Shown here: piece after piece, positions 1-64,000 of the stretch
How the letters are laid out: the number at the start of each line of letters is the position of its first letter
Position numbering within the stretch: the first letter of the stretch is position 1
Assembly (NCBI GenBank): GCA_964503595.1
Contig: CAZDAM010000003.1
Span: forward strand, 5,844-69,843
Length of the DNA stretch: 64,000 bases
Source of the DNA: an uncultured bacterium
GTDB lineage: Bacteria; Muiribacteriota; UBA6191
Reading direction: 5' to 3'
The notes under the pieces: generated by a model
What the model was told of the DNA's origin: nothing
Databases searched by the model: none
The model's input: the letters and a program-made list of their open reading frames with translations, nothing else
Program-made: the position numbers and the translations under genes

Positions 1-5
1 GGCGC

Positions 6-671
6 ATGACAGGGTGGCATGGGGAAGCTCTCAAGGAACTGGATCCGGATCTGATGAGTCTTGATCTGGTGCGTTTCTTTAAAAGCCTGTCCCGTGAAGA
101 AGCCGGACTGGAACTCAATGATATCGCGACTCTGTTTTTTTCCATGCGCCTCGATTTCAGGGTCTTTGTGGCCAGAAGGCTGAGTGCCTTGAAATGGCTG
201 AAGGAAGTTCTGATTCGGGGGGTGGCAGGATCAAGAGATTTCGGGCTTGAGCTTTCCGAGACTTTTCTGGGTCTGCGCAAAGGATATGAATCCCGTTTGA
301 AATCCATTGGAGAAAGCATGCTGGAGGATTCTTCCGAAGGTTTTCATCACTGGCTTTTCGGGGGGCTCAAGCGTTCCGGGGATTTTGAGAATTCCAAACG
401 GGTTTTTGACGATCTGGAGAGACTGGAAGACGGGCATCTTCTGGCTTCTCTTGCGGGCGTCTTTCGGGACGTGGTTCTGCCGGATGCTGAGGGTCAGCTT
501 CTGAGTGCAGAATACGAAGTCGTTCAGTTGATGCGTCAGCCTTTTTCGGCGACGGATCTGGCATCCTTTTCTCAGCGACTGGTCACTGCCCGCTCCATGC
601 TTTATAATCAGCAACCACTCGAGCAGGTCCTCGATTATCTTGCCGTCTGGCTTCTGGGTCGTCTGGCCTGA
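6..671 (+). CDS. Hypothetical protein fragment; the 5' end probably lies upstream of the window. Possibly DNA polymerase III delta' (HolB) C-terminal helical region, judged only from holB-yaaT synteny.
   Basis: ORF runs from the window edge and ends 20 nt before a PSP1/YaaT gene. The holB-yaaT gene order is conserved in many bacteria. No diagnostic motif visible. Confidence 0.3.
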   Translation: MTGWHGEALKELDPDLMSLDLVRFFKSLSREEAGLELNDIATLFFSMRLDFRVFVARRLSALKWLKEVLIRGVAGSRDFGLELSETFLGLRKGYESRLKSIGESMLEDSSEGFHHWLFGGLKRSGDFENSKRVFDDLERLEDGHLLASLAGVFRDVVLPDAEGQLLSAEYEVVQLMRQPFSATDLASFSQRLVTARSMLYNQQPLEQVLDYLAVWLLGRLA

Positions 672-690
672 AGCCTTTTTTTCTAAACTT

Positions 691-1965
691 ATGAATGAAA
701 CAGAATTTGATCCAAATACCCAGGATGTCAATGACAATACCCTGGTTGCTATAGCTGATGGTCAGGGCAGTGGATTTGAGGAGGAAGACTTTTCCGAATC
801 CTCTCCCGCCCAGGGTGTGATTGCCGGACTCAGTTTCCGCAACAAACGAGGTGTCTTCACTCTGAGACAAAATGAATTTGAACTCAGAGAAGGACAGGGC
901 GTGGTTGTGAAAACCAATCGGGGCCGGGAGTTTGCCACGGTCAAGTACCTCGGACTGAACAAGGAAATCGATCGGGGGCGTGATCTCAGAATCTTTGAGA
1001 TCATCCGTATTGCGGATGAAAACGATCTGGCCACGGAAGAACGCAACCGCGCCCAGGAATTGCACTCCCAGTCCATCTGCATGGGCAGGGTGGAGGCATT
1101 GGGCCTTCGCATGAGGATTGTCCGGACCGAGCAGATCTTTGATGCTTCCCGGATAGTCTTTTATTTCGTAGCTCCCCAGAAAGTCGATTTCAGGGAACTG
1201 GTCAGGCAGCTGGCCTCTGAATTCAGGACCCGGATTGAACTTCGGCAGATCAACTCCCGCGAACATGTCGCCATGATGGGAGCTGTGGGTGCCTGCGGTC
1301 GTCAGACCTGCTGTTCAAGTTTTCTGACCAAAACTCCTTCGGTCAGCATGGACATGGTTGAAACCCAGTCTCTGGGAAAAAATCCGGGCAAGCTCAATGG
1401 AGTCTGTGGTCGCCTGAAATGCTGTATCTCCTACGAAAATGATTTTTATCGCGAGGCTCTGGAAGGAATTCCGACCAAAAGCTCCTGTGTGGGTTGTTCA
1501 AGCGGTAAGAAAGGCCGTGTCTGCGGTGTGAATGTGGTCAAGGAAGAGGTGCAGATCCGTCTGGAAGATGACAGCTACATCACCGTCAGTTTTGATGAGA
1601 TCCGACATAAGAAGAAGATTGATGACGAGCCTCGCAGGCCAAAGGCTGAACCTGAAGCTGAGAAAAAAGCTGTCAGCGTGGAAGAAAAGCCCCTGGAGCA
1701 GCAGGAGGCAAAGGAACCGGCCAGAGAGAAAGAGAATCGGGAGAGTCCAAGACGCCAGCGTCAGCGCAGAACGGAAAACCGTTCGGAAGAAAAAGCTGAA
1801 TCCCAGGTGACTCAGGAAAAGGAAACCGGGGAAAGCCCCCGTATGGAAGCGACTGAAAAATCTGAGGAAGAGAATCGTCCTCCCCGTCGTCGGCGCAATC
1901 GCCGGGGTCCACGCAAAAGCAGAAACCCCGAAGCTGGCAAGCCAGGGAGCGGATCGGAGCAATGA
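691..1965 (+). CDS. ricT: PSP1 C-terminal domain protein (YaaT/RicT family) with a long Lys/Glu/Arg-rich C-terminal tail
   Basis: Central block '...GACGRQTCCSSFLTK...VCGRLKCCISYENDFY' matches the PSP1/YaaT cysteine signature. Likely true start is ATG at 691 (MNETEF); the track start at 640 is an upstream alternative codon. Confidence 0.75.
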   Translation: MNETEFDPNTQDVNDNTLVAIADGQGSGFEEEDFSESSPAQGVIAGLSFRNKRGVFTLRQNEFELREGQGVVVKTNRGREFATVKYLGLNKEIDRGRDLRIFEIIRIADENDLATEERNRAQELHSQSICMGRVEALGLRMRIVRTEQIFDASRIVFYFVAPQKVDFRELVRQLASEFRTRIELRQINSREHVAMMGAVGACGRQTCCSSFLTKTPSVSMDMVETQSLGKNPGKLNGVCGRLKCCISYENDFYREALEGIPTKSSCVGCSSGKKGRVCGVNVVKEEVQIRLEDDSYITVSFDEIRHKKKIDDEPRRPKAEPEAEKKAVSVEEKPLEQQEAKEPAREKENRESPRRQRQRRTENRSEEKAESQVTQEKETGESPRMEATEKSEEENRPPRRRRNRRGPRKSRNPEAGKPGSGSEQ

Positions 1966-2789
1966 GGGAAAGCATGGGAAATCCAGCCAGAGTACTTGGA
2001 TTGATCGCTGGAGCCGGGGATATGCCCCGGGAGATTATTCGGGCAGCCCAGGAAGAAGGGTATGAAATTGCCTGTGTGGCTTTGAGCGGTATGGCCCATC
2101 CTGATTATGCTGAAGTCTGCTCCAAGACTCTTTATGTCCACCTGGGAGAGCTGGATAAGACCATGCTGTTTTTTCAGGAGCATGGGGTTCAGGAGCTCTT
2201 CTTTGCCGGAAAAGTCGAAAAAACCAGACTTTTCTCTACCGGACTCAAGCTGGACGGGACGGCCCAGCAGCTGTTTTCCGGCCTGATGACCAGAAATGAT
2301 GATGCAATTTTAAGCGGAGTCGCCGAACTTCTAGCCAGCAAGGGTCTCAAGGTTCTTGATTCCACCCGTTTTCTGAAGAGCATTCTCCCCCCAAAAGGGG
2401 TTCTGACCGGAGAGGAATTGCCGGATGGAGTGCGCCAGGAGATTGATTTTGGCTATAAAATGGCCAAGTCCATCGCGGATCTGGATATCGGGCAGACAGT
2501 CGTGGTCAAAGACCGTATCGTCCTTGCTGTGGAAGCCATTGAGGGCACCGATGAGGCCATCCTTAGAGGGGGGAGTCTCGGACGGGTGGATACGGTTGTG
2601 GTGAAAGTGGCGAAGCCCTCCCAGGACCTGCGCTTTGATATGCCCACGGTAGGCCCGGTTACGATTCAGCACTGCATTGAGGCGAAGGTGAAGGCTTTGG
2701 CCTTTGATTCCGGAGCGACCATTCTTCTGAATCGTGATGAAGTTCTCAAAATGGCCCGTGAAAACAGCATCCTGATTGTTTCCCTGTAA
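1962..2789 (+). CDS. lpxI: UDP-2,3-diacylglucosamine hydrolase LpxI (DUF1009)
   Basis: 'LGLIAGAGDMP' N-terminus and 'LDIGQTVVVKDRIVLAVEAIEGTDEAILRGG' block match Caulobacter-type LpxI. Lies immediately upstream of lpxB. Confidence 0.8.
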   Translation: MRESMGNPARVLGLIAGAGDMPREIIRAAQEEGYEIACVALSGMAHPDYAEVCSKTLYVHLGELDKTMLFFQEHGVQELFFAGKVEKTRLFSTGLKLDGTAQQLFSGLMTRNDDAILSGVAELLASKGLKVLDSTRFLKSILPPKGVLTGEELPDGVRQEIDFGYKMAKSIADLDIGQTVVVKDRIVLAVEAIEGTDEAILRGGSLGRVDTVVVKVAKPSQDLRFDMPTVGPVTIQHCIEAKVKALAFDSGATILLNRDEVLKMARENSILIVSL

Positions 2790-3926
2790 GTGATGGGTAC
2801 AGCGCAGGGTGGGACAAAGAACCTGCTGATTCTGGCAGGAGAAGACTCCGGAGATCTACACGGAGCCGAGCTTGTACGCGAGCTTTTGAAGCATCCGGGA
2901 ATCCGTGTTTATGCTTACGGTGGGCAGCGCATGCAAAAGGCAGGGGCTCATCTTCTGAAAAATACGATGGATACCGCGGTTGTTGGCGTTTTTGAGGTTC
3001 TGAAAGCCTTGCCCCGCCTGTTAAGTCTGCAGAAAAGAATCCGCCAGTGGGTTGTGCAGAACCTGCCTCAGGCCGTGATCATGATTGATTATCCCGGATT
3101 TCATATGCGCCAGCTTTCCCATCTGGCTGGTCTGGTGTCGGTCTTTTATTATATTCCTCCCAAGGTCTGGGCCTGGAAGCCTGGCCGGGCCCGGCTTCTT
3201 CTTGAGCACTGCCGGAGGATTTACACGATTTTCCCTTTTGAGAACCGCTATTTCCCGGGGGAAAACACCCGTTATTTTGGCCATCCCCTGATGGATACAA
3301 CCAGGCCCTCCATGAATAAAAACGAGTTTTTAAACCTCCTGGGCCTGAAGCCTTCGGAGCGTCTCGTGGGTCTTTTGCCGGGTTCAAGAAAAATGGAAGT
3401 CAGAACCATGCTTCCGGAATTTCTGAAAACGGCTGAGTCTCTTTCCCAGCGTCACCGGGATCTGGTCTTTGCCGTAGCCCGGCCGACGTCCATGCCGGAA
3501 TCCTTTTATACCCAAATCAGAAAATCAAAGCTTCCGATTCGCCTGGTGGAGAATCAGTCTCTGGAACTTATCGGGGCCAGTCACCTGATTCTGGCGACAT
3601 CGGGCACGGTGACTCTTGAGGCGGCAATTCTCAAGACTCCCATGCTGATCTGCAACAAAGTCCATCCGATCACCAAATTTGCTTTTGACAAGCTGGCCCA
3701 GACCAGGTGGGTTGGACTTCCCAACATCATTGCGGGAAGAGAAATCAGCCCTGAATTCCTGCAGCAGAAAATGAAGGCCGAGGAGCTTTTCACCTATGCG
3801 TCCCGTCTGCTTGCGGATGATGTTCTTTGGCAGCATCAGGTCGATGAGCTGGAAAAAGTCGTGAAGCGTCTGGGTGAGCCGGGAGTTGTTTCCAGAGTGG
3901 CTGGGGATATGGTGGCAAGCCTGTGA
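2790..3926 (+). CDS. lpxB: Lipid-A-disaccharide synthase LpxB (GT19)
   Basis: 'LILAGEDSGDLHGAELV', 'DYPGF', 'LPGSR' and 'ATSGTVTLEAA' motifs match the LpxB family. Followed by an msbA-like gene. Confidence 0.85.
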   Translation: MMGTAQGGTKNLLILAGEDSGDLHGAELVRELLKHPGIRVYAYGGQRMQKAGAHLLKNTMDTAVVGVFEVLKALPRLLSLQKRIRQWVVQNLPQAVIMIDYPGFHMRQLSHLAGLVSVFYYIPPKVWAWKPGRARLLLEHCRRIYTIFPFENRYFPGENTRYFGHPLMDTTRPSMNKNEFLNLLGLKPSERLVGLLPGSRKMEVRTMLPEFLKTAESLSQRHRDLVFAVARPTSMPESFYTQIRKSKLPIRLVENQSLELIGASHLILATSGTVTLEAAILKTPMLICNKVHPITKFAFDKLAQTRWVGLPNIIAGREISPEFLQQKMKAEELFTYASRLLADDVLWQHQVDELEKVVKRLGEPGVVSRVAGDMVASL

Positions 3927-5680
3927 GTGATCTCAAGCTTTTATGGCCCTATCTCAAGCGTTACTGGCCAGCCATGGTGGCCTCCCTGATTGGGGCTGCG
4001 ATTGTGGCTTTGGCAACCACTGCCAATGCCGAGGTTCTCAAGCACCTTCTGGATAAGGTGCTGGTTCCACCGGATGCCGGAGATATCCAGGCCTACTATG
4101 CCTCCCAGGAAGCCAATCTCCTGTGGGTGACGGTCATGGCCGTGGTGGTGACTCTGACCAAAGGTGGGGGAGATTTTCTGAAGTCCTACAGCCTAAGCTG
4201 GGTTCAGCAGAAGGCTGTCATGAATCTGCGCAAGGACTTTTTCTGTCACCTGCAGTCCTTGCCCATGAGGTTTTTTGCCACTTCCCGTACCGGGGATCTG
4301 ATTTCCAGGCTGAATGCGGACATCATGGCGATTGAGAACCTGTTTCGTCAGTGCATCAACTCTTTGGCTGAGCCACTGGTCATTCTCTGCCTGATTTCCT
4401 ATATGTTCTGGGTGCAGTGGAAGCTTGCTCTCCTGATTTTTGTGATTGTCCCGATTCTTGGAGTCGTGGTCCGGGCACTTTCCGTACGGTTGAGAAGGGC
4501 TGGAGAGCGTCTTCAGGCCAAAGCCGGAGATATTTCCGCCCTGGTTCAGGAAACTGTCACGGGGATTCGGATTATCAAGGCCTTTGGCTTTGAGAAGCGC
4601 CGCGAAGACTTCTTTGAGACTGAGCTTCAGGCCGGTTTCGGCCACTCCATGAAGGCGGTCAAGTATACGGCCCTGACCAGTCCGGCGGTAGAATTTGCAG
4701 ATTCCATCGGGGTTGCCCTGATGCTCTATCTGGGTTCCAAATCCGTAATTGATGGAGTCATCAGCCCTGGGCAGCTGATTGCTTTTCTGACCTGTCTGGG
4801 GCTTCTGTTTCAGCCGCTCAAAAAAATCACTCAGGCGAATGCGCAGATTCAGGCCTCCCTTGGAGCCATTCGCCGTGTTTTTGAAATTCTGGAAGAGCCC
4901 AGGGAAATCGATTCTGGAACCCGAACAGTGGCAGATCCTTCCGGTGGGGTCATCCTGAATTTTGACAATATCTGCTTTGCCTATTCCGATGATAAGCCGG
5001 TTCTCAAACAGTTGACCTTTGAAGCTAGACCGGGCGAAACCATTGCCCTCGTTGGACCTTCGGGGGCTGGAAAAACCACGGTTCTGGGCCTTTTGCCCCG
5101 CTTTATCCGGGAGGGGTCCGGTAAAATTCTGATCAACGGAGAAGAGGCAGACTCCTATTCTTTGAAGTCTTTACGTTCCATCATGGGAATTGTACCTCAG
5201 GAAGTCGTCCTTTTTTCCGGAACGATTGCGGACAATGTGCGCATGGGTCGTCCAGAAGCAACGGATGAAGAGGTACGTGAGGCCTGTCGTATGGCCAATG
5301 CTCATGAATTCATCGAAAAACTTCCTGAAGAGTACAATTCAAGAGTCGCGGAAATGGGAGTTGGTCTGAGTGGAGGGCAGAGGCAGAGAATCGCCATTGC
5401 CAGAGCCCTGTTAAGGGATCCCGCCCTGCTTTTACTGGATGAAGCGACCTCGGCCCTGGATTCTCAATCCGAAACTCTCGTGCAGGAATCCTTGAAAACC
5501 CTTATGAAGGGGCGTACAACATTGGTAGTCGCTCATCGGATTACGACCATTCGTGATGCGGACAGAATTTTAGTGATGGAACAGGGACAGCTGATTGATT
5601 CGGGAAGGCATGAAGAGCTTTTAGGCCGCTGCTCTCTATATGCAGAGCTTTGCCGGGGACTGAGTGAGGCATGCCCATGA
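3923..5680 (+). CDS. msbA: ABC transporter permease/ATPase, lipid A flippase MsbA-like
   Basis: Six-TM N-domain, Walker A 'GPSGAGKTT', ABC signature 'LSGGQRQRIAIARAL' and Walker B 'LLLDEATSALD'. Embedded between lpx genes. Confidence 0.8.
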   Translation: MSDLKLLWPYLKRYWPAMVASLIGAAIVALATTANAEVLKHLLDKVLVPPDAGDIQAYYASQEANLLWVTVMAVVVTLTKGGGDFLKSYSLSWVQQKAVMNLRKDFFCHLQSLPMRFFATSRTGDLISRLNADIMAIENLFRQCINSLAEPLVILCLISYMFWVQWKLALLIFVIVPILGVVVRALSVRLRRAGERLQAKAGDISALVQETVTGIRIIKAFGFEKRREDFFETELQAGFGHSMKAVKYTALTSPAVEFADSIGVALMLYLGSKSVIDGVISPGQLIAFLTCLGLLFQPLKKITQANAQIQASLGAIRRVFEILEEPREIDSGTRTVADPSGGVILNFDNICFAYSDDKPVLKQLTFEARPGETIALVGPSGAGKTTVLGLLPRFIREGSGKILINGEEADSYSLKSLRSIMGIVPQEVVLFSGTIADNVRMGRPEATDEEVREACRMANAHEFIEKLPEEYNSRVAEMGVGLSGGQRQRIAIARALLRDPALLLLDEATSALDSQSETLVQESLKTLMKGRTTLVVAHRITTIRDADRILVMEQGQLIDSGRHEELLGRCSLYAELCRGLSEACP

Positions 5681-6840
5681 CGAAGCGTGTCTTTGTTTCT
5701 GCCGGAGAGTATTCGGGAAGTCTTTACATGGCTTCCATCTTAAGGCGTTTCCACGAGCTTCATCCGGAAGTGAAGTTTTTTGGGGTTGGTGGCAGTGAAA
5801 TGCAGGAAGCCGGGGTGGAGCTTCTCTACAATTCGGATTCCTGGGGTTCGATTGGTCTGGTTGAGGCTGTCAAGCGCTGGCGCCTGATTCCGGTTAATTT
5901 TCATCTGCGCAGGATTCTGGAAAAAGAGAAGCCGGATCTGCTGCTTCTGGCGGATTATCCGGGCTTCAATATGCCCCTGGTCCGTAAAGGTCAGGGACTT
6001 GGTATCAAAAGCGTTTATCTGTTCCCGCCCCGTAAATTTGCCCGTCGGGCCGAAGATGTTGCGGAAGCAGCCAAAGCCATCACCAGAGTCGCGGCAGAGT
6101 TTGAGCCGACTTATACGGCCTATCTGAAGGCTGGAGCCCAGGTGGATTTTGTCGGCCACCCCATGCTTGATATTCTGCCGCGGGAAGATCGGTACATGCT
6201 TAGGGAAAAGAATGGAATTCAGGCAGATGAAAAACTGGTTCTTGTCATGCCAGGAAGCCGGGCCCAGGAAGTTTCCATGCTCTTGCCCGAGTTTGCCGGA
6301 ACCCTGCCCCTGATTCATTCTAAAGTTCCAAAAGTCCGCTTTGTGATGCTGGGTGCCTCCAATTTTGAGAAGGACTCCTGCATTTGCGAATGTCTCAAGG
6401 CTTTTTGTGAGCGCCAGAGACAAGCGGGTCTTAATATTGAACTGGTCTTTGAAAACCGTTTTCACTGGATGCAGCAGGCTGACTTTGCCCTGGTGAGCTC
6501 AGGAACGGCGACAATGGAACTTCTTGTTTATGGGGTTCCCATGATCATCTGCTACAGGGTTTCTCTTTTGACCGAAGTTCTGGCCCGCGCTCTGACCCGC
6601 GAACTTCCGGACAATATCGGGCTTCCCAATCTTCTGGCCGGAAAGCGGATTGTGCCGGAATTCATTCAGCGTCAGGCAACTCCTGAGGTCATGGCCAAGG
6701 CTGCAATCGAACTTTTATTGAGCCAGGAGATTCAGGATCAGATGCGCCTGGAGTTTGAGGATATTCGGGCCAAACTGGGTGGAACGGGGAGTATCGATCG
6801 TTTGTGCCGGGTACTGGCAGAAGAGCTTGGCTTGCGTTAG
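5671..6840 (+). CDS. lpxB: Second lipid-A-disaccharide synthase paralog (LpxB family, GT19)
   Basis: 'VFVSAGEYSGSLYMASIL', 'DYPGFNMPL', 'MPGSRAQEV' and 'SSGTATMELL' match the same LpxB motif set as the 2790 gene, but the sequence is divergent. Confidence 0.7.
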   Translation: MPMTKRVFVSAGEYSGSLYMASILRRFHELHPEVKFFGVGGSEMQEAGVELLYNSDSWGSIGLVEAVKRWRLIPVNFHLRRILEKEKPDLLLLADYPGFNMPLVRKGQGLGIKSVYLFPPRKFARRAEDVAEAAKAITRVAAEFEPTYTAYLKAGAQVDFVGHPMLDILPREDRYMLREKNGIQADEKLVLVMPGSRAQEVSMLLPEFAGTLPLIHSKVPKVRFVMLGASNFEKDSCICECLKAFCERQRQAGLNIELVFENRFHWMQQADFALVSSGTATMELLVYGVPMIICYRVSLLTEVLARALTRELPDNIGLPNLLAGKRIVPEFIQRQATPEVMAKAAIELLLSQEIQDQMRLEFEDIRAKLGGTGSIDRLCRVLAEELGLR

Positions 6841-7850
6841 CGGGTGCTGTGAAACTTCAGGCGTTCCTGATCTCCGGTTTGTATCTTCTGGCGAGATTCG
6901 TGATTCGTCTGTTTCCCCGAAAGCTCTGGTTGAGGCTTTTCGGCTTTGTGGCCTGGATTCTTGGCTCCTTCCCGCTGGGACCGGCCCATAAAACGCTGAA
7001 TGTGATTCAATCACGCCGTAAGGCCTTGGGGATGCCACTTCTGAATACAAGAAAAGTACTTCGTATCAATATCTTCTATCTTTTCAAGAATTTCGTGGAC
7101 TTCTTTCATCTGTTGGATGGACCACCGCAGAAATTCATGAGTCTGGTGCATTGTTCATCAGAAGAGCTGGTCAGGCTTCATCAGTACAGGGACAGCCAGA
7201 AAGGAACTCTGGTCTGGTCTCCTCACTGGGGAAACTGGGAAGCCGGAGCCATTTTTATGGCAGTGAATGACTGCCCATTGGGCTCCCTTTATTTTGAGCA
7301 GATTGATAAGGGTCTTAATGGCCGGATCAATCAGGTGCGCCAGAATGTCGGAACCCGGCTATTTCACCAGCGAAAGGGGCTCCGCCAGGCAGTGGAGTTT
7401 CTGAAGTCCGGGGGGTTTTTATGTATTCTGGGAGATCAGGATGGAACCAGGGCGGGCTGCTTTCTGGAATTCTGTGGCCTGCTCTGCTCTTTCCCAAGAG
7501 CTTCGGAGCTGTTTCTGAAAAAATCCGATGCGGCTTTTGTGCCCGTTTACTGTGCCCATCGGGGTGATGCCTATGAATTCCGTGTTTTCCCGGAAATTCC
7601 CTTTAGTCAGGAAGAACTCAGGGAAAGCCCCCAGACCTTTCATCGCAGAATTGCCATTCTTCTGGAAACCATGGTGCTTGAGGAGCCCGAGCAGTGGCTG
7701 CTCTTCTACGACCGTTTCAAATTCCGGCACAACTCCCGTTTGCAGGAATGGGGCATTGAGGATTTCTGTCGCAGTTCGTTTCAGAAAGCCTGGAAAGGTG
7801 AAATCCCTCCTAAAGTCTCCGAGCCCTACCAAAGCGGGAGGATTGGCTAG
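6804..7850 (+). CDS. Lipid A biosynthesis late acyltransferase (LpxL/HtrB family, LPLAT)
   Basis: N-terminal TM segment and 'WSPHWGNWEAG' (HX4E acyltransferase motif) typical of LpxL/LpxM. Exact start uncertain because the ORF overlaps the lpxB-paralog end. Confidence 0.65.
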   Translation: MPGTGRRAWLALAGAVKLQAFLISGLYLLARFVIRLFPRKLWLRLFGFVAWILGSFPLGPAHKTLNVIQSRRKALGMPLLNTRKVLRINIFYLFKNFVDFFHLLDGPPQKFMSLVHCSSEELVRLHQYRDSQKGTLVWSPHWGNWEAGAIFMAVNDCPLGSLYFEQIDKGLNGRINQVRQNVGTRLFHQRKGLRQAVEFLKSGGFLCILGDQDGTRAGCFLEFCGLLCSFPRASELFLKKSDAAFVPVYCAHRGDAYEFRVFPEIPFSQEELRESPQTFHRRIAILLETMVLEEPEQWLLFYDRFKFRHNSRLQEWGIEDFCRSSFQKAWKGEIPPKVSEPYQSGRIG

Positions 7851-8240
7851 AGCACTGATCCGATCCGGATTTTCAAGATAAATGGCTATATAGCCTTCCC
7901 CACCGGCTTAAGGGCAGCGCTCCATATAAAGAAGAGAATCAGATAATGATTGAAACGTCTGAGGCTGACACCCTCTCCCCAGGTCTGAAAAACTGAATAT
8001 CCCCGTCTTTTTAGCAGGGGTTCATAGAATTTTCTGGAAACCTTCAGATCAGCAACATAGACTTCGGTGTGATGTACCGTCCCGGACGCATAGTACTAGG
8101 CTGAAACACTTCTGATATGCTGGGTGATGGAGCTTTTCAAGGATTCCGGGTCTGACTGGAGTCTGCCCTGGAATCAAAAGCGATCGGGGGGACGAAAAAC
8201 ATCACATCCTCCTTCTACATGGGTAAAGAGAGGGGTAAAG

Positions 8241-9206
8241 GTGCCAAGAGTTGCAATTATCGGAGCCGGTCTGAGTGGTTCTGTTCTGGCCGGTCGCCTG
8301 AGTCAGGCAGGAATTGTGGCTGATGTATTTGAGAAGTCACGGGGAGCCGGGGGGAGGCTTTCTACCAGACGGACGGACTCAGGCAGGGTCAATCATGGAG
8401 CCGGTTTTGTGCATGCCCATGATCCCGGTTTTCGTGATTTCCTTGCTCGTCAGGAAGGAATGCTCTGCCTTGAACCTGAAAGTGTACGCATCCGCTCAGG
8501 CTTTGGGGTTGTTTCTCAGGGAGAAGGCAGGCAGACATCCCGATTCTGTCATCCGGAAGGGATGAATCATTTATGCCGTAACCTGCTTGTGAATAGCAGC
8601 TTGAAAACGGAAAGCAAGGTGACTTCCGTGAAGAAAAAACTGCTTCGTGGCATTGAGTTGTATTCCAGTGAAGTGTCTCTGGGATTCTATGATTGGGTTG
8701 TTACAACCTGCCCACCGGCTCAGGCAGCCGAGATTCTAGGAGGTGTGGCCAGCTTTTCCCGAGCCATTGCGAGTCAGGAATTTCTCCCGGCCTGGGTTCT
8801 GGTGACTTTTCCGAAGAAAGAGGATCTTCCGGGATGGGATTTTGCCGAAGTCGATGATTCTCCGATCTATCAGATTGAAATCCAGAAATTTGCGGATTCC
8901 GTAGCCCTGAAAGCCACAGCTGCGGTGGATTTCTCCCGAAAATATCTGGATTCTGAACCCGAAGCGATTGAGAGTGAACTTCGTCTGGCCCTGGAAGCAA
9001 TTCTTGGAAGAAAGATCGAGGAGTCCGGATTTTGTCATCGCTGGCGCTATGCCCGTCCAGCTACGCGTAATGAAGAAGGTTTTTATCGGGATGGCAGGGT
9101 TCTGGCCATAGGGGACTGGTGCCGGAACGGTTCTTCCGAGGATGCGTTTTTGAGTGCGAATCAGGCAGCGGATCATATGCTGAAGAAGATGGGGAGACTG
9201 TTTTGA
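8241..9206 (+). CDS. NAD(P)/FAD-dependent oxidoreductase (renalase/amine-oxidase-like Rossmann protein)
   Basis: 'VAIIGAGLSGSVLAGRL' dinucleotide-binding motif sits just after an in-frame GTG at 8241 preceded by 'gagagggg'. The track N-terminal extension from 8124 looks non-native. Confidence 0.6.
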   Translation: MPRVAIIGAGLSGSVLAGRLSQAGIVADVFEKSRGAGGRLSTRRTDSGRVNHGAGFVHAHDPGFRDFLARQEGMLCLEPESVRIRSGFGVVSQGEGRQTSRFCHPEGMNHLCRNLLVNSSLKTESKVTSVKKKLLRGIELYSSEVSLGFYDWVVTTCPPAQAAEILGGVASFSRAIASQEFLPAWVLVTFPKKEDLPGWDFAEVDDSPIYQIEIQKFADSVALKATAAVDFSRKYLDSEPEAIESELRLALEAILGRKIEESGFCHRWRYARPATRNEEGFYRDGRVLAIGDWCRNGSSEDAFLSANQAADHMLKKMGRLF

Positions 9207-10123
9207 AGCCTGTCATTGGGATTACGCTTGGGGACCCGGCCGGCATTGGTCCGGAAATTGTTGCCAGGGCTCTTGAGAATCTTCTGGATAAAATGTCTTC
9301 CAGGATTCTGATTCTGGGTCATCCAGGGCTCTTGCCAGACAGGTATCGTCCTCTCTGTCATAGCAAGGTGGACTGGGATGAAGAAATCCGGATTGGTGAG
9401 GAGAGTCCGGCTTCCGGCAGGATGGCCTGGAGCTGGCTTCAGGAATCTGTTCAGATGGCCAGGGACGGCAAGATTCAGGGCATTGTCAATGGCCCGGTCA
9501 GCAAGAAGGCGATTGCCTTTCATATTTCCGGATTTGTCGGTCAGACCGGCTTCTATGCCGAGGAGCTGGGTACAGAAAAGCCGGTTCTGATGTCCTTTTG
9601 GGGAAAGCGGATGAATCTCTGTCTTCTGACCCATCACATCCCCCTGAATCGGGTTTCCGATGAGATTCAGAAGCTTCCTCTTGTGGAGATGTTCAGAACG
9701 GGGATGGAGGGGTTTGAGGCTCTTCTGGGTTCTTCCATTCAGGCCGTAGTGGCAGGAGTCAATCCGCATGCCGGCGAGGGGGGTCTTCTGGATTGTGGCA
9801 CGGATCGGGAAATTGCCCGAGCGGTTCAGACCTGCCAGCAGCAGGGTTACGCAATTGAGGGACCACTTCCGGGTGACACTCTTTTCACACCTCAGGCACT
9901 GAAGCGTTTCAACCTGATCTTCGCGGCCCATCACGATCAGGGGCTGGCGCCTTTCAAGGCCATGCATCCCTTTGAGGGACTGGGTATCAGCATCGGCCTC
10001 TCTGTTCCCAGAATGACGGTGGACCACGGAACTGCCTTTGAGCTGGCTGGCAAGGGAATTGCCTCTTCGCAGTCCATGGAGGATGCTTTATGGATGATGG
10101 ATCAGATGCTGATGAGAAGATGA
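9203..10123 (+). CDS. pdxA: 4-hydroxythreonine-4-phosphate dehydrogenase PdxA
   Basis: 'KPVIGITLGDPAGIGPEIV' N-terminus and 'HDQGLAPFKA' are PdxA hallmarks. Start taken as in-frame TTG at 9203; the track start at 9119 overlaps the upstream gene. Confidence 0.75.
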   Translation: MKPVIGITLGDPAGIGPEIVARALENLLDKMSSRILILGHPGLLPDRYRPLCHSKVDWDEEIRIGEESPASGRMAWSWLQESVQMARDGKIQGIVNGPVSKKAIAFHISGFVGQTGFYAEELGTEKPVLMSFWGKRMNLCLLTHHIPLNRVSDEIQKLPLVEMFRTGMEGFEALLGSSIQAVVAGVNPHAGEGGLLDCGTDREIARAVQTCQQQGYAIEGPLPGDTLFTPQALKRFNLIFAAHHDQGLAPFKAMHPFEGLGISIGLSVPRMTVDHGTAFELAGKGIASSQSMEDALWMMDQMLMRR

Positions 10124-10125
10124 AC

Positions 10126-11883
10126 TCAGCCGTGCTGCACGGATTTGTGGTGCAGAGCTTTTCGATAGGATCGCATGATGTCTTTCTTGAAGACGAGTCC
10201 GGAGAAGCGCCCCTGGCGGTCCAGAACTCTCAGATATTTGACTTCTTCCATTAGAAACCGGTCGTGGGCCACCAGAATGGGGTCATCCTCACAGACAGAT
10301 TCATCATTGATGACCATGGCCTCGCTGGCCGTGCACCTCAGTCCCTTCTTGGCGTCCAGAATAAAGGGAGTCAGATCGTAATGGGTGATGGTGCCGACTC
10401 GTCCGGTGGATTCATCCTCGACGATCAGATAACCATCCTTGGTCTGGTTCAGCCTGGTCAGAACCTGAAAAAGGGGCAGGTCGCCCCTTACCCGATCAAA
10501 GGCTTTCTCCATCAGATCCCGGACGTGATAGGTCCTCAGGATATCCAGATCGTGTCCGTCCTTGAGGTGAATCCCTTTTTCCCAGAGTTTGATGGAGTAG
10601 ATGGATAGCTCATAGATGCTGCGGGCAGCAATGACGGCGGAGATGCTGCCGGCCATCAGGGGTAGAATGATGGTGTACTGATGGGACATTTCACAAAGAA
10701 CCAGAATCGCGGCAATCGGGCCATGAGTGGTTCCGGAAACGAAGGCGGCCATACCGACCATGACATAGATTTCCAGTTCGGCGACCGGGAGATAGGGGCT
10801 CAGAAAACCGTGGAGGGCGGCACCGGTAATGGCACCCATGACAAGGGATGGAAAGAATACGCCGCCAGAGCCGCCGGAACCCAGGGTGATGGAAGTGCAA
10901 AGAATCTTGAGAAGAAGCCAGACAATCAGAAGAGCTACCGGAACGGCAGGTTCATGCAGAAGCTGGTGCATGATGAGTTCGCCAGGTCCGGCCATATTGC
11001 CGAACTGAAGAACAATGCACCCAAAGATGAGACCACCCAGAGCCGGTTTGAGCCAGTCGGGAATCCGAATCGAGGCAAAGGCTTTTTCGACAACGCTTAA
11101 GGTGCGGATGAAGAGAACGGAGCATGCTCCACAGAGAACTCCCAAAAGGCCGAACAGGGCAACATCAAGCAGGGTTTCGTGATATTCGACCCCGATATGA
11201 AGCAATGGCTGATTGCCCCCCATACGGTGAAAGGTCACCGCTGAGATGACGGATGCGACAATGATGGGAGTGAAGGTATTCGGGGCAAAGGTACCCAGGA
11301 TCACTTCCAGAGAGAAAAGAACCCCCCCGATGGGGGCATTGAAGGTTGCGGCAATTCCAGCCGCTGCTCCACAGCCTACGAGGATTTTGATGGCATTGGC
11401 CGGAATCTTCAGAAACTGCCCGAGTCCGGAACCCAGGGAGGATCCGATCTGGACAATGGGCCCTTCCATTCCGGCTGAGCCCAGAGAACCAAGGGTCATA
11501 ATGGTTGCCATGAGCTTGGCAGCCGCAATTCTTAAACGGATTACACCGCCCTTCATCAAAACGGCATAGATCACTTCAGGAATTCCATGGCCCTTGGCTT
11601 CACGGGCAAAGGTGTAGACAATCATTCCGCAGATCAGGCCACCGATGGCCGGAATCAAAGGAAACAGCCAGGCGGGCTGACTCTGCTGAAGGGAGACGGA
11701 AAATTCCTGCAGGGTATGAATTCCAGTCTTGAAGACCCAGGCACCAAGAGCAGTGGTGTAGCCAATCAGGGCGGCAAGGACAACCAGAAAATAATGGCTT
11801 GGAATGTGCAGACGGCGAAACAGGAGGTGAATGAACACCCGGAATGTTTTCATGCGTCTGGAATGGGCCATAACAGGGGTCAT
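10126..11883 (-). CDS. ClC family voltage-gated chloride channel/H+-Cl- antiporter with C-terminal CBS pair
   Basis: 'GKEGP' (GMEGPIVQIGS), 'GxFxP' (GGVFFPSL) and GSGIP-type motifs, multiple TM segments, C-terminal CBS-like repeats. Confidence 0.8.
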   Translation of the reverse strand: MTPVMAHSRRMKTFRVFIHLLFRRLHIPSHYFLVVLAALIGYTTALGAWVFKTGIHTLQEFSVSLQQSQPAWLFPLIPAIGGLICGMIVYTFAREAKGHGIPEVIYAVLMKGGVIRLRIAAAKLMATIMTLGSLGSAGMEGPIVQIGSSLGSGLGQFLKIPANAIKILVGCGAAAGIAATFNAPIGGVLFSLEVILGTFAPNTFTPIIVASVISAVTFHRMGGNQPLLHIGVEYHETLLDVALFGLLGVLCGACSVLFIRTLSVVEKAFASIRIPDWLKPALGGLIFGCIVLQFGNMAGPGELIMHQLLHEPAVPVALLIVWLLLKILCTSITLGSGGSGGVFFPSLVMGAITGAALHGFLSPYLPVAELEIYVMVGMAAFVSGTTHGPIAAILVLCEMSHQYTIILPLMAGSISAVIAARSIYELSIYSIKLWEKGIHLKDGHDLDILRTYHVRDLMEKAFDRVRGDLPLFQVLTRLNQTKDGYLIVEDESTGRVGTITHYDLTPFILDAKKGLRCTASEAMVINDESVCEDDPILVAHDRFLMEEVKYLRVLDRQGRFSGLVFKKDIMRSYRKALHHKSVQHG

Positions 11884-11979
11884 TCTACAGGGTATATCTC
11901 AACCATCAAGTACAATTTCTGATGGGTGTAAAAAAAGCTTGCGAAAAGAAGAAGTCTTCTGTATTATCGACCTCCTGAT

Positions 11980-12051
11980 GCGAAAGTAGCGCAGTGGTAG
12001 CGCATCTCGTTGCCAACGAGAGGGTCGTGGGTTCAAATCCCATCTTTCGCT
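11980..12051 (+). tRNA. tRNA-Gly (anticodon GCC)
   Basis: Cloverleaf read by hand: acceptor gcgaaag/ctttcgc, D-arm gcgc-agtggtag-gcgc, anticodon stem tctcg/cgaga with loop ttGCCaa, T-arm gtggg-ttcaaat-cccat. Confidence 0.85.
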
Positions 12052-12057
12052 TGCAAA

Positions 12058-12099
12058 CGCCCGCTGAATCCTAAAGGTTTGGCGGGTATTTTTTTATTC
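12058..12099 (+). terminator. Putative intrinsic terminator after the tRNA
   Basis: cccgc...gcggg hairpin followed by 'tattttttt'. Confidence 0.4.
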
Positions 12100-12196
12100 C
12101 AACCAATCGGATCTGCATTATAGTTGGAATTTTATGCGGTAGAAATGCGGCACGAGGCTTTACACAAATCCAGCATGATCCGAGGATAGCCCTATC

Positions 12197-12226
12197 TTGA
12201 TGAAATACACATGATGTGTGTATAAT
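12197..12226 (+). promoter_or_regulatory. Sigma70-like promoter for hicAB with a palindromic operator in the spacer
   Basis: TTGATG (12197-12202), 18-nt spacer, TATAAT (12221-12226). The spacer contains the perfect inverted repeat acacat-g-atgtgt. Confidence 0.5.
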
Positions 12227-12236
12227 AAAAAGGGGC

Positions 12237-12425
12237 ATGAATAGTCGCGAAATCATCAGAATCCTGAAAAAAGCTGGCTGGTACAGGGTTGAGTCTAATG
12301 GTAGTCACCATCAGTTTAAGCATCCTATGAAGCCCGGGCGTGTGACTGTGCCACACCCAAACAAGGACGTGCCAGTGGGAACTCTGAGAAGCATTGAAAA
12401 ACAGTCAGGGGTAAAGTTTCGGTAG
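12237..12425 (+). CDS. hicA: HicA family mRNA interferase toxin
   Basis: 62-aa 'MNSREIIRILKKAGWYRVESNGSHHQFKH...' is typical HicA. Followed within 10 nt by a HicB-like gene. Confidence 0.8.
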   Translation: MNSREIIRILKKAGWYRVESNGSHHQFKHPMKPGRVTVPHPNKDVPVGTLRSIEKQSGVKFR

Positions 12426-12434
12426 GAGGAGTTC

Positions 12435-12830
12435 ATGAAAATCTATTTTGCTCTAATCCACAAAGAAGAAGACTCTGATTATGGGGTTTCGTTTCCAGAT
12501 TTGCCGGGATGTATTTCGGTTGGCTCTAGTATGCAGGAAGCTTTGAAGATGGCAGAAGAAGCTTTGGCCCTTCATATCAAAGGCATAACAGAGGACGGGG
12601 AGAAAATTCCCGAACCATCTTCCGTAGAAAATATTGCAAGAGATAATGGGGATGCGATAGCGATTGTGGGGATTCCGCATAACCCAATGACCCTGGAAAC
12701 CAAGAGAATCAATATCACGATCCGGCAGGATATTCTTAATGAGATTGATGCTGCCGCAGAGCTTGCCGGAATGAGCCGTTCAGGTTTTCTTGCTTTTTGC
12801 GCCCAGAATCAGATTCAAGGCAAAATATAA
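12435..12830 (+). CDS. hicB: HicB family antitoxin (RNase H-like fold plus C-terminal DNA-binding region)
   Basis: 'MKIYFALIHKEEDSDYGVSFPDLPGCISVGSSMQEALKMAEEALALHI' matches the HicB N-domain. Paired with hicA. Confidence 0.75.
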   Translation: MKIYFALIHKEEDSDYGVSFPDLPGCISVGSSMQEALKMAEEALALHIKGITEDGEKIPEPSSVENIARDNGDAIAIVGIPHNPMTLETKRINITIRQDILNEIDAAAELAGMSRSGFLAFCAQNQIQGKI

Positions 12831-12918
12831 GAATGTCATGGTTCCGGTTTAGAGTTGAGAAGTATCCAAAAGATATAGGCTCCTGTCCAAGGCTTCCCGA
12901 AAATGCTAAGGTTCTGGC

Positions 12919-13380
12919 ATGGAAGAACAAAAGAAACCCTCGTATAAAGCAACTTATATTGCCTGGTTCGGCATTCTGACGAATGAGGCCATCTATCTTC
13001 TGGTCCTGGTTGTTCTGGCTTTCAGTGAAAGCAATTTCCAGGATATTTCCCTTGAAGCTTTGCAATCCTGGCAGGGCTTTGGTGATGTGGGTCAATCGGA
13101 AGTTTTTCTTCCTGTACTTGTTGGTCTGGGTGTGGTTTCCCTCCTTTTGACAGGGGCCTTGCATATCTTCGCCGAGCGCCTGATCGGGGAATGCAGCACT
13201 CCGGAGGAGTTGAGCCGCAAGGTGCTGATTGCCTGCGCGGTCGCATCCATTCCAGCGAACATGGGCCTGGTAATGGCATTGCTGGGTGGAAAAATCCTCT
13301 GGGTGATTCCGTTTTTTGTGCTGACCTTTTACGGAAAGCTGAAGTTCTTTCCCGGTTTTTATCTGCCGAAAAGTGCCTGA
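12919..13380 (+). CDS. Small integral membrane protein, unknown function
   Basis: 153 aa with 3-4 hydrophobic helices; good coding look. Confidence 0.45.
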   Translation: MEEQKKPSYKATYIAWFGILTNEAIYLLVLVVLAFSESNFQDISLEALQSWQGFGDVGQSEVFLPVLVGLGVVSLLLTGALHIFAERLIGECSTPEELSRKVLIACAVASIPANMGLVMALLGGKILWVIPFFVLTFYGKLKFFPGFYLPKSA

Positions 13381-13401
13381 AATGCTAAAATTTCAGGAAG
13401 T

Positions 13402-13812
13402 ATGCGGAATTCTCTTCTGAAAAATCCGGTTTTGCTCCTCCTCCTTCTGGGTTCCCTGTTTTTACGACTGGGGCTTGTTCCACTTGTGGGGGAGGGCTAT
13501 TCCCGCTGCCTGAAATCTGCCGTGCAGAAGGATTGCTGTGAAGGAGGGGGTTTTGAAGACTGTGTTTCTTCGCATGCTCATCATGAGTTTCACCCGGAGG
13601 ACAAGAGTTGCCTTGATCTTCCGTTCTGGGCCGAAGCTGAAGCCAGAGAGTTTCACGTTTCTGGTCTTGATGAAGCTCCCTTGGACTTTTCTTTCCGCCA
13701 GCTCCTGGATTTTCCCCTTGGAGTTTCTTTTGGAAGGCTTGTGCCAAGGGGCCCACCTGATGAGGGGAAATCCTCCCTCTGGCAGTTTCAGACTGTCCGC
13801 CTGCTCATTTAG
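13402..13812 (+). CDS. Secreted Cys/His-rich small protein (putative periplasmic metal-binding protein)
   Basis: Signal peptide (LLLLLLGSLFL), 'CCEGGGFEDC', 'SSHAHHEFHPED'. Confidence 0.4.
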   Translation: MRNSLLKNPVLLLLLLGSLFLRLGLVPLVGEGYSRCLKSAVQKDCCEGGGFEDCVSSHAHHEFHPEDKSCLDLPFWAEAEAREFHVSGLDEAPLDFSFRQLLDFPLGVSFGRLVPRGPPDEGKSSLWQFQTVRLLI

Positions 13813-13894
13813 ATCAGTACAGAGTTTAGCTTTTTGCCAACAATGTACTGACTGACCGGCTCTGGTCCGGTTCCTTATCGAAAATGAGTGGTTC

Positions 13895-14212
13895 ATGAAA
13901 AATTTTCTTCCCGTTCTTGTGATTGTTCTGGCTGGTTTTGCAGCCTGGTTTGTTCCCATGTCTTCGAGTGTGCAGGCTTCAGAGGTCTGTTCGGTTCATC
14001 ATGTTAAGGAGTGTCCTTTCTGCAATCAGGAGCTTGCCCTTAAAAAGGGGATCTGCAAAGAGCATAAAGCTGCTGGCAAGGATATTCCTGAAGCTCTTTG
14101 TTACCTGTGCAACAAGGAACTGAAAAAAGTCTTTATTCAGGAAAAGGACTGGTGCAAAGGCCATTCTGTTCCTGAATCCCAGTGTACGACCTGCCTGATT
14201 CACGGTCACTGA
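13895..14212 (+). CDS. Secreted Cys/His-rich small protein with three CxxC pairs (putative periplasmic metallochaperone)
   Basis: Signal peptide 'MKNFLPVLVIVLAGFAAWFVPMSSSVQA', then 'ECPFCN', 'CYLCN', 'CTTCLIHGH'. Immediately upstream of the RND adaptor gene. Confidence 0.5.
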   Translation: MKNFLPVLVIVLAGFAAWFVPMSSSVQASEVCSVHHVKECPFCNQELALKKGICKEHKAAGKDIPEALCYLCNKELKKVFIQEKDWCKGHSVPESQCTTCLIHGH

Positions 14213-14224
14213 TTCGGAGACAGC

Positions 14225-15463
14225 ATGAAAAACGCCCTGACAATTTTCGGGGCCATGCTGGTCTTTCTGGGAGTTCGTTATATCAAGACTTCCAGAGGGC
14301 CGGAAATGGTTCCTCCTGTACAGAAAACAGAAGAAAATTCCTATGTAAAAATTCCATCGATTGCACCTTTGAGGGCCCGTCGCTCGGAAAGAAAACCAAA
14401 CCCTGACTGTACCCGTGCCATGCAGGTAGTAAGGATTGAGGATCCCGATCTGATCCCAGAGCGCCTTCAGACAATTCTGATTTCCAGTGGGGATTTTTCG
14501 ATTCAAAGATCCTATCCGGCAGAACTGGATTTTTTGCCCAGCAGGCTCAGGCTGATGACAGCTCGCACTGCTTTGACGGTTCTGAATCTCTTTGTGACGG
14601 ATGGAGAGGAAGTTCTAAGTGGTGATGCCCTGCTTGAAGCGGAAAGCCGCGAACTCGCGGATGCCCAGTCAGCCTGGCTGAAGGCCCAAAGAGCCCTTGA
14701 AGTCCAGAAGGAATCTCTTTTTAGAGAAGAAGAGCTGCTCAAGTCCAGTGTGGGTAATCAGAGGGATCTGAGTCAGGCCAGACGGGACTTCATTCAGACC
14801 CAGTTGAACCTGGAGATTGCCGGGCAGAAGCTGGCCTGGTTTGGCTATCAGAAAGAAGAATACGAAGAGCTTGAGAAGCGGCGAACTGTGGATGCCCGCT
14901 TTGTACTGAGGGCAGCTTCACCGGGGAGGGTTCATTCCCTTGAAGTTGTTGTGGGAACCCATGTTGAAGAAGGGCACAATCTGTTAAAAATTGCGGATTC
15001 CTCCCGCTTGAGGGCTCGCATCTGGGTGCCTGTTGGTCAGGCTGACTCCTTTCATAAAGGTCAGCGCTTTGTGGTTCAAAGCCAGAATCGTCAGACCGAA
15101 GGCAGGATTACCGCTGTGCCCTCATTTCTGGACTCCCATACACGCCAGATTGCCGTTTGGGGTGAGTTTGAGAATCAGGATTTTCTCGCCGGAGAATTTG
15201 TAACCGCCGAACTTCAGGAAGAGCTGAAAAACCGGGTTGCGGTTCCTCTTGGGGCCATTCAGTGGGATGGTTGCTGCAATCTGGTCTTTGAGAAAATCGG
15301 GGAGGGTGAATTCCAGCCCCACAAGGTTGTGCTTTATGAGCGGGGGGATTACAAGCAGGTGGTTTCCGGTCTTCAGGAAGGCATGGAAATTGTGACAGAC
15401 GGCGCTTTTGTTCTCAAATCCATTCTGATGCAGTCAGAAATGGGTGATGCCTGCTGCGGGTAG
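14225..15463 (+). CDS. Efflux RND periplasmic adaptor (membrane fusion protein, CzcB/CusB-like)
   Basis: N-terminal TM anchor, coiled-coil hairpin, beta-barrel region, C-terminal 'MQSEMGDACCG'. A 4-nt gap to the downstream CzcA-type pump. Confidence 0.75.
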   Translation: MKNALTIFGAMLVFLGVRYIKTSRGPEMVPPVQKTEENSYVKIPSIAPLRARRSERKPNPDCTRAMQVVRIEDPDLIPERLQTILISSGDFSIQRSYPAELDFLPSRLRLMTARTALTVLNLFVTDGEEVLSGDALLEAESRELADAQSAWLKAQRALEVQKESLFREEELLKSSVGNQRDLSQARRDFIQTQLNLEIAGQKLAWFGYQKEEYEELEKRRTVDARFVLRAASPGRVHSLEVVVGTHVEEGHNLLKIADSSRLRARIWVPVGQADSFHKGQRFVVQSQNRQTEGRITAVPSFLDSHTRQIAVWGEFENQDFLAGEFVTAELQEELKNRVAVPLGAIQWDGCCNLVFEKIGEGEFQPHKVVLYERGDYKQVVSGLQEGMEIVTDGAFVLKSILMQSEMGDACCG

Positions 15464-15466
15464 ATT

Positions 15467-18400
15467 ATGAAGCGCCTGATAGATTTTTCCCTGAAACAGA
15501 AAGCCGCTGTCGTCGTGATTGCTCTTCTGATTATGCTCATGGGGGTTCATTCGGCCCTGAATCTTCCTCTGGACGCCTTTCCGGATACGACACCGGTTAT
15601 GGTCCATGTCAATGCTGAGGCTGAGGGGCTTGGGCCCCTGGAAATTGAAGAGCAGATTCTAAGACCCCTCGAAAGAACCCTGCTGGCCACAGCAGGAGTT
15701 TGGGAAATCAGATCTCTGGCCCGTTTCGGCTTTGGCCAGATCATTCTGATTTTTACGGATGGCACAAAACTCATGCATGCCCGTCAGTCAGTCCTGGAGC
15801 GGTTGAATGGATTTCAACTGGTGGATGGTCTGGCTCCCCCTGAGCTTGGACCACCAGCAACTGGAATGGGCGAGGTTTTCCATTACACCTTAAGTTCTCC
15901 AATCCGGGATTTGAAGAGTCTGATGGATCTTCAGCGTTATGAGCTTGAACCCCGCTTGGCTTCTGTTTCAGGAGTCGCCGAGATCAATGCCTGGGGAGGC
16001 CTTCTGAGGCGGGCTGAAGTTCTTGTGGATCTCAAGAAACTTAGAAAATACGACCTGCGTCTGAAGGATGTCTTTGAGGCGATTCGGAGCCAGGTATCTG
16101 CCCGGGGAGGGGGTGGAATTGCTCTTGGAGGGGAATATCACCTGATCCAGGGTGATACCCGGTATCGAAAACTGGAAGACATTGAGAACGCGGTTGTGAG
16201 CACGGTTGAAGGTATTCCAGTTCTGGTTTCAGATATTGGCCAGGTGATCGACGGGCATGCCCTCAGAAGGGGGGCGGTTTCCATGAACGCAGAGGGAGAG
16301 GTATTGCTTGGACTGGGTTTCATGAGCTTCGAACAGAATGGCCGTGAAGTCAGCAGGGGGTTGGAACAGGCCCTGGAAAGTGCCCGCGATATTCTTCCGG
16401 AAGATGTGAGTACCCAGGTGATTTATTCCAGAGAAACCATCGTGAATGCGGTCTTGCAGACAGCCGGGAGCAATCTGGTTTTTGGTTCAGCTCTGGTATT
16501 TGTCGTTCTTCTGGTGTTTCTGGGAGATCTTCGTGCCGGGTTGATTGTGGCTTTGAGCATGCCCTTCTGTCTTCTGTTTGCCTTCTGTGGAATGAGGGTT
16601 ATCGGGATTCCGGGAACCCTGATGTCACTGGGGGCCATTGATTTTGGGCTGGTGGTGGACTCCAGTGTGATTCTGGTGGAAAACACCTGGCGAAGGCTCA
16701 GGGGAAAACAGGATTGCAATCGGGATGAAACTGTTTCTGAAGCTTCCATGGAAATGCGTCAGGCAACCATCTTCGGAGAGCTGATTCTGATTCTGACCTA
16801 TCTGCCCATTCTCTTTATGGCCGGGGCAGAAGGAAAGCTTTTCAGGCCCATGGCAATCACCATCATGCTGGCATTGGCGGGTTCTTTTCTGTGGTCGATC
16901 TTCATTGTCCCGGTACTTTCCTCCTGGTTTTTGAAGCCCGGGGTTCAGAAAGAAGCCCGTTTTTTGAAACCGCTCAAAATCCTTTACCTGTACTGTCTCA
17001 AGAGTCTTCTTCCCCGCAGGAAAATAGCTGTTGCCTGTGCTTTTCTTGCCCTTATCGGTGGCGGCTTTATGGCATCCCGGTTGGGAGCACGTTACCTGCC
17101 CAGACTGGAAGAAAATACTCTGGTGCTGTCTACAGTAAGAATGCCGGGAATTTCTCTTGAGGAGAATCTGGTGCAGTCGCGGGATCTGGAAGCATATCTG
17201 CTCAGGCGTTTTCCCCATGAAATTCGGGCAGTTTTAACCCGGATAGGGTCGGCCGAACTGGCTACGGATCCCATGGGTCTGGAGCAGGCCGATGTCTTTT
17301 TGGATCTTTTTGATAAAAAGCATTGGAAAAGGGCTCACTCTCAGGTAGAGCTTCAGGAGCTTGTCCGCAGTGAACTGGAGTCTTTTCCGGGCATTAAAAT
17401 CGTGATGACTCAGCCCATTGAAATGAGAATGAATGAGATGGAGGCGGGGATTCGTTCCGATGTGGGGATTCTGATCTATGGAGAAAACTTTCAGGAGTTG
17501 GCCCAAAGAGCATTGGAAGTGGAAGCTCTGGTCAAGACATTGCCGGATGCAGTGGATGTCAGCGCCGAAAAAATCACCGGTGGACCGATGGTAAGAATTC
17601 AGGCCCATCCTTCAGAGCTTGGACGTTATGGTCTGATGGGGGAAGATGTTCTGAATCTGGTGGAAGCGATCGGAGGAGTTCCGGTGAATCTTCTGATACA
17701 GGGAGAAAAGCGCTATGACGTTGTAGTTCGACTGCCTGAAGAGATGCGCCAGGATCCCGAGAAACTCGGGGGTTTGCAGTTGATGACAGAGGCTGGAGGC
17801 CAGATTCGCCTGGATGCTGTTTCTGATGTTGTCATGGAAGATGGGCCAGTGCTGATTTCCCGGGAAAGAACCCGCAGAAGAGTTGTCGTACAAGCTTCTG
17901 TAGCTCATTCGGATGTGGGCGGTTTTGTTACAAGACTCAAGGAACAGCTGGAGCGCTCCCTGGAGTGGAATACGGGGCTTTCCTTTGAGCTTGGAGGTCA
18001 GTTTCGCCATTACGAAAGTGCCCGCAGGGGATTGGTTTTCAGTATTTCCCTGACACTGATTCTGATTTTTTTTCTGCTTCAGGCCAGCACAGGAAATCTT
18101 CGGGATACCTTCTGCATCATGAGCGGGGCTCCGTTCGCTGCTCTTGGAGGTATTCTGGCCCTTTCCCTTATGAATCTTCCCTTTTCGATTTCAGCAGGAG
18201 TCGGTTTTGTGATTGTCTGCGGAGTTTCCATGCTCAATGGCCTGGTGATGATTTCCACTCTTAGAAGAAGAGAAAGGAAATTCCTGAATCGCAGCCTGAT
18301 TCTGGCGGCACTGGAACGCTTGCAGCCGGTTTTGATGACGGCTCTGGTAGCATTCTTCGGGTTTCTTCCGATGGTTTTCAGCAGTGGGATCGGTGCAGAA

Positions 18401-18511
18401 ATTCAGCGACCTCTGGCGGTAGTGGTTGCCGGTGGGGTCATTTCGGATACCTTGCTGACTCTGCTCATTTTGCCCTGTCTTCTGGGGCTTTTTCACAAGG
18501 AGGTGGAATGA
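15467..18511 (+). CDS. czcA: Heavy-metal efflux RND transporter (CzcA/CusA family, HME-RND)
   Basis: 1014 aa, 12-TM RND topology with two large periplasmic loops. HME-type conserved blocks 'AIDFGLVVDSSVILVEN' and 'GAPFAALGGILAL'. Confidence 0.8.
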   Translation: MKRLIDFSLKQKAAVVVIALLIMLMGVHSALNLPLDAFPDTTPVMVHVNAEAEGLGPLEIEEQILRPLERTLLATAGVWEIRSLARFGFGQIILIFTDGTKLMHARQSVLERLNGFQLVDGLAPPELGPPATGMGEVFHYTLSSPIRDLKSLMDLQRYELEPRLASVSGVAEINAWGGLLRRAEVLVDLKKLRKYDLRLKDVFEAIRSQVSARGGGGIALGGEYHLIQGDTRYRKLEDIENAVVSTVEGIPVLVSDIGQVIDGHALRRGAVSMNAEGEVLLGLGFMSFEQNGREVSRGLEQALESARDILPEDVSTQVIYSRETIVNAVLQTAGSNLVFGSALVFVVLLVFLGDLRAGLIVALSMPFCLLFAFCGMRVIGIPGTLMSLGAIDFGLVVDSSVILVENTWRRLRGKQDCNRDETVSEASMEMRQATIFGELILILTYLPILFMAGAEGKLFRPMAITIMLALAGSFLWSIFIVPVLSSWFLKPGVQKEARFLKPLKILYLYCLKSLLPRRKIAVACAFLALIGGGFMASRLGARYLPRLEENTLVLSTVRMPGISLEENLVQSRDLEAYLLRRFPHEIRAVLTRIGSAELATDPMGLEQADVFLDLFDKKHWKRAHSQVELQELVRSELESFPGIKIVMTQPIEMRMNEMEAGIRSDVGILIYGENFQELAQRALEVEALVKTLPDAVDVSAEKITGGPMVRIQAHPSELGRYGLMGEDVLNLVEAIGGVPVNLLIQGEKRYDVVVRLPEEMRQDPEKLGGLQLMTEAGGQIRLDAVSDVVMEDGPVLISRERTRRRVVVQASVAHSDVGGFVTRLKEQLERSLEWNTGLSFELGGQFRHYESARRGLVFSISLTLILIFFLLQASTGNLRDTFCIMSGAPFAALGGILALSLMNLPFSISAGVGFVIVCGVSMLNGLVMISTLRRRERKFLNRSLILAALERLQPVLMTALVAFFGFLPMVFSSGIGAEIQRPLAVVVAGGVISDTLLTLLILPCLLGLFHKEVE

Positions 18512-19374
18512 AAGGAAAATTCTTCTGGATGCAGGCTTTCGAGGCCCATCCCTTCAGCGGAAACCCCTGTCCGGTCTACCTGTTGCCAAAGCCTCTCGAA
18601 GAGGTCAGGATGCTGGCGATTGCAAAAGAAATGAATCAGTCGGAAACGGCTTTTGTCCATCGGGAAAAGGGCAGGATTCATGCCCGCTATTTTACCTGCC
18701 TGGAGGAAATTCCCATGGCTGGACACCCGACTCTCTGCACGGCTAAAGCCCTGGTAGAAGCGGGCTGGGTTGAGGCCGGGAGCCGCATAGGGCTTCATCT
18801 GCCGGCAGGTGTCTATTTCTGTGGAGCTGATCAGAATGAGGCTTACATGGAGCAGGAGCCGATTGCTTCCGGAAACCGGCTCTCAAAGGAGTCTGCCGCG
18901 GAGTTGGGAGGCCTGAATGCGGATGATTTCTTTGCTCCTCCCCAGATTTTCAGCACCGGGACTCCGATGCTGATGGTTCCTCTAAAGCCGGGAAGGCTTG
19001 CCGGGATTCATTTGAACCGGGAGGTCCTGACCCGTTTGAAAGCCGAGATGGACTTTTTCTCCGTGCATTTTTTTGAGTGGGATGAAGAGAATCGGATCAC
19101 CCAGGCTCGTCATCTTGGTCATGATGGAGAGGATTCCTTCACCGGTTCGGCAACCGGAGCCATGGCAGCCTGGCTGGCAGCTCATGGTTATGTGAAGGAT
19201 AGATTTACCGCCCTTCAGGGGGAGTTTGTGGGTCGCGAAGGCCGGGCCGATGTAAAAATTCTATCGGATTCCATCAGAATCCAGGGCAGGGTTCGTACTC
19301 TGGTTTCGGGGGAATTCAACCTTGACGGTTTGTCAGGTGAATCAGAAGCATCCCGCAGATCATTCCAGCCATAA
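18508..19374 (+). CDS. PhzF family phenazine-biosynthesis-like isomerase
   Basis: 'MQAFEAHPFSGNPCPVYLL' and 'NQSETAFV' are PhzF/YddE hallmarks. Start overlaps the czcA stop; the true start may be ATG at 18529. Confidence 0.65.
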   Translation: MKGKFFWMQAFEAHPFSGNPCPVYLLPKPLEEVRMLAIAKEMNQSETAFVHREKGRIHARYFTCLEEIPMAGHPTLCTAKALVEAGWVEAGSRIGLHLPAGVYFCGADQNEAYMEQEPIASGNRLSKESAAELGGLNADDFFAPPQIFSTGTPMLMVPLKPGRLAGIHLNREVLTRLKAEMDFFSVHFFEWDEENRITQARHLGHDGEDSFTGSATGAMAAWLAAHGYVKDRFTALQGEFVGREGRADVKILSDSIRIQGRVRTLVSGEFNLDGLSGESEASRRSFQP

Positions 19375-19729
19375 CCGTGAGGGATGGAATCTGAAGGGTT
19401 CCTGTTGAGACAATGGCAGGTCCGGGACAATAGCCGCCAAGACCCCATCCCATGCCAAAGAGGATGGCTCCAAGAATCAGTCTGGAATCAATCCGACTTG
19501 CCGTGGGCAGATGGAATTTCACATCGCAGACCGGACGGCTGCGCTTTTTGGTGAGATGCCATAGGGGAGTATTGATCAGAAGGGCTCCACCCATGACGAA
19601 GGCAAGAGTCGGATCCCACTGGCCGAAAATATCCAGAAAGCCAATGACCCGATCTGGTCGGACCATACCGGAGACAATCAGTCCTGAGGCAAAAAGAAGG
19701 GCGCTGAAAACCGTGATGAGAAGCTGCAT
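19316..19729 (-). CDS. YeeE/YedE family membrane protein (sulfur-compound transporter component, half-size)
   Basis: 'GWGLGGYCPG' motif with 4 TM segments. Adjacent to a second YeeE/YedE half. Confidence 0.65.
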   Translation of the reverse strand: MQLLITVFSALLFASGLIVSGMVRPDRVIGFLDIFGQWDPTLAFVMGGALLINTPLWHLTKKRSRPVCDVKFHLPTASRIDSRLILGAILFGMGWGLGGYCPGPAIVSTGTLQIPSLTVMAGMICGMLLIHLTNRQG

Positions 19730-19730
19730 G

Positions 19731-20156
19731 TCAGACTCCCTGCATGATAAACATGCGCACAAGGGTTGCGGTGATCATTCCTGAAGCCATGAAGGTGAGA
19801 ACGGCGGCAATGGAACGGGGTGAGAACCGGGCCAGACCACAGATACCGTGTCCGGAGGTACAGCCGCTTCCAAGGCGGGTTCCTGCGCCGACCAGAACAC
19901 CTGCGGCAAAGAGATGTATCAGATTTCTGCCGGTGTCGGCGGATTGAAAGAACTCGGGTCTGATCTGATGAACCAGTAGTCCTGTGAGCAGGATGACAGT
20001 CAGAAACAGGAGACTGGGCATGCGGTTGTCCCCCCTGGAAAACAGGGAGCCCATCATTCCGGAAACACCCAGAATACGGCCACGTCCAAACATCATGAGA
20101 GCGGCGGAAAGCCCAATAAGAATTCCTCCGATTAGACCAAGAATCCAGGGGTGCAT
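19731..20156 (-). CDS. YeeE/YedE family membrane protein (second half-size paralog)
   Basis: 'GSGCTSGHGICG' motif characteristic of the YeeE/YedE thiosulfate/sulfur transporter family. Confidence 0.65.
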   Translation of the reverse strand: MHPWILGLIGGILIGLSAALMMFGRGRILGVSGMMGSLFSRGDNRMPSLLFLTVILLTGLLVHQIRPEFFQSADTGRNLIHLFAAGVLVGAGTRLGSGCTSGHGICGLARFSPRSIAAVLTFMASGMITATLVRMFIMQGV

Positions 20157-20167
20157 ATCTGATCTCC

Positions 20168-20908
20168 TTATAGCTGAATGATCTGGATGAAGGTAATGAG
20201 AGAAGCCATCGCGAGCAGGATGGCGAGAAGCTTTCTGAGGATGGTTTCAGGAATCTTGCCCGCAAGCATGCGGCCAGTGAAAGCTCCCAGAAGACAAAGC
20301 AGAATCAGTTCGATGGAGGGGTGAAGCAATGGAGTCAGAGTTTGCATCCATCCGAAAAGACCCGCGGTGGAATTCATGCCAATGATCAGAAGGGAAGTCG
20401 AAGAGGCAATGTGGGCAGGGAGAGAATTCAGGCTCATCAGAACAGGTACGGCCAGAAATCCTCCTCCGACTCCGGCGATTCCGGTGAGAATTCCGACGCC
20501 GAATGCTCCCGGCAGGAACCATTTTTTCCGGTTTGTGGCTGAGGAGGAAGGGGCAGAAAACATTTTGAAGGAAGCATAGCCAGCCGCAGTCCCGAAAATG
20601 GCGAGACGCATAGAGTCCGGGAATTCAGATCCGAGCTTTCCTCCCAGGGCTGCTCCAGTCATGGAAGGAGGCATGAACATGAGTGCTGCCTTCAGATCGA
20701 GCTTACCATCGAGCCAGGCTTCAAAAGCACCCCCAAAGCTGGCAATGCCAACAATGAGAAGGCTGTAGACAACGGCTTCAGCGGAATTCATTCCGGCCAG
20801 GGTGAGAATTGGAATGGCCAGAATGGAGCCGCCTCCACCGGTAAGTCCAAGCAGTATGCCGGCACCAAAGATCCCGAATCCGGCATATGTCAGACTGATT
20901 TCGCTCAT
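20168..20908 (-). CDS. TauE/SafE family sulfite/organosulfonate exporter (DUF81)
   Basis: Gly-rich TM repeats 'GILLGLTGGGGSILAIPIL' and 'GIAGVGGGFLAVPVLM' are typical of TauE/SafE. Confidence 0.7.
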   Translation of the reverse strand: MSEISLTYAGFGIFGAGILLGLTGGGGSILAIPILTLAGMNSAEAVVYSLLIVGIASFGGAFEAWLDGKLDLKAALMFMPPSMTGAALGGKLGSEFPDSMRLAIFGTAAGYASFKMFSAPSSSATNRKKWFLPGAFGVGILTGIAGVGGGFLAVPVLMSLNSLPAHIASSTSLLIIGMNSTAGLFGWMQTLTPLLHPSIELILLCLLGAFTGRMLAGKIPETILRKLLAILLAMASLITFIQIIQL

Positions 20909-21594
20909 TTCTCGCCTTCAAGTCCGCAAACAAGGTTGGCAGGGACAGATTCCCTGATTTTTTTGGGCTGGGCCAGATTGAGGTTGGCCATGAACTGAAC
21001 AAAACCGTCCTCACTGAGTGTCAGGCGTGGATTCAGCTTTTTCTCCTGTCCAACTGTGGAGCTGGTATGGCCTTTGTAATCGTGGGCCGGGTAGATCCGT
21101 GTTCCTTCGGGTAGAGTGAAAATCTTGCTGTGCACGGACTGATAGAGCCTGTGGCTGTCTCCCTGCTGGAAATCCGTACGGCCACAGCCCCGAATCAGCA
21201 GGGCATCTCCGGTAAAGACCATATCTTCGCAGGCATAGCTCATGCAGCTGTTGGTATGTCCGGGAGTCATCAGTCCCCGGATTTTATGTTTCCCGAAAGA
21301 AAGTTCCTCTTCATCCTTTAAAAGAATGTCTGCAAGCTCCACCCCACTGGCGTGGCTCAGAACAATTTTAGCTCCGGTTTTCTGGCGGATGTGACCTGAG
21401 GCGGTGATGTGATCAGCGTGAACATGGGTGTCCAGGATATAAAGAAGCCGGATGCCGAGTTCATCGATCAGTTTGAGATCCCTCTCCATGGTTTCACGAA
21501 CGGGGTCGATCAGAATGCCTTCCAGGGTTGTTTCGTCTGCGAGCAGGTAGGTATAGGTGGATGATTCGTGTTCAAACAGCTGATGGAAGATCAT
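20905..21594 (-). CDS. MBL-fold metallo-hydrolase, persulfide dioxygenase (ETHE1/Blh)-like
   Basis: 'LDTHVHADHITASG' (HxHxDH) metal site, about 229 aa. Co-located with TauE and YeeE as in sulfur-detox clusters. Confidence 0.65.
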   Translation of the reverse strand: MIFHQLFEHESSTYTYLLADETTLEGILIDPVRETMERDLKLIDELGIRLLYILDTHVHADHITASGHIRQKTGAKIVLSHASGVELADILLKDEEELSFGKHKIRGLMTPGHTNSCMSYACEDMVFTGDALLIRGCGRTDFQQGDSHRLYQSVHSKIFTLPEGTRIYPAHDYKGHTSSTVGQEKKLNPRLTLSEDGFVQFMANLNLAQPKKIRESVPANLVCGLEGEK

Positions 21595-21700
21595 GGGAGT
21601 CTCCTTTTTACCCGGTTTTCATTCTGATTCTGCCACAGCCAGGAAGGAGGCAATATGACCGGGATCAGGATTTGAATTTTTTTTTCATGAAAATCCAGGA

Positions 21701-21728
21701 TTGACATCTGGGAATTGGGTCTTAGGAT
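21701..21728 (+). promoter_or_regulatory. Putative promoter of the S1 protease gene
   Basis: TTGACA at 21701-21706, 16-nt spacer, TAGGAT. RBS ggaaagga upstream of the ATG at 21758. Confidence 0.3.
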
Positions 21729-21757
21729 TTCGGGAAATTCTAGGAAAGGATTACCTG

Positions 21758-22624
21758 ATGCGTAAACTTGCTGTGTCTTTGATGGTGGCTTTCTCTGCCG
21801 CTGTTCCTTCTTTTGCTGATTCGGAAGCTCTTGCTCCTACACTTGAAGGCTCTCTGCGCCATAGTGGGGCAATTTCCCGCATGAACCGTATTGTCGGCGG
21901 TGTCGAAGCCCAAAAGGGAGAATGGCCTTTTATCGTAGGTCTGATCCAGAAAGGCAAGCCCACTTATGATGGTCAGTTCTGTGGCGGCTCCCTGATTGCT
22001 CCCCAATGGGTTCTGACTGCTGCCCACTGTGTAAAAAGTGGCAACAACACGGCAAGTCCCCGTTCCATGGAAGTCTATCTGAATGGTCATGATTTGACCG
22101 ACGATTCTTCCGGATACCGGGTGAATGTGTCCAAGGTCATTCCGCATTCCCGCTACAATGAGAACAATATGGACAATGATATTGCTCTTCTGAAGCTGTC
22201 CCGCCCGGTGACGGATGTCACTCCTGCTCCTATTCTGGAAAGAGGCAGCCGCCTGGACGCTCCTCCTTATGTTTCCCGGGTCATGGGCTGGGGCAATATG
22301 AAGGAACAGGGCAGCAACTTCCCGGCGAAGCTTCAGAAAGTCGATGTGCCTTTTGTCGATCGCCAGACCTGTGATCGGGCGATTGGGAATCTGGTGAACC
22401 AATCCGGAATCATCAGTGCCAATATGCTTTGTGCCGGTTTTTCCCAGGGTGGCAAAGATAGCTGCCAGGGCGATTCCGGAGGTCCACTGGCAGTTCAGGA
22501 TGGCAACACCTGGAAACAGGCTGGGGTTGTCAGCTGGGGAATCGGCTGTGCCCGCCCGAATGCCTATGGAGTTTACACCCGTGTGCAGAACTATCACGGC
22601 TGGATAGAATCCCAGATGCGCTGA
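21758..22624 (+). CDS. Secreted trypsin-like serine protease (chymotrypsin fold, S1A) with zymogen-type propeptide
   Basis: Signal peptide, 'NR|IVGGVEA' activation junction, 'CGGSLIAPQWVLTAAHC' (His57), 'DIALLKLS' (Asp102), 'DSCQGDSGGPL' (Asp189 and Ser195). Confidence 0.85.
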   Translation: MRKLAVSLMVAFSAAVPSFADSEALAPTLEGSLRHSGAISRMNRIVGGVEAQKGEWPFIVGLIQKGKPTYDGQFCGGSLIAPQWVLTAAHCVKSGNNTASPRSMEVYLNGHDLTDDSSGYRVNVSKVIPHSRYNENNMDNDIALLKLSRPVTDVTPAPILERGSRLDAPPYVSRVMGWGNMKEQGSNFPAKLQKVDVPFVDRQTCDRAIGNLVNQSGIISANMLCAGFSQGGKDSCQGDSGGPLAVQDGNTWKQAGVVSWGIGCARPNAYGVYTRVQNYHGWIESQMR

Positions 22625-22646
22625 TTGCCATCAGAAAGCAGAAGGT

Positions 22647-22674
22647 AAAAGCCCCGCTTCGGCGGGGTTTTTTC
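22647..22674. terminator. Bidirectional intrinsic terminator (GC stem with UUCG tetraloop, flanked by an A-run and a T-run)
   Basis: aaaa-gccccgc-ttcg-gcggggc... -tttttt lies between the convergent protease (+) and acr3 (-) genes. Confidence 0.7.
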
Positions 22675-22677
22675 ATG

Positions 22678-23682
22678 TCAGGAAAAACGGTGACGGGTGC
22701 GGTTGGCAATGGCTACCAGGGAAAGCATGACAGGGACTTCGACGAGTACCCCGACCACGGTGGCAAGGGCAGCACCGGAGTGGAGTCCGAAAAGGGAAAT
22801 GGCGACGGCCACAGCCAGTTCAAAGAAATTGGATGTCCCGATCAGACAGGCTGGAGCAGCAATCGAGTGGGGCAGTTTCATTTTCCAGGCTGCCAGATAG
22901 GAGATTGCGAAGATGCCGTAGGTCTGAAGAGTCAGGGGAATGGCAATCAGCAGAATGATGAAGGGTTCCTTAAGAATGGTTTCTGCCTTGAAACCAAACA
23001 GAAGAATGACGGTGAGGAGAAGCCCGATGATGGAAAAGGGTTTGAGTTTCACAAGCAGGTTTTCAAGCTTTGGAGCAGGCAGGGCCTTTCGGGTGAGAAC
23101 TCCGGCAATCAGGGGCAGAACCACATAAAGCAAGATGGAAATCAGAAGCGTTTCCCAGGGGACCTGGATATCACTGACGCCAAGCAGAAATGCCGAGATG
23201 GGGGCAAAGGCAAAGACCATGATCAGATCGTTTACCGAAACCTGAACCAGGGTGTAGTTGGGATCTCCCTTGGTGAGCTGACTCCAGACAAAGACCATGG
23301 CGGTACAGGGAGCCACCCCTAAGAGGATCATCCCGGCAATGTATTCCTGGGCTTTGTGGGCCTCTACCCAGGAGCTGAAAAGAACCCGGAAGAACAGCCA
23401 GCCCAGAAAGGCCATGGTAAAGGGCTTGATCAGCCAGTTTACGATCAGGGTCAGGGCGAGTCCTTTGGGCTTTTTCTTTATGTCCCGGATAGCGCTGAAA
23501 TCAATCTGAATCATCATGGGATAGATCATGAGCCAGATCAGAACCGCAACAATCAGATTAACGTGAGCAAATTCGAGAGAGGCGATTTTCTGGAATCCAT
23601 CAGGCGAGAGAATGCCCAGAAGCACTCCAAGTCCAATGCTTAGCGCTACCCAGATGGATAGATATCTTTCAAAGAGTCCCAT
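22678..23682 (-). CDS. acr3: Arsenite efflux transporter, ACR3 family
   Basis: '[23 protein letters not shown]...' is an ACR3-type N-terminus with 10 TM segments. In an operon with arsC and arsR. Confidence 0.8.
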
Positions 23683-24154
23683 ATTCTTTCTGCTCCTCCA
23701 GATTTTCAAGGACCTGAATTCTGGCTTCATGTGACAAAAGGGCTACTTCACAAAGTTGCCCGACTCTTTTCTGAATCATGTCGATCACTCTTTCAAATGC
23801 CTGATCGATTTCTTCCGGGCTACCCTGAATCCGGGATGGGTCAGGCAGCTCCCAATGAATTTTTAACCCATTGCGAAGAACCAGTGGGCAGGATTCCCGG
23901 GCAGCCTGATCACAGACTGTGATGATGGCGTCGAATTCCTGGTTTTCAAAATCATCCCAGGACTGACTTTTCAGACTCTGGGTGGGAATGCCAAGAGCTC
24001 TCAGGTGTTTCAAGGTCAGTGGATGGACTTCTCCACTTGGTTGAGAGCCTGCGCTGAAGGCCTGGATGAGACCCTTTCCACAGTGATTGGTCAGGGCCTC
24101 GGACAGAATGCTGCGACAGCGGTTATGGGTACAGACGTAAAGGATTTTCAGCAT
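23669..24154 (-). CDS. arsC: Arsenate reductase ArsC (LMW-PTP family, thioredoxin-coupled)
   Basis: '[21 protein letters not shown]' is the CX5R P-loop of LMW-PTP ArsC. 161 aa. Confidence 0.85.
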
Positions 24155-24498
24155 GAGGTTTCCTGGCACAGTTCGTAATTCAGCTTTGCCAATTGGGATT
24201 GAATGGTGTCGGTTTGGGACTCGATGATCTGCATCAGGACGCTGTGAGCCCAGGAAGGGAGATCCGGGTGTAGTTTGTAGTAAACCCATTTTCCTTTTCG
24301 TTGGTCCAAAAGCAGATTGCAGTTTCTGAGTTCGGCCAGGTGACGGGAAATTTTGGGCTGACTCAATTCCAGACAGGTTTGAATTTCGCAGACACAGAGT
24401 TCCCCGCTAAACCCGATTAGAAGGATGGATTGCAGGCGGGTTTCGTCTGCCAGACATTTGAAAAAGGTCAGAGGTTCCAGAAGAGATGGTTCAGTCAT
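24148..24498 (-). CDS. arsR: ArsR/SmtB family metalloregulator
   Basis: 'ELCVCE' metal-binding motif within a winged HTH. TGA overlaps the arsC ATG. Confidence 0.85.
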   Translation of the reverse strand: MTEPSLLEPLTFFKCLADETRLQSILLIGFSGELCVCEIQTCLELSQPKISRHLAELRNCNLLLDQRKGKWVYYKLHPDLPSWAHSVLMQIIESQTDTIQSQLAKLNYELCQETSC

Positions 24499-24504
24499 AT
24501 GCGA

Positions 24505-24535
24505 AATATCGTATATATGAAAAATCGTATATGAT
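24505..24535. promoter_or_regulatory. AT-rich tandem direct repeats (atcgtatat x2) in the arsR/chrA divergent promoter region; candidate ArsR operator
   Basis: 'aaatATCGTATATatgaaaaATCGTATATgatc' lies immediately upstream of the arsR start at 24498. Confidence 0.3.
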
Positions 24536-24572
24536 CAAGTAGGATAGGTGCCGTGTTTGAAAACAGGAGTTT

Positions 24573-25712
24573 ATGGGCGAGATTTTTCTGACTTTTCTCA
24601 GGCTTGGCTGTACATCTTTTGGTGGTCCAGCGGCTCATCTTGGGTATTTTCAGGATGAATTCGTCAGAAGGAGGGGTTGGATTTCCAATGAAACCTATGC
24701 CGATCTTCTGGCTCTGTGTCAGTTTCTTCCTGGACCGGCCAGCACCCAGCTGGGCATTTCCATCGGACATTTAAGGGGTGGATACCCTGGCGCATTTCTG
24801 GCCTGGCTGGGTTTTACCCTGCCCTCTGCCCTTGTCCTGATTGGATTTGCCCTATCCGTGAAAAGCTTTTCCCATCCGGCTTTGGAGGGAGCTCTGCATG
24901 GCCTGAAGATTGTTGCGGTAGCGGTGGTAGCCAAGGCCATTCTTGCCATGGGAAAAAAACTGTGCCCGGATGCTCCACGGATTGCCATGATGGTACTGAG
25001 TGCGGTGATTCTGCTTTTTTGGCCAGATGCATCTGCCCAGTTTGTCGTGATTGGAACCGGGGCGGCACTGGGCTGCATTTTTTTACCGGGGGGTCAGTCC
25101 GGTGTGGCCCGGCCTGAATCTCCCGGTTCGCGTCGTATTGGCTTTGCCTGGCTGCTTTGCTTTGGAGGACTTTTGCTGTTTCTGCCTCCGTTGGCACAGA
25201 GCTCAGTGCTTGCCCAAAATCTGGAAGTATTCTATCGCACCGGAGCTCTGGTCTTCGGGGGAGGTCATGTTGTCCTGCCTCTGCTGGAAAAATCACTGGT
25301 ACCACATCAAATCAGCCAGGATCTGTTTTTAGGAGGATATGGGGCAGCTCAGGCTGTGCCGGGACCACTTTTTACGCTGGCGGCATATCTGGGAGCAGTG
25401 TCTTCCGGTTTTGCCGGAGGTGTTTTTTGTCTGATGGCGATTTTTCTGCCTTCGTTTCTGCTCATTTTTGGGGTGATGCCTTTCTGGCAGAATCTGCGTG
25501 GTTATCCCCGTGTACGTCAGGCTCTTTCAGGAGTGAATGCTTCTGTAGTAGGACTCCTGGTAGCAGCTTTCTACGATCCGGTGTTCACAGGGGCCATTTC
25601 AGTTCCACAGGACTTTGCTCTGGCTCTGATGGCTTTCTGCGCTCTGCATTTTTTCCGTACTCCTGCCTGGCTTACGGTACTTCTCTGTGGGGCTGTTGGG
25701 GCCTTCCTATAA
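24573..25712 (+). CDS. chrA: Chromate ion transporter ChrA (CHR family, long two-domain form)
   Basis: 'FLRLGCTSFGGPAAHLGYF' and the second-half 'ALVFGGGHVVLPLL' repeat are typical ChrA. 379 aa. Confidence 0.8.
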   Translation: MGEIFLTFLRLGCTSFGGPAAHLGYFQDEFVRRRGWISNETYADLLALCQFLPGPASTQLGISIGHLRGGYPGAFLAWLGFTLPSALVLIGFALSVKSFSHPALEGALHGLKIVAVAVVAKAILAMGKKLCPDAPRIAMMVLSAVILLFWPDASAQFVVIGTGAALGCIFLPGGQSGVARPESPGSRRIGFAWLLCFGGLLLFLPPLAQSSVLAQNLEVFYRTGALVFGGGHVVLPLLEKSLVPHQISQDLFLGGYGAAQAVPGPLFTLAAYLGAVSSGFAGGVFCLMAIFLPSFLLIFGVMPFWQNLRGYPRVRQALSGVNASVVGLLVAAFYDPVFTGAISVPQDFALALMAFCALHFFRTPAWLTVLLCGAVGAFL

Positions 25713-26300
25713 AATCCGGGCAATCATCAGCCTGAGCCAGAGTCCGACCGGGGACAGAATCCCGGTCGTTATCAGTTTGATTTTTCCTTCGTGAAGGATA
25801 TGGATGGTGGGAAAGACCTGAACCTGCCACTGCTTTGCCAGCAGGGCCTCTTCATCGCTGATTAGATGAAATCTGTAGCCCTTCTTGCGAGCGTACTCGC
25901 TCACCTTGCTATCCGGGCCGGATTTTACGGCGATTCCGATTGCAGTATAGCTGGAAGAAAAGGCACTGATGGTTGGTGATGTCGTGAGACAGATGCCGCA
26001 CCAGGTTGCCCAGGTATAAAGAATCACCGGCTTGTCATGACTTGCTTCCAGCAGGTTTATTTTTTCTTTATCGATAGTTTCAAGAATGGAATGTTCGGGG
26101 CTTAGGGGGACTGTCTGATTGCTGTATCGAAAGGCTTCGATGAGGCCAACACAGAAGCTGAGCCCCAGGAAAATGCCCACAGCTTTCAGGGTTGTCTTAA
26201 GGGCGGATGATAAAGAGGTAAGTCGTGACAGATTGGTTCTCCTGATATAGAGCTTTGCAGGGGCTACTTTTGGATGAAAACCCCAAATAGGGTACAGCAT
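25707..26300 (-). CDS. TlpA/ResA-like thiol-disulfide oxidoreductase (membrane-anchored thioredoxin fold)
   Basis: N-terminal TM anchor plus 'WATWCGIC' CxxC active site. Confidence 0.65.
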   Translation of the reverse strand: MLYPIWGFHPKVAPAKLYIRRTNLSRLTSLSSALKTTLKAVGIFLGLSFCVGLIEAFRYSNQTVPLSPEHSILETIDKEKINLLEASHDKPVILYTWATWCGICLTTSPTISAFSSSYTAIGIAVKSGPDSKVSEYARKKGYRFHLISDEEALLAKQWQVQVFPTIHILHEGKIKLITTGILSPVGLWLRLMIARIL

Positions 26301-26484
26301 TTAGTTGAACATCCGGGAGTTCGGTGAGGATGCCCAAGATGGATTGTTCTGCTTTGAGTGTATATGTCTTAAAGAAACCGACCCTTTCATACGACAAATT
26401 CTGTCGTATAAAATACCCTGTTTTCAGGAGATATATATCCTATCAGAGATGAGATCCAAAATCAGGATTTCTCTGTTCAGTGCT

Positions 26485-27879
26485 CTAGATCCCACTTAAA
26501 GCCTGAAATTCACTTTGAGCAAAATCATCTGTCATACCGGCCAGAAAGTCGACGACGAGGCGAATTCTGAGGCCGAGTTCCCGCCTTTCCTCCGCGGCGT
26601 CAACCTGCTCGCGGTAAATCTGGACATATCGGTTGGGAAGACGGCGCAACAGTCTGGCCTCAATCGGGAAACCGCGATCCTTGCCCTTTAGAATGTCCTC
26701 CATGTCGGCTTTTTTCAGGGTCAGGAGGGGGCGGTAGAGATTGAGCAGTCCGTGAACCACCGAATAGCCCCTTAATTCGAGGGTTTCCACGTCACGATGG
26801 GCGAAGATGTGGTTGCGGGCGACTTTTAAGAGAGTGCTTAGGGCGGTGTGTTCCGGGGCTGGAGCGGCAATCAGGGGTTCAAGCATTTCACCGCTTAGAA
26901 TACGAGGCAGGCAATCAACAAAACGTCGGGCGGCGAATTCACAGAGACTGTGCTGAAGGGCAGTCCTGAATCTTACAAAGGAGGGGACGTTCCCCTGTCT
27001 TTGCAGAAGGGTGAGAAACCGATCGAGAAAACCCTGTTCCTCAGGTTTCAGATGACGGCCGAGATCCTGCCAGGTTTCTTCCAGCAATCGTCGGGTTTCA
27101 TGGACTGTAATCATGTTTTTGTCCATGCCGTCTTCCAGATCGCTCACGCAGTAGGAAATATCATCTGCGGCTTCCATGATGAATGCCAGTGGATAGCGGG
27201 CATGATTGGGAATTCCGAGCTTTTCCCGGGCGGCGACAATGACCGGCTCCTCGGTCTGAAACCAGCCTGCCTTGCGGCGGAATGGGCCCTGGGTTGAGGC
27301 CCCGGCACTTCGGATATATTTCTGGGTTGCCAGAATCTGGGGATAGGTCAGGTTCAGCCTGTGAAGTGTGATGATGATGCGCTGGGTGTGGGCATTGCCA
27401 TCAAATTCCATCAGATCGGCTTCCATCATTCCGGGTTCTTTGCCTCGTCTGCGAAAAGGTTCGTAAAGGCGGGGAACCTCGGTTTTAAGCCACTTCATGA
27501 GTGAGGCTTCGCCGAAATGCCCGAAGGGAGGATTTCCCAGATCGTGCAGAAGGCAGGCCATTTCCACGATGGAGACAAAAGGGCCCTTGAGTTCTTCGGG
27601 AACGGCAAAATCCGTGTTGCCCAGAAGCCTGATGACCTTGAGAGCAATGAAACGCCCGGTTTGTTCCACTTCGAGTGAGTGGGTCAGGCGGGACCGCACC
27701 GCAGCATTTTTTTCCAGAGGATGCACCTGGGTTTTGAGCTGAAGTCTTCTAAGGGCAGGAGAGCCGATGATTCGGCCTCGGTCGGATTCTAGCTCTTCCC
27801 ACAGTTCTCTGGGTTCTGTGGAAGGGGGGCGGTATCTTAGGGGCTGGATGAGGCGGTGCCAAAGGCTTGATGATTGCAT
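26485..27879 (-). CDS. dgt: Deoxyguanosinetriphosphate triphosphohydrolase-like protein (dGTPase, HD domain)
   Basis: 'RSRLTHSLEVEQTGR', 'HDLGNPPFGH' HD motifs and the Dgt-type C-terminal region. Confidence 0.8.
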   Translation of the reverse strand: MQSSSLWHRLIQPLRYRPPSTEPRELWEELESDRGRIIGSPALRRLQLKTQVHPLEKNAAVRSRLTHSLEVEQTGRFIALKVIRLLGNTDFAVPEELKGPFVSIVEMACLLHDLGNPPFGHFGEASLMKWLKTEVPRLYEPFRRRGKEPGMMEADLMEFDGNAHTQRIIITLHRLNLTYPQILATQKYIRSAGASTQGPFRRKAGWFQTEEPVIVAAREKLGIPNHARYPLAFIMEAADDISYCVSDLEDGMDKNMITVHETRRLLEETWQDLGRHLKPEEQGFLDRFLTLLQRQGNVPSFVRFRTALQHSLCEFAARRFVDCLPRILSGEMLEPLIAAPAPEHTALSTLLKVARNHIFAHRDVETLELRGYSVVHGLLNLYRPLLTLKKADMEDILKGKDRGFPIEARLLRRLPNRYVQIYREQVDAAEERRELGLRIRLVVDFLAGMTDDFAQSEFQALSGI

Positions 27880-28047
27880 GGCTCAAGTTTACCCAAAGCA
27901 GGTCAAAAGGGCAGCATTCGGGCTTAAGTGTTCTTTCCGGGTGAATTCGGCACATGCAGATGGATGACGAAATAAAGTCTTCGTCTCGGGATTGCCGATA
28001 ACAAATTCAGGGTATAAAATCCTTTTTTTGTTCGAGAGGGGGACCAC

Positions 28048-28410
28048 ATGGCAATAGAGAAAGTCCGCGCTGCATATACTCGTCTGGAAGAATTGGCTGC
28101 CAGGCTTGAAGAGCTTCGTAATCATCGGGCCCAGGAGCGCTATGAATGGGTGAATCAGGCACGTGAGTTTGTGGAAACATCTTCGGTAGCTCGTTCCGAG
28201 GCTTTAGGGCAGTTCCGTACCATGCACCCGGAGCCGGTGGAGATTGCAGTTCCTGAAGAGCATCGCAATCCATGTCTTCAGTTGCATCCGGCCAGGGTTG
28301 AAGCCCTGATTGCAATCTATGAGGAAATGGTTTCAGAGAATCGCGGACCGTTGTCCCGTCAGGAAATTGAGTTTTTCTTTGAGGATTGCGATCTGGTAGA
28401 AACAGCCTGA
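28048..28410 (+). CDS. Hypothetical protein
   Basis: 120-aa ORF with a coiled-coil-like N-terminus. Heads a three-ORF, closely spaced string. Confidence 0.35.
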   Translation: MAIEKVRAAYTRLEELAARLEELRNHRAQERYEWVNQAREFVETSSVARSEALGQFRTMHPEPVEIAVPEEHRNPCLQLHPARVEALIAIYEEMVSENRGPLSRQEIEFFFEDCDLVETA

Positions 28411-28440
28411 AATGTCAATTCTCTGAAATGAGCTGCTGGT

Positions 28441-28803
28441 TTGTACACCAGCGGCTCATTCCGTTTTATCGGGCTTGGCAGTCTGGAGCGTTTTGAAGGT
28501 ACGGATTTGTATCTCTACCAGTTTGCCGGCAAACCGATGGCCGTCGAAGAGCTTGAGGTTCTCAAGCAGATCTTAAACACCAATGAAAAAACCCAGGCCG
28601 AAATTGTGACGCCGGTTTTAGAGCGGGGGACGAGCGGCAAGATTTACTTTCGTCTGCAGGATGAAGAGGATCGGAACAAAGCTGAAGTTGGGGAAACCGA
28701 ACCGTTGGTACAGCTGACTTCACGGGGTTTGGAAGTCTGGCGCTGGTTCAATCCAAGAGAAGAGTTCAACCTCATGTTCAAACTGAATCTGGAGAAAAAA
28801 TGA
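28441..28803 (+). CDS. Hypothetical protein
   Basis: 120-aa ORF whose stop overlaps the next ORF start (ATGA). Confidence 0.35.
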   Translation: MYTSGSFRFIGLGSLERFEGTDLYLYQFAGKPMAVEELEVLKQILNTNEKTQAEIVTPVLERGTSGKIYFRLQDEEDRNKAEVGETEPLVQLTSRGLEVWRWFNPREEFNLMFKLNLEKK

Positions 28804-29342
28804 AACAGCTCCTGGCGCTTGTTTTGCTGGCCTCACCGTTCCGGGCTTCGGATCGCATTCTGGATTATGTCAATCATCCGGAAAATCTTCAGAAGACCAT
28901 GGAAAAAAATGCCTTGGAATCGATCGGGGAAATGAGGATGCTGGAACTGATTCAGGGAATTCTGAATCAGGCTGGACTGGGGGTTTCCTATTCGGTTGTG
29001 CGAAAAATCCAGGGCTATGATGTTCATGAAGTGAAGCACGAGAATGGAACCTCGGCATGGATTTCGCCGTTTGCGGGTGAATACCCTTTTCCTTCAGAAA
29101 CTCCCCGGAGTCCAGGTTTTCAAAGAGTTGGGAAAAATCCCATCCGCCGGTTTTTGCCGGCTTTTCTCCGGGCTTCAGGCCAAGGCTTAAATGATAGGTC
29201 ATTCCAGCCAGGCTCAGATAGATCTCCCGGATGTCATAGGGGTTGTGCGGGGAAAGAAATTCCCTTTCCTCTGTTTCAAGTTCAAAGTCAGGATCCAGCC
29301 ATAGCCCGAAATCTCCCAGGACGAAAAGCTCTCCATTGGTGA
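28800..29342 (+). CDS. Hypothetical secreted protein; 3' extent doubtful
   Basis: Signal-peptide-like 'MKQLLALVLLASPFRA'. Good coding look only to about 29080. Overlaps antisense with the kinase-like ORF. Confidence 0.25.
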   Translation: MKQLLALVLLASPFRASDRILDYVNHPENLQKTMEKNALESIGEMRMLELIQGILNQAGLGVSYSVVRKIQGYDVHEVKHENGTSAWISPFAGEYPFPSETPRSPGFQRVGKNPIRRFLPAFLRASGQGLNDRSFQPGSDRSPGCHRGCAGKEIPFPLFQVQSQDPAIARNLPGRKALHW

Positions 29343-29777
29343 GAAGATTCATGAAATGGGCATCCCGATGAAGAATTCCCTGCTGCTCCAGAAACTGGCA
29401 GGCGGATTCAAGCTGCCCAAGACATTCAGGGACCTGGGCCTGATTTTGGGGAAGCCAGCTGTAAAGACTGTAGGGGAAAAAATCCAGAATCAGCAGAATT
29501 TCCTGGGTCGTATCATGTCGGGCTTCCACATAGTTTCGGATGGAGGTCTGATTTCCCCAGTATTCAAAATAAGAATCCGGATGCTTTTGCAGGTTCTGCT
29601 TCACCTGGGCAGGGAATAGAGATTTCGGGTTGAATCGGGGTGGCCGCTTTCCAGATCCGTCAAGGGAATGCCTTCCAGAAAAACAGGCATTCCCTCAATC
29701 TGGACAATCTGATTCCAGCCCCAGCCGGGTTTGACCGAATCAAAGTCCGCCAGCCCAAGAATTTCCTCCTGGCTCAT
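28870..29777 (-). pseudogene. Small protein-kinase-fold (Kdo-kinase/APH-like) gene, apparently split by a frameshift near 29604
   Basis: Downstream ORF carries the catalytic loop 'ILHRDAHFMNLL' and 'LGDFG' but has no N-lobe. A 58-aa ORF (29777-29601, frame shifted) with a good coding look abuts it immediately downstream of sodC. Confidence 0.4.
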
Positions 29778-29834
29778 GCCAAGAAGCTTGTTGCGGATGG
29801 AATGAAATCTCAGGTGGCGATCTGATATGGGTTC

Positions 29835-30380
29835 CTAGTTTTCTGCTCGGATCACACCACAGCCAATGCGCCCTCCCGAGCCTCCGATGGGCTGGGTAAA
29901 GTGATCATCGGGCTGGGCGTGGATCATCAGGGTAGAGCCGTCACTGTCCAGCAGTGCGGGCTGATCCTGTGTTCCATGAAGGCTGACGAGTTCGGTGTAG
30001 ACTTCGGTTTCCACGGTTCCGTCACGGTGAACAATCAGATTTGGAAGGTTACCTTCGTGAGGGCCTTCGGGATTCAGGAAGCCGTGCGGTTTGCCCGAGG
30101 GCATGATGTGACCTCCGGCAAGCTTGAAGCCGGCTGAGGTGTCTTCACAGGTGCCTACATGATGGAAATGCATGCCGTGTTTGCCGGAAGGCAGCCCTCC
30201 GGCCTTGATGTGAATCAGGACGCCGTGGGATCCCTGAGTGTATTTGGCATGACCAATGATACGGCCATTATTGTCGATGATATTGCTGTAGGCCTGGGAG
30301 CCAAGATGAGCCTTATCAGCAAAATTTGTGGTGAGCAGGCCACTGATGGCCATTGTTGCAAAGGCTATTTTTTTGAGCAT
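29835..30380 (-). CDS. sodC: Periplasmic Cu/Zn superoxide dismutase
   Basis: Signal peptide, 'HGMHFHHVGTCE', 'GGHIMPSGKPHG', 'GGSGGRIGCGVI'. Confidence 0.85.
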   Translation of the reverse strand: MLKKIAFATMAISGLLTTNFADKAHLGSQAYSNIIDNNGRIIGHAKYTQGSHGVLIHIKAGGLPSGKHGMHFHHVGTCEDTSAGFKLAGGHIMPSGKPHGFLNPEGPHEGNLPNLIVHRDGTVETEVYTELVSLHGTQDQPALLDSDGSTLMIHAQPDDHFTQPIGGSGGRIGCGVIRAEN

Positions 30381-30523
30381 ATTCTCTCCCGTTCACAAAT
30401 GAGACCCGAGTCTACCCCAGAGGCTTGAAAACTGACAGGAATGTTCGAAAATCTAAAAGGCTGGAGTCAGTTGGTTTCTTTAATTGATGCATGAAGTTTA
30501 TTTTTGAGGCAGAATGGAATCTT

Positions 30524-30994
30524 ATGCAAATCAGCCAGCAGACAGATTATGCAATGCGCATCCTGATTTTTCTGGGGACCATGCCTGCCTCCCAGGGGCC
30601 TTGGCCTGCTAGGCATATTGCTGATGTTTATCAGATTCAGCTTTCTCATCTGAATAAGGCCATTCAGGCATTGGCAGATAAGGGATATGTCCGCTCCACT
30701 GCCGGACGCAATGGCGGGATTTCTCTGAATATTCATCCCTGGGAGCTCTCCCTTGGGGATGTGATGCGCTGCACCGAACCGGAATGGAATCAGAGTGACT
30801 GTCTGCGCGGATGCGAGGATACCTGCATTCTGGCAACCATCTGCCAGGTCAAAAAAGAATTTCTGAAAAGTATGGGAGTGTTTCTGGAGCGGCTGGATCA
30901 GGTGACTCTTGAAGATGTCCTGATCAATCGCAAGGAACTCTCGGATGTTTTCTGGGATCGCCTGGAAGCCAACGGGCATGTCACTCTTGTCTAG
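30524..30994 (+). CDS. Rrf2 family transcriptional regulator (IscR/NsrR-like, probable Fe-S sensor)
   Basis: 'MQISQQTDYAMRILIFLG' Rrf2 HTH and the Cys cluster 'DCLRGCEDTCILATIC'. Confidence 0.75.
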   Translation: MQISQQTDYAMRILIFLGTMPASQGPWPARHIADVYQIQLSHLNKAIQALADKGYVRSTAGRNGGISLNIHPWELSLGDVMRCTEPEWNQSDCLRGCEDTCILATICQVKKEFLKSMGVFLERLDQVTLEDVLINRKELSDVFWDRLEANGHVTLV

Positions 30995-31001
30995 GCCCTG
31001 A

Positions 31002-31637
31002 ATGAAGACCCGTAATATTGCTTTGGGAGGTTTTGCCCTTGCTTCCCTGGCAGGTTATATCAATGCTTCCATGCTTCAGGTGTTTCATGTTCCGGTCAGT
31101 CATATGAGCGGAGCGGCCACCAGGCTGGGAGGCGCTCTTGGGACAGGGCATCTGGCGGATGTTGCTGCCGGGTTCAGTATTCTCCTGTCCTTCTTTCTGG
31201 GAGCTGCCTTAAGCGGTTATCTGATCGACTCCCGAGTCCTGGAGCCCTCCCCCCGCTATGGCATGGCCCTGATGCTGGAAGGAATGCTTCTGGCTGGGGT
31301 CTGTCTGGTCCATCACGAGCTTCTGGGGGCTTCGATGGCAGCTTTTGCCTGTGGTCTTCAGAATGCCATGGCAACATCTTTTCGGGGGCTGGTCCTCAGG
31401 ACAACCCATGTAACCGGGATTCTGACGGATCTGGGTCTTTATGCGGGGAGATTTCTGCATGGGGAAAGACCCTCCCGATCCAATGTCTGGATTCTGGTTT
31501 CCCTTTTGACTGGATTTGTGGGTGGAGGGTTTCTGGCTCTTTATCTGATGCCCTTGCTTAGACAGGCTCTTCTGTGGCCTTCGGCAGCAGCGGCCTTTTT
31601 AGGTGGTCTGGGGTATTTTCTATGGATTCGCCGGTAG
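31002..31637 (+). CDS. YoaK/DUF1275 family membrane protein
   Basis: 'THVTGILTDLG' signature with 6 TM segments. Confidence 0.65.
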   Translation: MKTRNIALGGFALASLAGYINASMLQVFHVPVSHMSGAATRLGGALGTGHLADVAAGFSILLSFFLGAALSGYLIDSRVLEPSPRYGMALMLEGMLLAGVCLVHHELLGASMAAFACGLQNAMATSFRGLVLRTTHVTGILTDLGLYAGRFLHGERPSRSNVWILVSLLTGFVGGGFLALYLMPLLRQALLWPSAAAAFLGGLGYFLWIRR

Positions 31638-32329
31638 TTCCTGCCCTTGTTCCTCAAACTGCCCGATTGCCGGATGACGAAACTCTGGATCGCCTGTCGC
31701 ATGATTTGGGCTATGGTCCTGGCTTTGCGGTTCTTGAGAATTGCCCGGCTTCTGATCTGGCAGAAAGACTTTATCGTGAGGCCAGGGAGCTGCTTCCTGA
31801 GTTTCAGCCGGCGGGAATCGGAAGGGGACAGGACAACACGGTGGTATCTCAGATTCGGCGTGATCAGACCTTCTGGCTCGATGGAACGACTGAGCCCCAG
31901 CTTGAGTTTCTGTCTCTTCTGGAAGCCCTCCGGCTGGAATTGAACCGGCGCCTGTTTCTGGGGATTTTTGACTTTGAGTCCCACTATGCCTGCTACAAGC
32001 CCGGAGCCTTTTACAAGAGGCATTTTGACAGCTTTCGCGGAGCGAAGAACCGGGTTTTGTCAGTGGTTACCTGGCTGAACCCGGACTGGAAGCCCGGAGA
32101 TGGGGGCGAGCTGAGAATCTGGCCTGAAAATCAGGACGCGCTGGATATCGCACCGACTTTTGCCCGGACCATCGTTTTTCTGAGTGAAGAGATGGAGCAT
32201 GAAGTGCTGGTGACCCACAAGCCCCGCTTCTCGATTGCAAGCTGGTTTCGGGTCCGGGCAGCCAAGGTCAAAACCCCTGGGGTTCTGCCTTCTTCTATTG
32301 CCGGTTCATTTCGATCGGGCCCCAGCTGA
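31622..32329 (+). CDS. 2OG-Fe(II) oxygenase superfamily protein (PKHD-type hydroxylase-like)
   Basis: 'YKRHFDSF' (HxD), distal 'HEVLVTHKPRFSIASWFR' (His and RxS). Confidence 0.65.
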   Translation: MDSPVVPALVPQTARLPDDETLDRLSHDLGYGPGFAVLENCPASDLAERLYREARELLPEFQPAGIGRGQDNTVVSQIRRDQTFWLDGTTEPQLEFLSLLEALRLELNRRLFLGIFDFESHYACYKPGAFYKRHFDSFRGAKNRVLSVVTWLNPDWKPGDGGELRIWPENQDALDIAPTFARTIVFLSEEMEHEVLVTHKPRFSIASWFRVRAAKVKTPGVLPSSIAGSFRSGPS

Positions 32330-32506
32330 AGCCGCTGCTCTCAAGAGTCATCGGCAGGCTGAAAAAAGAAACTCCGATCATAAGCACCATCAAAAGACCG
32401 TAAAACTGATCCCAGGTCCATCCGTTTTTCATGGTTTCCTCCTTGCCATTCAACTCATTATCGAGAAATTCCGGCTAGGAAAACAGGGCCAGATCCGGGA
32501 GAGTTT

Positions 32507-33331
32507 TCAGGGAACAGAAGGGACCAGTTTATGGATTTCCTCCTGAAGGATGCGCATTCCCCGGTTCCAGTCCTTATCGCAGTGAGCCGAGATATTGAGA
32601 CGGAAACAGTTGGCATGGCGGCCGGAGGTAGAGAAGACGGTGCCGGGAAGAATGAACACTCCCCGTTCGCTGAGTCTCCAGAAAAGAGCCTCGGCATCCA
32701 GATCCGGGACTTCCACCCACAAAAAGACTCCTCCGGAAGGCATGGTCATGCGGGAATTTCCCGGCAGTCGGGAGGGGAGATCCAGAAGGATTTCATCCAG
32801 GGCCAGATTCATGGCTTCCATGCAGCCGCTGGTGACGAGAATTTCCTCCGGGTTGATGGGAGTGCCGCCTTCCACCATGTGGGCGGCCAGAATGGTTCGA
32901 AGTTCGGTGAGACCGGCGACCGGGGCATAGGAGAGGAGACTTGGCTGAAGCATGGCCTCCCGGAGAAGATCGGCCAGGGTCTTCTGGGGCATCAGGCTGA
33001 GATGAAGGCTGGCGGAGCCCAGATCGAGCATATCGGGCTTGCGGAAAAACTCGGTGATGCCTTCATTTTTGGGTTCGGGACGGGTGGCAATCGGAGAGCT
33101 GGGTCTGTGTTCGGCCCGCCTGACGAAAAAGCCGGAGTGTTCACGGGTTTCGATTTTTCCGAGACTCTCCAGTTCGTAGTAGGCCTTGAGGATGGTGTTG
33201 CGGCTTACTCCCTGCTGATACATCAGATCCCTGACGGAGGGCATGCGGCTTCCGATGGGATAAACTCCCTGTTCGATGCCTTTCAAAAGCGTGGAGGCAA
33301 GGCGCTGCCAGGCAAAACCATCCGTTCCCAT
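32507..33331 (-). CDS. MocR-like GntR-family regulator with an internally deleted aminotransferase domain
   Basis: GntR wHTH 'SVRDLMYQQGVSRNTILKAYYELESLG'. An AAT-like N-part then joins directly to the C-terminal small domain 'GGVFLWVEVP...NCFRLN'. Only 274 aa against about 470 expected. Confidence 0.55.
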   Translation of the reverse strand: MGTDGFAWQRLASTLLKGIEQGVYPIGSRMPSVRDLMYQQGVSRNTILKAYYELESLGKIETREHSGFFVRRAEHRPSSPIATRPEPKNEGITEFFRKPDMLDLGSASLHLSLMPQKTLADLLREAMLQPSLLSYAPVAGLTELRTILAAHMVEGGTPINPEEILVTSGCMEAMNLALDEILLDLPSRLPGNSRMTMPSGGVFLWVEVPDLDAEALFWRLSERGVFILPGTVFSTSGRHANCFRLNISAHCDKDWNRGMRILQEEIHKLVPSVP

Positions 33332-34470
33332 CAGCCTCCCATGGCCAAAGCCAGAGTCTCAACCTGCTTTTTGGTGTTGAACATGTGAAAAGAGAGCCTC
33401 AGGTTTCCCTCGCGAACGCTGGCATCAATTCTTTCCTGCCTGAGTCTTTCTTCCAGAAGAGCGGATTCCATGTTTTTGAGCTTAAGGCAGACAATGGAAG
33501 ACTGTCCACTGGGCTCACAGACTTCGACATTGCCAGAGGGGACAATATCAAGAAAGTGCCGGACCAGAGCCATATTATGCTCTTCAATCTGTTTCAGGCC
33601 GATTTCAAGAAAGAGCTGAAGGCTTCCTTTCAGAAGGGCCATGGGAAGCATGTTCGGGGCCTGTCCGCGATCAAAGCGCCGGGCGCCGGGCAGGGATTCG
33701 GTGGTGTATTTCACCAGGCTGCCGACTTCCTTGCTGTTGGGGCTGGAAAGCCAGGAGGCATGGGTACGCCGAATCTGGTCCAGGGCGTTGGGAGAGAAGC
33801 GGGCAAAGGCATGACCATAGGGGCCGAGCATCCATTTATAGCTGACGCAGGCCAGAATATCGATCACTTCCAGCTCTTCCTTGCGGATCCCGCGTGAGCC
33901 CAGACACTGTGAGGCATCGACCAGAAACAGGATGCCCCGCTTCTTGAGCTCTCTGCCAAGTCCGACAATATCCAGGCAGGTTCCGGTATCAAAACGCACC
34001 AGACTCAGATCCACGAGTCTGGTCTGTGGTGGCAGGTTCTGGATAAGCTGGCCGATATCGGTGAAATCGGCGGGCTTCTGACGATGCAGGGTGAATCCCA
34101 GCTGCTCTTCATTGATCATCCAGGGCAGAATATTGGAAGGGTAGTCTCCTTCCATGACAACGATGGCATCGCCGGGCTGGTAGGTGATGCCGTTGACCAC
34201 ATGGGAGATGATTTCGGATACCGAGGTGGAATGGGCGACTTCATCGGCAGGACAGCCAATCACCTGGGCCAGAAGAGTCCGCATTTCTTCTGTCAGATCG
34301 ACCCAGGCCCGGTAAGGATAGCCGGAAGGATCCATTTCTCTTTCCAGAGCTTTCAGGGCCAGAGTTTTGGCACGGGCCGGAGAGGGGCCGAAGTAGGCGC
34401 TGTTAAAAAACAGGGTGGAGAGATGGGCAAATTCCTGCTGTACGGTCTCAGACTCCAGTGCGGCCATCAT
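33331..34470 (-). CDS. Aminotransferase class V-fold PLP-dependent enzyme (cysteine desulfurase/epimerase-like)
   Basis: 379 aa with class V fold blocks 'GDAIVVMEGDYPSN' and 'ILFLVDASQCLG'. Start/stop abuts the MocR-like gene. Confidence 0.6.
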   Translation of the reverse strand: MMAALESETVQQEFAHLSTLFFNSAYFGPSPARAKTLALKALEREMDPSGYPYRAWVDLTEEMRTLLAQVIGCPADEVAHSTSVSEIISHVVNGITYQPGDAIVVMEGDYPSNILPWMINEEQLGFTLHRQKPADFTDIGQLIQNLPPQTRLVDLSLVRFDTGTCLDIVGLGRELKKRGILFLVDASQCLGSRGIRKEELEVIDILACVSYKWMLGPYGHAFARFSPNALDQIRRTHASWLSSPNSKEVGSLVKYTTESLPGARRFDRGQAPNMLPMALLKGSLQLFLEIGLKQIEEHNMALVRHFLDIVPSGNVEVCEPSGQSSIVCLKLKNMESALLEERLRQERIDASVREGNLRLSFHMFNTKKQVETLALAMGG

Positions 34471-34817
34471 TCCTTTTATCCTTTCTTATCCCCCGGCCTC
34501 ACTGTAACACCGTTAATCCATAGGGATCCAGATCTGAAAAACAGGCAGCAAAATGTTTGGTAGTCAACGATTAGATGAAGCTGATTTTTTACTCTCTGGC
34601 CTTGTGATAGGATCTTTGGGCTGGTGCACCCACCATTATTTCTTTCACTCTTCACACAGAGCTAAAAGCATCAAGTCCTGTACTTTTCTACTGCATCTGA
34701 AGGCTGCTCTGGCCGATAAGGGTGTGCAAAAGTTACAAAAGTTCTTGTTTGTTTTCATCTGTTTTTCTACTGGGCGTTATGTGCGGAATGTAACCTATTT
34801 TCAATGGAGAATGTGTA

Positions 34818-35747
34818 GTGTTTTCTTGCAAGCTGTGTGATGCTCATCAAGCAAAGATCTCTGAGCATAAAGATGCAAAAAGCGGCGAGATCCTGTCGAT
34901 CGCTTTTTGTCAGTCCTGTGGTTTGGTGCAACAGACCGAAATTGCCTCAGATGAAGCGCTAAAAATTTATTATTCACATCATTATCGAACGGATTACAAG
35001 AACACTTACAAGCCTAAACTTAGATACGTTTTTCGTGCAGGCAATGCGGCGTTGAAACGCCTGGAATTTCTGCAAAGAGTGATCTCGAAGCCAGAGGCGA
35101 AGTCGCTCATTGACATAGGTGCGGGTGGCGGCGAATTTGTCTATCTGGCCCAGAAGAGTGGATTCCTGGCGCGTGGGATAGAGCCGAATCAGGGTTATTC
35201 GGAATATGCGCGTGACGAATATGGTGCTCGCGTGGATACCCTTATGCTGGATACATTAGAAAACGCATCTGCAGATGTTGTTACGCTGTTTCATGTATTT
35301 GAGCATATGGCCAAGCCGCTAGAAACCATGCGTAAGATTTCAGACATCCTGACCAAGGATGGCTATCTCTTTATTGAAGTTCCGAATATTCTTCAGGCTG
35401 ATGCTTCGCCGCATAACATCTTCTTCAAGGCGCATTTGTTTTACTACAGTCGCTACACGCTTGAGGCTGCAGCTGCGCCGTTTTTTGAAACATTGTTGGT
35501 AGAGGATGGTGGCAACCTTAAGATGCTATTTCGAAAGAAGTCCGTTGCCTTGCCCGCAGTTGTGTCACAAAACTCTGAAGCGGTTATCCAGACACAGCTG
35601 CGACTACACCACAAGGGGTGGATTGAATACTTATTCAAAGCTGGAGGAGCTCTCAAGCTTTTCCGGAGAATTGTTCAGTCTCGACAGGAGAGCACTCTGG
35701 CGGATCCAAGTGCTAAAGCATTGCTTGACCGCTTATTTTTGCAATAG
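34818..35747 (+). CDS. Class I SAM-dependent methyltransferase with N-terminal zinc-ribbon (C-methyltransferase-like)
   Basis: 'CKLCDAHQ...CQSCG' Zn ribbon and 'LIDIGAGGGEF' motif I. The gene and its 350-nt upstream region are visibly lower in GC than the flanks. Confidence 0.65.
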   Translation: MFSCKLCDAHQAKISEHKDAKSGEILSIAFCQSCGLVQQTEIASDEALKIYYSHHYRTDYKNTYKPKLRYVFRAGNAALKRLEFLQRVISKPEAKSLIDIGAGGGEFVYLAQKSGFLARGIEPNQGYSEYARDEYGARVDTLMLDTLENASADVVTLFHVFEHMAKPLETMRKISDILTKDGYLFIEVPNILQADASPHNIFFKAHLFYYSRYTLEAAAAPFFETLLVEDGGNLKMLFRKKSVALPAVVSQNSEAVIQTQLRLHHKGWIEYLFKAGGALKLFRRIVQSRQESTLADPSAKALLDRLFLQ

Positions 35748-35791
35748 CAGGACTGCCTCACTGCTTCCCATCATGGAATTCCTCTCTCAGG

Positions 35792-37753
35792 CTACCTCAA
35801 ACTGAAAGACATCATCTCGTTCAGGCTGAAGTCACGGTTGAGAACGCGCAGGCGGATGGAAGAAGTGCGGCTTTCAATCCGGCGCTGAATGAGATGCATG
35901 ATCAGGCGGGAGAGGCGGTTTCCCCAGGGGGTTTTGCAGGACCTGTGCAGGAAGTTCTGCAGAAACTGGGGGCAGTGTTTACGAAACAGGTCATCTTCAA
36001 GGCTTAGAACCAGTTTGACGCTTCCGGGCTGACCCTGGCGTGAAGTCCTTCCATAAAGCTGAAGATCAATCCGGCAGGATTCATATTTCTGGGTGGCCAC
36101 GACATGAAGTCCGCCAAGTTCCTCGACCTCGCGATCCACATGAATATCGGTACCCCGGCCCGCCATATTCGTGGCAATCGTAATGCCGCCGAGTTCTCCG
36201 GCCTTTGCCACAATCTGGGCTTCCTCTTCATGCTTCAGGGCATTTAAGATTGTGCAGGAGAGATCGGAGGCGGCGAGTTCATTGGCCAGCCATTCGCTTT
36301 CTTCTACGGAACGGGTTCCGACAAGAACGGGCTGGTTTTTGCGATGGACTTCGCGAATATGCTTGAGGATGAAGGACCATTTCTCATCAAGGGTGGCGCA
36401 GACGGTGACAGGTTCAAACTCGTAGGTCCGGGGAATGCGCTTGGGGATTTTCATGGTAGGCAGACGGTAGATCTGCCACAGTTCTTCCTGAAGATTCTGA
36501 AGGGTTCCGCTCATGCCTGAGAGGCGCTTGTACAGGCGGAAGTAGCGCTGAAAACTCATGCGGGTATGGGTTTCGGTTGGATCTGATAATTCGAGTTCTT
36601 CCTTGGCTTCAATGGCCTGATGAAGGCCTGAGCCCCAGTTGCGGTGTTCCATGATCCGGCCTGTTGCTTCATCGACAATCACGACTTTGCCTTCTTCATC
36701 AATCAGATACTGCTGGTTGAGGTGATAGAACTCACGGGCAGCCAGGGCCTGATGCACCAGAAACTGGCGTCTTTCCTTGGCTTTCCACATGGCGGGAAGG
36801 GGTCGTACCAGTTCATCCACAAAGCTTTCACCAGCTGGAGTCAGGCGAATGTCCTGGAATTTACGGTTGACGGTGTAGTGTTTGTCGGGTCGCATCTTGC
36901 GGGCGATTTCACAGGCAATCTGGCTGGCTTCCTTGAGAAGTTCGTTTTCTGAGGGGATGGAAATGATCAGCGGGGTGGTGGCCTCATCGGCCAGAACGCT
37001 GTCAGCCTCATCAATGATGGCGGTGTGAAGGCCGCGCATGACCATGGGTTTTGGGGGTCTTCCCTGAAGATTCCGGATTAGAGAACGGTCCCAGTCCAGA
37101 TCCTCCTGGCCCATCCGATCCCGTAGAAAGTCGGCCAGAAGCTCTTTGCTGGTGGTATAGACAATATCGCGGGAATAGGCTTCCTTTCTTTCCCGGGGGC
37201 TCATGGAGCCCGTAACAGAGGCTCCTCTTAGCTGGCAAAGAGAAAACAGGGGCTGCATGAGTTCGGCATCGCGGGAAGCCAGGTAATCATTTGAGGTGAC
37301 AACATGACAGGGAAGGCCGCTCCAGCCTGCCAGAACCGCCGTGATGCCGGCGACGATGGTTTTTCCTTCTCCCGGTTTCATTTCGATCAGGTAGCCATCA
37401 AACTGGGCCAGCACTCCCATGAGCTGAACTGGGTAGGGGCGCATTCCAAGAGAGCGAAAGGATGCTTCGGCCACCAGAGCCAGGGAGTCGGCCAGATTCT
37501 GTTCTTCCGGATTGGGATTTCCACGAAAGATCTTGCGCGCCGATCTGATTTTTTCCTGAAGCTCTTCGGGGGACAGATGGGCATGCTGAAGGGAAATCTG
37601 GTGGATGGCTTCGGCTTTTTTGCGAAAAACCCGCGGGCTTTTGCGCAGGCGGTGGATCAGGCGGAAAAAGGAATGAACCCAGGCATCAAGGCCCTCATAG
37701 GACTTTTTTTCCCTTGGGACGTGAAAGCGCTGGAATTCGGCGGAAAGATCCAT
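35792..37753 (-). CDS. SecA-like translocase ATPase paralog (motor domains only, lacks SecA C-terminal scaffold/wing/CTD)
   Basis: 'MKPGEGKT' Walker A, 'VVTSNDYLASRD', 'IIDEADSVLADEATTPLIIS', 'ATNMAGRGTDI' and 'GGLHVVATQKYESCRIDLQLYGRTSRQGQPGS...SLEDDLFR' are all canonical SecA blocks. Only 653 aa. Confidence 0.8.
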   Translation of the reverse strand: MDLSAEFQRFHVPREKKSYEGLDAWVHSFFRLIHRLRKSPRVFRKKAEAIHQISLQHAHLSPEELQEKIRSARKIFRGNPNPEEQNLADSLALVAEASFRSLGMRPYPVQLMGVLAQFDGYLIEMKPGEGKTIVAGITAVLAGWSGLPCHVVTSNDYLASRDAELMQPLFSLCQLRGASVTGSMSPRERKEAYSRDIVYTTSKELLADFLRDRMGQEDLDWDRSLIRNLQGRPPKPMVMRGLHTAIIDEADSVLADEATTPLIISIPSENELLKEASQIACEIARKMRPDKHYTVNRKFQDIRLTPAGESFVDELVRPLPAMWKAKERRQFLVHQALAAREFYHLNQQYLIDEEGKVVIVDEATGRIMEHRNWGSGLHQAIEAKEELELSDPTETHTRMSFQRYFRLYKRLSGMSGTLQNLQEELWQIYRLPTMKIPKRIPRTYEFEPVTVCATLDEKWSFILKHIREVHRKNQPVLVGTRSVEESEWLANELAASDLSCTILNALKHEEEAQIVAKAGELGGITIATNMAGRGTDIHVDREVEELGGLHVVATQKYESCRIDLQLYGRTSRQGQPGSVKLVLSLEDDLFRKHCPQFLQNFLHRSCKTPWGNRLSRLIMHLIQRRIESRTSSIRLRVLNRDFSLNEMMSFSLR

Positions 37754-37757
37754 TTCG

Positions 37758-39902
37758 TCAGAATTGGTAGCGCTTCTGAAGAAGCTGTTTCAGAAAGAGC
37801 ATGAATTGACCCATCACGGAGGAATCCGCCAGCTCGATACGGATTTCCCCGGTGCGCCCGTGCAGGGTTTTGAGGTTCTCGTGAGGATGGAAGACGGCCC
37901 TGGCTTCAAAGAAGGATTCCTGGGTCTTGAGCCCGTCTTCTCTTTCCACGGCAATATCACCGCCACCGTACCAGCCCAGAGCCATGGAGGGAAGTTCATC
38001 CTTTTCATGGGGAATAACAGTAAACTGGGTGACGGGCAGGGTGATTTCGGACTGCCCCCTGAATTTGAGGCTGGCCTGGGGCTCTTTGAGTTCGAACAGG
38101 TCGTAGGCGTTTTCCTGGGAAACAACGGCCACGAATTCAAGATCCTGAGACGGAAGGATGGCCCCGAGTTCGGCTCCAGCCTTGGCCCAGGTGCCGAGGT
38201 AGCGACGTAGATCCGGGGCAATCCAGGTGCCATTGGTTTTGGCCCGCACGGTAAGTTTGTCCCTGCGATCCTTTAGAAGATCCAGCTTGCGGCCGAGAAA
38301 GGCAATGCGTTCGGAGATGGGCTTCAAATCGGCAACCCGGTTTTCGCGGGCCTTGATTTCAAGCGCTTTGGATTCCTGAATCTGGGCCCCTACCAGCAGA
38401 ATTTCCACGTCCAGATCCGGGTTTTCCAGGCGGGCCAGAATCTGATCCGTCTGAACCACGCTGCCACTGGGGGCAATGATTTCCTTAAGAATACCGGGGG
38501 TCTGATTGTGGATGCGGGTGTAGTCACGAGCATGGATAACACCGGGAGCCCGGATGGAATTGGACATGGGGACATAGAAGAGGAGTCCGATCAGAAGGGA
38601 GATGGTCAGAATGGCGAGGCTTACGGCCCTGAGCCGGACCATTTCCAGGGCCGGATCAAAAAACAGGTAATGTATGAGGTTGTAAACAGGCTTGAGGAGC
38701 CAGGTCCAGGCGGAGATGGCCACGATGATCAGACCGACTTCAAACCACTGGTCCAGAACAAACAGGGCAATCCCGGCAGAAAGCAGAACCCGGTACGCCT
38801 GGGAGGCGAAGCCATAGGAAAGGAGCCAGAAGGACTCGGTGGCACTTGAGGCGGCTCTTTCGATATCCGGCATTCCCAGGATTTTACTTTCCAGAATATA
38901 GCGCCATTCCTCGCGGGATCTCTGGGCCAGATTCGGAATTTCGAGAACATCAGAGAGGATGTAATAGGAATCCAGACGGGTCAGGGGATTTCCATTGAAA
39001 AGAAGGCTTGAAACGGAACCGATGAACATCAGGTTGAAGGCCAGGCTGTTGATGACTCCGGGGCCGGTATGAGACCAGACAATCGTGGCCAGAGCAGCAA
39101 TGAAGAGTTCGACAATCATGCCGGCGGCACCAACCAGGGCTCTTTGCCAGCGGTTTCGGAAGGCCCAGCTTGAAGTGGCATCCATATAGGGCAGGGGAGT
39201 CAGAATCAGAAACATGACCCCCATGGTGTGAACTTCCCCCCCGAAGCGGCGGGTAGCCATGGCATGACCCATTTCATGCAAAAACTTCAGTCCGGCCAGA
39301 CAGATGTAAAGCAGAAAGATATTGGATGGGGCAAGGACTCCCTGGCCACTCTGATAAAGGGCCTGGGGGTTTTCCAGGGCGTACCAGAACCCGGTGAAAA
39401 CCACTAGGGCCCAAACCAGAAACCCTCCCCTGGAGAAAATCATTCTGGTGACATTGTCGTAGCGGACAAGCCAGGTGTGGGGATCCCACAGGGGCATGCG
39501 AAAGAACAGGAAGGACTGGATCTTGCTGGTCAGCTCCTTCTGTTTGGTGCGGGAATAGCGCTCAAAAACGGCCTCTGTATCCGGGGAGTTTTCCACATAA
39601 AGCAGGTTTGAGAGATGAAGCTGGGAGAGGAGACGGATGACGGCGTCCTGGGATGGGGTGTCATCCGGGTTTTCCCGGAGGGATTCTTCCCAGAGATCAT
39701 GCACGGTGGATTTGGGGTTCAGGCGCATGACAAAGCGGTAGGCCTCAGGAGAGAGGCGAAAAAAGCGGGAATTGAAGGGGTCTCTTAAGACGTAGCACAT
39801 TTCCCCACGAAAGAACTGTTTGTGGCTTTGGATGGCGCTGTGAATTCCGGCCCGAAGTTCGGCAACCCGATACCAGGATTCACTGAATAGATTCCCGATC
39901 AT
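37758..39902 (-). CDS. Fusion protein: polytopic M50 (site-2-protease-like) zinc metalloprotease domain plus C-terminal HlyD-like periplasmic adaptor
   Basis: 'HEMGHAM' HExxH sits inside a hydrophobic segment with multiple TMs. The C-terminal 300 aa has biotin-lipoyl-like 'VQTDQILARLENPDLDVEIL', a coiled coil and a beta-barrel. A 4-nt gap to the neighbouring genes. Confidence 0.7.
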   Translation of the reverse strand: MIGNLFSESWYRVAELRAGIHSAIQSHKQFFRGEMCYVLRDPFNSRFFRLSPEAYRFVMRLNPKSTVHDLWEESLRENPDDTPSQDAVIRLLSQLHLSNLLYVENSPDTEAVFERYSRTKQKELTSKIQSFLFFRMPLWDPHTWLVRYDNVTRMIFSRGGFLVWALVVFTGFWYALENPQALYQSGQGVLAPSNIFLLYICLAGLKFLHEMGHAMATRRFGGEVHTMGVMFLILTPLPYMDATSSWAFRNRWQRALVGAAGMIVELFIAALATIVWSHTGPGVINSLAFNLMFIGSVSSLLFNGNPLTRLDSYYILSDVLEIPNLAQRSREEWRYILESKILGMPDIERAASSATESFWLLSYGFASQAYRVLLSAGIALFVLDQWFEVGLIIVAISAWTWLLKPVYNLIHYLFFDPALEMVRLRAVSLAILTISLLIGLLFYVPMSNSIRAPGVIHARDYTRIHNQTPGILKEIIAPSGSVVQTDQILARLENPDLDVEILLVGAQIQESKALEIKARENRVADLKPISERIAFLGRKLDLLKDRRDKLTVRAKTNGTWIAPDLRRYLGTWAKAGAELGAILPSQDLEFVAVVSQENAYDLFELKEPQASLKFRGQSEITLPVTQFTVIPHEKDELPSMALGWYGGGDIAVEREDGLKTQESFFEARAVFHPHENLKTLHGRTGEIRIELADSSVMGQFMLFLKQLLQKRYQF

Positions 39903-39905
39903 GTT

Positions 39906-41753
39906 CTACCACCAGAGGTACAGACGCATGGTGTCCGTAATGCGGTGAAACAGAATCCAGCCGACACTGCGTCTTCCGGCCTTGATGCGGGCCAGGCCGC
40001 TCATGCCGGGTCGCCACCAGCTTTCCGGGCTCTCTACGAACCGGGCCTTCAGTTCGAAGGTGTTCCCGCTTCTGGGGTCTACTCTGGCAACAGGGACCAG
40101 GGTTTCGATTTCAAAGGGGTATTTCATCTGGGGATTGCTCAGAAGAGCCATTTCTCCCTGTCCGGGAACGGTAATCTCATCAATATCTCTTTCGGGAACC
40201 TTCAGGATGAGATACATGGCCTCAGGCTGGGCAATCTGGTACAGAAGATCGCCTTTGTTGATGGGGGCGCCCATCAGCTTTTCCTTTTCCCCCTCAACAA
40301 TGACTCCATCCTGAGGGGCCTTGAGATCGGCCCTGTTCAGGTAGAACCGGACCCGTTCCAGCTCGGCTTTGGCCTGAGCCAGACGGGCTTCGGAGATATT
40401 CATGTCTGCGAGTCGGCCATCGGCACGGGCCTTCTGGGTTTCCCTCTCATAGCGGGTGACTTCGGCCTGGGCTTCGGTGATTTTGAGATGGATTTCCTCG
40501 GTGTCGATCTGAATCAGGGTCTGGCCTTTGGTGACGGTATCCCCGCTATGGGCCAGTACATTCAGAATCACTCCGTCCATGGGGGAGGAAATGTAGGAAA
40601 TCAGATCGGTTTTGAGTTCGGCTCCGACTTCCACATCATAGTCCCAGGTGCCAAAAGTCAGAAACAGAACAGAGGCGAATCCAATCAGGGCCAGGAGCTT
40701 GGCAAAGGAGTTCTCCGGGCCCAGAAGCCACTGAACCTTGTCCTTCAGATAGTTTTTGAGGCGCTCGCCAGCCCATTGATCGTCGGCATGAAGGCGGGCC
40801 AGAACCGGGGCGCTTTGATTGGCAATCAGTCTCAAGGCCATGATTTCCTGGGGGTGGAACCGGCTTGAGGCCTTTTCAATGGTCAGAACTCCGGCGGGCT
40901 CATCCCTGAATCTTAGGGGGAGGCTGATCACCTGAAAGGCACCGCACTGGGACAGAAACTGCTGGTGGGCAGTCTGAATGGTTCCGGGATCCTCATGTCC
41001 GGGGCAGAGGATCTCTTCGTTCTGATCCAGGCTCTCTTCCATGGCATTGGCCAGACGGACACAGGCTTCGGTCTGGGAGTCAAAGCGCTCGAGATGGCTG
41101 ATGGCCTGAATTTTGATATAGGGGTTCTCATGCCAGCCAAGGCTGACCCGGGATACCTGAAACCGGGAGCAGAGATCGTTGACCAGGCTCATGGAGGCCA
41201 GCTGAAACCGCTCGGCCTTCAGAAGCTGGCTGATGACTTCAAGGGAAGAACCGATCATGCCCTGTTCGCGGGTTTCCCCTGTGTCAGGCAGATTTTCCTC
41301 ACTGATCATGGCCAGCAGTCTGGTGCGGATCAGGAGCTCATTCAGGGCTCTTGAGGGCAGGGGGCCCAGAGCCAGAATGATCAGGTGAGGGGTCTGGGAA
41401 CGTTGAGTTTCGTAGGCGATCACGTTCTGAAGTTCGGGAACTTCGGTGCGGATTTTTTCCAGGGCACAGCCTTTTTCCCTCACCCTGGGCAGCATATCCC
41501 GTCCCGATTCGGCGAGCTGTTCCATGAGGGAATTGGCGTGTTCCTTCGGGTTGAATACGGCATCGACCTGAATCTGCTCTGGGCCGGGAGAAAGAATCAG
41601 TCCGGTGTCAGCGCTACAGATTCCACATACGATTCGCAGATAATCGGACCAGAATGCCTCACTTTTTGGCATCTGGCGCAGGGTTTGAAGTTCTGAAAAA
41701 TACTGGGTCTGGTTCATGGGGAACTCGATTCTTCCGGTTCCGAATTTTCTCAT
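39906..41753 (-). CDS. HlyD-family membrane fusion protein with a roughly 330-aa cytoplasmic N-terminal (GAF-like?) domain
   Basis: Single TM 'LLALIGFASVLFLTFGTW'. Then 'GDTVTKGQTLIQIDTEEIHLKITEAQAEV' lipoyl-like, a coiled coil, and a C-terminal beta-barrel 'ARIKAGRRSVGWILF'. Confidence 0.65.
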   Translation of the reverse strand: MRKFGTGRIEFPMNQTQYFSELQTLRQMPKSEAFWSDYLRIVCGICSADTGLILSPGPEQIQVDAVFNPKEHANSLMEQLAESGRDMLPRVREKGCALEKIRTEVPELQNVIAYETQRSQTPHLIILALGPLPSRALNELLIRTRLLAMISEENLPDTGETREQGMIGSSLEVISQLLKAERFQLASMSLVNDLCSRFQVSRVSLGWHENPYIKIQAISHLERFDSQTEACVRLANAMEESLDQNEEILCPGHEDPGTIQTAHQQFLSQCGAFQVISLPLRFRDEPAGVLTIEKASSRFHPQEIMALRLIANQSAPVLARLHADDQWAGERLKNYLKDKVQWLLGPENSFAKLLALIGFASVLFLTFGTWDYDVEVGAELKTDLISYISSPMDGVILNVLAHSGDTVTKGQTLIQIDTEEIHLKITEAQAEVTRYERETQKARADGRLADMNISEARLAQAKAELERVRFYLNRADLKAPQDGVIVEGEKEKLMGAPINKGDLLYQIAQPEAMYLILKVPERDIDEITVPGQGEMALLSNPQMKYPFEIETLVPVARVDPRSGNTFELKARFVESPESWWRPGMSGLARIKAGRRSVGWILFHRITDTMRLYLWW

Positions 41754-41910
41754 GGATATCCGGATTTGACCAGTTTCGCTTTATCGATTCATAAAGTTCA
41801 TTTAAGGTATTGAAAATAGATCATTTCTATTCTTACGTATGGTAGAATTGTCCCCTGAATTTGCCGATTTTTCAGGTGTTAGAGATAAATTTAGGTAGTA
41901 CAGGAGTCCT

Positions 41911-42660
41911 ATGTTTAAAAAGATTGTGCCGATCACTAAAGATGCCCATAAGAAAACAAAGATCAAAGCGTTGGCAAATTTCGAGTTTGCGAAGGACGTC
42001 AACCTTGCGGCCGTGATGGTCCATGAGTTTTCCCGTGCGGCAGCGACTTACCCGATTGTGTTTCTGGAAGACAAGGAAAAGGACCAGTTCCGTCCTACGG
42101 TTCTTCTGGGCCTTGAGCAGGGCGAAAACCTGTTTGTGAAGGAAGGAAAGTGGGAGGCTTCGTACATCCCGGCCATCATCCGCCGCTATCCTTTTGCCCT
42201 GGCAAATACAAACGAAGCGGATAAGTACACAATCTGCCTCGATGAAGGCAGCGATCTGGTTAATGATAAAGACGGCCAGGAGCTTTTCGACGGCAAGGGC
42301 GAACCAAGTGAGCTGATGGAGCGCGTGAAGCGCTATCTGGGCGAGCTTCAGCAGATGGAGCGTTTCACTCAGGAGTTCTGTGCAGCGATGTCCCATCTGA
42401 ACATGTTCACTCCCCTGAATATGAAAGTGCGCCTTGGCAATGAAATCAAAAACATCAATGGGGCCTATGTCATCAATGAAGAGCGCCTGGGCTCTCTTTC
42501 GGATGAAAAATTCATCGAGCTTCGCAAGAAGCAATACATTCCGGTGATTTACTCCCACCTGAGCAGTCTGTCCCAGATTGAGCGTCTTCTGACCTTCAAG
42601 GACAAGAAGGGTGGAGTGACTCCAGATGCCATCGAACAGTTCTCGGAGACCGTGAATTGA
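41911..42660 (+). CDS. SapC family protein
   Basis: About 250 aa with 'YPIVFL' and 'PAIIRRYPF' blocks, which I recognise as the SapC family (named from the Campylobacter fetus S-layer secretion locus). Divergent from the HlyD/SecA-like operon. Confidence 0.6.
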   Translation: MFKKIVPITKDAHKKTKIKALANFEFAKDVNLAAVMVHEFSRAAATYPIVFLEDKEKDQFRPTVLLGLEQGENLFVKEGKWEASYIPAIIRRYPFALANTNEADKYTICLDEGSDLVNDKDGQELFDGKGEPSELMERVKRYLGELQQMERFTQEFCAAMSHLNMFTPLNMKVRLGNEIKNINGAYVINEERLGSLSDEKFIELRKKQYIPVIYSHLSSLSQIERLLTFKDKKGGVTPDAIEQFSETVN

Positions 42661-42680
42661 GTTTGGTTCTCTTCTGTATC

Positions 42681-42739
42681 CCTCCGCCGTGCCAGGCGGA
42701 GGAATGAAAACAATCGGGATTCCGCTACAGGTGTAGCGG
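42681..42739 (+). other. Two tandem GC-rich hairpins between sapC and the giant gene (possible attenuator/terminator)
   Basis: cctccgcc-gtgcca-ggcggagg (8-bp stem) and ccgctac-aggt-gtagcgg (7-bp stem) followed by a T-rich tract. Confidence 0.4.
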
Positions 42740-42788
42740 GGTCCCTTTGGTGTTTCTTGGCAATTTTCGAAAAACGCAGGAAAAACTT

Positions 42789-45700
42789 ATGAGCTCAAAA
42801 ATGAAAAGCCTTGTCAGAACCCAGACCTACATGAAAGCACGCCGCTTTTTTCAGAAATTTACGAAGAAGAAGGAGGCCGCTCCTCAGGTGCTTGATGGCA
42901 GACGGGAACGCTTCCGTCTGGACAGCCTTGAAGAGAGAGTTCTGCTTTCAGCAGATCCGGTTACGGAGACGGCTCATGCGATTTTGCACGAACCTCAGAA
43001 GAACGAGTCCCGAATTGAGCTTTTAAGTGAGGCTTCCCTGCGTCAGCCTACCCTAAGCCTTCAGGAACAGCACCCTCAGGCCGCAATTGTTCTGGATGCC
43101 GGCACGCTTTCCCAGAACAGAAATTCCCTGGAATCCTCCCTTGTGATCGGCGAGAACGAAGTTCTTGGCGGCAGTGGAAATCTGGGCATTCACCTGATGA
43201 ATGATGGCACCGTTGCTCCCGGATATTCTCCCGGAGTTCAGAATGTAGCCAGCTTCACCCAGGCCGAAGGTGCGACCCTTGAAATCGAAATCGGGGGCAG
43301 TGGGGTTGCCGGGGCCTCCGATGGTTTTGATCAGCTCAATGTCTCCGGTCTGGCAAGCCTTGGTGGCAAGCTTGAAGTCACCCTTCTGAATGACTACAAA
43401 CCTCAGGTCGGAGACACTTTCGACATCCTTACCTTTGGCTCGGTGAGCGGAGAATTTGATTCGGTAGGCGGTCTTTACGGATTTTATGCAGATTATTACT
43501 TCGATGTGGTGCAAAAATCCGATCGCATTCAGCTGGTCGTCAAGGAGCTTTTGCCCGGAGATACCTTCGAGATTGCCGCTGACGAGGCCTTTCGAGATGC
43601 CATGTCGGAGTTTCTGGCTCAGGATTATCTCAAGAAGCCGACTTCCATTACCTTTACCGGCTCCATTGATCTTGGAGATGCCTTTTCGGTTGGAGGCACC
43701 TTTACCCTGAATCAGGTCAGCACCGGTCAGGATGTCACTTTAAGTGATGGGTCCACAGTCAATGTTTCGATCAAGACTCTGGGGATGCGGGGCGCTTCAG
43801 CTTCTTTGGGTGGAAGCTTCGGCCTTCAGTTCGGCGGAGCTGATCTGGGAATTGCCATTTTTGATGCAACTTCCGAAGAAGATGGCCGCAGTTGGGTTGG
43901 AGCCCAGGGAAGTCTGGAAAGCGTTTCTCTTTTGAATCTTGGAAGCTACGGCATCCAGGGAGAAAACCTTCAGCTTGACATCTTCCAGGCCCTGGGAGAA
44001 GACAATGATGTTTTAATCGATTTGTCGGAAACCCCGTTGAGTATTTCTGATGGCAGTGGAACACTGGCTGAATTCTCCAATGACGGAGTTTTTGGGGAGT
44101 ATCTGAACGTGGCTGGAAATCTCCAGCTCACCATGCCTTTTTTGAATGTCTCCGGAGATTTCTTTGTCTCCGCGGATGATGCCTCCCTGTTTCTGGCCGG
44201 AGAAAATGTCACCGCTAGCTTTGAAGCCGGAGGCATGACTCTGGGTGTAAACAATGCCCGCTTTGGGGCCTACATTTTTGAAGATCAGAGCATGGTTCTG
44301 GAAGCAACCGGTGGCCTTGTCATGAGTGGAGGCGATTTCACGCTTCCTACTGGCGATTCTGTGAGCCTCAAATACAACACCACTGGCATCGAATTCACCG
44401 ATCTGGAAATGGCGATTGGGGAGAGATCCTTCACTTTTGGAACCATCGAAGCTTCCGAAGAACTCCTGGAATTGAGCATCAGTGGCTTTGAAGCCAACCT
44501 GGGCGGAGTGTTCGGGCTGTCCGGAGACTTCGGTTTCCGCAAAAACGGGGAAGATCTGAATGTGGTGGCTCAGAATGCTGCCGTAAGCCTGAATGCTGGC
44601 GGCTTCAAGGCTGGAGTGAAAGACGCCACCCTGGGTCTGAAAATGAGCGATCTGGGAACCGCCATGGAAGCAACCGGCGCGGCCTGGTTTGAGCTTGGAG
44701 ATGCAGTTTCCCTGAGTGCTGACAGTGTCCAGGTGCTCTATAACGAAACCGGAGAAGACCTGATTGGAACCAGTCTCTCGGCTGCTTCTCTGGAATATAC
44801 CTTTACAGCAATTGAGGGTTCGACGACCCTTCAGCAAGTGGCTGTAAGTGGGGCCAGCCTGGAAGTGGCCGGCTTTGTGCAGGCCAGCGGTAATCTTGCC
44901 GTCAAGCGGGATGAAGTTGCTCTGGAGCTTTCGGATGAGTCCCTGGTTCTGGCCGAGCTTTTGACCATTGGTGGCAAGAATGTAAGCGCCTTTGCCGGCC
45001 TGAATGGTGGCTCTTCCTCCGCTTTGGGCCTTCAGATCAGCGCCCTGACTTTCGGGGTCGCCCTGATGAGCGAAATCGATGGTGAGGAGAGAAGCTGGAC
45101 AGCCGTCTACGGGGAAGCCGAATCCGCCGGATTTGTCGGTCCAGACAGCCTCACGATTTCTGCCAGTGCCCTGAAACTCGAACTGAATCTGGCCTCAGAA
45201 GACGGCCTGGTAGTGGATTTCTCGGAATTCAGTCACAGCGTTCCCGTTGGTGTGGGCGAAAGCCTCAGCCTTACGATGGACGCTCAGCGGGGCGAACTGA
45301 TCAGTGTCAGTGGCAACCTGAACATCCGCATCTTTGATTTCTTCGCCGTCTCCGGAGGCTTTGCCCTGGAAAAATCCACAGAAACTCTGAGGCTTTCGGA
45401 TGAAAGCGAAGTGGAAGTGGAGCTTCTGACTCTGGGAACCCAGGGAGTCTCGGCTTTTGCCGGTCTGAATCATGGCAGTGACAATGCCTTTGGTTTCTCT
45501 TTGGGAGATGTGAGCCTGGCTTTGGTCATGGCCACAGAAAAAGAGGATTCCTCCCAGTCCTATGTGAGCCTGAAAGCTCAGGCTGGCAGCGTAGCCTTTG
45601 AAGGAATCCCCGGAATCACCATTGCCGCAGATACCCTGGCCGTGGAACTGAACCTGGCATCAACAGAAGGTCTTTTGGTGGACTACTCCACCAAAGCCCT

Positions 45701-48700
45701 TACCGTACCCACGAGTTCTTCCACCAATATGAGCCTCACTATGGATTCCGAGGATGGCGAGCTGGTACGCGCTTCCGGAAATATGGATCTGGATCTCTTC
45801 GGCTTTGTGCAGGTTTCCGGGGGCTTTGGTTTTGAAAAGAAAACTGAAGTGGTGACTCTGGCTGATGGCAGCGAAGCCGAAGTCGATCTGATGACACTGG
45901 GGGCAAATGATGTCTCCGCATTCGCCGGAATCGCAGCTTCAAGCTCAAGTCGGGTGGGCCTTGCCTTAAGCGGACTGAATTTCGGTCTGGCCCTGATGTC
46001 CGATAAAAGCCGGGATGATCGCTCCTGGCTGGCCCTGAAAGGAAATGTAGGGGCTGCCAGTTTTGAGGGAATTCCTGGAATGGAGCTGGCCGCAGAATCC
46101 CTCAAGCTTGAAATCAACCGCTATACCGGAGAAGAAGGCGCATCCACAACCGAAACGATTGTGGAAACCTCCACGGAAACGGTCACGACGGAAAATACTC
46201 AAACCACCACAACAACAACCAAAACCGACACGATCTACAAACTGGATCTGAATGGGGTTGTGGCTCCGATTACTTTGAAACTGGGCGGAGAAACAGCCAC
46301 GATTCAGGTAAGCAAAGGGGCCGATTCGGATTCATTGCTGACCTCGATCAGGCAGGCTCTGGAAGGTTTTGCTGCCATTGGCGAAGGCAATGTTACCGTA
46401 AGTGGCAATCTGGTGGCGGGCTTTGAAATCCGCTTTCTGGGCGATCTGGCGGGAACTTCGGTGGAAGGCCTGAGTGTTGAGACCAGCTTCTTTGAAGTTT
46501 CCACAAACAGCTCGGAAACAAAGAATGCTCTGGTGGGCCGAAGTGAAAGCCAGACTCTGACTATTTCCAATCCAACCCTCAAGGGTTCGGGACGCTACAC
46601 CTTAAGTCTGGATGGCAAGAGCACCGGCGAAATCCGTTTTGCCGGATCCGATGTGGGCAACAATGCCCGCTATATCCGTGAGGCTCTGGAAAAAGTTTCC
46701 GGTATTGGAGCGGGTAATGTGAAGGTGGTCTACGACCAGAACTCCTCCACAACCAGCCAGCGCTATATCATCACCTTCAAAAAAGGTCTGGCCTACACCG
46801 ATATCAGCCTGCTTCAGGCCAATAACAATGGTTTGAAGAATGCGATTGTGGCCGTGACTCCGGGGCAGGATGGTTCCGTTGCCAGAGGAGAAACCAACCG
46901 GGTTTCCATCAATACCCTCGGCGATGTGGATCTGAACCTGCGCTTCACGATCAACGGCAAGGAATACCGCACGGATTATTTTGAGTCTGACTCTTCCGCC
47001 GACAAAGTGAAGTTCATGATTGAGCGGGAAGTCTACAGGGATGATATTGAAGTCCAGGTGACCGAGATCGCCAAAGGCACCTGGGACATCACCTTTGGAG
47101 GGGCTGCAACTGGGGTTTCCCTGGATGATTTTCTGGTGAATACATCGCAAAGCATTGAGTCTGCCAAGCTTCTGGTTTCCCAGATGGGTAAGACGGATGT
47201 AGAGACGGAGACGACGACTACCAGCAGCACGGAAACCATTGAGGTGGAAGAGACCACGGTTCTGGAATATCCGGCAGATGTGGTGGTGGACTTCTCTGAG
47301 AGCAATCTTGATGTTCTCACCGGACCCGACGCGACCATTGGGATTGATTTTGACGGAGATCTTGGAAATCTCCTGAGAGCTTCCGGAAATCTGAATATCA
47401 ATCTGTTCAATTTCTTCTCGGCATCCGGGGCTTTTGCTCTGGAAAAGTATGCCAGCGAAGTGACCCTGGATGATGGAAGCACCCTGGAAGTGGATATGCT
47501 CACCATCGGCGGGCATGGAATTGATGCTTTCGCGGGCCTTAACGGAGGAAGCCCTTCCCGTGTTGGCTTTGAGCTCGAGGCTGCTGATTTTGCCCTGGCG
47601 ATTATGACTGGCGTGGAAGACCCGGCTCTTCAATACACCAGCCTTCATGCCAGTGCCGGAAGTGCGGCTTTTGTTGGCTTTGACAATCTCAGAATTGCGG
47701 CAACCGACATCGAGATCCAGATCAATCAGGCTGATGAATACGGCTTTGTCGTGGACTGGCTGAAATCTCCTCTGGCCCTGACGACTGGCCCTGATTCTTC
47801 CACAGAAATGAATATGGATGGCTCGCGTGGAGAGCTTCTGAGCCTGTCGGCCAATATGGAAATCGATGTGGCCGGATTCTTCATGGTCAACGGACGCCTG
47901 GCCTTTGAAAAGTATGAATCCGTTGTGAAGCTTTCGGATGGCAAGGAAGCCGCAGTCAATCTGATGACGATTGGCGGCAAGAATCTCAATGCCTTTGCCG
48001 GAGTCAACGGAGGCAGTTCCGATCGGATGGGGATTGCCATCGACAATACGGAATTCGCCCTGGCCATGCTTCAGGAAAAAGGCGAAGGAGGCCGTAGCTG
48101 GACTTCTTTGAAAGCAACGTCTGATTACGCTGGCCTGGTGGGCCTTGATGGAATTCTGACGCTGAACGGGCAGGGCATTGCCGTCAATATCAATGACAGT
48201 GCTGAGGATGGCACGGTTGTGATGTATGGCGAAGAGGGCATGGCCATTCGGACCAGCGCGGATACCTCGCTGATTCTTGATATGAACCACCCAGGCAAGA
48301 TCATGCGGGCTGAAATCTATCGGGCTACTCTGGATATTGGTGGTTTCATCCAGATTCTGGGTGGAATCTATTTTGAGAAGGCCGAAAACGTCGAAGTGGA
48401 TGTTCGTACCGGCCTGCCGCTGGACTTGAGTGCCAATACTGGTTTGAGCTCCATCAGCTCGGATCTGCAACGTCTTAAGAATGATGGAATTCTGAGTGAG
48501 GACAATCAGACTCTGACCAATCTGAAGGTGGATTCCCTGACTTTTGGAGCCGGAGACGTTGATGTCTTCGTTGGCTACGGCCCTTATTTTGTGGATTCCA
48601 ACAATGATGGTGTCATCGATAGTCATGACACCCCCAACGAGGATGCATTCGGGTTTTCCCTGGAAAATATCGATGTTGGCTTTGTCACCATGCAGGCGGC

Positions 48701-51700
48701 CAAATCGGTGGATCCGAACGGCGTCATTCCCAAGATGTTTGCCCTGAAGGCGTTCTGGGCGGATCCGCTTGATATTGACTGGGGTTTCTTCAAATTTGAT
48801 ATCGATAATCTGATAGTTGAAGCGAACCAGGGTTCCAAGTGGAAGGGCACCCAGGCCACTCCATTCATTGATTTTGCCTCAAGCTTTGAAAACGGCTATG
48901 CCATTCCGACCCCAGGCGGCGATTCGGACATCGTTCTGGATTACAGCTCCTCCGTGATCGGAGCGTCTTTTGGACATACGCTTCTATCGATTGAGAATTT
49001 CTTCACGATTGAAGGTTCCTTCGCATTCTACAAATACGGTGGCATCACCGTTGATATCGCTACCGGACTTCCCGGAACCCTGCCTACCGGAACTGACGGA
49101 AATACCCGTACCGGTCTTCAGCAGCTGAAGAGTGCGGGCTATCTCTCGGATGACAATTCCCGCATCATGGCAATGCCGATGAATGTGATCACCATTGGTG
49201 GAGATCAGGTCAATATCTATGTGGGCGATGTGGATGATCCATTGCTCTCCTTCACCGACATTGATTTTGGAATTGCCCTTTATACCGCTGATAAGGGAAT
49301 TGATACCAAAGGGATCATTCCCCGCATGTATTCCATGCGCGCTTCCATTCCGGATGCCGTTGATATCGACTGGGGCTTTTTGCAGCTTGAAGTCAAGGAT
49401 CTGGTCCTAAAGGCCAATTCCGGAAGCCAGTGGAAGGGCCTGACCGGTCTGAAGCCCTATGTGGATTACACCACAAGTTTTGAAGAAGGCTTTGCCATTC
49501 AAACCGGAAATGAGCCCGTTATTCTTGATTATAACCGTGGCTTTTTGGGCGTGGAAATGGGTTATGCCCTGGTGAATATCGGGGACTTCCTGTTTCTGAA
49601 CGGCTCCTTCAATCTGGAAAAGACCGACAACGTTGCGATCGATATCGTAACCGGATATACCTCATCTTCCTTCTGGACCGCTCCTTCCAAGGTTCAGGCC
49701 GGTCTTCAGAAGATGGGTGGATTGTCTTCGGACAAAACCCGCATTGAAGATATGACGATGTCCGGCTTTGTTCTGGGCGGGGACAGTGTCAATGCCTTCA
49801 TTGGAATGGGTCCTTACTTTGAGGACACCAACGGGGATGGCCGGATCAATTCGGATGATGTCAGAAATGATGGTGCCATTGGCTTTGCCGTGGACAATCT
49901 TGATATTGGTCTGTCCATTTTCAAAAGCATCAAGGCTCTGGATCCGGACAAGGTCCTGCCGACATTCTATGCCCTGAAAGCCAGTGTGGATGCGATCGGT
50001 CTGGTTGGAATCGATTTCTTTGAACTCTCAGCCGAGGGCGTGACCCTCAAGGCCAATTCCGCGAGCAAGTACAAAGGTGCCCAGGTCAGTCCCTGGATTG
50101 ACTTCACTCAGAATTATCCTGATGGATTTGAAGTTTCCAAGGGCAACGGGGAATCCGTCTTCCTGGACTTCAGGGATCCGATTCTGGGGATCAATGTTGA
50201 ACGGGCCACCTTCATCATTGATAAATTCATTCATATCCAGGGAGCCTTCTCCTTTGAGCAGGGAGCCCGTCACCGTGTCAGTGTCGATACGGGAGTGAAT
50301 ACCTTCACAGGCTCTGCTCTGGCGGGCACTCTTGCCCAGCTGGAGCTCAAAACCGATGCTGAGGTCTCTTCCGACTGGACCCGGATTGAAAACCTGGAAG
50401 TGATTTCCACCACGATTGCCCTGAGTGATGTGGATGTTTTCGTAGGCTTCGGGGAACCTGATTTTGATCAGGACTTCAAAGAGCAGGACGATCTTTTCGG
50501 CTTTGGTATCAAGGACGTGGATCTGGCCATCGGCATGTTCAAGATTGCTGCCGACGTCAAAAACTTCCCGACTTTCATGGCCCTTTATGGGGCATCCAGC
50601 CAGTTTGAACTGTTCACCGGTCTTGATTTCTTTGAGTTCTCAGGGGAAGCCCTTCAGATCGAGCTGAACAAGGGAACCAAGTGGAAGGGCTCCGTTGCAG
50701 CTCCGACCATCAATTTCAAGGACAGTTTCCTGCCAGTTGGTGATAAGCCGGCTGGAATGGAGACGGTTGCCGGAACCGAAAGTTTCTACCTAGATTTTGC
50801 CGGTCCGGTCATTGGAGTCCAGGTCTTTGATGCTGTCATGAGAATTGACGGCTTTTTGCACATCGCTGGTGATTTTGCCTTCCGCAAGGAAACCACCAGG
50901 CAGACCATTAAAACGACTCTGGGATCCTATGAGGATGTAAACCTTGAGGCCATGAGCATTGCGGCCAATGATGCCTACCTGTTTGCCGGTCTGAGCTATT
51001 ACGATTTCTCTTCCGGGGAAATGGAGACTCTGGTCGGGGTTGAACTGGAGAATGTGAATGTCGGAATCGGTATGTTCAAGCCGACTCTGGACAATTCTCC
51101 CCTGATTACATCCCAGAAATTCCAGTTCACCACGGTCAAAGCCCATGCCGATCGGGCGGCCCTGGTAGGAATTGAAGATCTTCTGACTGTGGATCTTCGT
51201 GATATCACGATTGAAGCCAATCTTGGCAAAGGCAGCAATCCACTTCTGAAGCCTTTCATTGATTTCTCGGAAGATCCCTATGTGATTGAAGTTGGTGGAG
51301 AAGAAGTCGTCTTTGATTATGACAACAGCTGGCTTCTGGCATCTGTTGGTCTGGCCCATCTTCAGCTTTCCCAGTTTCTTTACCTGCATGGCTCTCTTGC
51401 TATCAGCAAAGCTGGAGCCCGTGAAGTCAAGGTCAATGCCGGGGAGTTCTCCTCTCTTCTGGGTGGAGATACGGTGACCCAGAGTGTTGAAACCATCACC
51501 ATCGGCGGACAGGATCTTTACGGTTTTGCCGGAATCGGCGGACCTTACCGCGAGGATTCCAACGGGGATGGTGTGATTGATGATCAGGACGGGGTCAATG
51601 ACTCTGCTCTTGGGGTCAGTCTGGAGGATGTGGATTTTGGGGTTGCCGTGATGACAACGGTTCTTCCCGGAGGCCTTCCTGCCAAGGGTCTGCCGACCTA

Positions 51701-54700
51701 TGTCGCGACCAAGGCCCATGTTGGACGGGCTGCCCTGATTGGTATGGAAGAGTTTCTGGATGTGGAACTCAACAAGGTGGAAGTCAATATCAACACTTCC
51801 ATCATCAAGGGACTGCCACCTCAGGCAGCTCTGGTGGCCCGCCTTCCGAACATCAATTTTGAAGAGTCCTTTGAAGAGGGTTACTACGCTGTTCCTACCG
51901 GGGCGGATGATGTCCTCATGGACTTCAATAATGAGCTGATTGAAATTTCGATTGGCTATGCAGAAGGAAACCTGGCCGGAATTCTTCAGCTCAGCGGTTC
52001 CATGGCCTTTTCCAAGCGGGGCTCGGAAGAAGTGACCTTAACGGATGGAACCAAGAAAACGGTTTCCACTCTGAGTCTGGGGATTGGAAATGCCTACGGC
52101 TTTGTCGGCTACGGAGGTTACTGGAGAGATTCCGATGGCAACGGCAAGATCGATGAAAACGATATTCCGAATACCTCAGCTGTAGGCCTTGCCATTGAAG
52201 ATTTGAATGTTGGCGTTGTATTCATGCGCGCCATTGACAATACGGATGTCTATGTCGGAGCCCAGGCCGATCTGACCAAGGCCGGATTCGTCGGAATTCC
52301 GGGAGTTACCTTTGAAGGCCGTGATTTCAGCCTCAGCCTGAATGCTTCCGTGACCGGTCCTGCCGTGGATTTCTCGGTATCCGGTGCAGATGGTGGGGCA
52401 TATCATGTGAAAACCGGTGAATTTGATCCGGAAACAGAAGAAGAAATCGATATCCTTCTGGAGCATGATGAGAAGCTTCTGGCAGCCCAGGGTGTTGCTG
52501 AAATCAACTTCTTTGATGTGGTTCAGATTGACGGAGCCTTCGATATCACAGTCGCAGAGTCCGGCATTGTGCTGTTTGCGGATGGCGATGCCTTCATCGG
52601 TGCGGGTGGCATTGGAATGTCCACCAGTGTGACCGGTCTTGTGGCCATTGAAGATGGTATGGCCATGCGTCTGAATCTGGAGCAGGGTCTGGATCTTGGA
52701 CCTCTGGCTTCCTTTGATGCGGAATTTGAATTCCGGATGAATACCTTTGGCCGGGACTATGTCTATGTGGTTCCGGAAAAACTCAGGGAGAAAACCGGAT
52801 TCGATGAATTCGTGGTTTCAGCCAAAGCACCCGGACAGGATGAGGTTTCCGATTTCTATGTCTCCCTGACCGGAGAAGGACACCTGAGTCTTCTGAGTGC
52901 TCTTGATATTGATGGTGAATTTGCAATTGTCTTCACCGAAGACAGTGCCCGTCTGGAAATCGGCGGCATCATCGATATGCCTCTGTTTGAACCTATCGGT
53001 GTTACCGGAACTCTCGGGTTTGAGGATGGCGGGCTTTACGGAGCTCTTCAGCTCGGACATCCATCCGGTTCGACTCTGATTGATGCGGGAGTTTTCTCCA
53101 TCAGCGGTTCTTTCCTGCTTCAGATCAATACGACATCGGAAACCCAGACCGTCAAGGCTCTGGACTTTTCTGAAGACGGAACCATCATTGGTTTCACTAC
53201 CAGAGAGATTGCCGCGGAAGAACTCTATATCGCCGGAACTGCATCGATTGAGCTGGCCGGATTTCTGGAAATGTCCGGCTCCGCAAGCCTGAGGCTGAGT
53301 TCTGAAGGAGTGGAAGCCGATCTGGCCATGAGCCTGGATCTGGGAGCCTTCGGAAGCCTGGAATTCAAAGGTGCTGCCGCAATTCTGAATACTGAGGATG
53401 AGGGCGCGGTCTTTGCCCTGAGCGTGGAAACCAATGTTGTCCTGGGCATGGATATTGTCGGAATTCAGGCTGGAGCCCTGCTTCAGATCAATACCAGCTC
53501 CATGCACGAATATGCAGGTGTTCAAGCCGGAACCACCTTCCTTCTGGAGCTCGACGGGGCCCTGAAGCTTCTGGCCTTCAATATCGATTTTGCCGGATCG
53601 ATCAGCGTGATTGACGGCATCTTTGAACTCCGAGTTGATGAAGCCAGTCTGAGCTTCTTCAATTTCGTGAATATTGAAGTCAGCGGATATTTCCGCTCGG
53701 ATGGAAAATGGAGAGTCAGTGGCGAAGCCCATATGAACATTGACATGGGTCCACTGGAACTCAGTGCCGGCTTTGAACTCACGGTCGGGCACGACATCTT
53801 CCGGGCAAGGGTCTATGGTTCTTTGGATATCAATATCGATATGGGGCTTTTCTCCATCAATGAAACCCTGGCAGGTTTTGAGGGTCTGATTGAAATCACG
53901 GAAGCCTCGGCCCACCTGAAAGCATCCGTTACCATTGTGGGAATCAGTGTCTCCGGTTCCATGACCTGGAGCTGGGGTGCTCCTCCGGTGATTGCTTCCC
54001 AGGTTGGCGACACCGTCATCCTTCACATGGGTGATGATGCTGACAAACGGGGCGATCTCTATCTCGACATCGTCAACGAGACCTATCACATCGAGGAACA
54101 GAAGGGAGTCCTGACAGTCCGCGCCATGGGTGAAACCATGGAATTCCGCAACGTGAAGCGGATTGTCGCCAAAGGTGGCAATGGCAATGACACCATCATT
54201 GTTGGCACGGGTGTTACCGCCAAGCTCGAATTTGATGGAGAAGACGGAACGGACACTCTGCTGATTGCCGGAGGTGCTGAGGGCTCTGTCATTCGTGGTG
54301 GTGCCGGCAATGACTATATGGTTGGTGGAAACGGCGGCATCTACTATTACGGGGATGGTGGCAATGACACCTTCATCGGGGGCGATGGCGGCGAAATCAT
54401 TGACATGGGTACCGGCAAGAACACAATTACAGCTGCCGGTGGAAATGACGTTATCTATATCGGAGCCGGGAATAACACGGTAGATGCCGGTTCTGGCAAT
54501 GACACCATGTATGTGGGCTGGAACGGGTATCTGGAGCTCACTGCCGGATCCGGAGAAGACATTGTCATCATGGATACCCTGGCTTCCAACGAGTCCCTGA
54601 AATTCAAGGATCACAGTCTGGAATACAGCTTAAGGGCCATGGACTTCGGTGATGATCTCGAACTGATTCAGATCAGGGATACCGCGGCGACCACAAAAAT

Positions 54701-57700
54701 CGAGAACAATGGTGTGGACAGCTGGGGTTCCACCGGGCTTTATCTGGAGTCGTCCGGAGTGCTGGATGTCACCGAAGCAAGTCTGATCATGCCCAAAGGG
54801 CAGGTTACCCTGATTTCTCAGGGCATCAACGGGGTTCTGAACACCCAGATCGACACGCTTACGGTTGTAAACCATGCCACAGGTTCTTACGCGGACATTG
54901 TCATTCGTGAAGTCGATGATCTGAAGATTGTGAAGAATGGTCTGGCCCAGGGAGGCATCTATACAGCCGGGGGTCAGATTGATATTCAGCTGAATGCCCA
55001 CGAAGCCAATCTTCATCTCGAATCCGGAATCATCCGGACCCATGGAGCCGGAAAAGGCATTCGCATTGTTGCCGATGATGTGGACTTCAATTCCGGTAAA
55101 GACATGGTTACGGCTTCGGGGCAGTTTGAGCTTCTGACCCGTTCCCAGTCTCAGGGTTACCGAATCGGTGGCGCTGGTCAGTCCTCCTTTGGCAATGACT
55201 ATACCCTCGGCTGGGATAACGGCTACCTGAATTTCTCCATGAAAGACGTGGAAGCTCTGACTGACGGCTTCAGTCTCCTGAAATTCGGCACCGAAAATTC
55301 CACGGCCCTGATGTTTGTCGGGGATCTGGAAAATGCTGACGTGGATGTGAAGCATTTTGATGCCAAAATCACGGATGTTGCGGAATTCCATGCCCGCCGG
55401 ATCAATATCGTCGGGGATGTTCAGGCTTCCCAGAAGGTGACTTTTGCCTCCGAACTCCTGGAAATCTGGCGAACCAATATCAACAATCCGTTCGGACAGC
55501 CGGACTCAGGGATTACAGGCACCGAACTTGTCCTGAATATCAGTGAGCAGATGCTGGTGACCGGCTACATCCGGGCCGAGGACAGCCTGAAAATCCGGGT
55601 GAATGGATCGACGGGTCAGGGTGCCATGGTGACCTATGGAGCCGAGCCGAATTCCTTCACGGCCGATCAGGGCAGTTCGATTGTGACCCTGAATGATGGT
55701 GCCGTCCTTGATATTGAAACGTCCGGCTCCATTTACAGCGCCACGAATATCGAGGTCATGGGCAAGAACTCCCAGCTGAAGATGAAGGCGGGAACAGGAC
55801 TTACCATCCTGGAAGGAGCCGTGGTCGCGGCCCGTTATGACAACAGCTCGATTCTTCTTGAATCCAGCAAGTATCTCCACATCAATTCTGGTGGAGCGGT
55901 TACTGCGGGAGCCCGCTTTGATGATATCAACGGGGAACCGGTTGCCGTAAAAACCGGGGCAAATGCTTCCATGACCCTGAAAACTTCCGGGGAAATGAAG
56001 CTTTCCGGCTCGATTACAGCGTCGGGAAGTATGGAACTGAGTGGGGGCGGGGCAGAATCCGACTACAAAGATTACTTTGATACGATTCCCGGAAAAGTAC
56101 TTGGAAAAATGGTGGCATCGGATACGGTGCTGGCAGCTCTTCAGGCTGGAAACATTGATTCAGCCTTAAGGCAGCTTTTCGCTGAAAATCATCTGGATCT
56201 TGGCAACAGTGTCAGCGTGAACGGAGTCGGTTCCTACACTTCTTTCAATGATCTGACTCCGGAACAGAAAGCTCTGGTGGCTCAGGCTCTGGGCTATACC
56301 GTCTATGAGGGCACCAATTACTACAATCCGGATGCGCCTGCTGGAAGACAGCTGATTGATGCCTTCATTGAAGGCAACAGTCCATTCCTGCAACCGGGAC
56401 AGACTCCCGCGGATCTGGGCTATACCTGGCATGCAGGCACTTTCTTTTACAACCCGCTCACCGGAGAAATCCTCAGTGGTTTCAAACAGGGTGTGTCCGC
56501 AGACTATGACAATGCGGATATCAACTGGGGCAGTGCGGGAGCTCCCGCTTCCGGCACCGGTTTTGATGCCCTTACCGCAGATCAGAAACTCAAGGTTGCA
56601 GCTCATCTGGGATACCAGACCGATGATGGCAAGGATTTCTATAACTTCAATGCTGTTCAGGGTAAGAAAGTGGTTCGCACCTTCACCCAGGGACTGGTAA
56701 CCCAGTACCGCAATGCGGATATCTACTGGGGCAATGTTGCCAAGCCGTCGGATTCCCAGTCATTTGCAAGTCTGAGCGCTGAACAGAAAGCTGTTGTAGC
56801 CAGAACTCTTGGTTTTGAGATGGTCACTGGGGGCGCCTATGTAAATCTCAATGCCAGTGCCGGCTTACAGGTGGTTTCACAACTGACAACGGCTCCAGCG
56901 GATTACCGGTTGTCCCAGATTGATTTTGCGGGAGTTCCGGCTCCTCAGGAAGGGACAGCCTTTGAATCCCTGACTCTGGAACAGCGCAATCATGTGATCA
57001 GCGCACTGGGATACGAAGTCTTTGAAGGTCTGCTCTATATCAATCCTGAGAGCGGATCTCTGGTCACGACATTTACCAGCTACAACGGGGTTGAGTGGGG
57101 CGATGATCTGGCGGCTCCGGCCGAAGGCACGCCATTTGAAAAACTGTCCGGCCAGCATCAGCAGAAGGTTCTTGAGAGTCTTGGCTACAGGGTTTTCACC
57201 GGAACGGCCTACTACAATTCCGACGCAATCCCAAGCAAGCAGTTTGTGCAGGGTTTTGTCGAGGGAGTGGACTATCTGAATTCGGCCATAACCTGGTCCA
57301 GGGTAGAGATTCCGGATGCAGGCACAGCCTTTGAGGACATGACTGCCAATCAACAGAATGCCCTCCTCAAGTCCCTGGGCTATGAAGTCCACAACAACAC
57401 GGTCTTTTACAAGGCAGGAGCTCCGCTTGAGACCCGCCTGATGACAAATTTTGTGGAAGGTCTTCATTACAATAATGCTGATATGCCTTGGGGCGAGTCC
57501 GGAACGGCCGTGACCAACCGCTACATTGTGAATGACGGAACAAATCAGTACGTCATCTACACTCTGGATCAGGAAAATGATGGAATCATCGATGAGATCC
57601 AGATCCAGAAACCGCATGAGCTTCTGGGCCAGCGTGGGTATGGATTCCTGCTGACCGGTACGATTACAACACTGGAAGATGGCCGGGATCTGGTCATTGC

Positions 57701-60700
57701 CAGTGAAGATGACACCATCATCCGGGGCAATATCAACCTGTTGGGAGCAAACTCGGATCTTACGGTTCAGTCCGACAAATGGGTCTTCTGGGAAGGGGCT
57801 GCGAACGTAACCGGAAATATCACGGTTCAGGGTGGAGTTTCTCTGGATGGAACCAGTCTGAATGGTGCCCGTGCCGACGGGACCAGTGTTCTGATTACGG
57901 CAACTTCCAAACTGGTTACCAGTGGCGCTGGAACTTCGATCACCATTCAGGGTGGTCAGGATGTGGACATCATTGGCCGCATCATTGCCGGTGGAGCCGC
58001 AAACAGCAATGGAGTCCAGTTTGCCGGGGATGATTCCCGTGTGGATATCACGGCCGGGCAGCAGATCTATGTTGACAGTGTCGTAACGGCCGCCAAAGCG
58101 GTGACCTTGACCACAACCGGTGTTCCTGGAGCCGATGATGCCTCCCAGGGAGTGATTGTCACTACCGCGGCTGGCCTGACCACGGCTGGTGAAACCAGTG
58201 ACAATTCGGGTGGACTGGTAAAAATTGATGCTGTGGGTGGCGTTCAGATTATGGGGATTGTTCTCTCCGGAGGCACGATTTCCCAGACCTTTGATGCCAA
58301 TGGTGTCCTGACAAGTGAAACGATTGCCTATTCTACCGAAAGGTCATCTGTTGAAATTTCCAGCCAATCCCAGACCTATATTGGCGGGATGGCCCGTACG
58401 GAAACCGGGAATATGGTTGAAGTCGGTGGTGTGATTCGGGCAACCCAGAATATTACTCTGAGCGGAGGAACAAGCTCGGACGATATCGGAGTCAAGCTCC
58501 CCGGTTCCGCCAAGGTGGTCACCACGAACCGCGACAGCAGCATTGTTGTGAATTCCGCTCAGGATGCAGAAATTTATGGCCTCCTGATTGCCGGTGGAAT
58601 TATTACGGATCACCGGGATTCGCTGGGCCTTTATCTGGGGACGACTGTTGAGACTCTGGATGGAAACTCCACAATTTCCGTAGAAGCAGGACATCAGATC
58701 CGGCTTGGTCGTGATCTTTACGCTGGCAAGCTGATTGATCTGAGGGGCGGAACGGATCCTGCCGATGGATCCTCGGAATTTGCCGGTCAGGGCGTTGTTG
58801 TGGGTGGAGCCGTCCATCTGAAGACTTCCCAGGCTGGTTCGACCATCAATCTGAGTGCTTCCGGGGATACCTCCATTCTGGCTCCGGCCTGGACCCAGGA
58901 AATCATTGCGGATGGTTTTGCCGAGTTTGCCAGTGGCAAGCTCAGCCAGGATGTCAGCCTGCATCTGATTGTGAATCTGGGAACCCATACGGTGGAAGGT
59001 ACGGTTCAGCTCAGCGCTCAGGAAACCCAGAACAATACCGGGCTGGCTTCTTTGGTTGCCGATCTGAATGCGGCACTTCTGGCCACCAACTTTACGGTGA
59101 CGGCTTCTCCAGGTGGAAATCCCGTGGTTGGATCCACCCAGCTTTTCAATGCCAATGATCCCGAGGTAACCATCCGTCTGACGGACGGTCGCCTCATGCT
59201 GACTTCGGCCTTTGAAATGACTCTGAAAGGGGATTCCAGCGATTCCCTGATTGGTTTCACCCAGAGTGGGGATGTAGCTTCCACCCGAAGCTACACCATG
59301 GATGCTTCAGCCAGTGGCTCCGTCATCAACATTGGTAAAAAAGATGCCCCCAACGGTCAGATTTATGTGGCAGGCAATCTCAGGGCTCATTCTGCCATCA
59401 ATCTCTATTCCGGTACTGAAGGGGACGGTTCCCAGAATTTCACTCTGGGAGCAACCGGGATTCTGGAAACCCTGAGTGGCAGCGTGGAACTCAATCCGGG
59501 AGATCATGGGGTCATTACCGGGACAATCATTGCCCGCGGTCGCGGTGCCGACATTATCGTTCATTCCAAGCATACCCTTGAAATCAAGGGAACCCTGAAA
59601 GCTCAGGATGACATCACGATCACGGCAGGCTCAATTGAGAAGGCCGGAGAGGAAAGCATCCGAACCCATGGAACCAGTGAACTGATCACTTTTGATGATG
59701 ACGGCCGGATTCTGATTCAGGGTCTGAATGATGTTGTCATCAACAGTGTTGTTGGAACCGGGGGCGGAGCCTTAAGGGAAGTAACGGTTGAATCCACAAC
59801 GGGTACCCTGACTCTGGAAAAAACCTCGGGTCAGATTGAAACCGGTGGTCAGCTGAACCTCAAAGGCAAGAATATCGATCTGGCAGGTACGATCACCAGT
59901 ACCCGCGCGACAGATGCGACTTACGATCATGAAATTTCCATTCAGGCTGAGAATGATGCCAAGGTTCATGGAAACCTGACTCTGGCTGGCTCACTTCTGA
60001 TTGAAACTGGTGGCAATCTTGAGATTTACAACACCAGACTGATGATCAACGGTGAGGGGCAACGGCTGAAAATCCAGAGTACGGGTGATGTCCGTCTGGG
60101 TACAACGGCTCCGGTTCAGGGCCAGGCCAGTGATCGTGCAGTCATTCTTCAGGCCAATCAGCTCATGGATATTCGAACGGATGGGGCCTTCCTTCTGGGA
60201 AGTGATGCCCAGCTCTATACAACCGCGAATCTGAGCGAGATGAAAATTCAGGCTCTGAGCGCGTCGATCGTCGGCTCCATGAGAGCCGGAGCCAGCTTTG
60301 ATGGAACTTCGTCCTATACTTATACAGGGAAAAATTCCAGTCTCAAGCTGAGCACGGATGCTGCTGTTTCCGTTGGAGGCCAGGGCCTTGATGAAAATGC
60401 CAATCTGGTCTCAAGGGGTGGAGATATCTTTGCAACCGGCAAGGTGGATCTGCGCACTGGTATTGGGACCAACGGTCTGGGCATGACGGTTTCCACTTTA
60501 AGCTCCATTCAGGTGGATGCGACTGGTGGCGGGGCTCTGGCAGATGATATTGATGGCCAGATCAACCTGAGATCCGACGGCAGCATTCAGCTTTACGGTA
60601 CTGTCCTTGCCAAGGACAGCGGATCGGATATCAAGATCCAGTCCGAAGGCCTGCTTCTGATCGACAATCTGGTATCCGCTCAGGATCACCTGGAAGTCAT

Positions 60701-63700
60701 CGGCGGAACTTCCTCCTCTGGTGGTCTGATTGTGAACAGCTTTGCCTTTGATGGCAATGATCAGAGAATCGCGGGGGGAACCCTGAATACGGCTCTGAAT
60801 GGCACGATGGTGATCGAGGCTGTTGGCACGATTTACCTCAAAGGGGTTATAGGTCAGCTGGATGGAAGCAACAACGCGATCACTTCCTCGATTTCGGTGG
60901 ATTCCACTGCCGGCGATGTCACGGTAACCGGTCTGGTGGATGCCAGAGATTCCGTAACCATGCTTGGAACGGATCTGAACATCATGCAGGATGCCCACGT
61001 ATTCGCTCAGAATACAGGGGCTCAGGTTCTGATGGATGCCCGCGATGAGCTCTATGTCCAGTCTTCTCAGGCCAGCGGGAATTCCGATGGTCTGGTTTAC
61101 GCTGACAATCTGCTTCATTTAAGAGGCGGGAGCGTTCAGATTGACGGGATTGTGAAGTCGCTTGCGGCCAATTCCCAGATGTTCATTCATTCCGCAGATG
61201 ATCTGATTGTACGTGGACTGGCTCAGTCCGCCGGTAGCGCCACTCTGGCAGCCGGCGTTTCCAGAGACGCTACTCTTGCGACCCTAAGAGCCGGTGTGAC
61301 GACCTCAAACCTGCTTGGAGGAAATGTCCGCATTCTTGGTCAGGGCATGGTGGAAGCCGTTGGCAATGCCAGTGTCCAGGCAGGCCAGGATGTCATTATC
61401 AGTGCCGATTCAACGGTGGCAGGAACCCGGGTCGTTCAGATTCCGGTCATTACAACGGTCGAAGAAACCATCACGGTAACTGTGGGTTACCAGGAAGTTG
61501 CTATCGGGACTGTTTCTGTGCCCGTAATCAGCTGGGAAACCAGTTCGATCACCGAGCAGATTGGAACCGAGAAGGTCAAGGTGGGTGCCGAGAATCTGCG
61601 CATGGATGTCACCCTGCGCCAGACCGGTTACTACAACCCGAATGCTCCGGAAGGTCAGAAATTCCGTGAGATTCTGATTGAAGGCATTGATTACCATAAT
61701 GATGAAGTGAACTGGAACAATGCCGGGAATGAGGCGACTCCAGGTCGTACTTCCGAAGCGGTAACAGCGAATTATAAAGATGCCAGCTATAAGGGATTTA
61801 CCAGCCTGAACGATGCTCAGCGTCAGGCCGTTTTGAACCATACGGGCTACATGAAGCTCTATCAGTTCACCTATGCCAATGCCATCCTGGAAAAAACCCT
61901 GAATGGAAATTACACCGAAACTGCCGTGACTCCTCAGTGGGCAGGCAACGAGCAGGTAATCTACCGTATCGAGGTCGATGGCTGGAAAGACAAATATATC
62001 CAGATGCCCAAAGGTGCCCAGAACGACATTCTGAATGTGGTCACTCAGGGCGAGGCCAAATACCTGACTGGTGATACCACCCGTAACGGGAATAATGATG
62101 GAACCTGGGTCAGTGCTTCTTCCAATCCGGGAGGAGAGCTGGTAGGTCGTTACAAGGATCAGTCCGATGTGAATTACACTCAGGATCGTTCCGACTATTA
62201 CTTCCCAAATGATGGCTACCCTTCCGGGTATCTGAGTCCACATGATGCGGAAGAAGATGGAGAAGCCCGCTGGGATGTGAACTATTCCTCGAATTCCGGA
62301 TATCGTCATTTTGATGTGGAAAGCCGCAATGACAATAAATCCATGATGCGGGATCCAAACTGGTTCTGGCAGGGTACGGCCAAAGCTGACGGCGATGATG
62401 ATTACACAACCGGTTTTGACAATGATCGCTATACCCAGTACATCTGGGCCCAGCAGGATTTCCTGAGCACGCTGTCAGCCGATACGGCGACCTTTGAAGA
62501 AAAATCGACCTCGGTCCGTCAGGATCAGGAAGCTTTCAAGTTCAAGTACTGGAGCAGCTGGTACGGTCTTGGCGGCTACTGGATGGACAATGACGATGGT
62601 TCTGAGATGCCCTATGGTGAAGAGGAAGATGTTCCGACCTGGGGCTGGAGGGATCTGACTGCTGGTGATGAGTCTGTTCTGAAAAGTGTCTGGACGGGTC
62701 ATGATGTCTCCGGTGATAACAACTGGCATCACGATGGGATGAATTTTTCCCACAATTACCTGACAGCGGGCAATTTTTCGAACTGGAAGTCCAATTACCA
62801 GTGGCTGCAATCGACCAGTGTTTACACCACCCAGTTCGGTGGGGATGATGTCGGAGGGTTTGTTCGGGGTAAGTTCGAATACACCCCGGATGACTACGTC
62901 CATGTCGGTGGAGATGGCATCCATAAACGTCCGGTCGTTCTGCAGGATTACAACGACTATGTCTATGACTGGATTTCCGATTGGCATGATATCTATGATC
63001 AGAGGATTCAGCTTCAGTATGAGCTGGTGACTCAGTCTCAGGATATCTTTGACTACCGGCCGATTTATGAGACCAGCACCAAGCAGGTCAAAATCACCCA
63101 GTTTGAAAATCAGACGGTCTGGGAACGTCAGGCGATCACGGATACGGAAACGATTACCTGGACCCAGCGGGATTTCCAGAACGGGGATACCCGTTCCTAC
63201 GGGGAATTTGATGGGGAGTCTCTGAAAGGCTCTGCCATCACGATTTCCACAAACCGTGATGTGACGGTCAGCGGTCTGGTCACGGCAACAGACAGCCTGC
63301 TTGTGAACAGCGGGCGCAATGCTACGGTTCAGGGGACGGTGGCAAGCGGTGCTGAACTGGCTTCCCAGTCCCGTTTAACGGCGGCAAACAGCATCACGGT
63401 CGAAGCTGAGAGCAAGCTGAATCTCATGGATTCAGCCAAACTTGAAGTGACGGCAGCTGACAGTGATATTGTTCTGAAAAGCTCTGGCACTATGAAGGCC
63501 GGCGGTGAAATCCTGGCCAAGGATACAGTGACTTTGAAAGCTGCTACCGATCTGGAGCTTTCAGCATCCATTCAGGCCGGAAATCTGGTAGAGATTAGGG
63601 CAGGGGATTCGACTGTCGGAGATATTCTTGATGGAGACATCACGGCCAATATCTCGGCTCAGATTATCGTGACAGAGGCAGGCTCTGACATTGTCATGAG

Positions 63701-64000: not shown

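Follow-up and report, generated by a model that had tools for sequence, protein, structure and literature searches.

Organization of the locus

The DNA analyzed here, hereafter called the window, is a stretch of 64,000 nucleotides from an uncultured bacterium. Its 3' part is occupied by a giant open reading frame (ORF), preceded on the same strand by a SapC-family gene and, further upstream, by three genes that diverge from these two:

42789..64000, + strand: giant ORF, 7,070 aa within the window, continuing past its 3' end
42912..42980, + strand: N-terminal LEPR-XLL motif, aa 42-64, RFRLDSLEERVLLSADP (NCBIfam NF012209)
41911..42660, + strand: SapC-family gene, immediately 5' of the giant gene (Pfam SapC, 245.9 bits)
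39906..41753, - strand: protein combining a GAF domain, one transmembrane (TM) segment and an HlyD-type membrane-fusion protein (Pfam HlyD_D23, HlyD_3 and GAF), hereafter GAF-MFP
37758..39902, - strand: polytopic M50/HExxH intramembrane metalloprotease-like protein (Pfam Peptidase_M50) with an MFP-like segment
35792..37753, - strand: short SecA-like ATPase of 653 aa (Pfam DEAD motor, preprotein cross-linking and second P-loop domains)

In the translation of the window, the frame stays open from 42708 to 64000 without a stop, and the ATG at 42789 is the first plausible, and likely, start of the giant ORF. The encoded protein is predicted to be rich in beta-strands and contains 11.5% glycine. 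In the 7,070 aa covered by the window, we found neither a classical signal peptide nor a TM-like segment (there is no hydrophobic 19-mer), and no Pfam domain was detected across aa 1-3737. Close to the N-terminus, the LEPR-XLL motif matches the model NF012209 ('LEPR-8K / LEPR-XLL domain') with 28.1 bits for a cut-off of 17. An assignment of this motif to the planctomycete extracellular motif of Pfam (PF07595) was rejected, as it gave no match and the NCBIfam LEPR-XLL model fits. The LEPR motif is also N-terminal in the homologues P0251 (LEPRLLLSAD) and P0263 (LEPRILLSAD). Three protein homologues are collinear with the giant ORF, namely P0260, P0247 and L002; the last of these is encoded by 20.9 kb of a GTDB MAG contig, which form one open frame, and is 41-57% identical to the window protein.

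Identification of an RTX block in the giant protein

The original prediction, made from the nucleotide letters, had flagged an internal block of RTX nonapeptides roughly 3,800 aa into the giant protein. We delineated this region as follows:

54174..54569, + strand: RTX beta-roll core, aa 3796-3927, ~14 nonapeptide-length units, about 7 coils
54294..54530, + strand: span flagged in the original prediction, aa ~3836-3914, a subset of the RTX block

Translation of 54294-54530 on the forward strand yields RGGAGNDYMVGGNGGIYYYGDGGNDTFIGGDGGEIIDMGTGKNTITAAGGNDVIYIGAGNNTVDAGSGNDTMYVGWNGY, identical to the string that had been given. Counted from the ATG at 42789, the flagged span is located at aa ~3835, and it is followed by 9,470 nt up to the window end, in agreement with the ~9.5 kb of ORF announced. 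The span falls inside a genuine RTX block, although the true block extends 120 nt further upstream and slightly further downstream. As for the repeats, the RTX identity was right, but the count of 6-7 canonical units was overstated: the block contains just two strict GGxGxDxUx units, GGNGNDTII (aa 3796, upstream of the flagged span) and GGAGNDYMV (aa 3837, inside it), and the remainder is degenerate. In the whole 7,070 aa, three strict matches are observed where shuffled sequences give 0.23.

The search with Pfam HemolysinCabind (PF00353, cut-off 23 bits) that had been proposed as a check was positive for the isolated region. The family is matched with 42.7 bits (E=5e-11) by a 177-aa fragment, but with 22.2 bits when the query is 3,833 aa long, and standard annotation would thus miss the RTX block in its full-length context. 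Apart from HemolysinCabind, no family approaches its threshold in the 7,070 aa; the other listed Pfam match, Gluconate_2-dh3, reaches 20.2 bits without any significant matched stretch. When the region was compared with the sequences of the PDB using phmmer, the RTX repeats of CyaA were retrieved with E=3.5e-17, and further matches comprised region IV (RIV) of MpIBP (3p4g), an RTX-like domain from Aeromonas (9cse), alkaline proteases and lipases. A homologue search with aa 3701-4100 returned mostly generic RTX proteins, all of 700 aa or less, with P0001 as the sole true homologue.

Structural models of the RTX block

We then turned to structure prediction with AlphaFold2. The metal-free model of aa 3780-3965 (186 aa) was computed from an alignment of 20 homologues and reached a mean pLDDT of 95.6 and a pTM of 0.89. 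It displays a short strand every ~9 residues, and this nonapeptide periodicity forms a parallel beta-roll. In a Foldseek search with this model, the top ~45 matches were all RTX beta-roll proteins. The best structural match was MpIBP RIV, and 9cse was matched by both sequence and fold.

A longer model covering aa 3560-4130 (m07dd140b2e69, 571 aa) was obtained with a pLDDT of 88. Long antiparallel hairpins are found upstream of the roll and a short-strand solenoid downstream, the domain directly following the roll being modelled with a pLDDT above 90. Foldseek results with this multi-domain model were noisy, as porins and ApoB were matched through its antiparallel-beta part.

One could argue that the stretch is a mere patch of Gly and Asp that arose by chance in a glycine-rich protein and has no RTX fold, given that it holds just two strict nonapeptides and scores marginally under the Pfam cut-off in its full-length context. 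This is refuted by the Pfam score of the fragment, the phmmer matches in the PDB, the predicted fold, the Foldseek results and the conservation of the turns described below, which together reduce its likelihood to practically nil. The flagged stretch is a genuine RTX beta-roll of the calcium type, internal to the giant protein and single in the 7,070 aa seen.

Conservation of the block and of its flanking domains

An exhaustive HMMER search with aa 3601-4500 among 1.84 billion representatives retrieved 184 proteins at E<=1e-30. Local BLAST comparisons showed the same collinear order in ~25 representative clusters: a domain that we call 'pre' (236 aa), the RTX block (117 aa) and a 'post' region (about 540 aa). 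Over this whole region, identity between the homologues and the window protein amounts to 29-52%. The flanking elements are defined in the window as follows:

53466..54173, + strand: 'pre' domain, aa 3560-3795, long antiparallel beta-hairpins and a small alpha/beta unit (from the model)
54570..56138, + strand: 'post' region, aa 3928-4450, beta-sandwich/beta-helix continuation (from blastp and the model)

The pre domain always lies directly 5' of the RTX block, with 33-60% identity in about 20 homologue clusters, and the post region always directly 3' of it, with 30-53% identity in ~60 representative proteins (blastp). Within the block itself, the columns conserved among 20-25 homologues are almost exclusively the Gly and Asp/Asn residues of eight calcium-type turns:

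turns 1-4: aa 3796 GGNGND, aa 3817 GEDGTD, aa 3837 GGAGND, aa 3855 GDGGND
turns 5-8: aa 3874 GTGKN, aa 3884 GGND, aa 3901 GSGND, aa 3919 AGSGED

Most of these conserved turns are spaced by 18-21 aa, that is to say approximately one per coil. The alternate turns, which amount to half of all turns, are degenerate and unconserved (GTGVTA, AGGAEG, GGNGGI and GGDGGE). Such a pattern of Gly and Asp would be expected from selection on calcium ligands, and the presence of one turn per coil recalls, by analogy, the one-sided calcium row of MpIBP RIV. The block of L002 scores 20.5 bits for HemolysinCabind, under the cut-off of 23; since half of the turns are also degenerate, calcium occupancy may be partial.

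The RTX block is overlapped by a 598-aa antisense ORF (52818-54614). It is not conserved, as no antisense ORF reaches 200 aa in the corresponding region of L002, and we treat the ORF of the window as a probable by-product of GGN/GAY-rich coding.

The position of the block within the protein raises the question of its origin. The block starts at aa 2030 in P0263, 3796 in the window protein and 4516 in P0251, all of which have LEPR-type N-termini. It also stands at a sharp change of architecture, where antiparallel-beta modules give way to a parallel beta-helix. This variable distance from the N-terminus and this boundary are both what one would see if an ancestral protein of ~3,900 aa, ending with RTX repeats and a T1SS signal, had been joined to a downstream giant gene, leaving behind a block devoid of any role. 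However, the pre-RTX-post order and the Gly and Asp residues have been selectively kept in ~25 clusters that share less than 50% identity, which points to a maintained function. Moreover, nothing resembling a signal or a linker lies after the block: the downstream domain is contiguous with it and is confidently modelled. A fusion relic is thus a very unlikely account of the RTX block.

A single block, distant from the C-terminus

RTX blocks usually precede a C-terminal T1SS signal, and they are so placed in adhesins of the LapA/MpIBP type. As at least 9.5 kb of ORF follow the block, the original prediction offered two options, either an internal block, as in LapA, or further blocks beyond the window. 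The giant protein and its homologues were scanned with Pfam and with two profiles of our own, a generic 36-mer RTX profile and one derived from the block of the family. A single block was found in each collinear member, at aa 3771-3947 in the window protein, 265-443 in L002, 1368-1557 in P0260 and 1707-1996 in P0247. After it, the window protein continues for at least 3,143 aa, and L002 and P0260 for ~6,000-6,500 aa. In the ~6,500 aa located after the block of L002, there was no second match to HemolysinCabind or to the RTX profiles, nor any Pfam domain.

P0260 is collinear with aa 2473-7068 of the window protein and then with L002, and ends ~2,900 aa beyond the position equivalent to the window end. 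RTX units are absent from the last 1,000 aa of P0260 and P0247, which remain collinear up to their own C-termini. The giants encoded at L005, L007 and L009 likewise have C-terminal tails without RTX, so that five tails were checked over their last 230-1,000 aa. These five proteins (P0260, P0247 and the giants at L005, L007 and L009) end alike, with FMFEYWIENIAI, FVFEYWIEEISL, WLFEYWTEDVVL, PFEYWIENIAI and MFEYWTNSLVI. The homologues that reach their C-terminus thus share an extreme tail of the form FEYW[IT]E..[IL].

The 3' end of the giant gene lies outside the window, and one would wonder whether the protein could possess several RTX blocks, including a classical C-terminal array followed by a T1SS signal past the window. 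There are precedents for this arrangement: a Vibrio LEPR-XLL giant is reported to carry C-terminal RTX and serralysin domains (PMC10868602), and in P0295, a more distant relative, a C-terminal RTX array spans aa 6688-7461. The collinear homologues L002, P0260 and P0247 and the tails of the giants at L005, L007 and L009, all devoid of such an array, together with the FEYW[IT]E..[IL] ends, make this improbable. The homologues argue for a C-terminus without RTX in the window protein as well, the window ending upstream of it. Judging from the same homologue C-termini, the block is not placed directly ahead of a C-terminal secretion signal as in a classical T1SS substrate. It is thus indeed internal and further blocks are unlikely, but the comparison with LapA had to be abandoned: here RTX is a mid-protein module, as opposed to the C-terminal RTX found just ahead of the T1SS signal in proteins of the LapA/MpIBP type.

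Comparison with known RTX proteins

Internal RTX beta-rolls are already known, and the RTX block of the window protein is one more example. It is not of the secretion-signal-proximal type found in classical type I substrates. In CyaA, serralysins and lipases, the roll lies directly 5' of the T1SS signal and bears calcium-type turns on both edges, whereas every second turn is degenerate in the window roll and at least 3,100 aa follow it in the window.

LapA is also a giant, repetitive protein of diderm bacteria with RTX repeats, and like the window protein it is presumably exposed at the surface. The two proteins differ in several respects. LapA carries a retention module with a LapG site at its N-terminus and RTX repeats with a T1SS signal at its C-terminus, contains BIg-like repeats and is served by the ABC-type T1SS LapEBC. 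The window protein, in contrast, has a LEPR-XLL N-terminus, no repeat domain detected with Pfam, RTX in the middle and no adjacent ABC transporter. A similar divide is observed with MpIBP from Marinomonas primoryensis (RIV, 3p4g), which also has C-terminal RTX, a T1SS signal and an ABC-type T1SS, whereas the collinear homologues of the window protein lack C-terminal RTX. Furthermore, MpIBP RIV is made of a regular 19-residue repeat carrying a Thr/Asx ice-binding ladder, while the coils of the window roll are irregular and without a ladder.

Known functions of RTX solenoids include ligand binding: region IV of MpIBP binds ice through one face of its calcium-bound solenoid, and the RTX blocks of CyaA bind the integrin CR3. 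The RTX adhesins of Legionella, Vibrio and Aeromonas (9cse) also resemble the window protein, in that their rolls are internal and away from the secretion signal, where they belong to ligand-binding regions (bioRxiv 10.1101/2025.09.30.679566). These 'split' rolls act as scaffolds for protruding ligand domains, vWFA or others, and the adhesins possess BIg extenders and canonical T1SS loci; the window roll has no insert, and its flanking architecture and gene neighbourhood are different.

On this basis, the window roll could mainly provide a ligand-binding face instead of a folding unit or joint. Its best structural match is MpIBP RIV, the presence of one conserved turn of the calcium type in each coil is reminiscent of the one-sided row of that domain, and the internal rolls of adhesins offer the same parallel. 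Nevertheless, the GTGND/Thr-Asx ladder of MpIBP is absent from the block, and no inserted ('split') ligand domain is present, the family members differing from one another by small insertions. The block is also poorly conserved outside the Gly and Asp turn columns, so that no conserved binding surface is evident. A principal role in ligand binding is thus unlikely.

Proposed role of the RTX roll

We propose, with a probability of about 0.6, that the RTX block is a calcium-triggered folding unit and a rigid joint of an exported fibre, and that it constitutes a fixed module of the LEPR-XLL giants. From the turn sequences and the predicted fold, we infer that the roll binds calcium and folds in a calcium-dependent manner. 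Its proposed behavior is borrowed from the established behavior of RTX domains (summarized in bioRxiv 10.64898/2026.03.19.712371). The giant protein would be exported in an unfolded state through a TolC-type duct, the roll being disordered at the low calcium concentration of the cytoplasm. Upon reaching extracellular calcium, the roll would snap into a rigid solenoid, and could then act both as a folding nucleus and as a ratchet that prevents backsliding of the chain. Once folded, it would rigidly connect the N-terminal half of the fibre, made of antiparallel beta-structure, with its beta-helical C-terminal half. The ratchet role is hard to tell apart from a purely structural one.

A parallel can be drawn with the locus Cag_662-665 of Chlorobium chlorochromatii, in which a giant gene stands between sapC and tolC and for which a C-terminus-first, calcium-assisted export has been hypothesized (bioRxiv 10.64898/2026.03.19.712371). 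As in that locus, SapC adjoins the giant gene in the window, and a gene for a TolC-like outer-membrane efflux protein (OEP) is adjacent in relatives of the window locus. LEPR-XLL giants and the proteins of the Cag locus further share a beta-helical architecture and many predicted cation sites, and folding in extracellular calcium has been hypothesized for them. On the other hand, SecA-like, M50-like and GAF-MFP genes are not described at the Cag locus. The comparison with Cag_663/665 concerns locus layout and general protein features.

If this role is correct, the RTX block would be an anchor that marks the giant protein as extracellular and calcium-dependent. It is also of practical use for annotation, being the sole Pfam-recognisable element in 7,070 aa. 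It led us to a family of LEPR-XLL giants that is characterized by a conserved C-terminal tail and by a cassette of SapC, OEP, MFP, M50-like and SecA-like genes, and this putative export cassette is a more novel lead than the RTX block itself.

A candidate export cassette

SapC is a family associated with type I secretion. The SapC of the window is 64% identical to the one encoded between the giant and OEP genes in Pseudomaricurvus (L009). GAF-MFP has a TM-like segment at aa 348-371 and is 38-41% identical to its orthologues at L005, L007 and L009. The M50-like protein contains HEMGH at aa 209 and ~6-7 TM-like segments, its orthologues being 48-50% identical; its match to the NCBIfam daptide-type HExxH protease (155 bits) is below the cut-off. 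The SecA-like ATPase lacks the C-terminal part of canonical SecA and belongs to a widespread family of ~655 aa, which the NCBIfam SecA models match over ~15-600 of their ~800 positions, below their cut-offs.

In relatives, the genes are arranged in an operon in the order TolC-like OEP, small MFP, (GAF-)MFP, M50-like and SecA-like. This operon is found immediately 3' of a giant gene with a FEYW tail in a Cloacimonadota MAG (L005) and in two metagenome contigs (L007 and L008). In the cultured Pseudomaricurvus alkylphenolicus (L009, JAAQPI010000023.1), it also lies 3' of the gene for a FEYW-tailed giant (12,658 aa), from which it is separated by SapC. One pair of loci, L003 and L004, contains the operon with no giant gene nearby. 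We considered a minus-strand ORF of the window (41872-42558) as a counterpart of the small MFP of relatives, and rejected it: it has no family match or homologue, and SapC on the forward strand is the real gene.

None of the four cassettes compared includes an ABC transporter gene. The sole ABC gene of the window is MsbA-like and belongs to a lipid A cluster 37 kb away. The window does not encode any TolC-family or OEP protein, and no canonical T1SS component (ABC or TolC) was found among its other genes; the genes that adjoin the giant gene are those for the MFP and SapC.

It is tempting, if rather speculative, to see in these genes an undescribed type I-like export system dedicated to the LEPR-XLL giants, in which the SecA-like ATPase would replace the ABC transporter and RTX would be the calcium ratchet. 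The ATPase could work with the polytopic M50/HExxH membrane protein, in partnership with SapC, a TolC-like channel and two MFPs, one of which bears a GAF sensor on the cytoplasmic side. The substrates would be LEPR-XLL giants ranging from 7,000 to more than 12,000 aa, their LEPR-XLL motif possibly serving as an M50 cleavage or retention signal and their FEYW[IT]E..[IL] tail possibly as a secretion signal. Should the cassette export the giants, this would explain how diderm bacteria transport proteins of 1 MDa without a signal peptide or an ABC transporter. It would also provide a link to the truncated SecA domains that have been reported to be fused into giant proteins of Omnitrophota. A literature search returned no paper on the SecA-like/M50/MFP/OEP cassette, on the FEYW tail or on their link with LEPR-XLL.

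Elsewhere, the window has the gene content of a diderm bacterium, with lipid A genes, RND efflux genes and transporters. The proteins most similar to LpxB and to the SecA-like protein come from Cloacimonadota MAGs (54-55% identity).

Putative export operon and termini of the giant proteins

In four independent genomes or contigs, the giant genes adjoin a conserved operon that encodes a TolC-like outer-membrane channel (OEP), a small membrane-fusion protein (MFP), a (GAF-)MFP, a polytopic M50/HExxH protein and a short, ~655-aa SecA-like ATPase. An ABC transporter is absent from all four copies, and the copy in the window has neither an OEP gene nor a small-MFP gene. We propose that this operon may constitute an undescribed export system.

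Window, 35792-41753 (-): operon copy
L005 (Cloacimonadota MAG locus), 3194-11971: operon copy
L007 (metagenome contig), 3614-11959: operon copy
L009 (Pseudomaricurvus alkylphenolicus locus), 3446-12013: operon copy

The giant protein of the window carries a LEPR-XLL motif in place of a signal peptide, and its residues 1-40 are strongly basic and devoid of a hydrophobic core. At the other extremity, the five family giants with a visible 3' end all terminate in FEYW[IT]E[NED][IV]x[IL]-stop, with an acidic stretch ahead of it. RTX units were found near none of these five C-termini, and the FEYW motif is a candidate C-terminal secretion signal.

Window, 42912-42980 (+): N-terminal LEPR-XLL motif (NCBIfam NF012209, 28.1 bits)
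L005 ~3077-3112, L007 ~646-681, L009 ~2540-2575 and the C-termini of the related giants P0247 and P0260: FEYW motif

A SapC-family gene directly precedes the giant gene. Its product is 64% identical to the Pseudomaricurvus SapC, whose gene separates the giant gene from the OEP gene. The gene is shadowed by a 228-aa ORF (41872-42558) on the other strand, which is regarded as spurious.

41911-42660 (+): SapC-family gene (Pfam, 245.9 bits)

Regions surrounding the RTX block

Upstream of the RTX block, residues 3560-3740 (53466-54000, +) were modelled as long antiparallel beta-hairpins of 12-16 residues, and much of residues 100-3740 probably folds likewise. Foldseek matched the modelled hairpins to porins, LpxR and the ApoB100 beta-belt; they are also reminiscent of the 'antiparallel beta-helix' that has been described in giant proteins of Omnitrophota. 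The block itself is overlapped by a 598-aa antisense ORF, which has no conserved counterpart in the collinear homologue L002. GGN/GAY-rich coding on the + strand best accounts for this ORF, as a by-product.

52818-54614 (-): antisense ORF, 598 aa

Two further regions lie downstream. The first, without any Pfam family match, is shared by L002 and the homologous giant P0263; the second, with no match in Pfam or NCBIfam, is conserved in L002 as well as in the end portion of the protein P0361.

56196-57488 (+), aa ~4470-4900: seven tandem repeats of ~60-67 aa, signature F..L(S/T)..Q+..(V/L)...LGY......(Y/F)YN....G
61476-63188 (+), aa ~6230-6800: Trp/Tyr/Asp-rich non-repetitive domain (YYNPNAPEGQKFREILIEGIDYHNDEVNWNN...) interrupting the beta-helical repeats

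A more distant giant relative from the representative library, P0295, is 31% identical in the post-RTX region. It possesses a long C-terminal RTX array (aa 6688-7461) together with a weak internal block, and some branches of the superfamily therefore combine both.

Elsewhere in the window, a lipid A cluster comprises two LpxB paralogues, an MsbA-like ABC gene between them, LpxI and a late acyltransferase.

2790-3926 (+): LpxB paralogue
5671-6840 (+): LpxB paralogue

Follow-up and report, generated by a model that had tools for sequence, protein, structure and literature searches.

A previously unnamed tandem repeat of about 65 residues in a giant, putatively extracellular bacterial protein

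A giant open reading frame of an uncultured Muiribacteriota bacterium, lying in the 64,000-nucleotide stretch of contig CAZDAM010000003.1 analyzed here (the window), encodes a tandem array of a divergent protein repeat, whose units are predicted to be independently folding domains. The repeat defines a rare family, and no valid match to it was found in Pfam-A (2025 copy), NCBIfam 20.0, or PADLOC, which upholds the preliminary description of it as a novel repeat rather than a named domain. On present evidence, it represents a new, unnamed domain family of an ordinary type and not a new kind of system. As to its role, we tentatively favor a structural one, in which this domain of about 65 residues and mixed alpha/beta fold would form a beaded section of an extracellular fiber.

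The repeat array and its units

The repeat peptides originally quoted all fall in one plus-strand frame, within a single stop-free stretch (window 42708–63998) in which residue n corresponds to window position 42708 + 3(n–1). The main array, first placed at 56150–57500, is real, and its extent according to the HMM is 56238–57512 (aa 4511–4935, plus strand). At least seven copies of about 55 residues had been counted; seven HMM matches are indeed present in the main array, representing five complete units and one split unit, but the units defined in this way are longer, at 58–67 residues. All units described below are on the plus strand.

The split first unit consists of R1 (56238..56381, aa 4511–4558; profile positions 1–48; 55.9 bits), an N-terminal two-thirds comprising the helix and the first hairpin, and R1b (56412..56555, aa 4569–4616; profile positions 17–67; 40.6 bits), a C-terminal three-quarters comprising the second hairpin and the 'DYxNADIxWG' end. 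This arrangement recurs in homologs P0007, P0008, P0010, P0011, P0014, P0025, P0032, P0053, and P0062. The complete units follow without interruption: R2 (56556..56756, aa 4617–4683; 76.6 bits), R3 (56757..56954, aa 4684–4749; 61.6 bits), R4 (56955..57128, aa 4750–4807; 33.1 bits), in which the loop is shortened, R5 (57129..57323, aa 4808–4872; 71.4 bits), and R6 (57324..57512, aa 4873–4935; 63.1 bits), which ends the array. The distant copy reported at about 61590–61720 also exists, and it is in fact two partial units, a degenerate pair about 1,400 aa downstream of the main array. D1 (61617..61733, aa 6304–6342; profile positions 24–64; 27.5 bits) retains the hairpin and the W-loop and is linked to the array by BLASTP, while D2 (61794..61919, aa 6363–6404; approximately profile positions 2–31) retains the helix and the hairpin and scores 14.2 bits over aa 6363–6392.

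Five full, two split, and two distal units thus belong to the family according to profile A1 and a leave-out HMM, the latter built from 106 units of homologs with no window sequence included. The leave-out HMM scored the nine unit matches in the giant protein at 14–77 bits, compared with a top domain score of 1.4 bits among 200 shuffles of the whole protein. In BLASTP comparisons of 250-aa chunks, aa 4501–4750 matched aa 4751–4929 with 32% identity (80 bits) and aa 6306–6408 with 27% identity (34 bits). At the DNA level, TRF detected no tandem repeat in the array, and the only traces are remnants of 30–55 nt with 63–77% identity over the most conserved motifs. The protein identity of the units to R2 is likewise low (30–42%, alignment A1), indicating that the repeat is old and visible only in the protein. 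The missing DNA-level repeat is what could speak for chance similarity, low complexity, or a non-coding frame, but this reading is refuted by a frame that stays open for 7,097 codons, by the leave-out scores set against those of the shuffles, and by 110 homologous cluster representatives from independent assemblies, and we assign it a negligible probability.

Rarity, divergence, and unit order of the family

The check initially proposed, an HMM built from the copies and searched against sequence databases, retrieved this family of 110 homologous representatives; the exhaustive HMM search covered 1.84 billion cluster representatives, so that the repeat is rare. Most of the homologs are pieces of giant, mutually homologous proteins annotated as "hypothetical" in metagenome-assembled genomes (MAGs) labeled Pseudomonadota, and the higher-scoring homologs contain 4–11 tandem units each. 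A word-prefiltered homolog search with a 14-unit alignment retrieved nothing, which probably reflects the limit of the prefilter for a short query. The related-locus search with a single protein returned one GTDB genome, a Pseudomonadota MAG (locus L001).

Across the protein family, the array occupies a conserved position, and its copy number varies between 5 and 9 units. The array shares 30–41% identity with those of homologs, compared with 44–54% for the downstream flank (flanks overall, 32–54% among the homologs compared), and no other part of the region is as plastic. Window units u3, u4, u6, and u7 match the units of the same ordinal position in P0007, P0008, P0010, or P0011 at 40–77 bits, higher than the 35–45 bits obtained against paralogs within their own protein, indicating that unit identity and order have been retained over a long divergence. 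Such retention sets the array apart from stalk repeats of variable length and hints that particular units are under constraints of their own. Sub-elements of the unit also stand alone, namely the hairpin in R1b and D1, and the helix with the W-loop in 38-aa units of P0004.

Unit consensus and predicted fold

The unit consensus is (A/T)xFxxL(T/S)xAQ(K/Q/R)xxVAxxLGYxxYxGxV(Y/F)(Y/F)NAxAxxGKQLVTTFxQGxxxDYxNxxIxWGxVxxPAxG. The most conserved positions (F3, L6, V14, L18, G19, Y20, Y/F28–29, F43, G46, Y51, I56, W58 at 99%, G59, and P64) are mostly aromatic, aliphatic, glycine, or proline, and Q10 (97%) sits on the hydrophobic side of the helix, four residues from both L6 and V14. This pattern is what the core of a small fold would require. 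The other strongly conserved polar positions are T/S7, N30, D50, and N53.

Structure prediction, the other check suggested at the outset, gave the same helix and hairpin pattern in every unit. In the AF2 models, each unit is predicted to fold autonomously and comprises a short 3-10 turn, a 10–11-residue helix, a beta-hairpin, and one or two additional short strands; pLDDT is mostly 80–94, with dips at aa 4555–4565, 4660–4665, and 4790–4793. The block of R4 reaches pLDDT 76–90, and that of R5 87–91 along most of its length in the first model and 72–91 in the second. The pTM is only 0.36–0.52, and the geometry between units is therefore not fixed by the model. Short Pro/Ala-rich linkers connect the 5–9 tandem units.

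Comparison with named domain families

A match to a well-described Pfam family would have contradicted the novelty of the repeat, and the sole recurrent Pfam match, Gluconate_2-dh3 (PF13618), turned out to be a sum of weak matches. Gluconate_2-dh3 is the small subunit of a dehydrogenase and not a repeat in a protein of 7,000 residues. Against the whole-protein cut-off of 23.4, the array in the window reaches 27.7 and 28.7 bits, and 11 of 21 homologous arrays also match it (E up to 1), the resemblance being a short 'F..L(T/S)..Q...V/L' motif that gives a weak match in each unit. However, no single stretch is individually significant in these scans, and the best covers only profile positions 50–85 of 135; the total exceeds the cut-off because weak matches of a helix motif of about 35 positions are summed over the repeats. 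LTXXQ (PF07813, CpxP/Spy-like) was matched in P0004 (E 0.0045), but in that protein only, with no significant stretch and 18.1 bits against a cut-off of 24.3, and it is absent for the window array. The hairpin 'GYxVxxGxxYYNPxxGxxLVxxF' can be aligned in register with the choline-binding motif 'GWxxxxGxWYYxxxxGxMxTGW', and hhalign picked the same register when the unit profile was compared with a LytA C-terminal sequence, but with a probability of 0.46% and an E-value of 0.13; with hmmscan (E up to 1), neither the window array nor any of the 21 homologous arrays matched CW_binding_1 (PF01473). None of these families emerged from the sequence profile search of the PDB, and it is very improbable that the repeat belongs to any of them.

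The PDB search recovered no relatives, its best matches being at chance level (a gamma-hemolysin B segment at E 0.043 and a T4 lysozyme C-terminal segment at E 0.1–1.4), and no fold similarity to known domains was found. DUF6303, DUF7349, MgtE_N, DUF7552, GA, and LGFP, which appeared over the array and its flanks, were rejected as sub-threshold or summed short-motif matches. DUF7979 (PF25934) is a "faint" precomputed label on P0004 and a precomputed label on P0002; it was not returned by the Pfam scans, and the family is possibly missing from the copy scanned. The literature mention of DUF7979 concerns a haloarchaeal oxidoreductase.

The giant protein and its neighboring genes

The giant ORF, which likely starts at the ATG at 42786, runs on the plus strand to beyond 63998 and encodes more than 7,071 aa, being open at the 3' end of the window; the source contig (77,270 bp) continues for about 13 kb more. 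The 7,071 aa in the window contain no cysteine, carry a net charge of –524, and include neither a signal-peptide-like nor a transmembrane-like segment. A LEPR-XLL motif (RLDSLEERVLLSADP; 42912..42980, plus strand; residues 43–65 from the ATG) was identified with NCBIfam NF012209, scoring 23.4 bits where the cut-off is 17. The name LEPR-XLL is rarely mentioned in the literature searched. RTX-type calcium-binding nonapeptide repeats, a mark of RTX adhesins and type 1 secretion substrates, are present at 54408..54509 (plus strand; PF00353, 31.7 bits against a cut-off of 23), with RTX_toxin partial matches added by NCBIfam; in the window, this block is located mid-protein and not near the C-terminus. 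The array itself lies between two long Gly-rich stretches. Directly after it, an EF-hand-like acidic loop, 'DQENDGIIDE', can be read from the sequence (57567..57596, plus strand). Equivalent loops are found in homologs P0001, with a weak EF-hand_8 match (E 0.069), and P0005, and the loop may bind calcium.

D1 and D2 mark the beginning of a distal module (61455..63407, plus strand) that spans about 650 aa, is rich in Trp, Tyr, and Asp, and has no Pfam or PDB match. Its conservation was established with phmmer, by matches to P0014, P0015, P0017, P0019, P0032, P0066, and P0071–P0111, with two copies in P0100. A Big_12 Ig-like domain was found on homolog fragment P0071.

Divergent from the giant gene lies a trio of minus-strand genes (35792..41753) assigned with Pfam, encoding an HlyD-type adaptor with a GAF domain (39906–41753), an M50-like membrane protein (37758–39902), and a SecA-like ATPase of 653 aa (35792–37753). 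The same export-type gene set adjoins giant genes in two other genomes, and outer-membrane-factor genes join the HlyD-type adaptor genes at comparable giant-gene loci elsewhere; the trio is probably the export machinery of the giant protein. Among cultured bacteria, the export cluster is carried by Pseudomaricurvus alkylphenolicus (locus L003), which encodes a 12,658-aa protein. The combination of an ABC transporter with an HlyD-type adaptor is not present: Pfam revealed no ABC transporter among the eight neighboring ORFs scanned, and the partners of the adaptor are instead the M50-like protein and the SecA-like ATPase. A 228-aa ORF (41872–42558) shows no relationship to the short adaptor encoded at the corresponding position of locus L004 and may not be a gene. 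The lack of cysteine and of transmembrane segments, the strong negative charge, the RTX and LEPR-XLL elements, the Big_12 domain in P0071, and the HlyD-type adaptor and outer-membrane-factor genes make the giant protein look like an extracellular fiber.

Possible roles of the repeat

If the giant protein is such a fiber, the array may form a segmented section that sets reach and bending between rigid fiber sections, possibly stabilized by calcium. We favor this structural role with some reserve. The same-ordinal orthology counts against it, as it suggests that the units are not interchangeable spacers, and so do the conserved polar residues, which could form a binding site, and the degenerate copy heading the distal module, which could itself be a binding or catalytic head. 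These features could also be those of a multivalent binding module, in which each unit would offer a weak site for a repetitive ligand (a polysaccharide, peptidoglycan, or the surface of another cell) and the tandem arrangement would provide avidity, much like arrays of LysM or choline-binding repeats. Aromatic residues are abundant in the units (12.2% of the array, compared with 3.4% of the following shaft), Asn, Asp, and Gln positions are conserved, homologs retain unit order and identity, and the array evolves faster than the rest of the region, as would be expected if it were adapting to a target; the occurrence of sub-elements on their own and of a unit copy at the head of the Trp/Tyr/Asp-rich module points in the same direction. 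Yet no sequence or fold similarity to known carbohydrate- or wall-binding modules was found, the resemblance of the hairpin to choline-binding repeats lacks statistical support, and the core of a 65-residue domain takes up almost all of its conserved aromatic residues. None of the results supports the ligand binding first suggested for the repeat, and we regard this role as possible but doubtful.

Calcium could also play a more direct part, if the units remained unfolded in the low-calcium cytoplasm and folded outside, ratcheting the chain out and stiffening it as RTX blocks do. The very acidic, cysteine-free protein, the RTX repeats upstream of the array and the EF-hand-like loop directly after it, the adjoining export-type genes, and a 'D-Y-x-N-x-(D)-I-(D)-W-G' loop conserved in every unit are all consistent with such calcium-triggered folding. 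Within the unit loop, however, only D50 (83%) and N53 (66%) are well conserved, the other acidic positions remaining below 40%; no known calcium-binding profile matches the units, and AF2 folds them without an ion, so we consider this role quite improbable. A more far-reaching proposal, which we deem unlikely, is that the units are a new small fold serving as a multivalent recognition module, with individual units differentiated so that they would recognize a repetitive ligand on the surface of prey, host, or partner cells. It would be specific to giant LEPR-XLL proteins with an undescribed, type 1-like export machine, in which the SecA-like ATPase and the M50-like membrane protein replace the ABC transporter.

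Giant bacterial surface proteins are largely unannotated, and more than 7,000 residues give only two short library matches here. The family of 65-residue domains defined here, for which a profile, the limits of the units, a confident model of each unit, and 110 homologous clusters are available, provides a handle for annotating one piece of such sequence, and the unit is a small, expressible target for structural biologists. If the units bind a ligand, this would point to what such fibers attach to.

Comparison with known systems

Giant proteins of Omnitrophota carry fused SecA-like domains (West-Roberts et al., 2023, bioRxiv 10.1101/2023.11.21.568195). They resemble the present case in that a mostly unannotated giant protein is associated with a SecA DEAD and preprotein-binding module, but the SecA-like protein here is a separate, unfused neighbor of 653 aa, and the giant protein has no predicted transmembrane segments; no mention of a novel repeat was found in that study. 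The LEPR-XLL giant proteins share the N-terminal motif, above its cut-off here, and a very large host protein, whereas NF012209 describes only a 24-residue N-terminal motif and is silent on the repeat. LysM and CW_binding_1 arrays are also composed of short, tandem, aromatic-rich units, but Pfam lists neither for the arrays studied here, and each unit of the present repeat additionally contains a helix and a Trp loop, with no fold match.

The stalk or extender systems compared are the BIg repeats of RTX adhesins and the SHIRT, Rib, and G5-E repeats of Gram-positive "periscope" proteins. In both these systems and the present protein, small domains, predicted here to fold autonomously, are arranged head to tail in a very large, acidic, secreted-type protein, and the copy number varies among homologs. 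In contrast to the Ig-like all-beta stalk domains, the repeat here is modeled as a helix with a small sheet. Its units are only about 30–42% identical to each other, and the near-identical DNA units typical of "periscope"-type stalks are not found. Only a handful of units are present, located mid-protein, and several of them keep positional orthology, so that rapid length variation by recombination is not expected.

Repeat units and their support

The tandem repeat lies within a stop-free stretch of 7,097 codons on the plus strand (42708–63998), which is open at the 3' end of the window. All peptides quoted in the preliminary description were recovered in the translation of this giant ORF. The array placed there at 56150–57500 is real, but its actual bounds are 56238–57512, and the units, thought to be about 55 aa long, measure 58–67 aa. 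With residue n located at window position 42708 + 3(n − 1), seven matches were obtained in the main array, both with a local five-unit HMM and with a later profile (A1, 14 units), all on the plus strand: a split first unit, consisting of R1 (aa 4511–4558, profile positions 1–48) and R1b (aa 4569–4616, profile positions 17–67), and the complete units R2 (aa 4617–4683), R3 (aa 4684–4749), R4 (aa 4750–4807), R5 (aa 4808–4872), and R6 (aa 4873–4935). Far downstream on the same strand lie two partial copies, D1 (aa 6304–6342, profile positions 24–64) and D2 (aa 6363–6404, profile positions about 2–31).

As an unbiased test, an HMM built from 106 units of homologues only was applied, and it gave 14–77 bits for the nine window matches, the top domain score in 200 protein shuffles being 1.4 bits; a pattern produced by chance is essentially excluded and is the least probable of all readings considered. 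In BLASTP comparisons between 250-aa chunks, one half of the array matched the other (32% identity, 80 bits), and the array matched aa 6306–6435 (27–30% identity, 34–37 bits). Protein identity of the units to R2 is 30–42%, and at the DNA level only patches of 30–55 nt with 63–77% identity remain, over the most conserved motifs. In the flank just past the last unit, there is an EF-hand-like loop, DQENDGIIDE (57567–57596, plus strand, aa 4954–4963). Comparable loops were seen in the homologous proteins P0001 (DDDGDGVIDK) and P0005 (DENNNGVFDS).

Sequence pattern and predicted fold

The consensus of the 106-unit alignment is (A/T)xFxxL(T/S)xAQ(K/Q/R)xxVAxxLGYxxYxGxV(Y/F)(Y/F)NAxAxxGKQLVTTFxQGxxxDYxNxxIxWGxVxxPAxG. 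The most conserved positions are W58 (99%), Q10 (97%), F3 (95%), L6 (91%), G46 (91%), and V14 (87%), followed by G19 (87%), P64 (87%), Y20 (86%), D50 (83%), and Y51 (83%). Since L6, Q10, V14, and L18 are four residues apart, they fall on one helix face, and the L(T/S)xxQ motif, with which the helix begins, resembles an N-cap.

An AlphaFold2 model of the three-repeat segment R4–R6, a prediction proposed in the preliminary description, was obtained from nine alignment rows with a mean pLDDT of 72 and a pTM of 0.52, and the whole array was modelled from 21 rows (mean pLDDT 77, pTM 0.36). In the whole-array model, every unit is predicted to contain the same elements, namely a 3-10 turn, a 10–11-residue helix, a hairpin, and additional short strands, with 10-residue block means mostly of 80–94 within units and of about 68–83 for blocks that span inter-unit linkers; pLDDT falls below 50 at three internal stretches (aa 4555–4565, 4660–4665, and 4790–4793). 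Because pTM is low, the model does not fix how the units are arranged relative to one another.

Comparison with known families

The proposal that the repeat is novel and unnamed is supported, as the array had no valid match in Pfam-A, NCBIfam, or PADLOC. The sole recurrent Pfam family was Gluconate_2-dh3, which scored 27.7–28.7 bits for the window array against a cut-off of 23.4 and was matched by 11 of 21 homologous arrays. No single stretch was significant, the best covering only positions 50–85 of the 135 in the profile, and the score is the sum of a short helix motif over the repeats. LTXXQ stayed below threshold and appeared in one homologue only, and DUF7979 was present only as a "faint" precomputed label. 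A sequence profile search of PDB with the repeat returned nothing below E 0.04, and the best Foldseek match against PDB had an E-value of 1.1. A likeness of the hairpin to choline-binding repeats, considered as a possibility, was given a probability of 0.46% by hhalign and is unsupported. Membership of a known family is, like chance, essentially excluded, if slightly less firmly. The repeat defines a new domain family but belongs to a well-known type of module, the tandem repeats, here probably extracellular, of giant surface proteins.

Homologues of the repeat

Only five metagenomic fragments were retrieved when the 440-aa array was used in a word-indexed search. When the 14-unit profile was run exhaustively as an HMM against 1.84 billion cluster representatives, 110 proteins were matched at E ≤ 1e-3, 64 of them at E ≤ 1e-10 and 42 at E ≤ 1e-30. 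The stronger matches carry 4–11 tandem units each and are mostly pieces of very large proteins, with 5–9 units in complete arrays. Where named, they are nearly always called "hypothetical protein", one fragment being annotated as "peptidase inhibitor family I36 protein", and their organism labels are those of MAGs called Oceanicaulis, Massilia, Moritella, Betaproteobacteria, Pseudomonadota, and Chlorobium. The architecture is maintained, with the array lying between conserved flanks: identity to the homologues is 32–48% in the upstream flank, 44–54% in the downstream flank, and 30–41% in the array.

The split first unit recurs in many homologues, and a degenerate repeat copy follows about 1,400–1,700 aa beyond the array. 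For several units of the window, the same-ordinal unit of P0007, P0008, P0010, or P0011 is a better match (40–77 bits) than any paralogue within the protein (35–45 bits), so the array is older than the divergence of these proteins. In residues 484–600 of the homologue P0004 (locus L002), the units are short, with a length of about 38 aa (LTAAQKAVVDKYVKFDQVLSAADWGNSIIPAANAAYGT); the helix and the Trp loop are kept and the hairpin is absent; thus, the hairpin may be a separable insert within the repeat unit. On one metagenome contig (locus L006, JGI Ga0272440_1000091, 144–18867), an array-bearing ORF of 2,907 aa precedes an ORF of 1,576 aa, which it overlaps by 4 bases, and a third ORF of 9,250 aa comes next; either frameshifts have broken up a giant gene or several genes are genuinely present.

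The giant protein

The ORF probably starts at the ATG at 42786, and, as the source contig is 77,270 bp long, the gene may run on for up to about 13 kb 3' of the window. Long minus-strand ORFs in this region are probably shadow ORFs. Counted from the ATG, the 7,071 residues include no Cys, have a net charge of −524, and contain no signal-peptide-like, TM-like, or hydrophobic segments. After the basic N-terminus comes an LEPR-XLL motif (NF012209, 23.4 bits, cut-off 17), speculatively a recognition signal for the adjoining export genes. RTX nonapeptides occur at 54408–54509 (plus strand), Gly-rich, aromatic-poor stretches flank the array on both sides, and one homologue fragment has a Big_12 Ig-like domain. 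Taken together, the features of the protein and its adjoining genes point to an exported, calcium-binding surface fibre, the location itself being an inference.

The N-terminal half is filled by a second repeat family unrelated to the array unit (about 43450–52460, aa 250–3250), with modules that appear to be about 190–200 aa long, are 26–50% identical among themselves, and have no match in Pfam or NCBIfam; from the BLAST offsets, their number is estimated at roughly twelve or more. A conserved distal module of about 650 aa (61455–63407, plus strand, aa 6250–6900), headed by the degenerate pair D1/D2, has a high content of Trp (22 residues), Tyr (41 residues), and Asp and a net charge of −49. 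It is common to many giant-protein fragments, occurs twice in P0100, and accounts for most of the weak HMM matches from P0071 onwards (about 30, e.g., P0072, P0075, P0079, and P0081). It has no match in Pfam and no sequence match in PDB, and it may serve as a head for binding or catalysis.

Possible role of the array

The array is tentatively regarded as structural, because conservation is concentrated in core-type residues, the units are predicted by AlphaFold2 to fold on their own, and no other part of the region varies as much in sequence and in the number of units. It would form a short string of small, stable, bead-like domains placed between two longer sections of the shaft of the giant protein. 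Against a structural role stand the positional orthology of the units, the conserved polar positions, and the repeat copy heading the Trp/Tyr/Asp-rich distal module, and these same three observations leave a multivalent binding role, in line with the ligand binding suggested in the preliminary description, as a less likely possibility. Under the structural reading, calcium might stabilise the domains; that the units are calcium-triggered folding or ratchet modules is improbable.

Neighbouring genes and the putative export set

Upstream of the giant gene and divergent from it, the minus strand encodes a GAF-containing HlyD-type adaptor, an M50-like membrane protein of 714 aa, and a SecA-like ATPase of 653 aa (35792–41753). 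Between the adaptor gene and the giant gene is a 228-aa ORF (41872–42558, minus strand), which is absent from the records as a called gene, has no Pfam match, shows no similarity to the short adaptor encoded at the corresponding position of the comparable locus L004, and may not be a real gene. The sole Rfam match in the window at the gathering threshold is a tRNA gene (11980–12051, plus strand).

Beside giant genes, the conserved set consists of a SecA-like ATPase (about 650 aa), an M50-like membrane protein (about 715 aa), and either one or two adaptors of the HlyD type, of which one carries a GAF domain. In Pseudomaricurvus alkylphenolicus, where the set follows a 12,658-aa gene, and in a Cloacimonadota MAG, where it follows a truncated large gene, it also includes a second adaptor together with an outer-membrane factor. 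Full-length identity between the M50-like protein of the window and that of P. alkylphenolicus is 48%. The SecA-like family gave 8,000 scored matches at E ≤ 1e-20, of about 625–830 aa among the matches listed, and its members are sometimes mis-named "prepilin peptidase". A narrow full-text literature search found no description of the set, which seems to be a more unusual feature of the locus than the repeat. The set resembles a type-1-like machine for export in which the ABC transporter has been replaced. Similar SecA modules are reported to be fused into giant proteins of Omnitrophota (West-Roberts et al., 2023, bioRxiv 10.1101/2023.11.21.568195).
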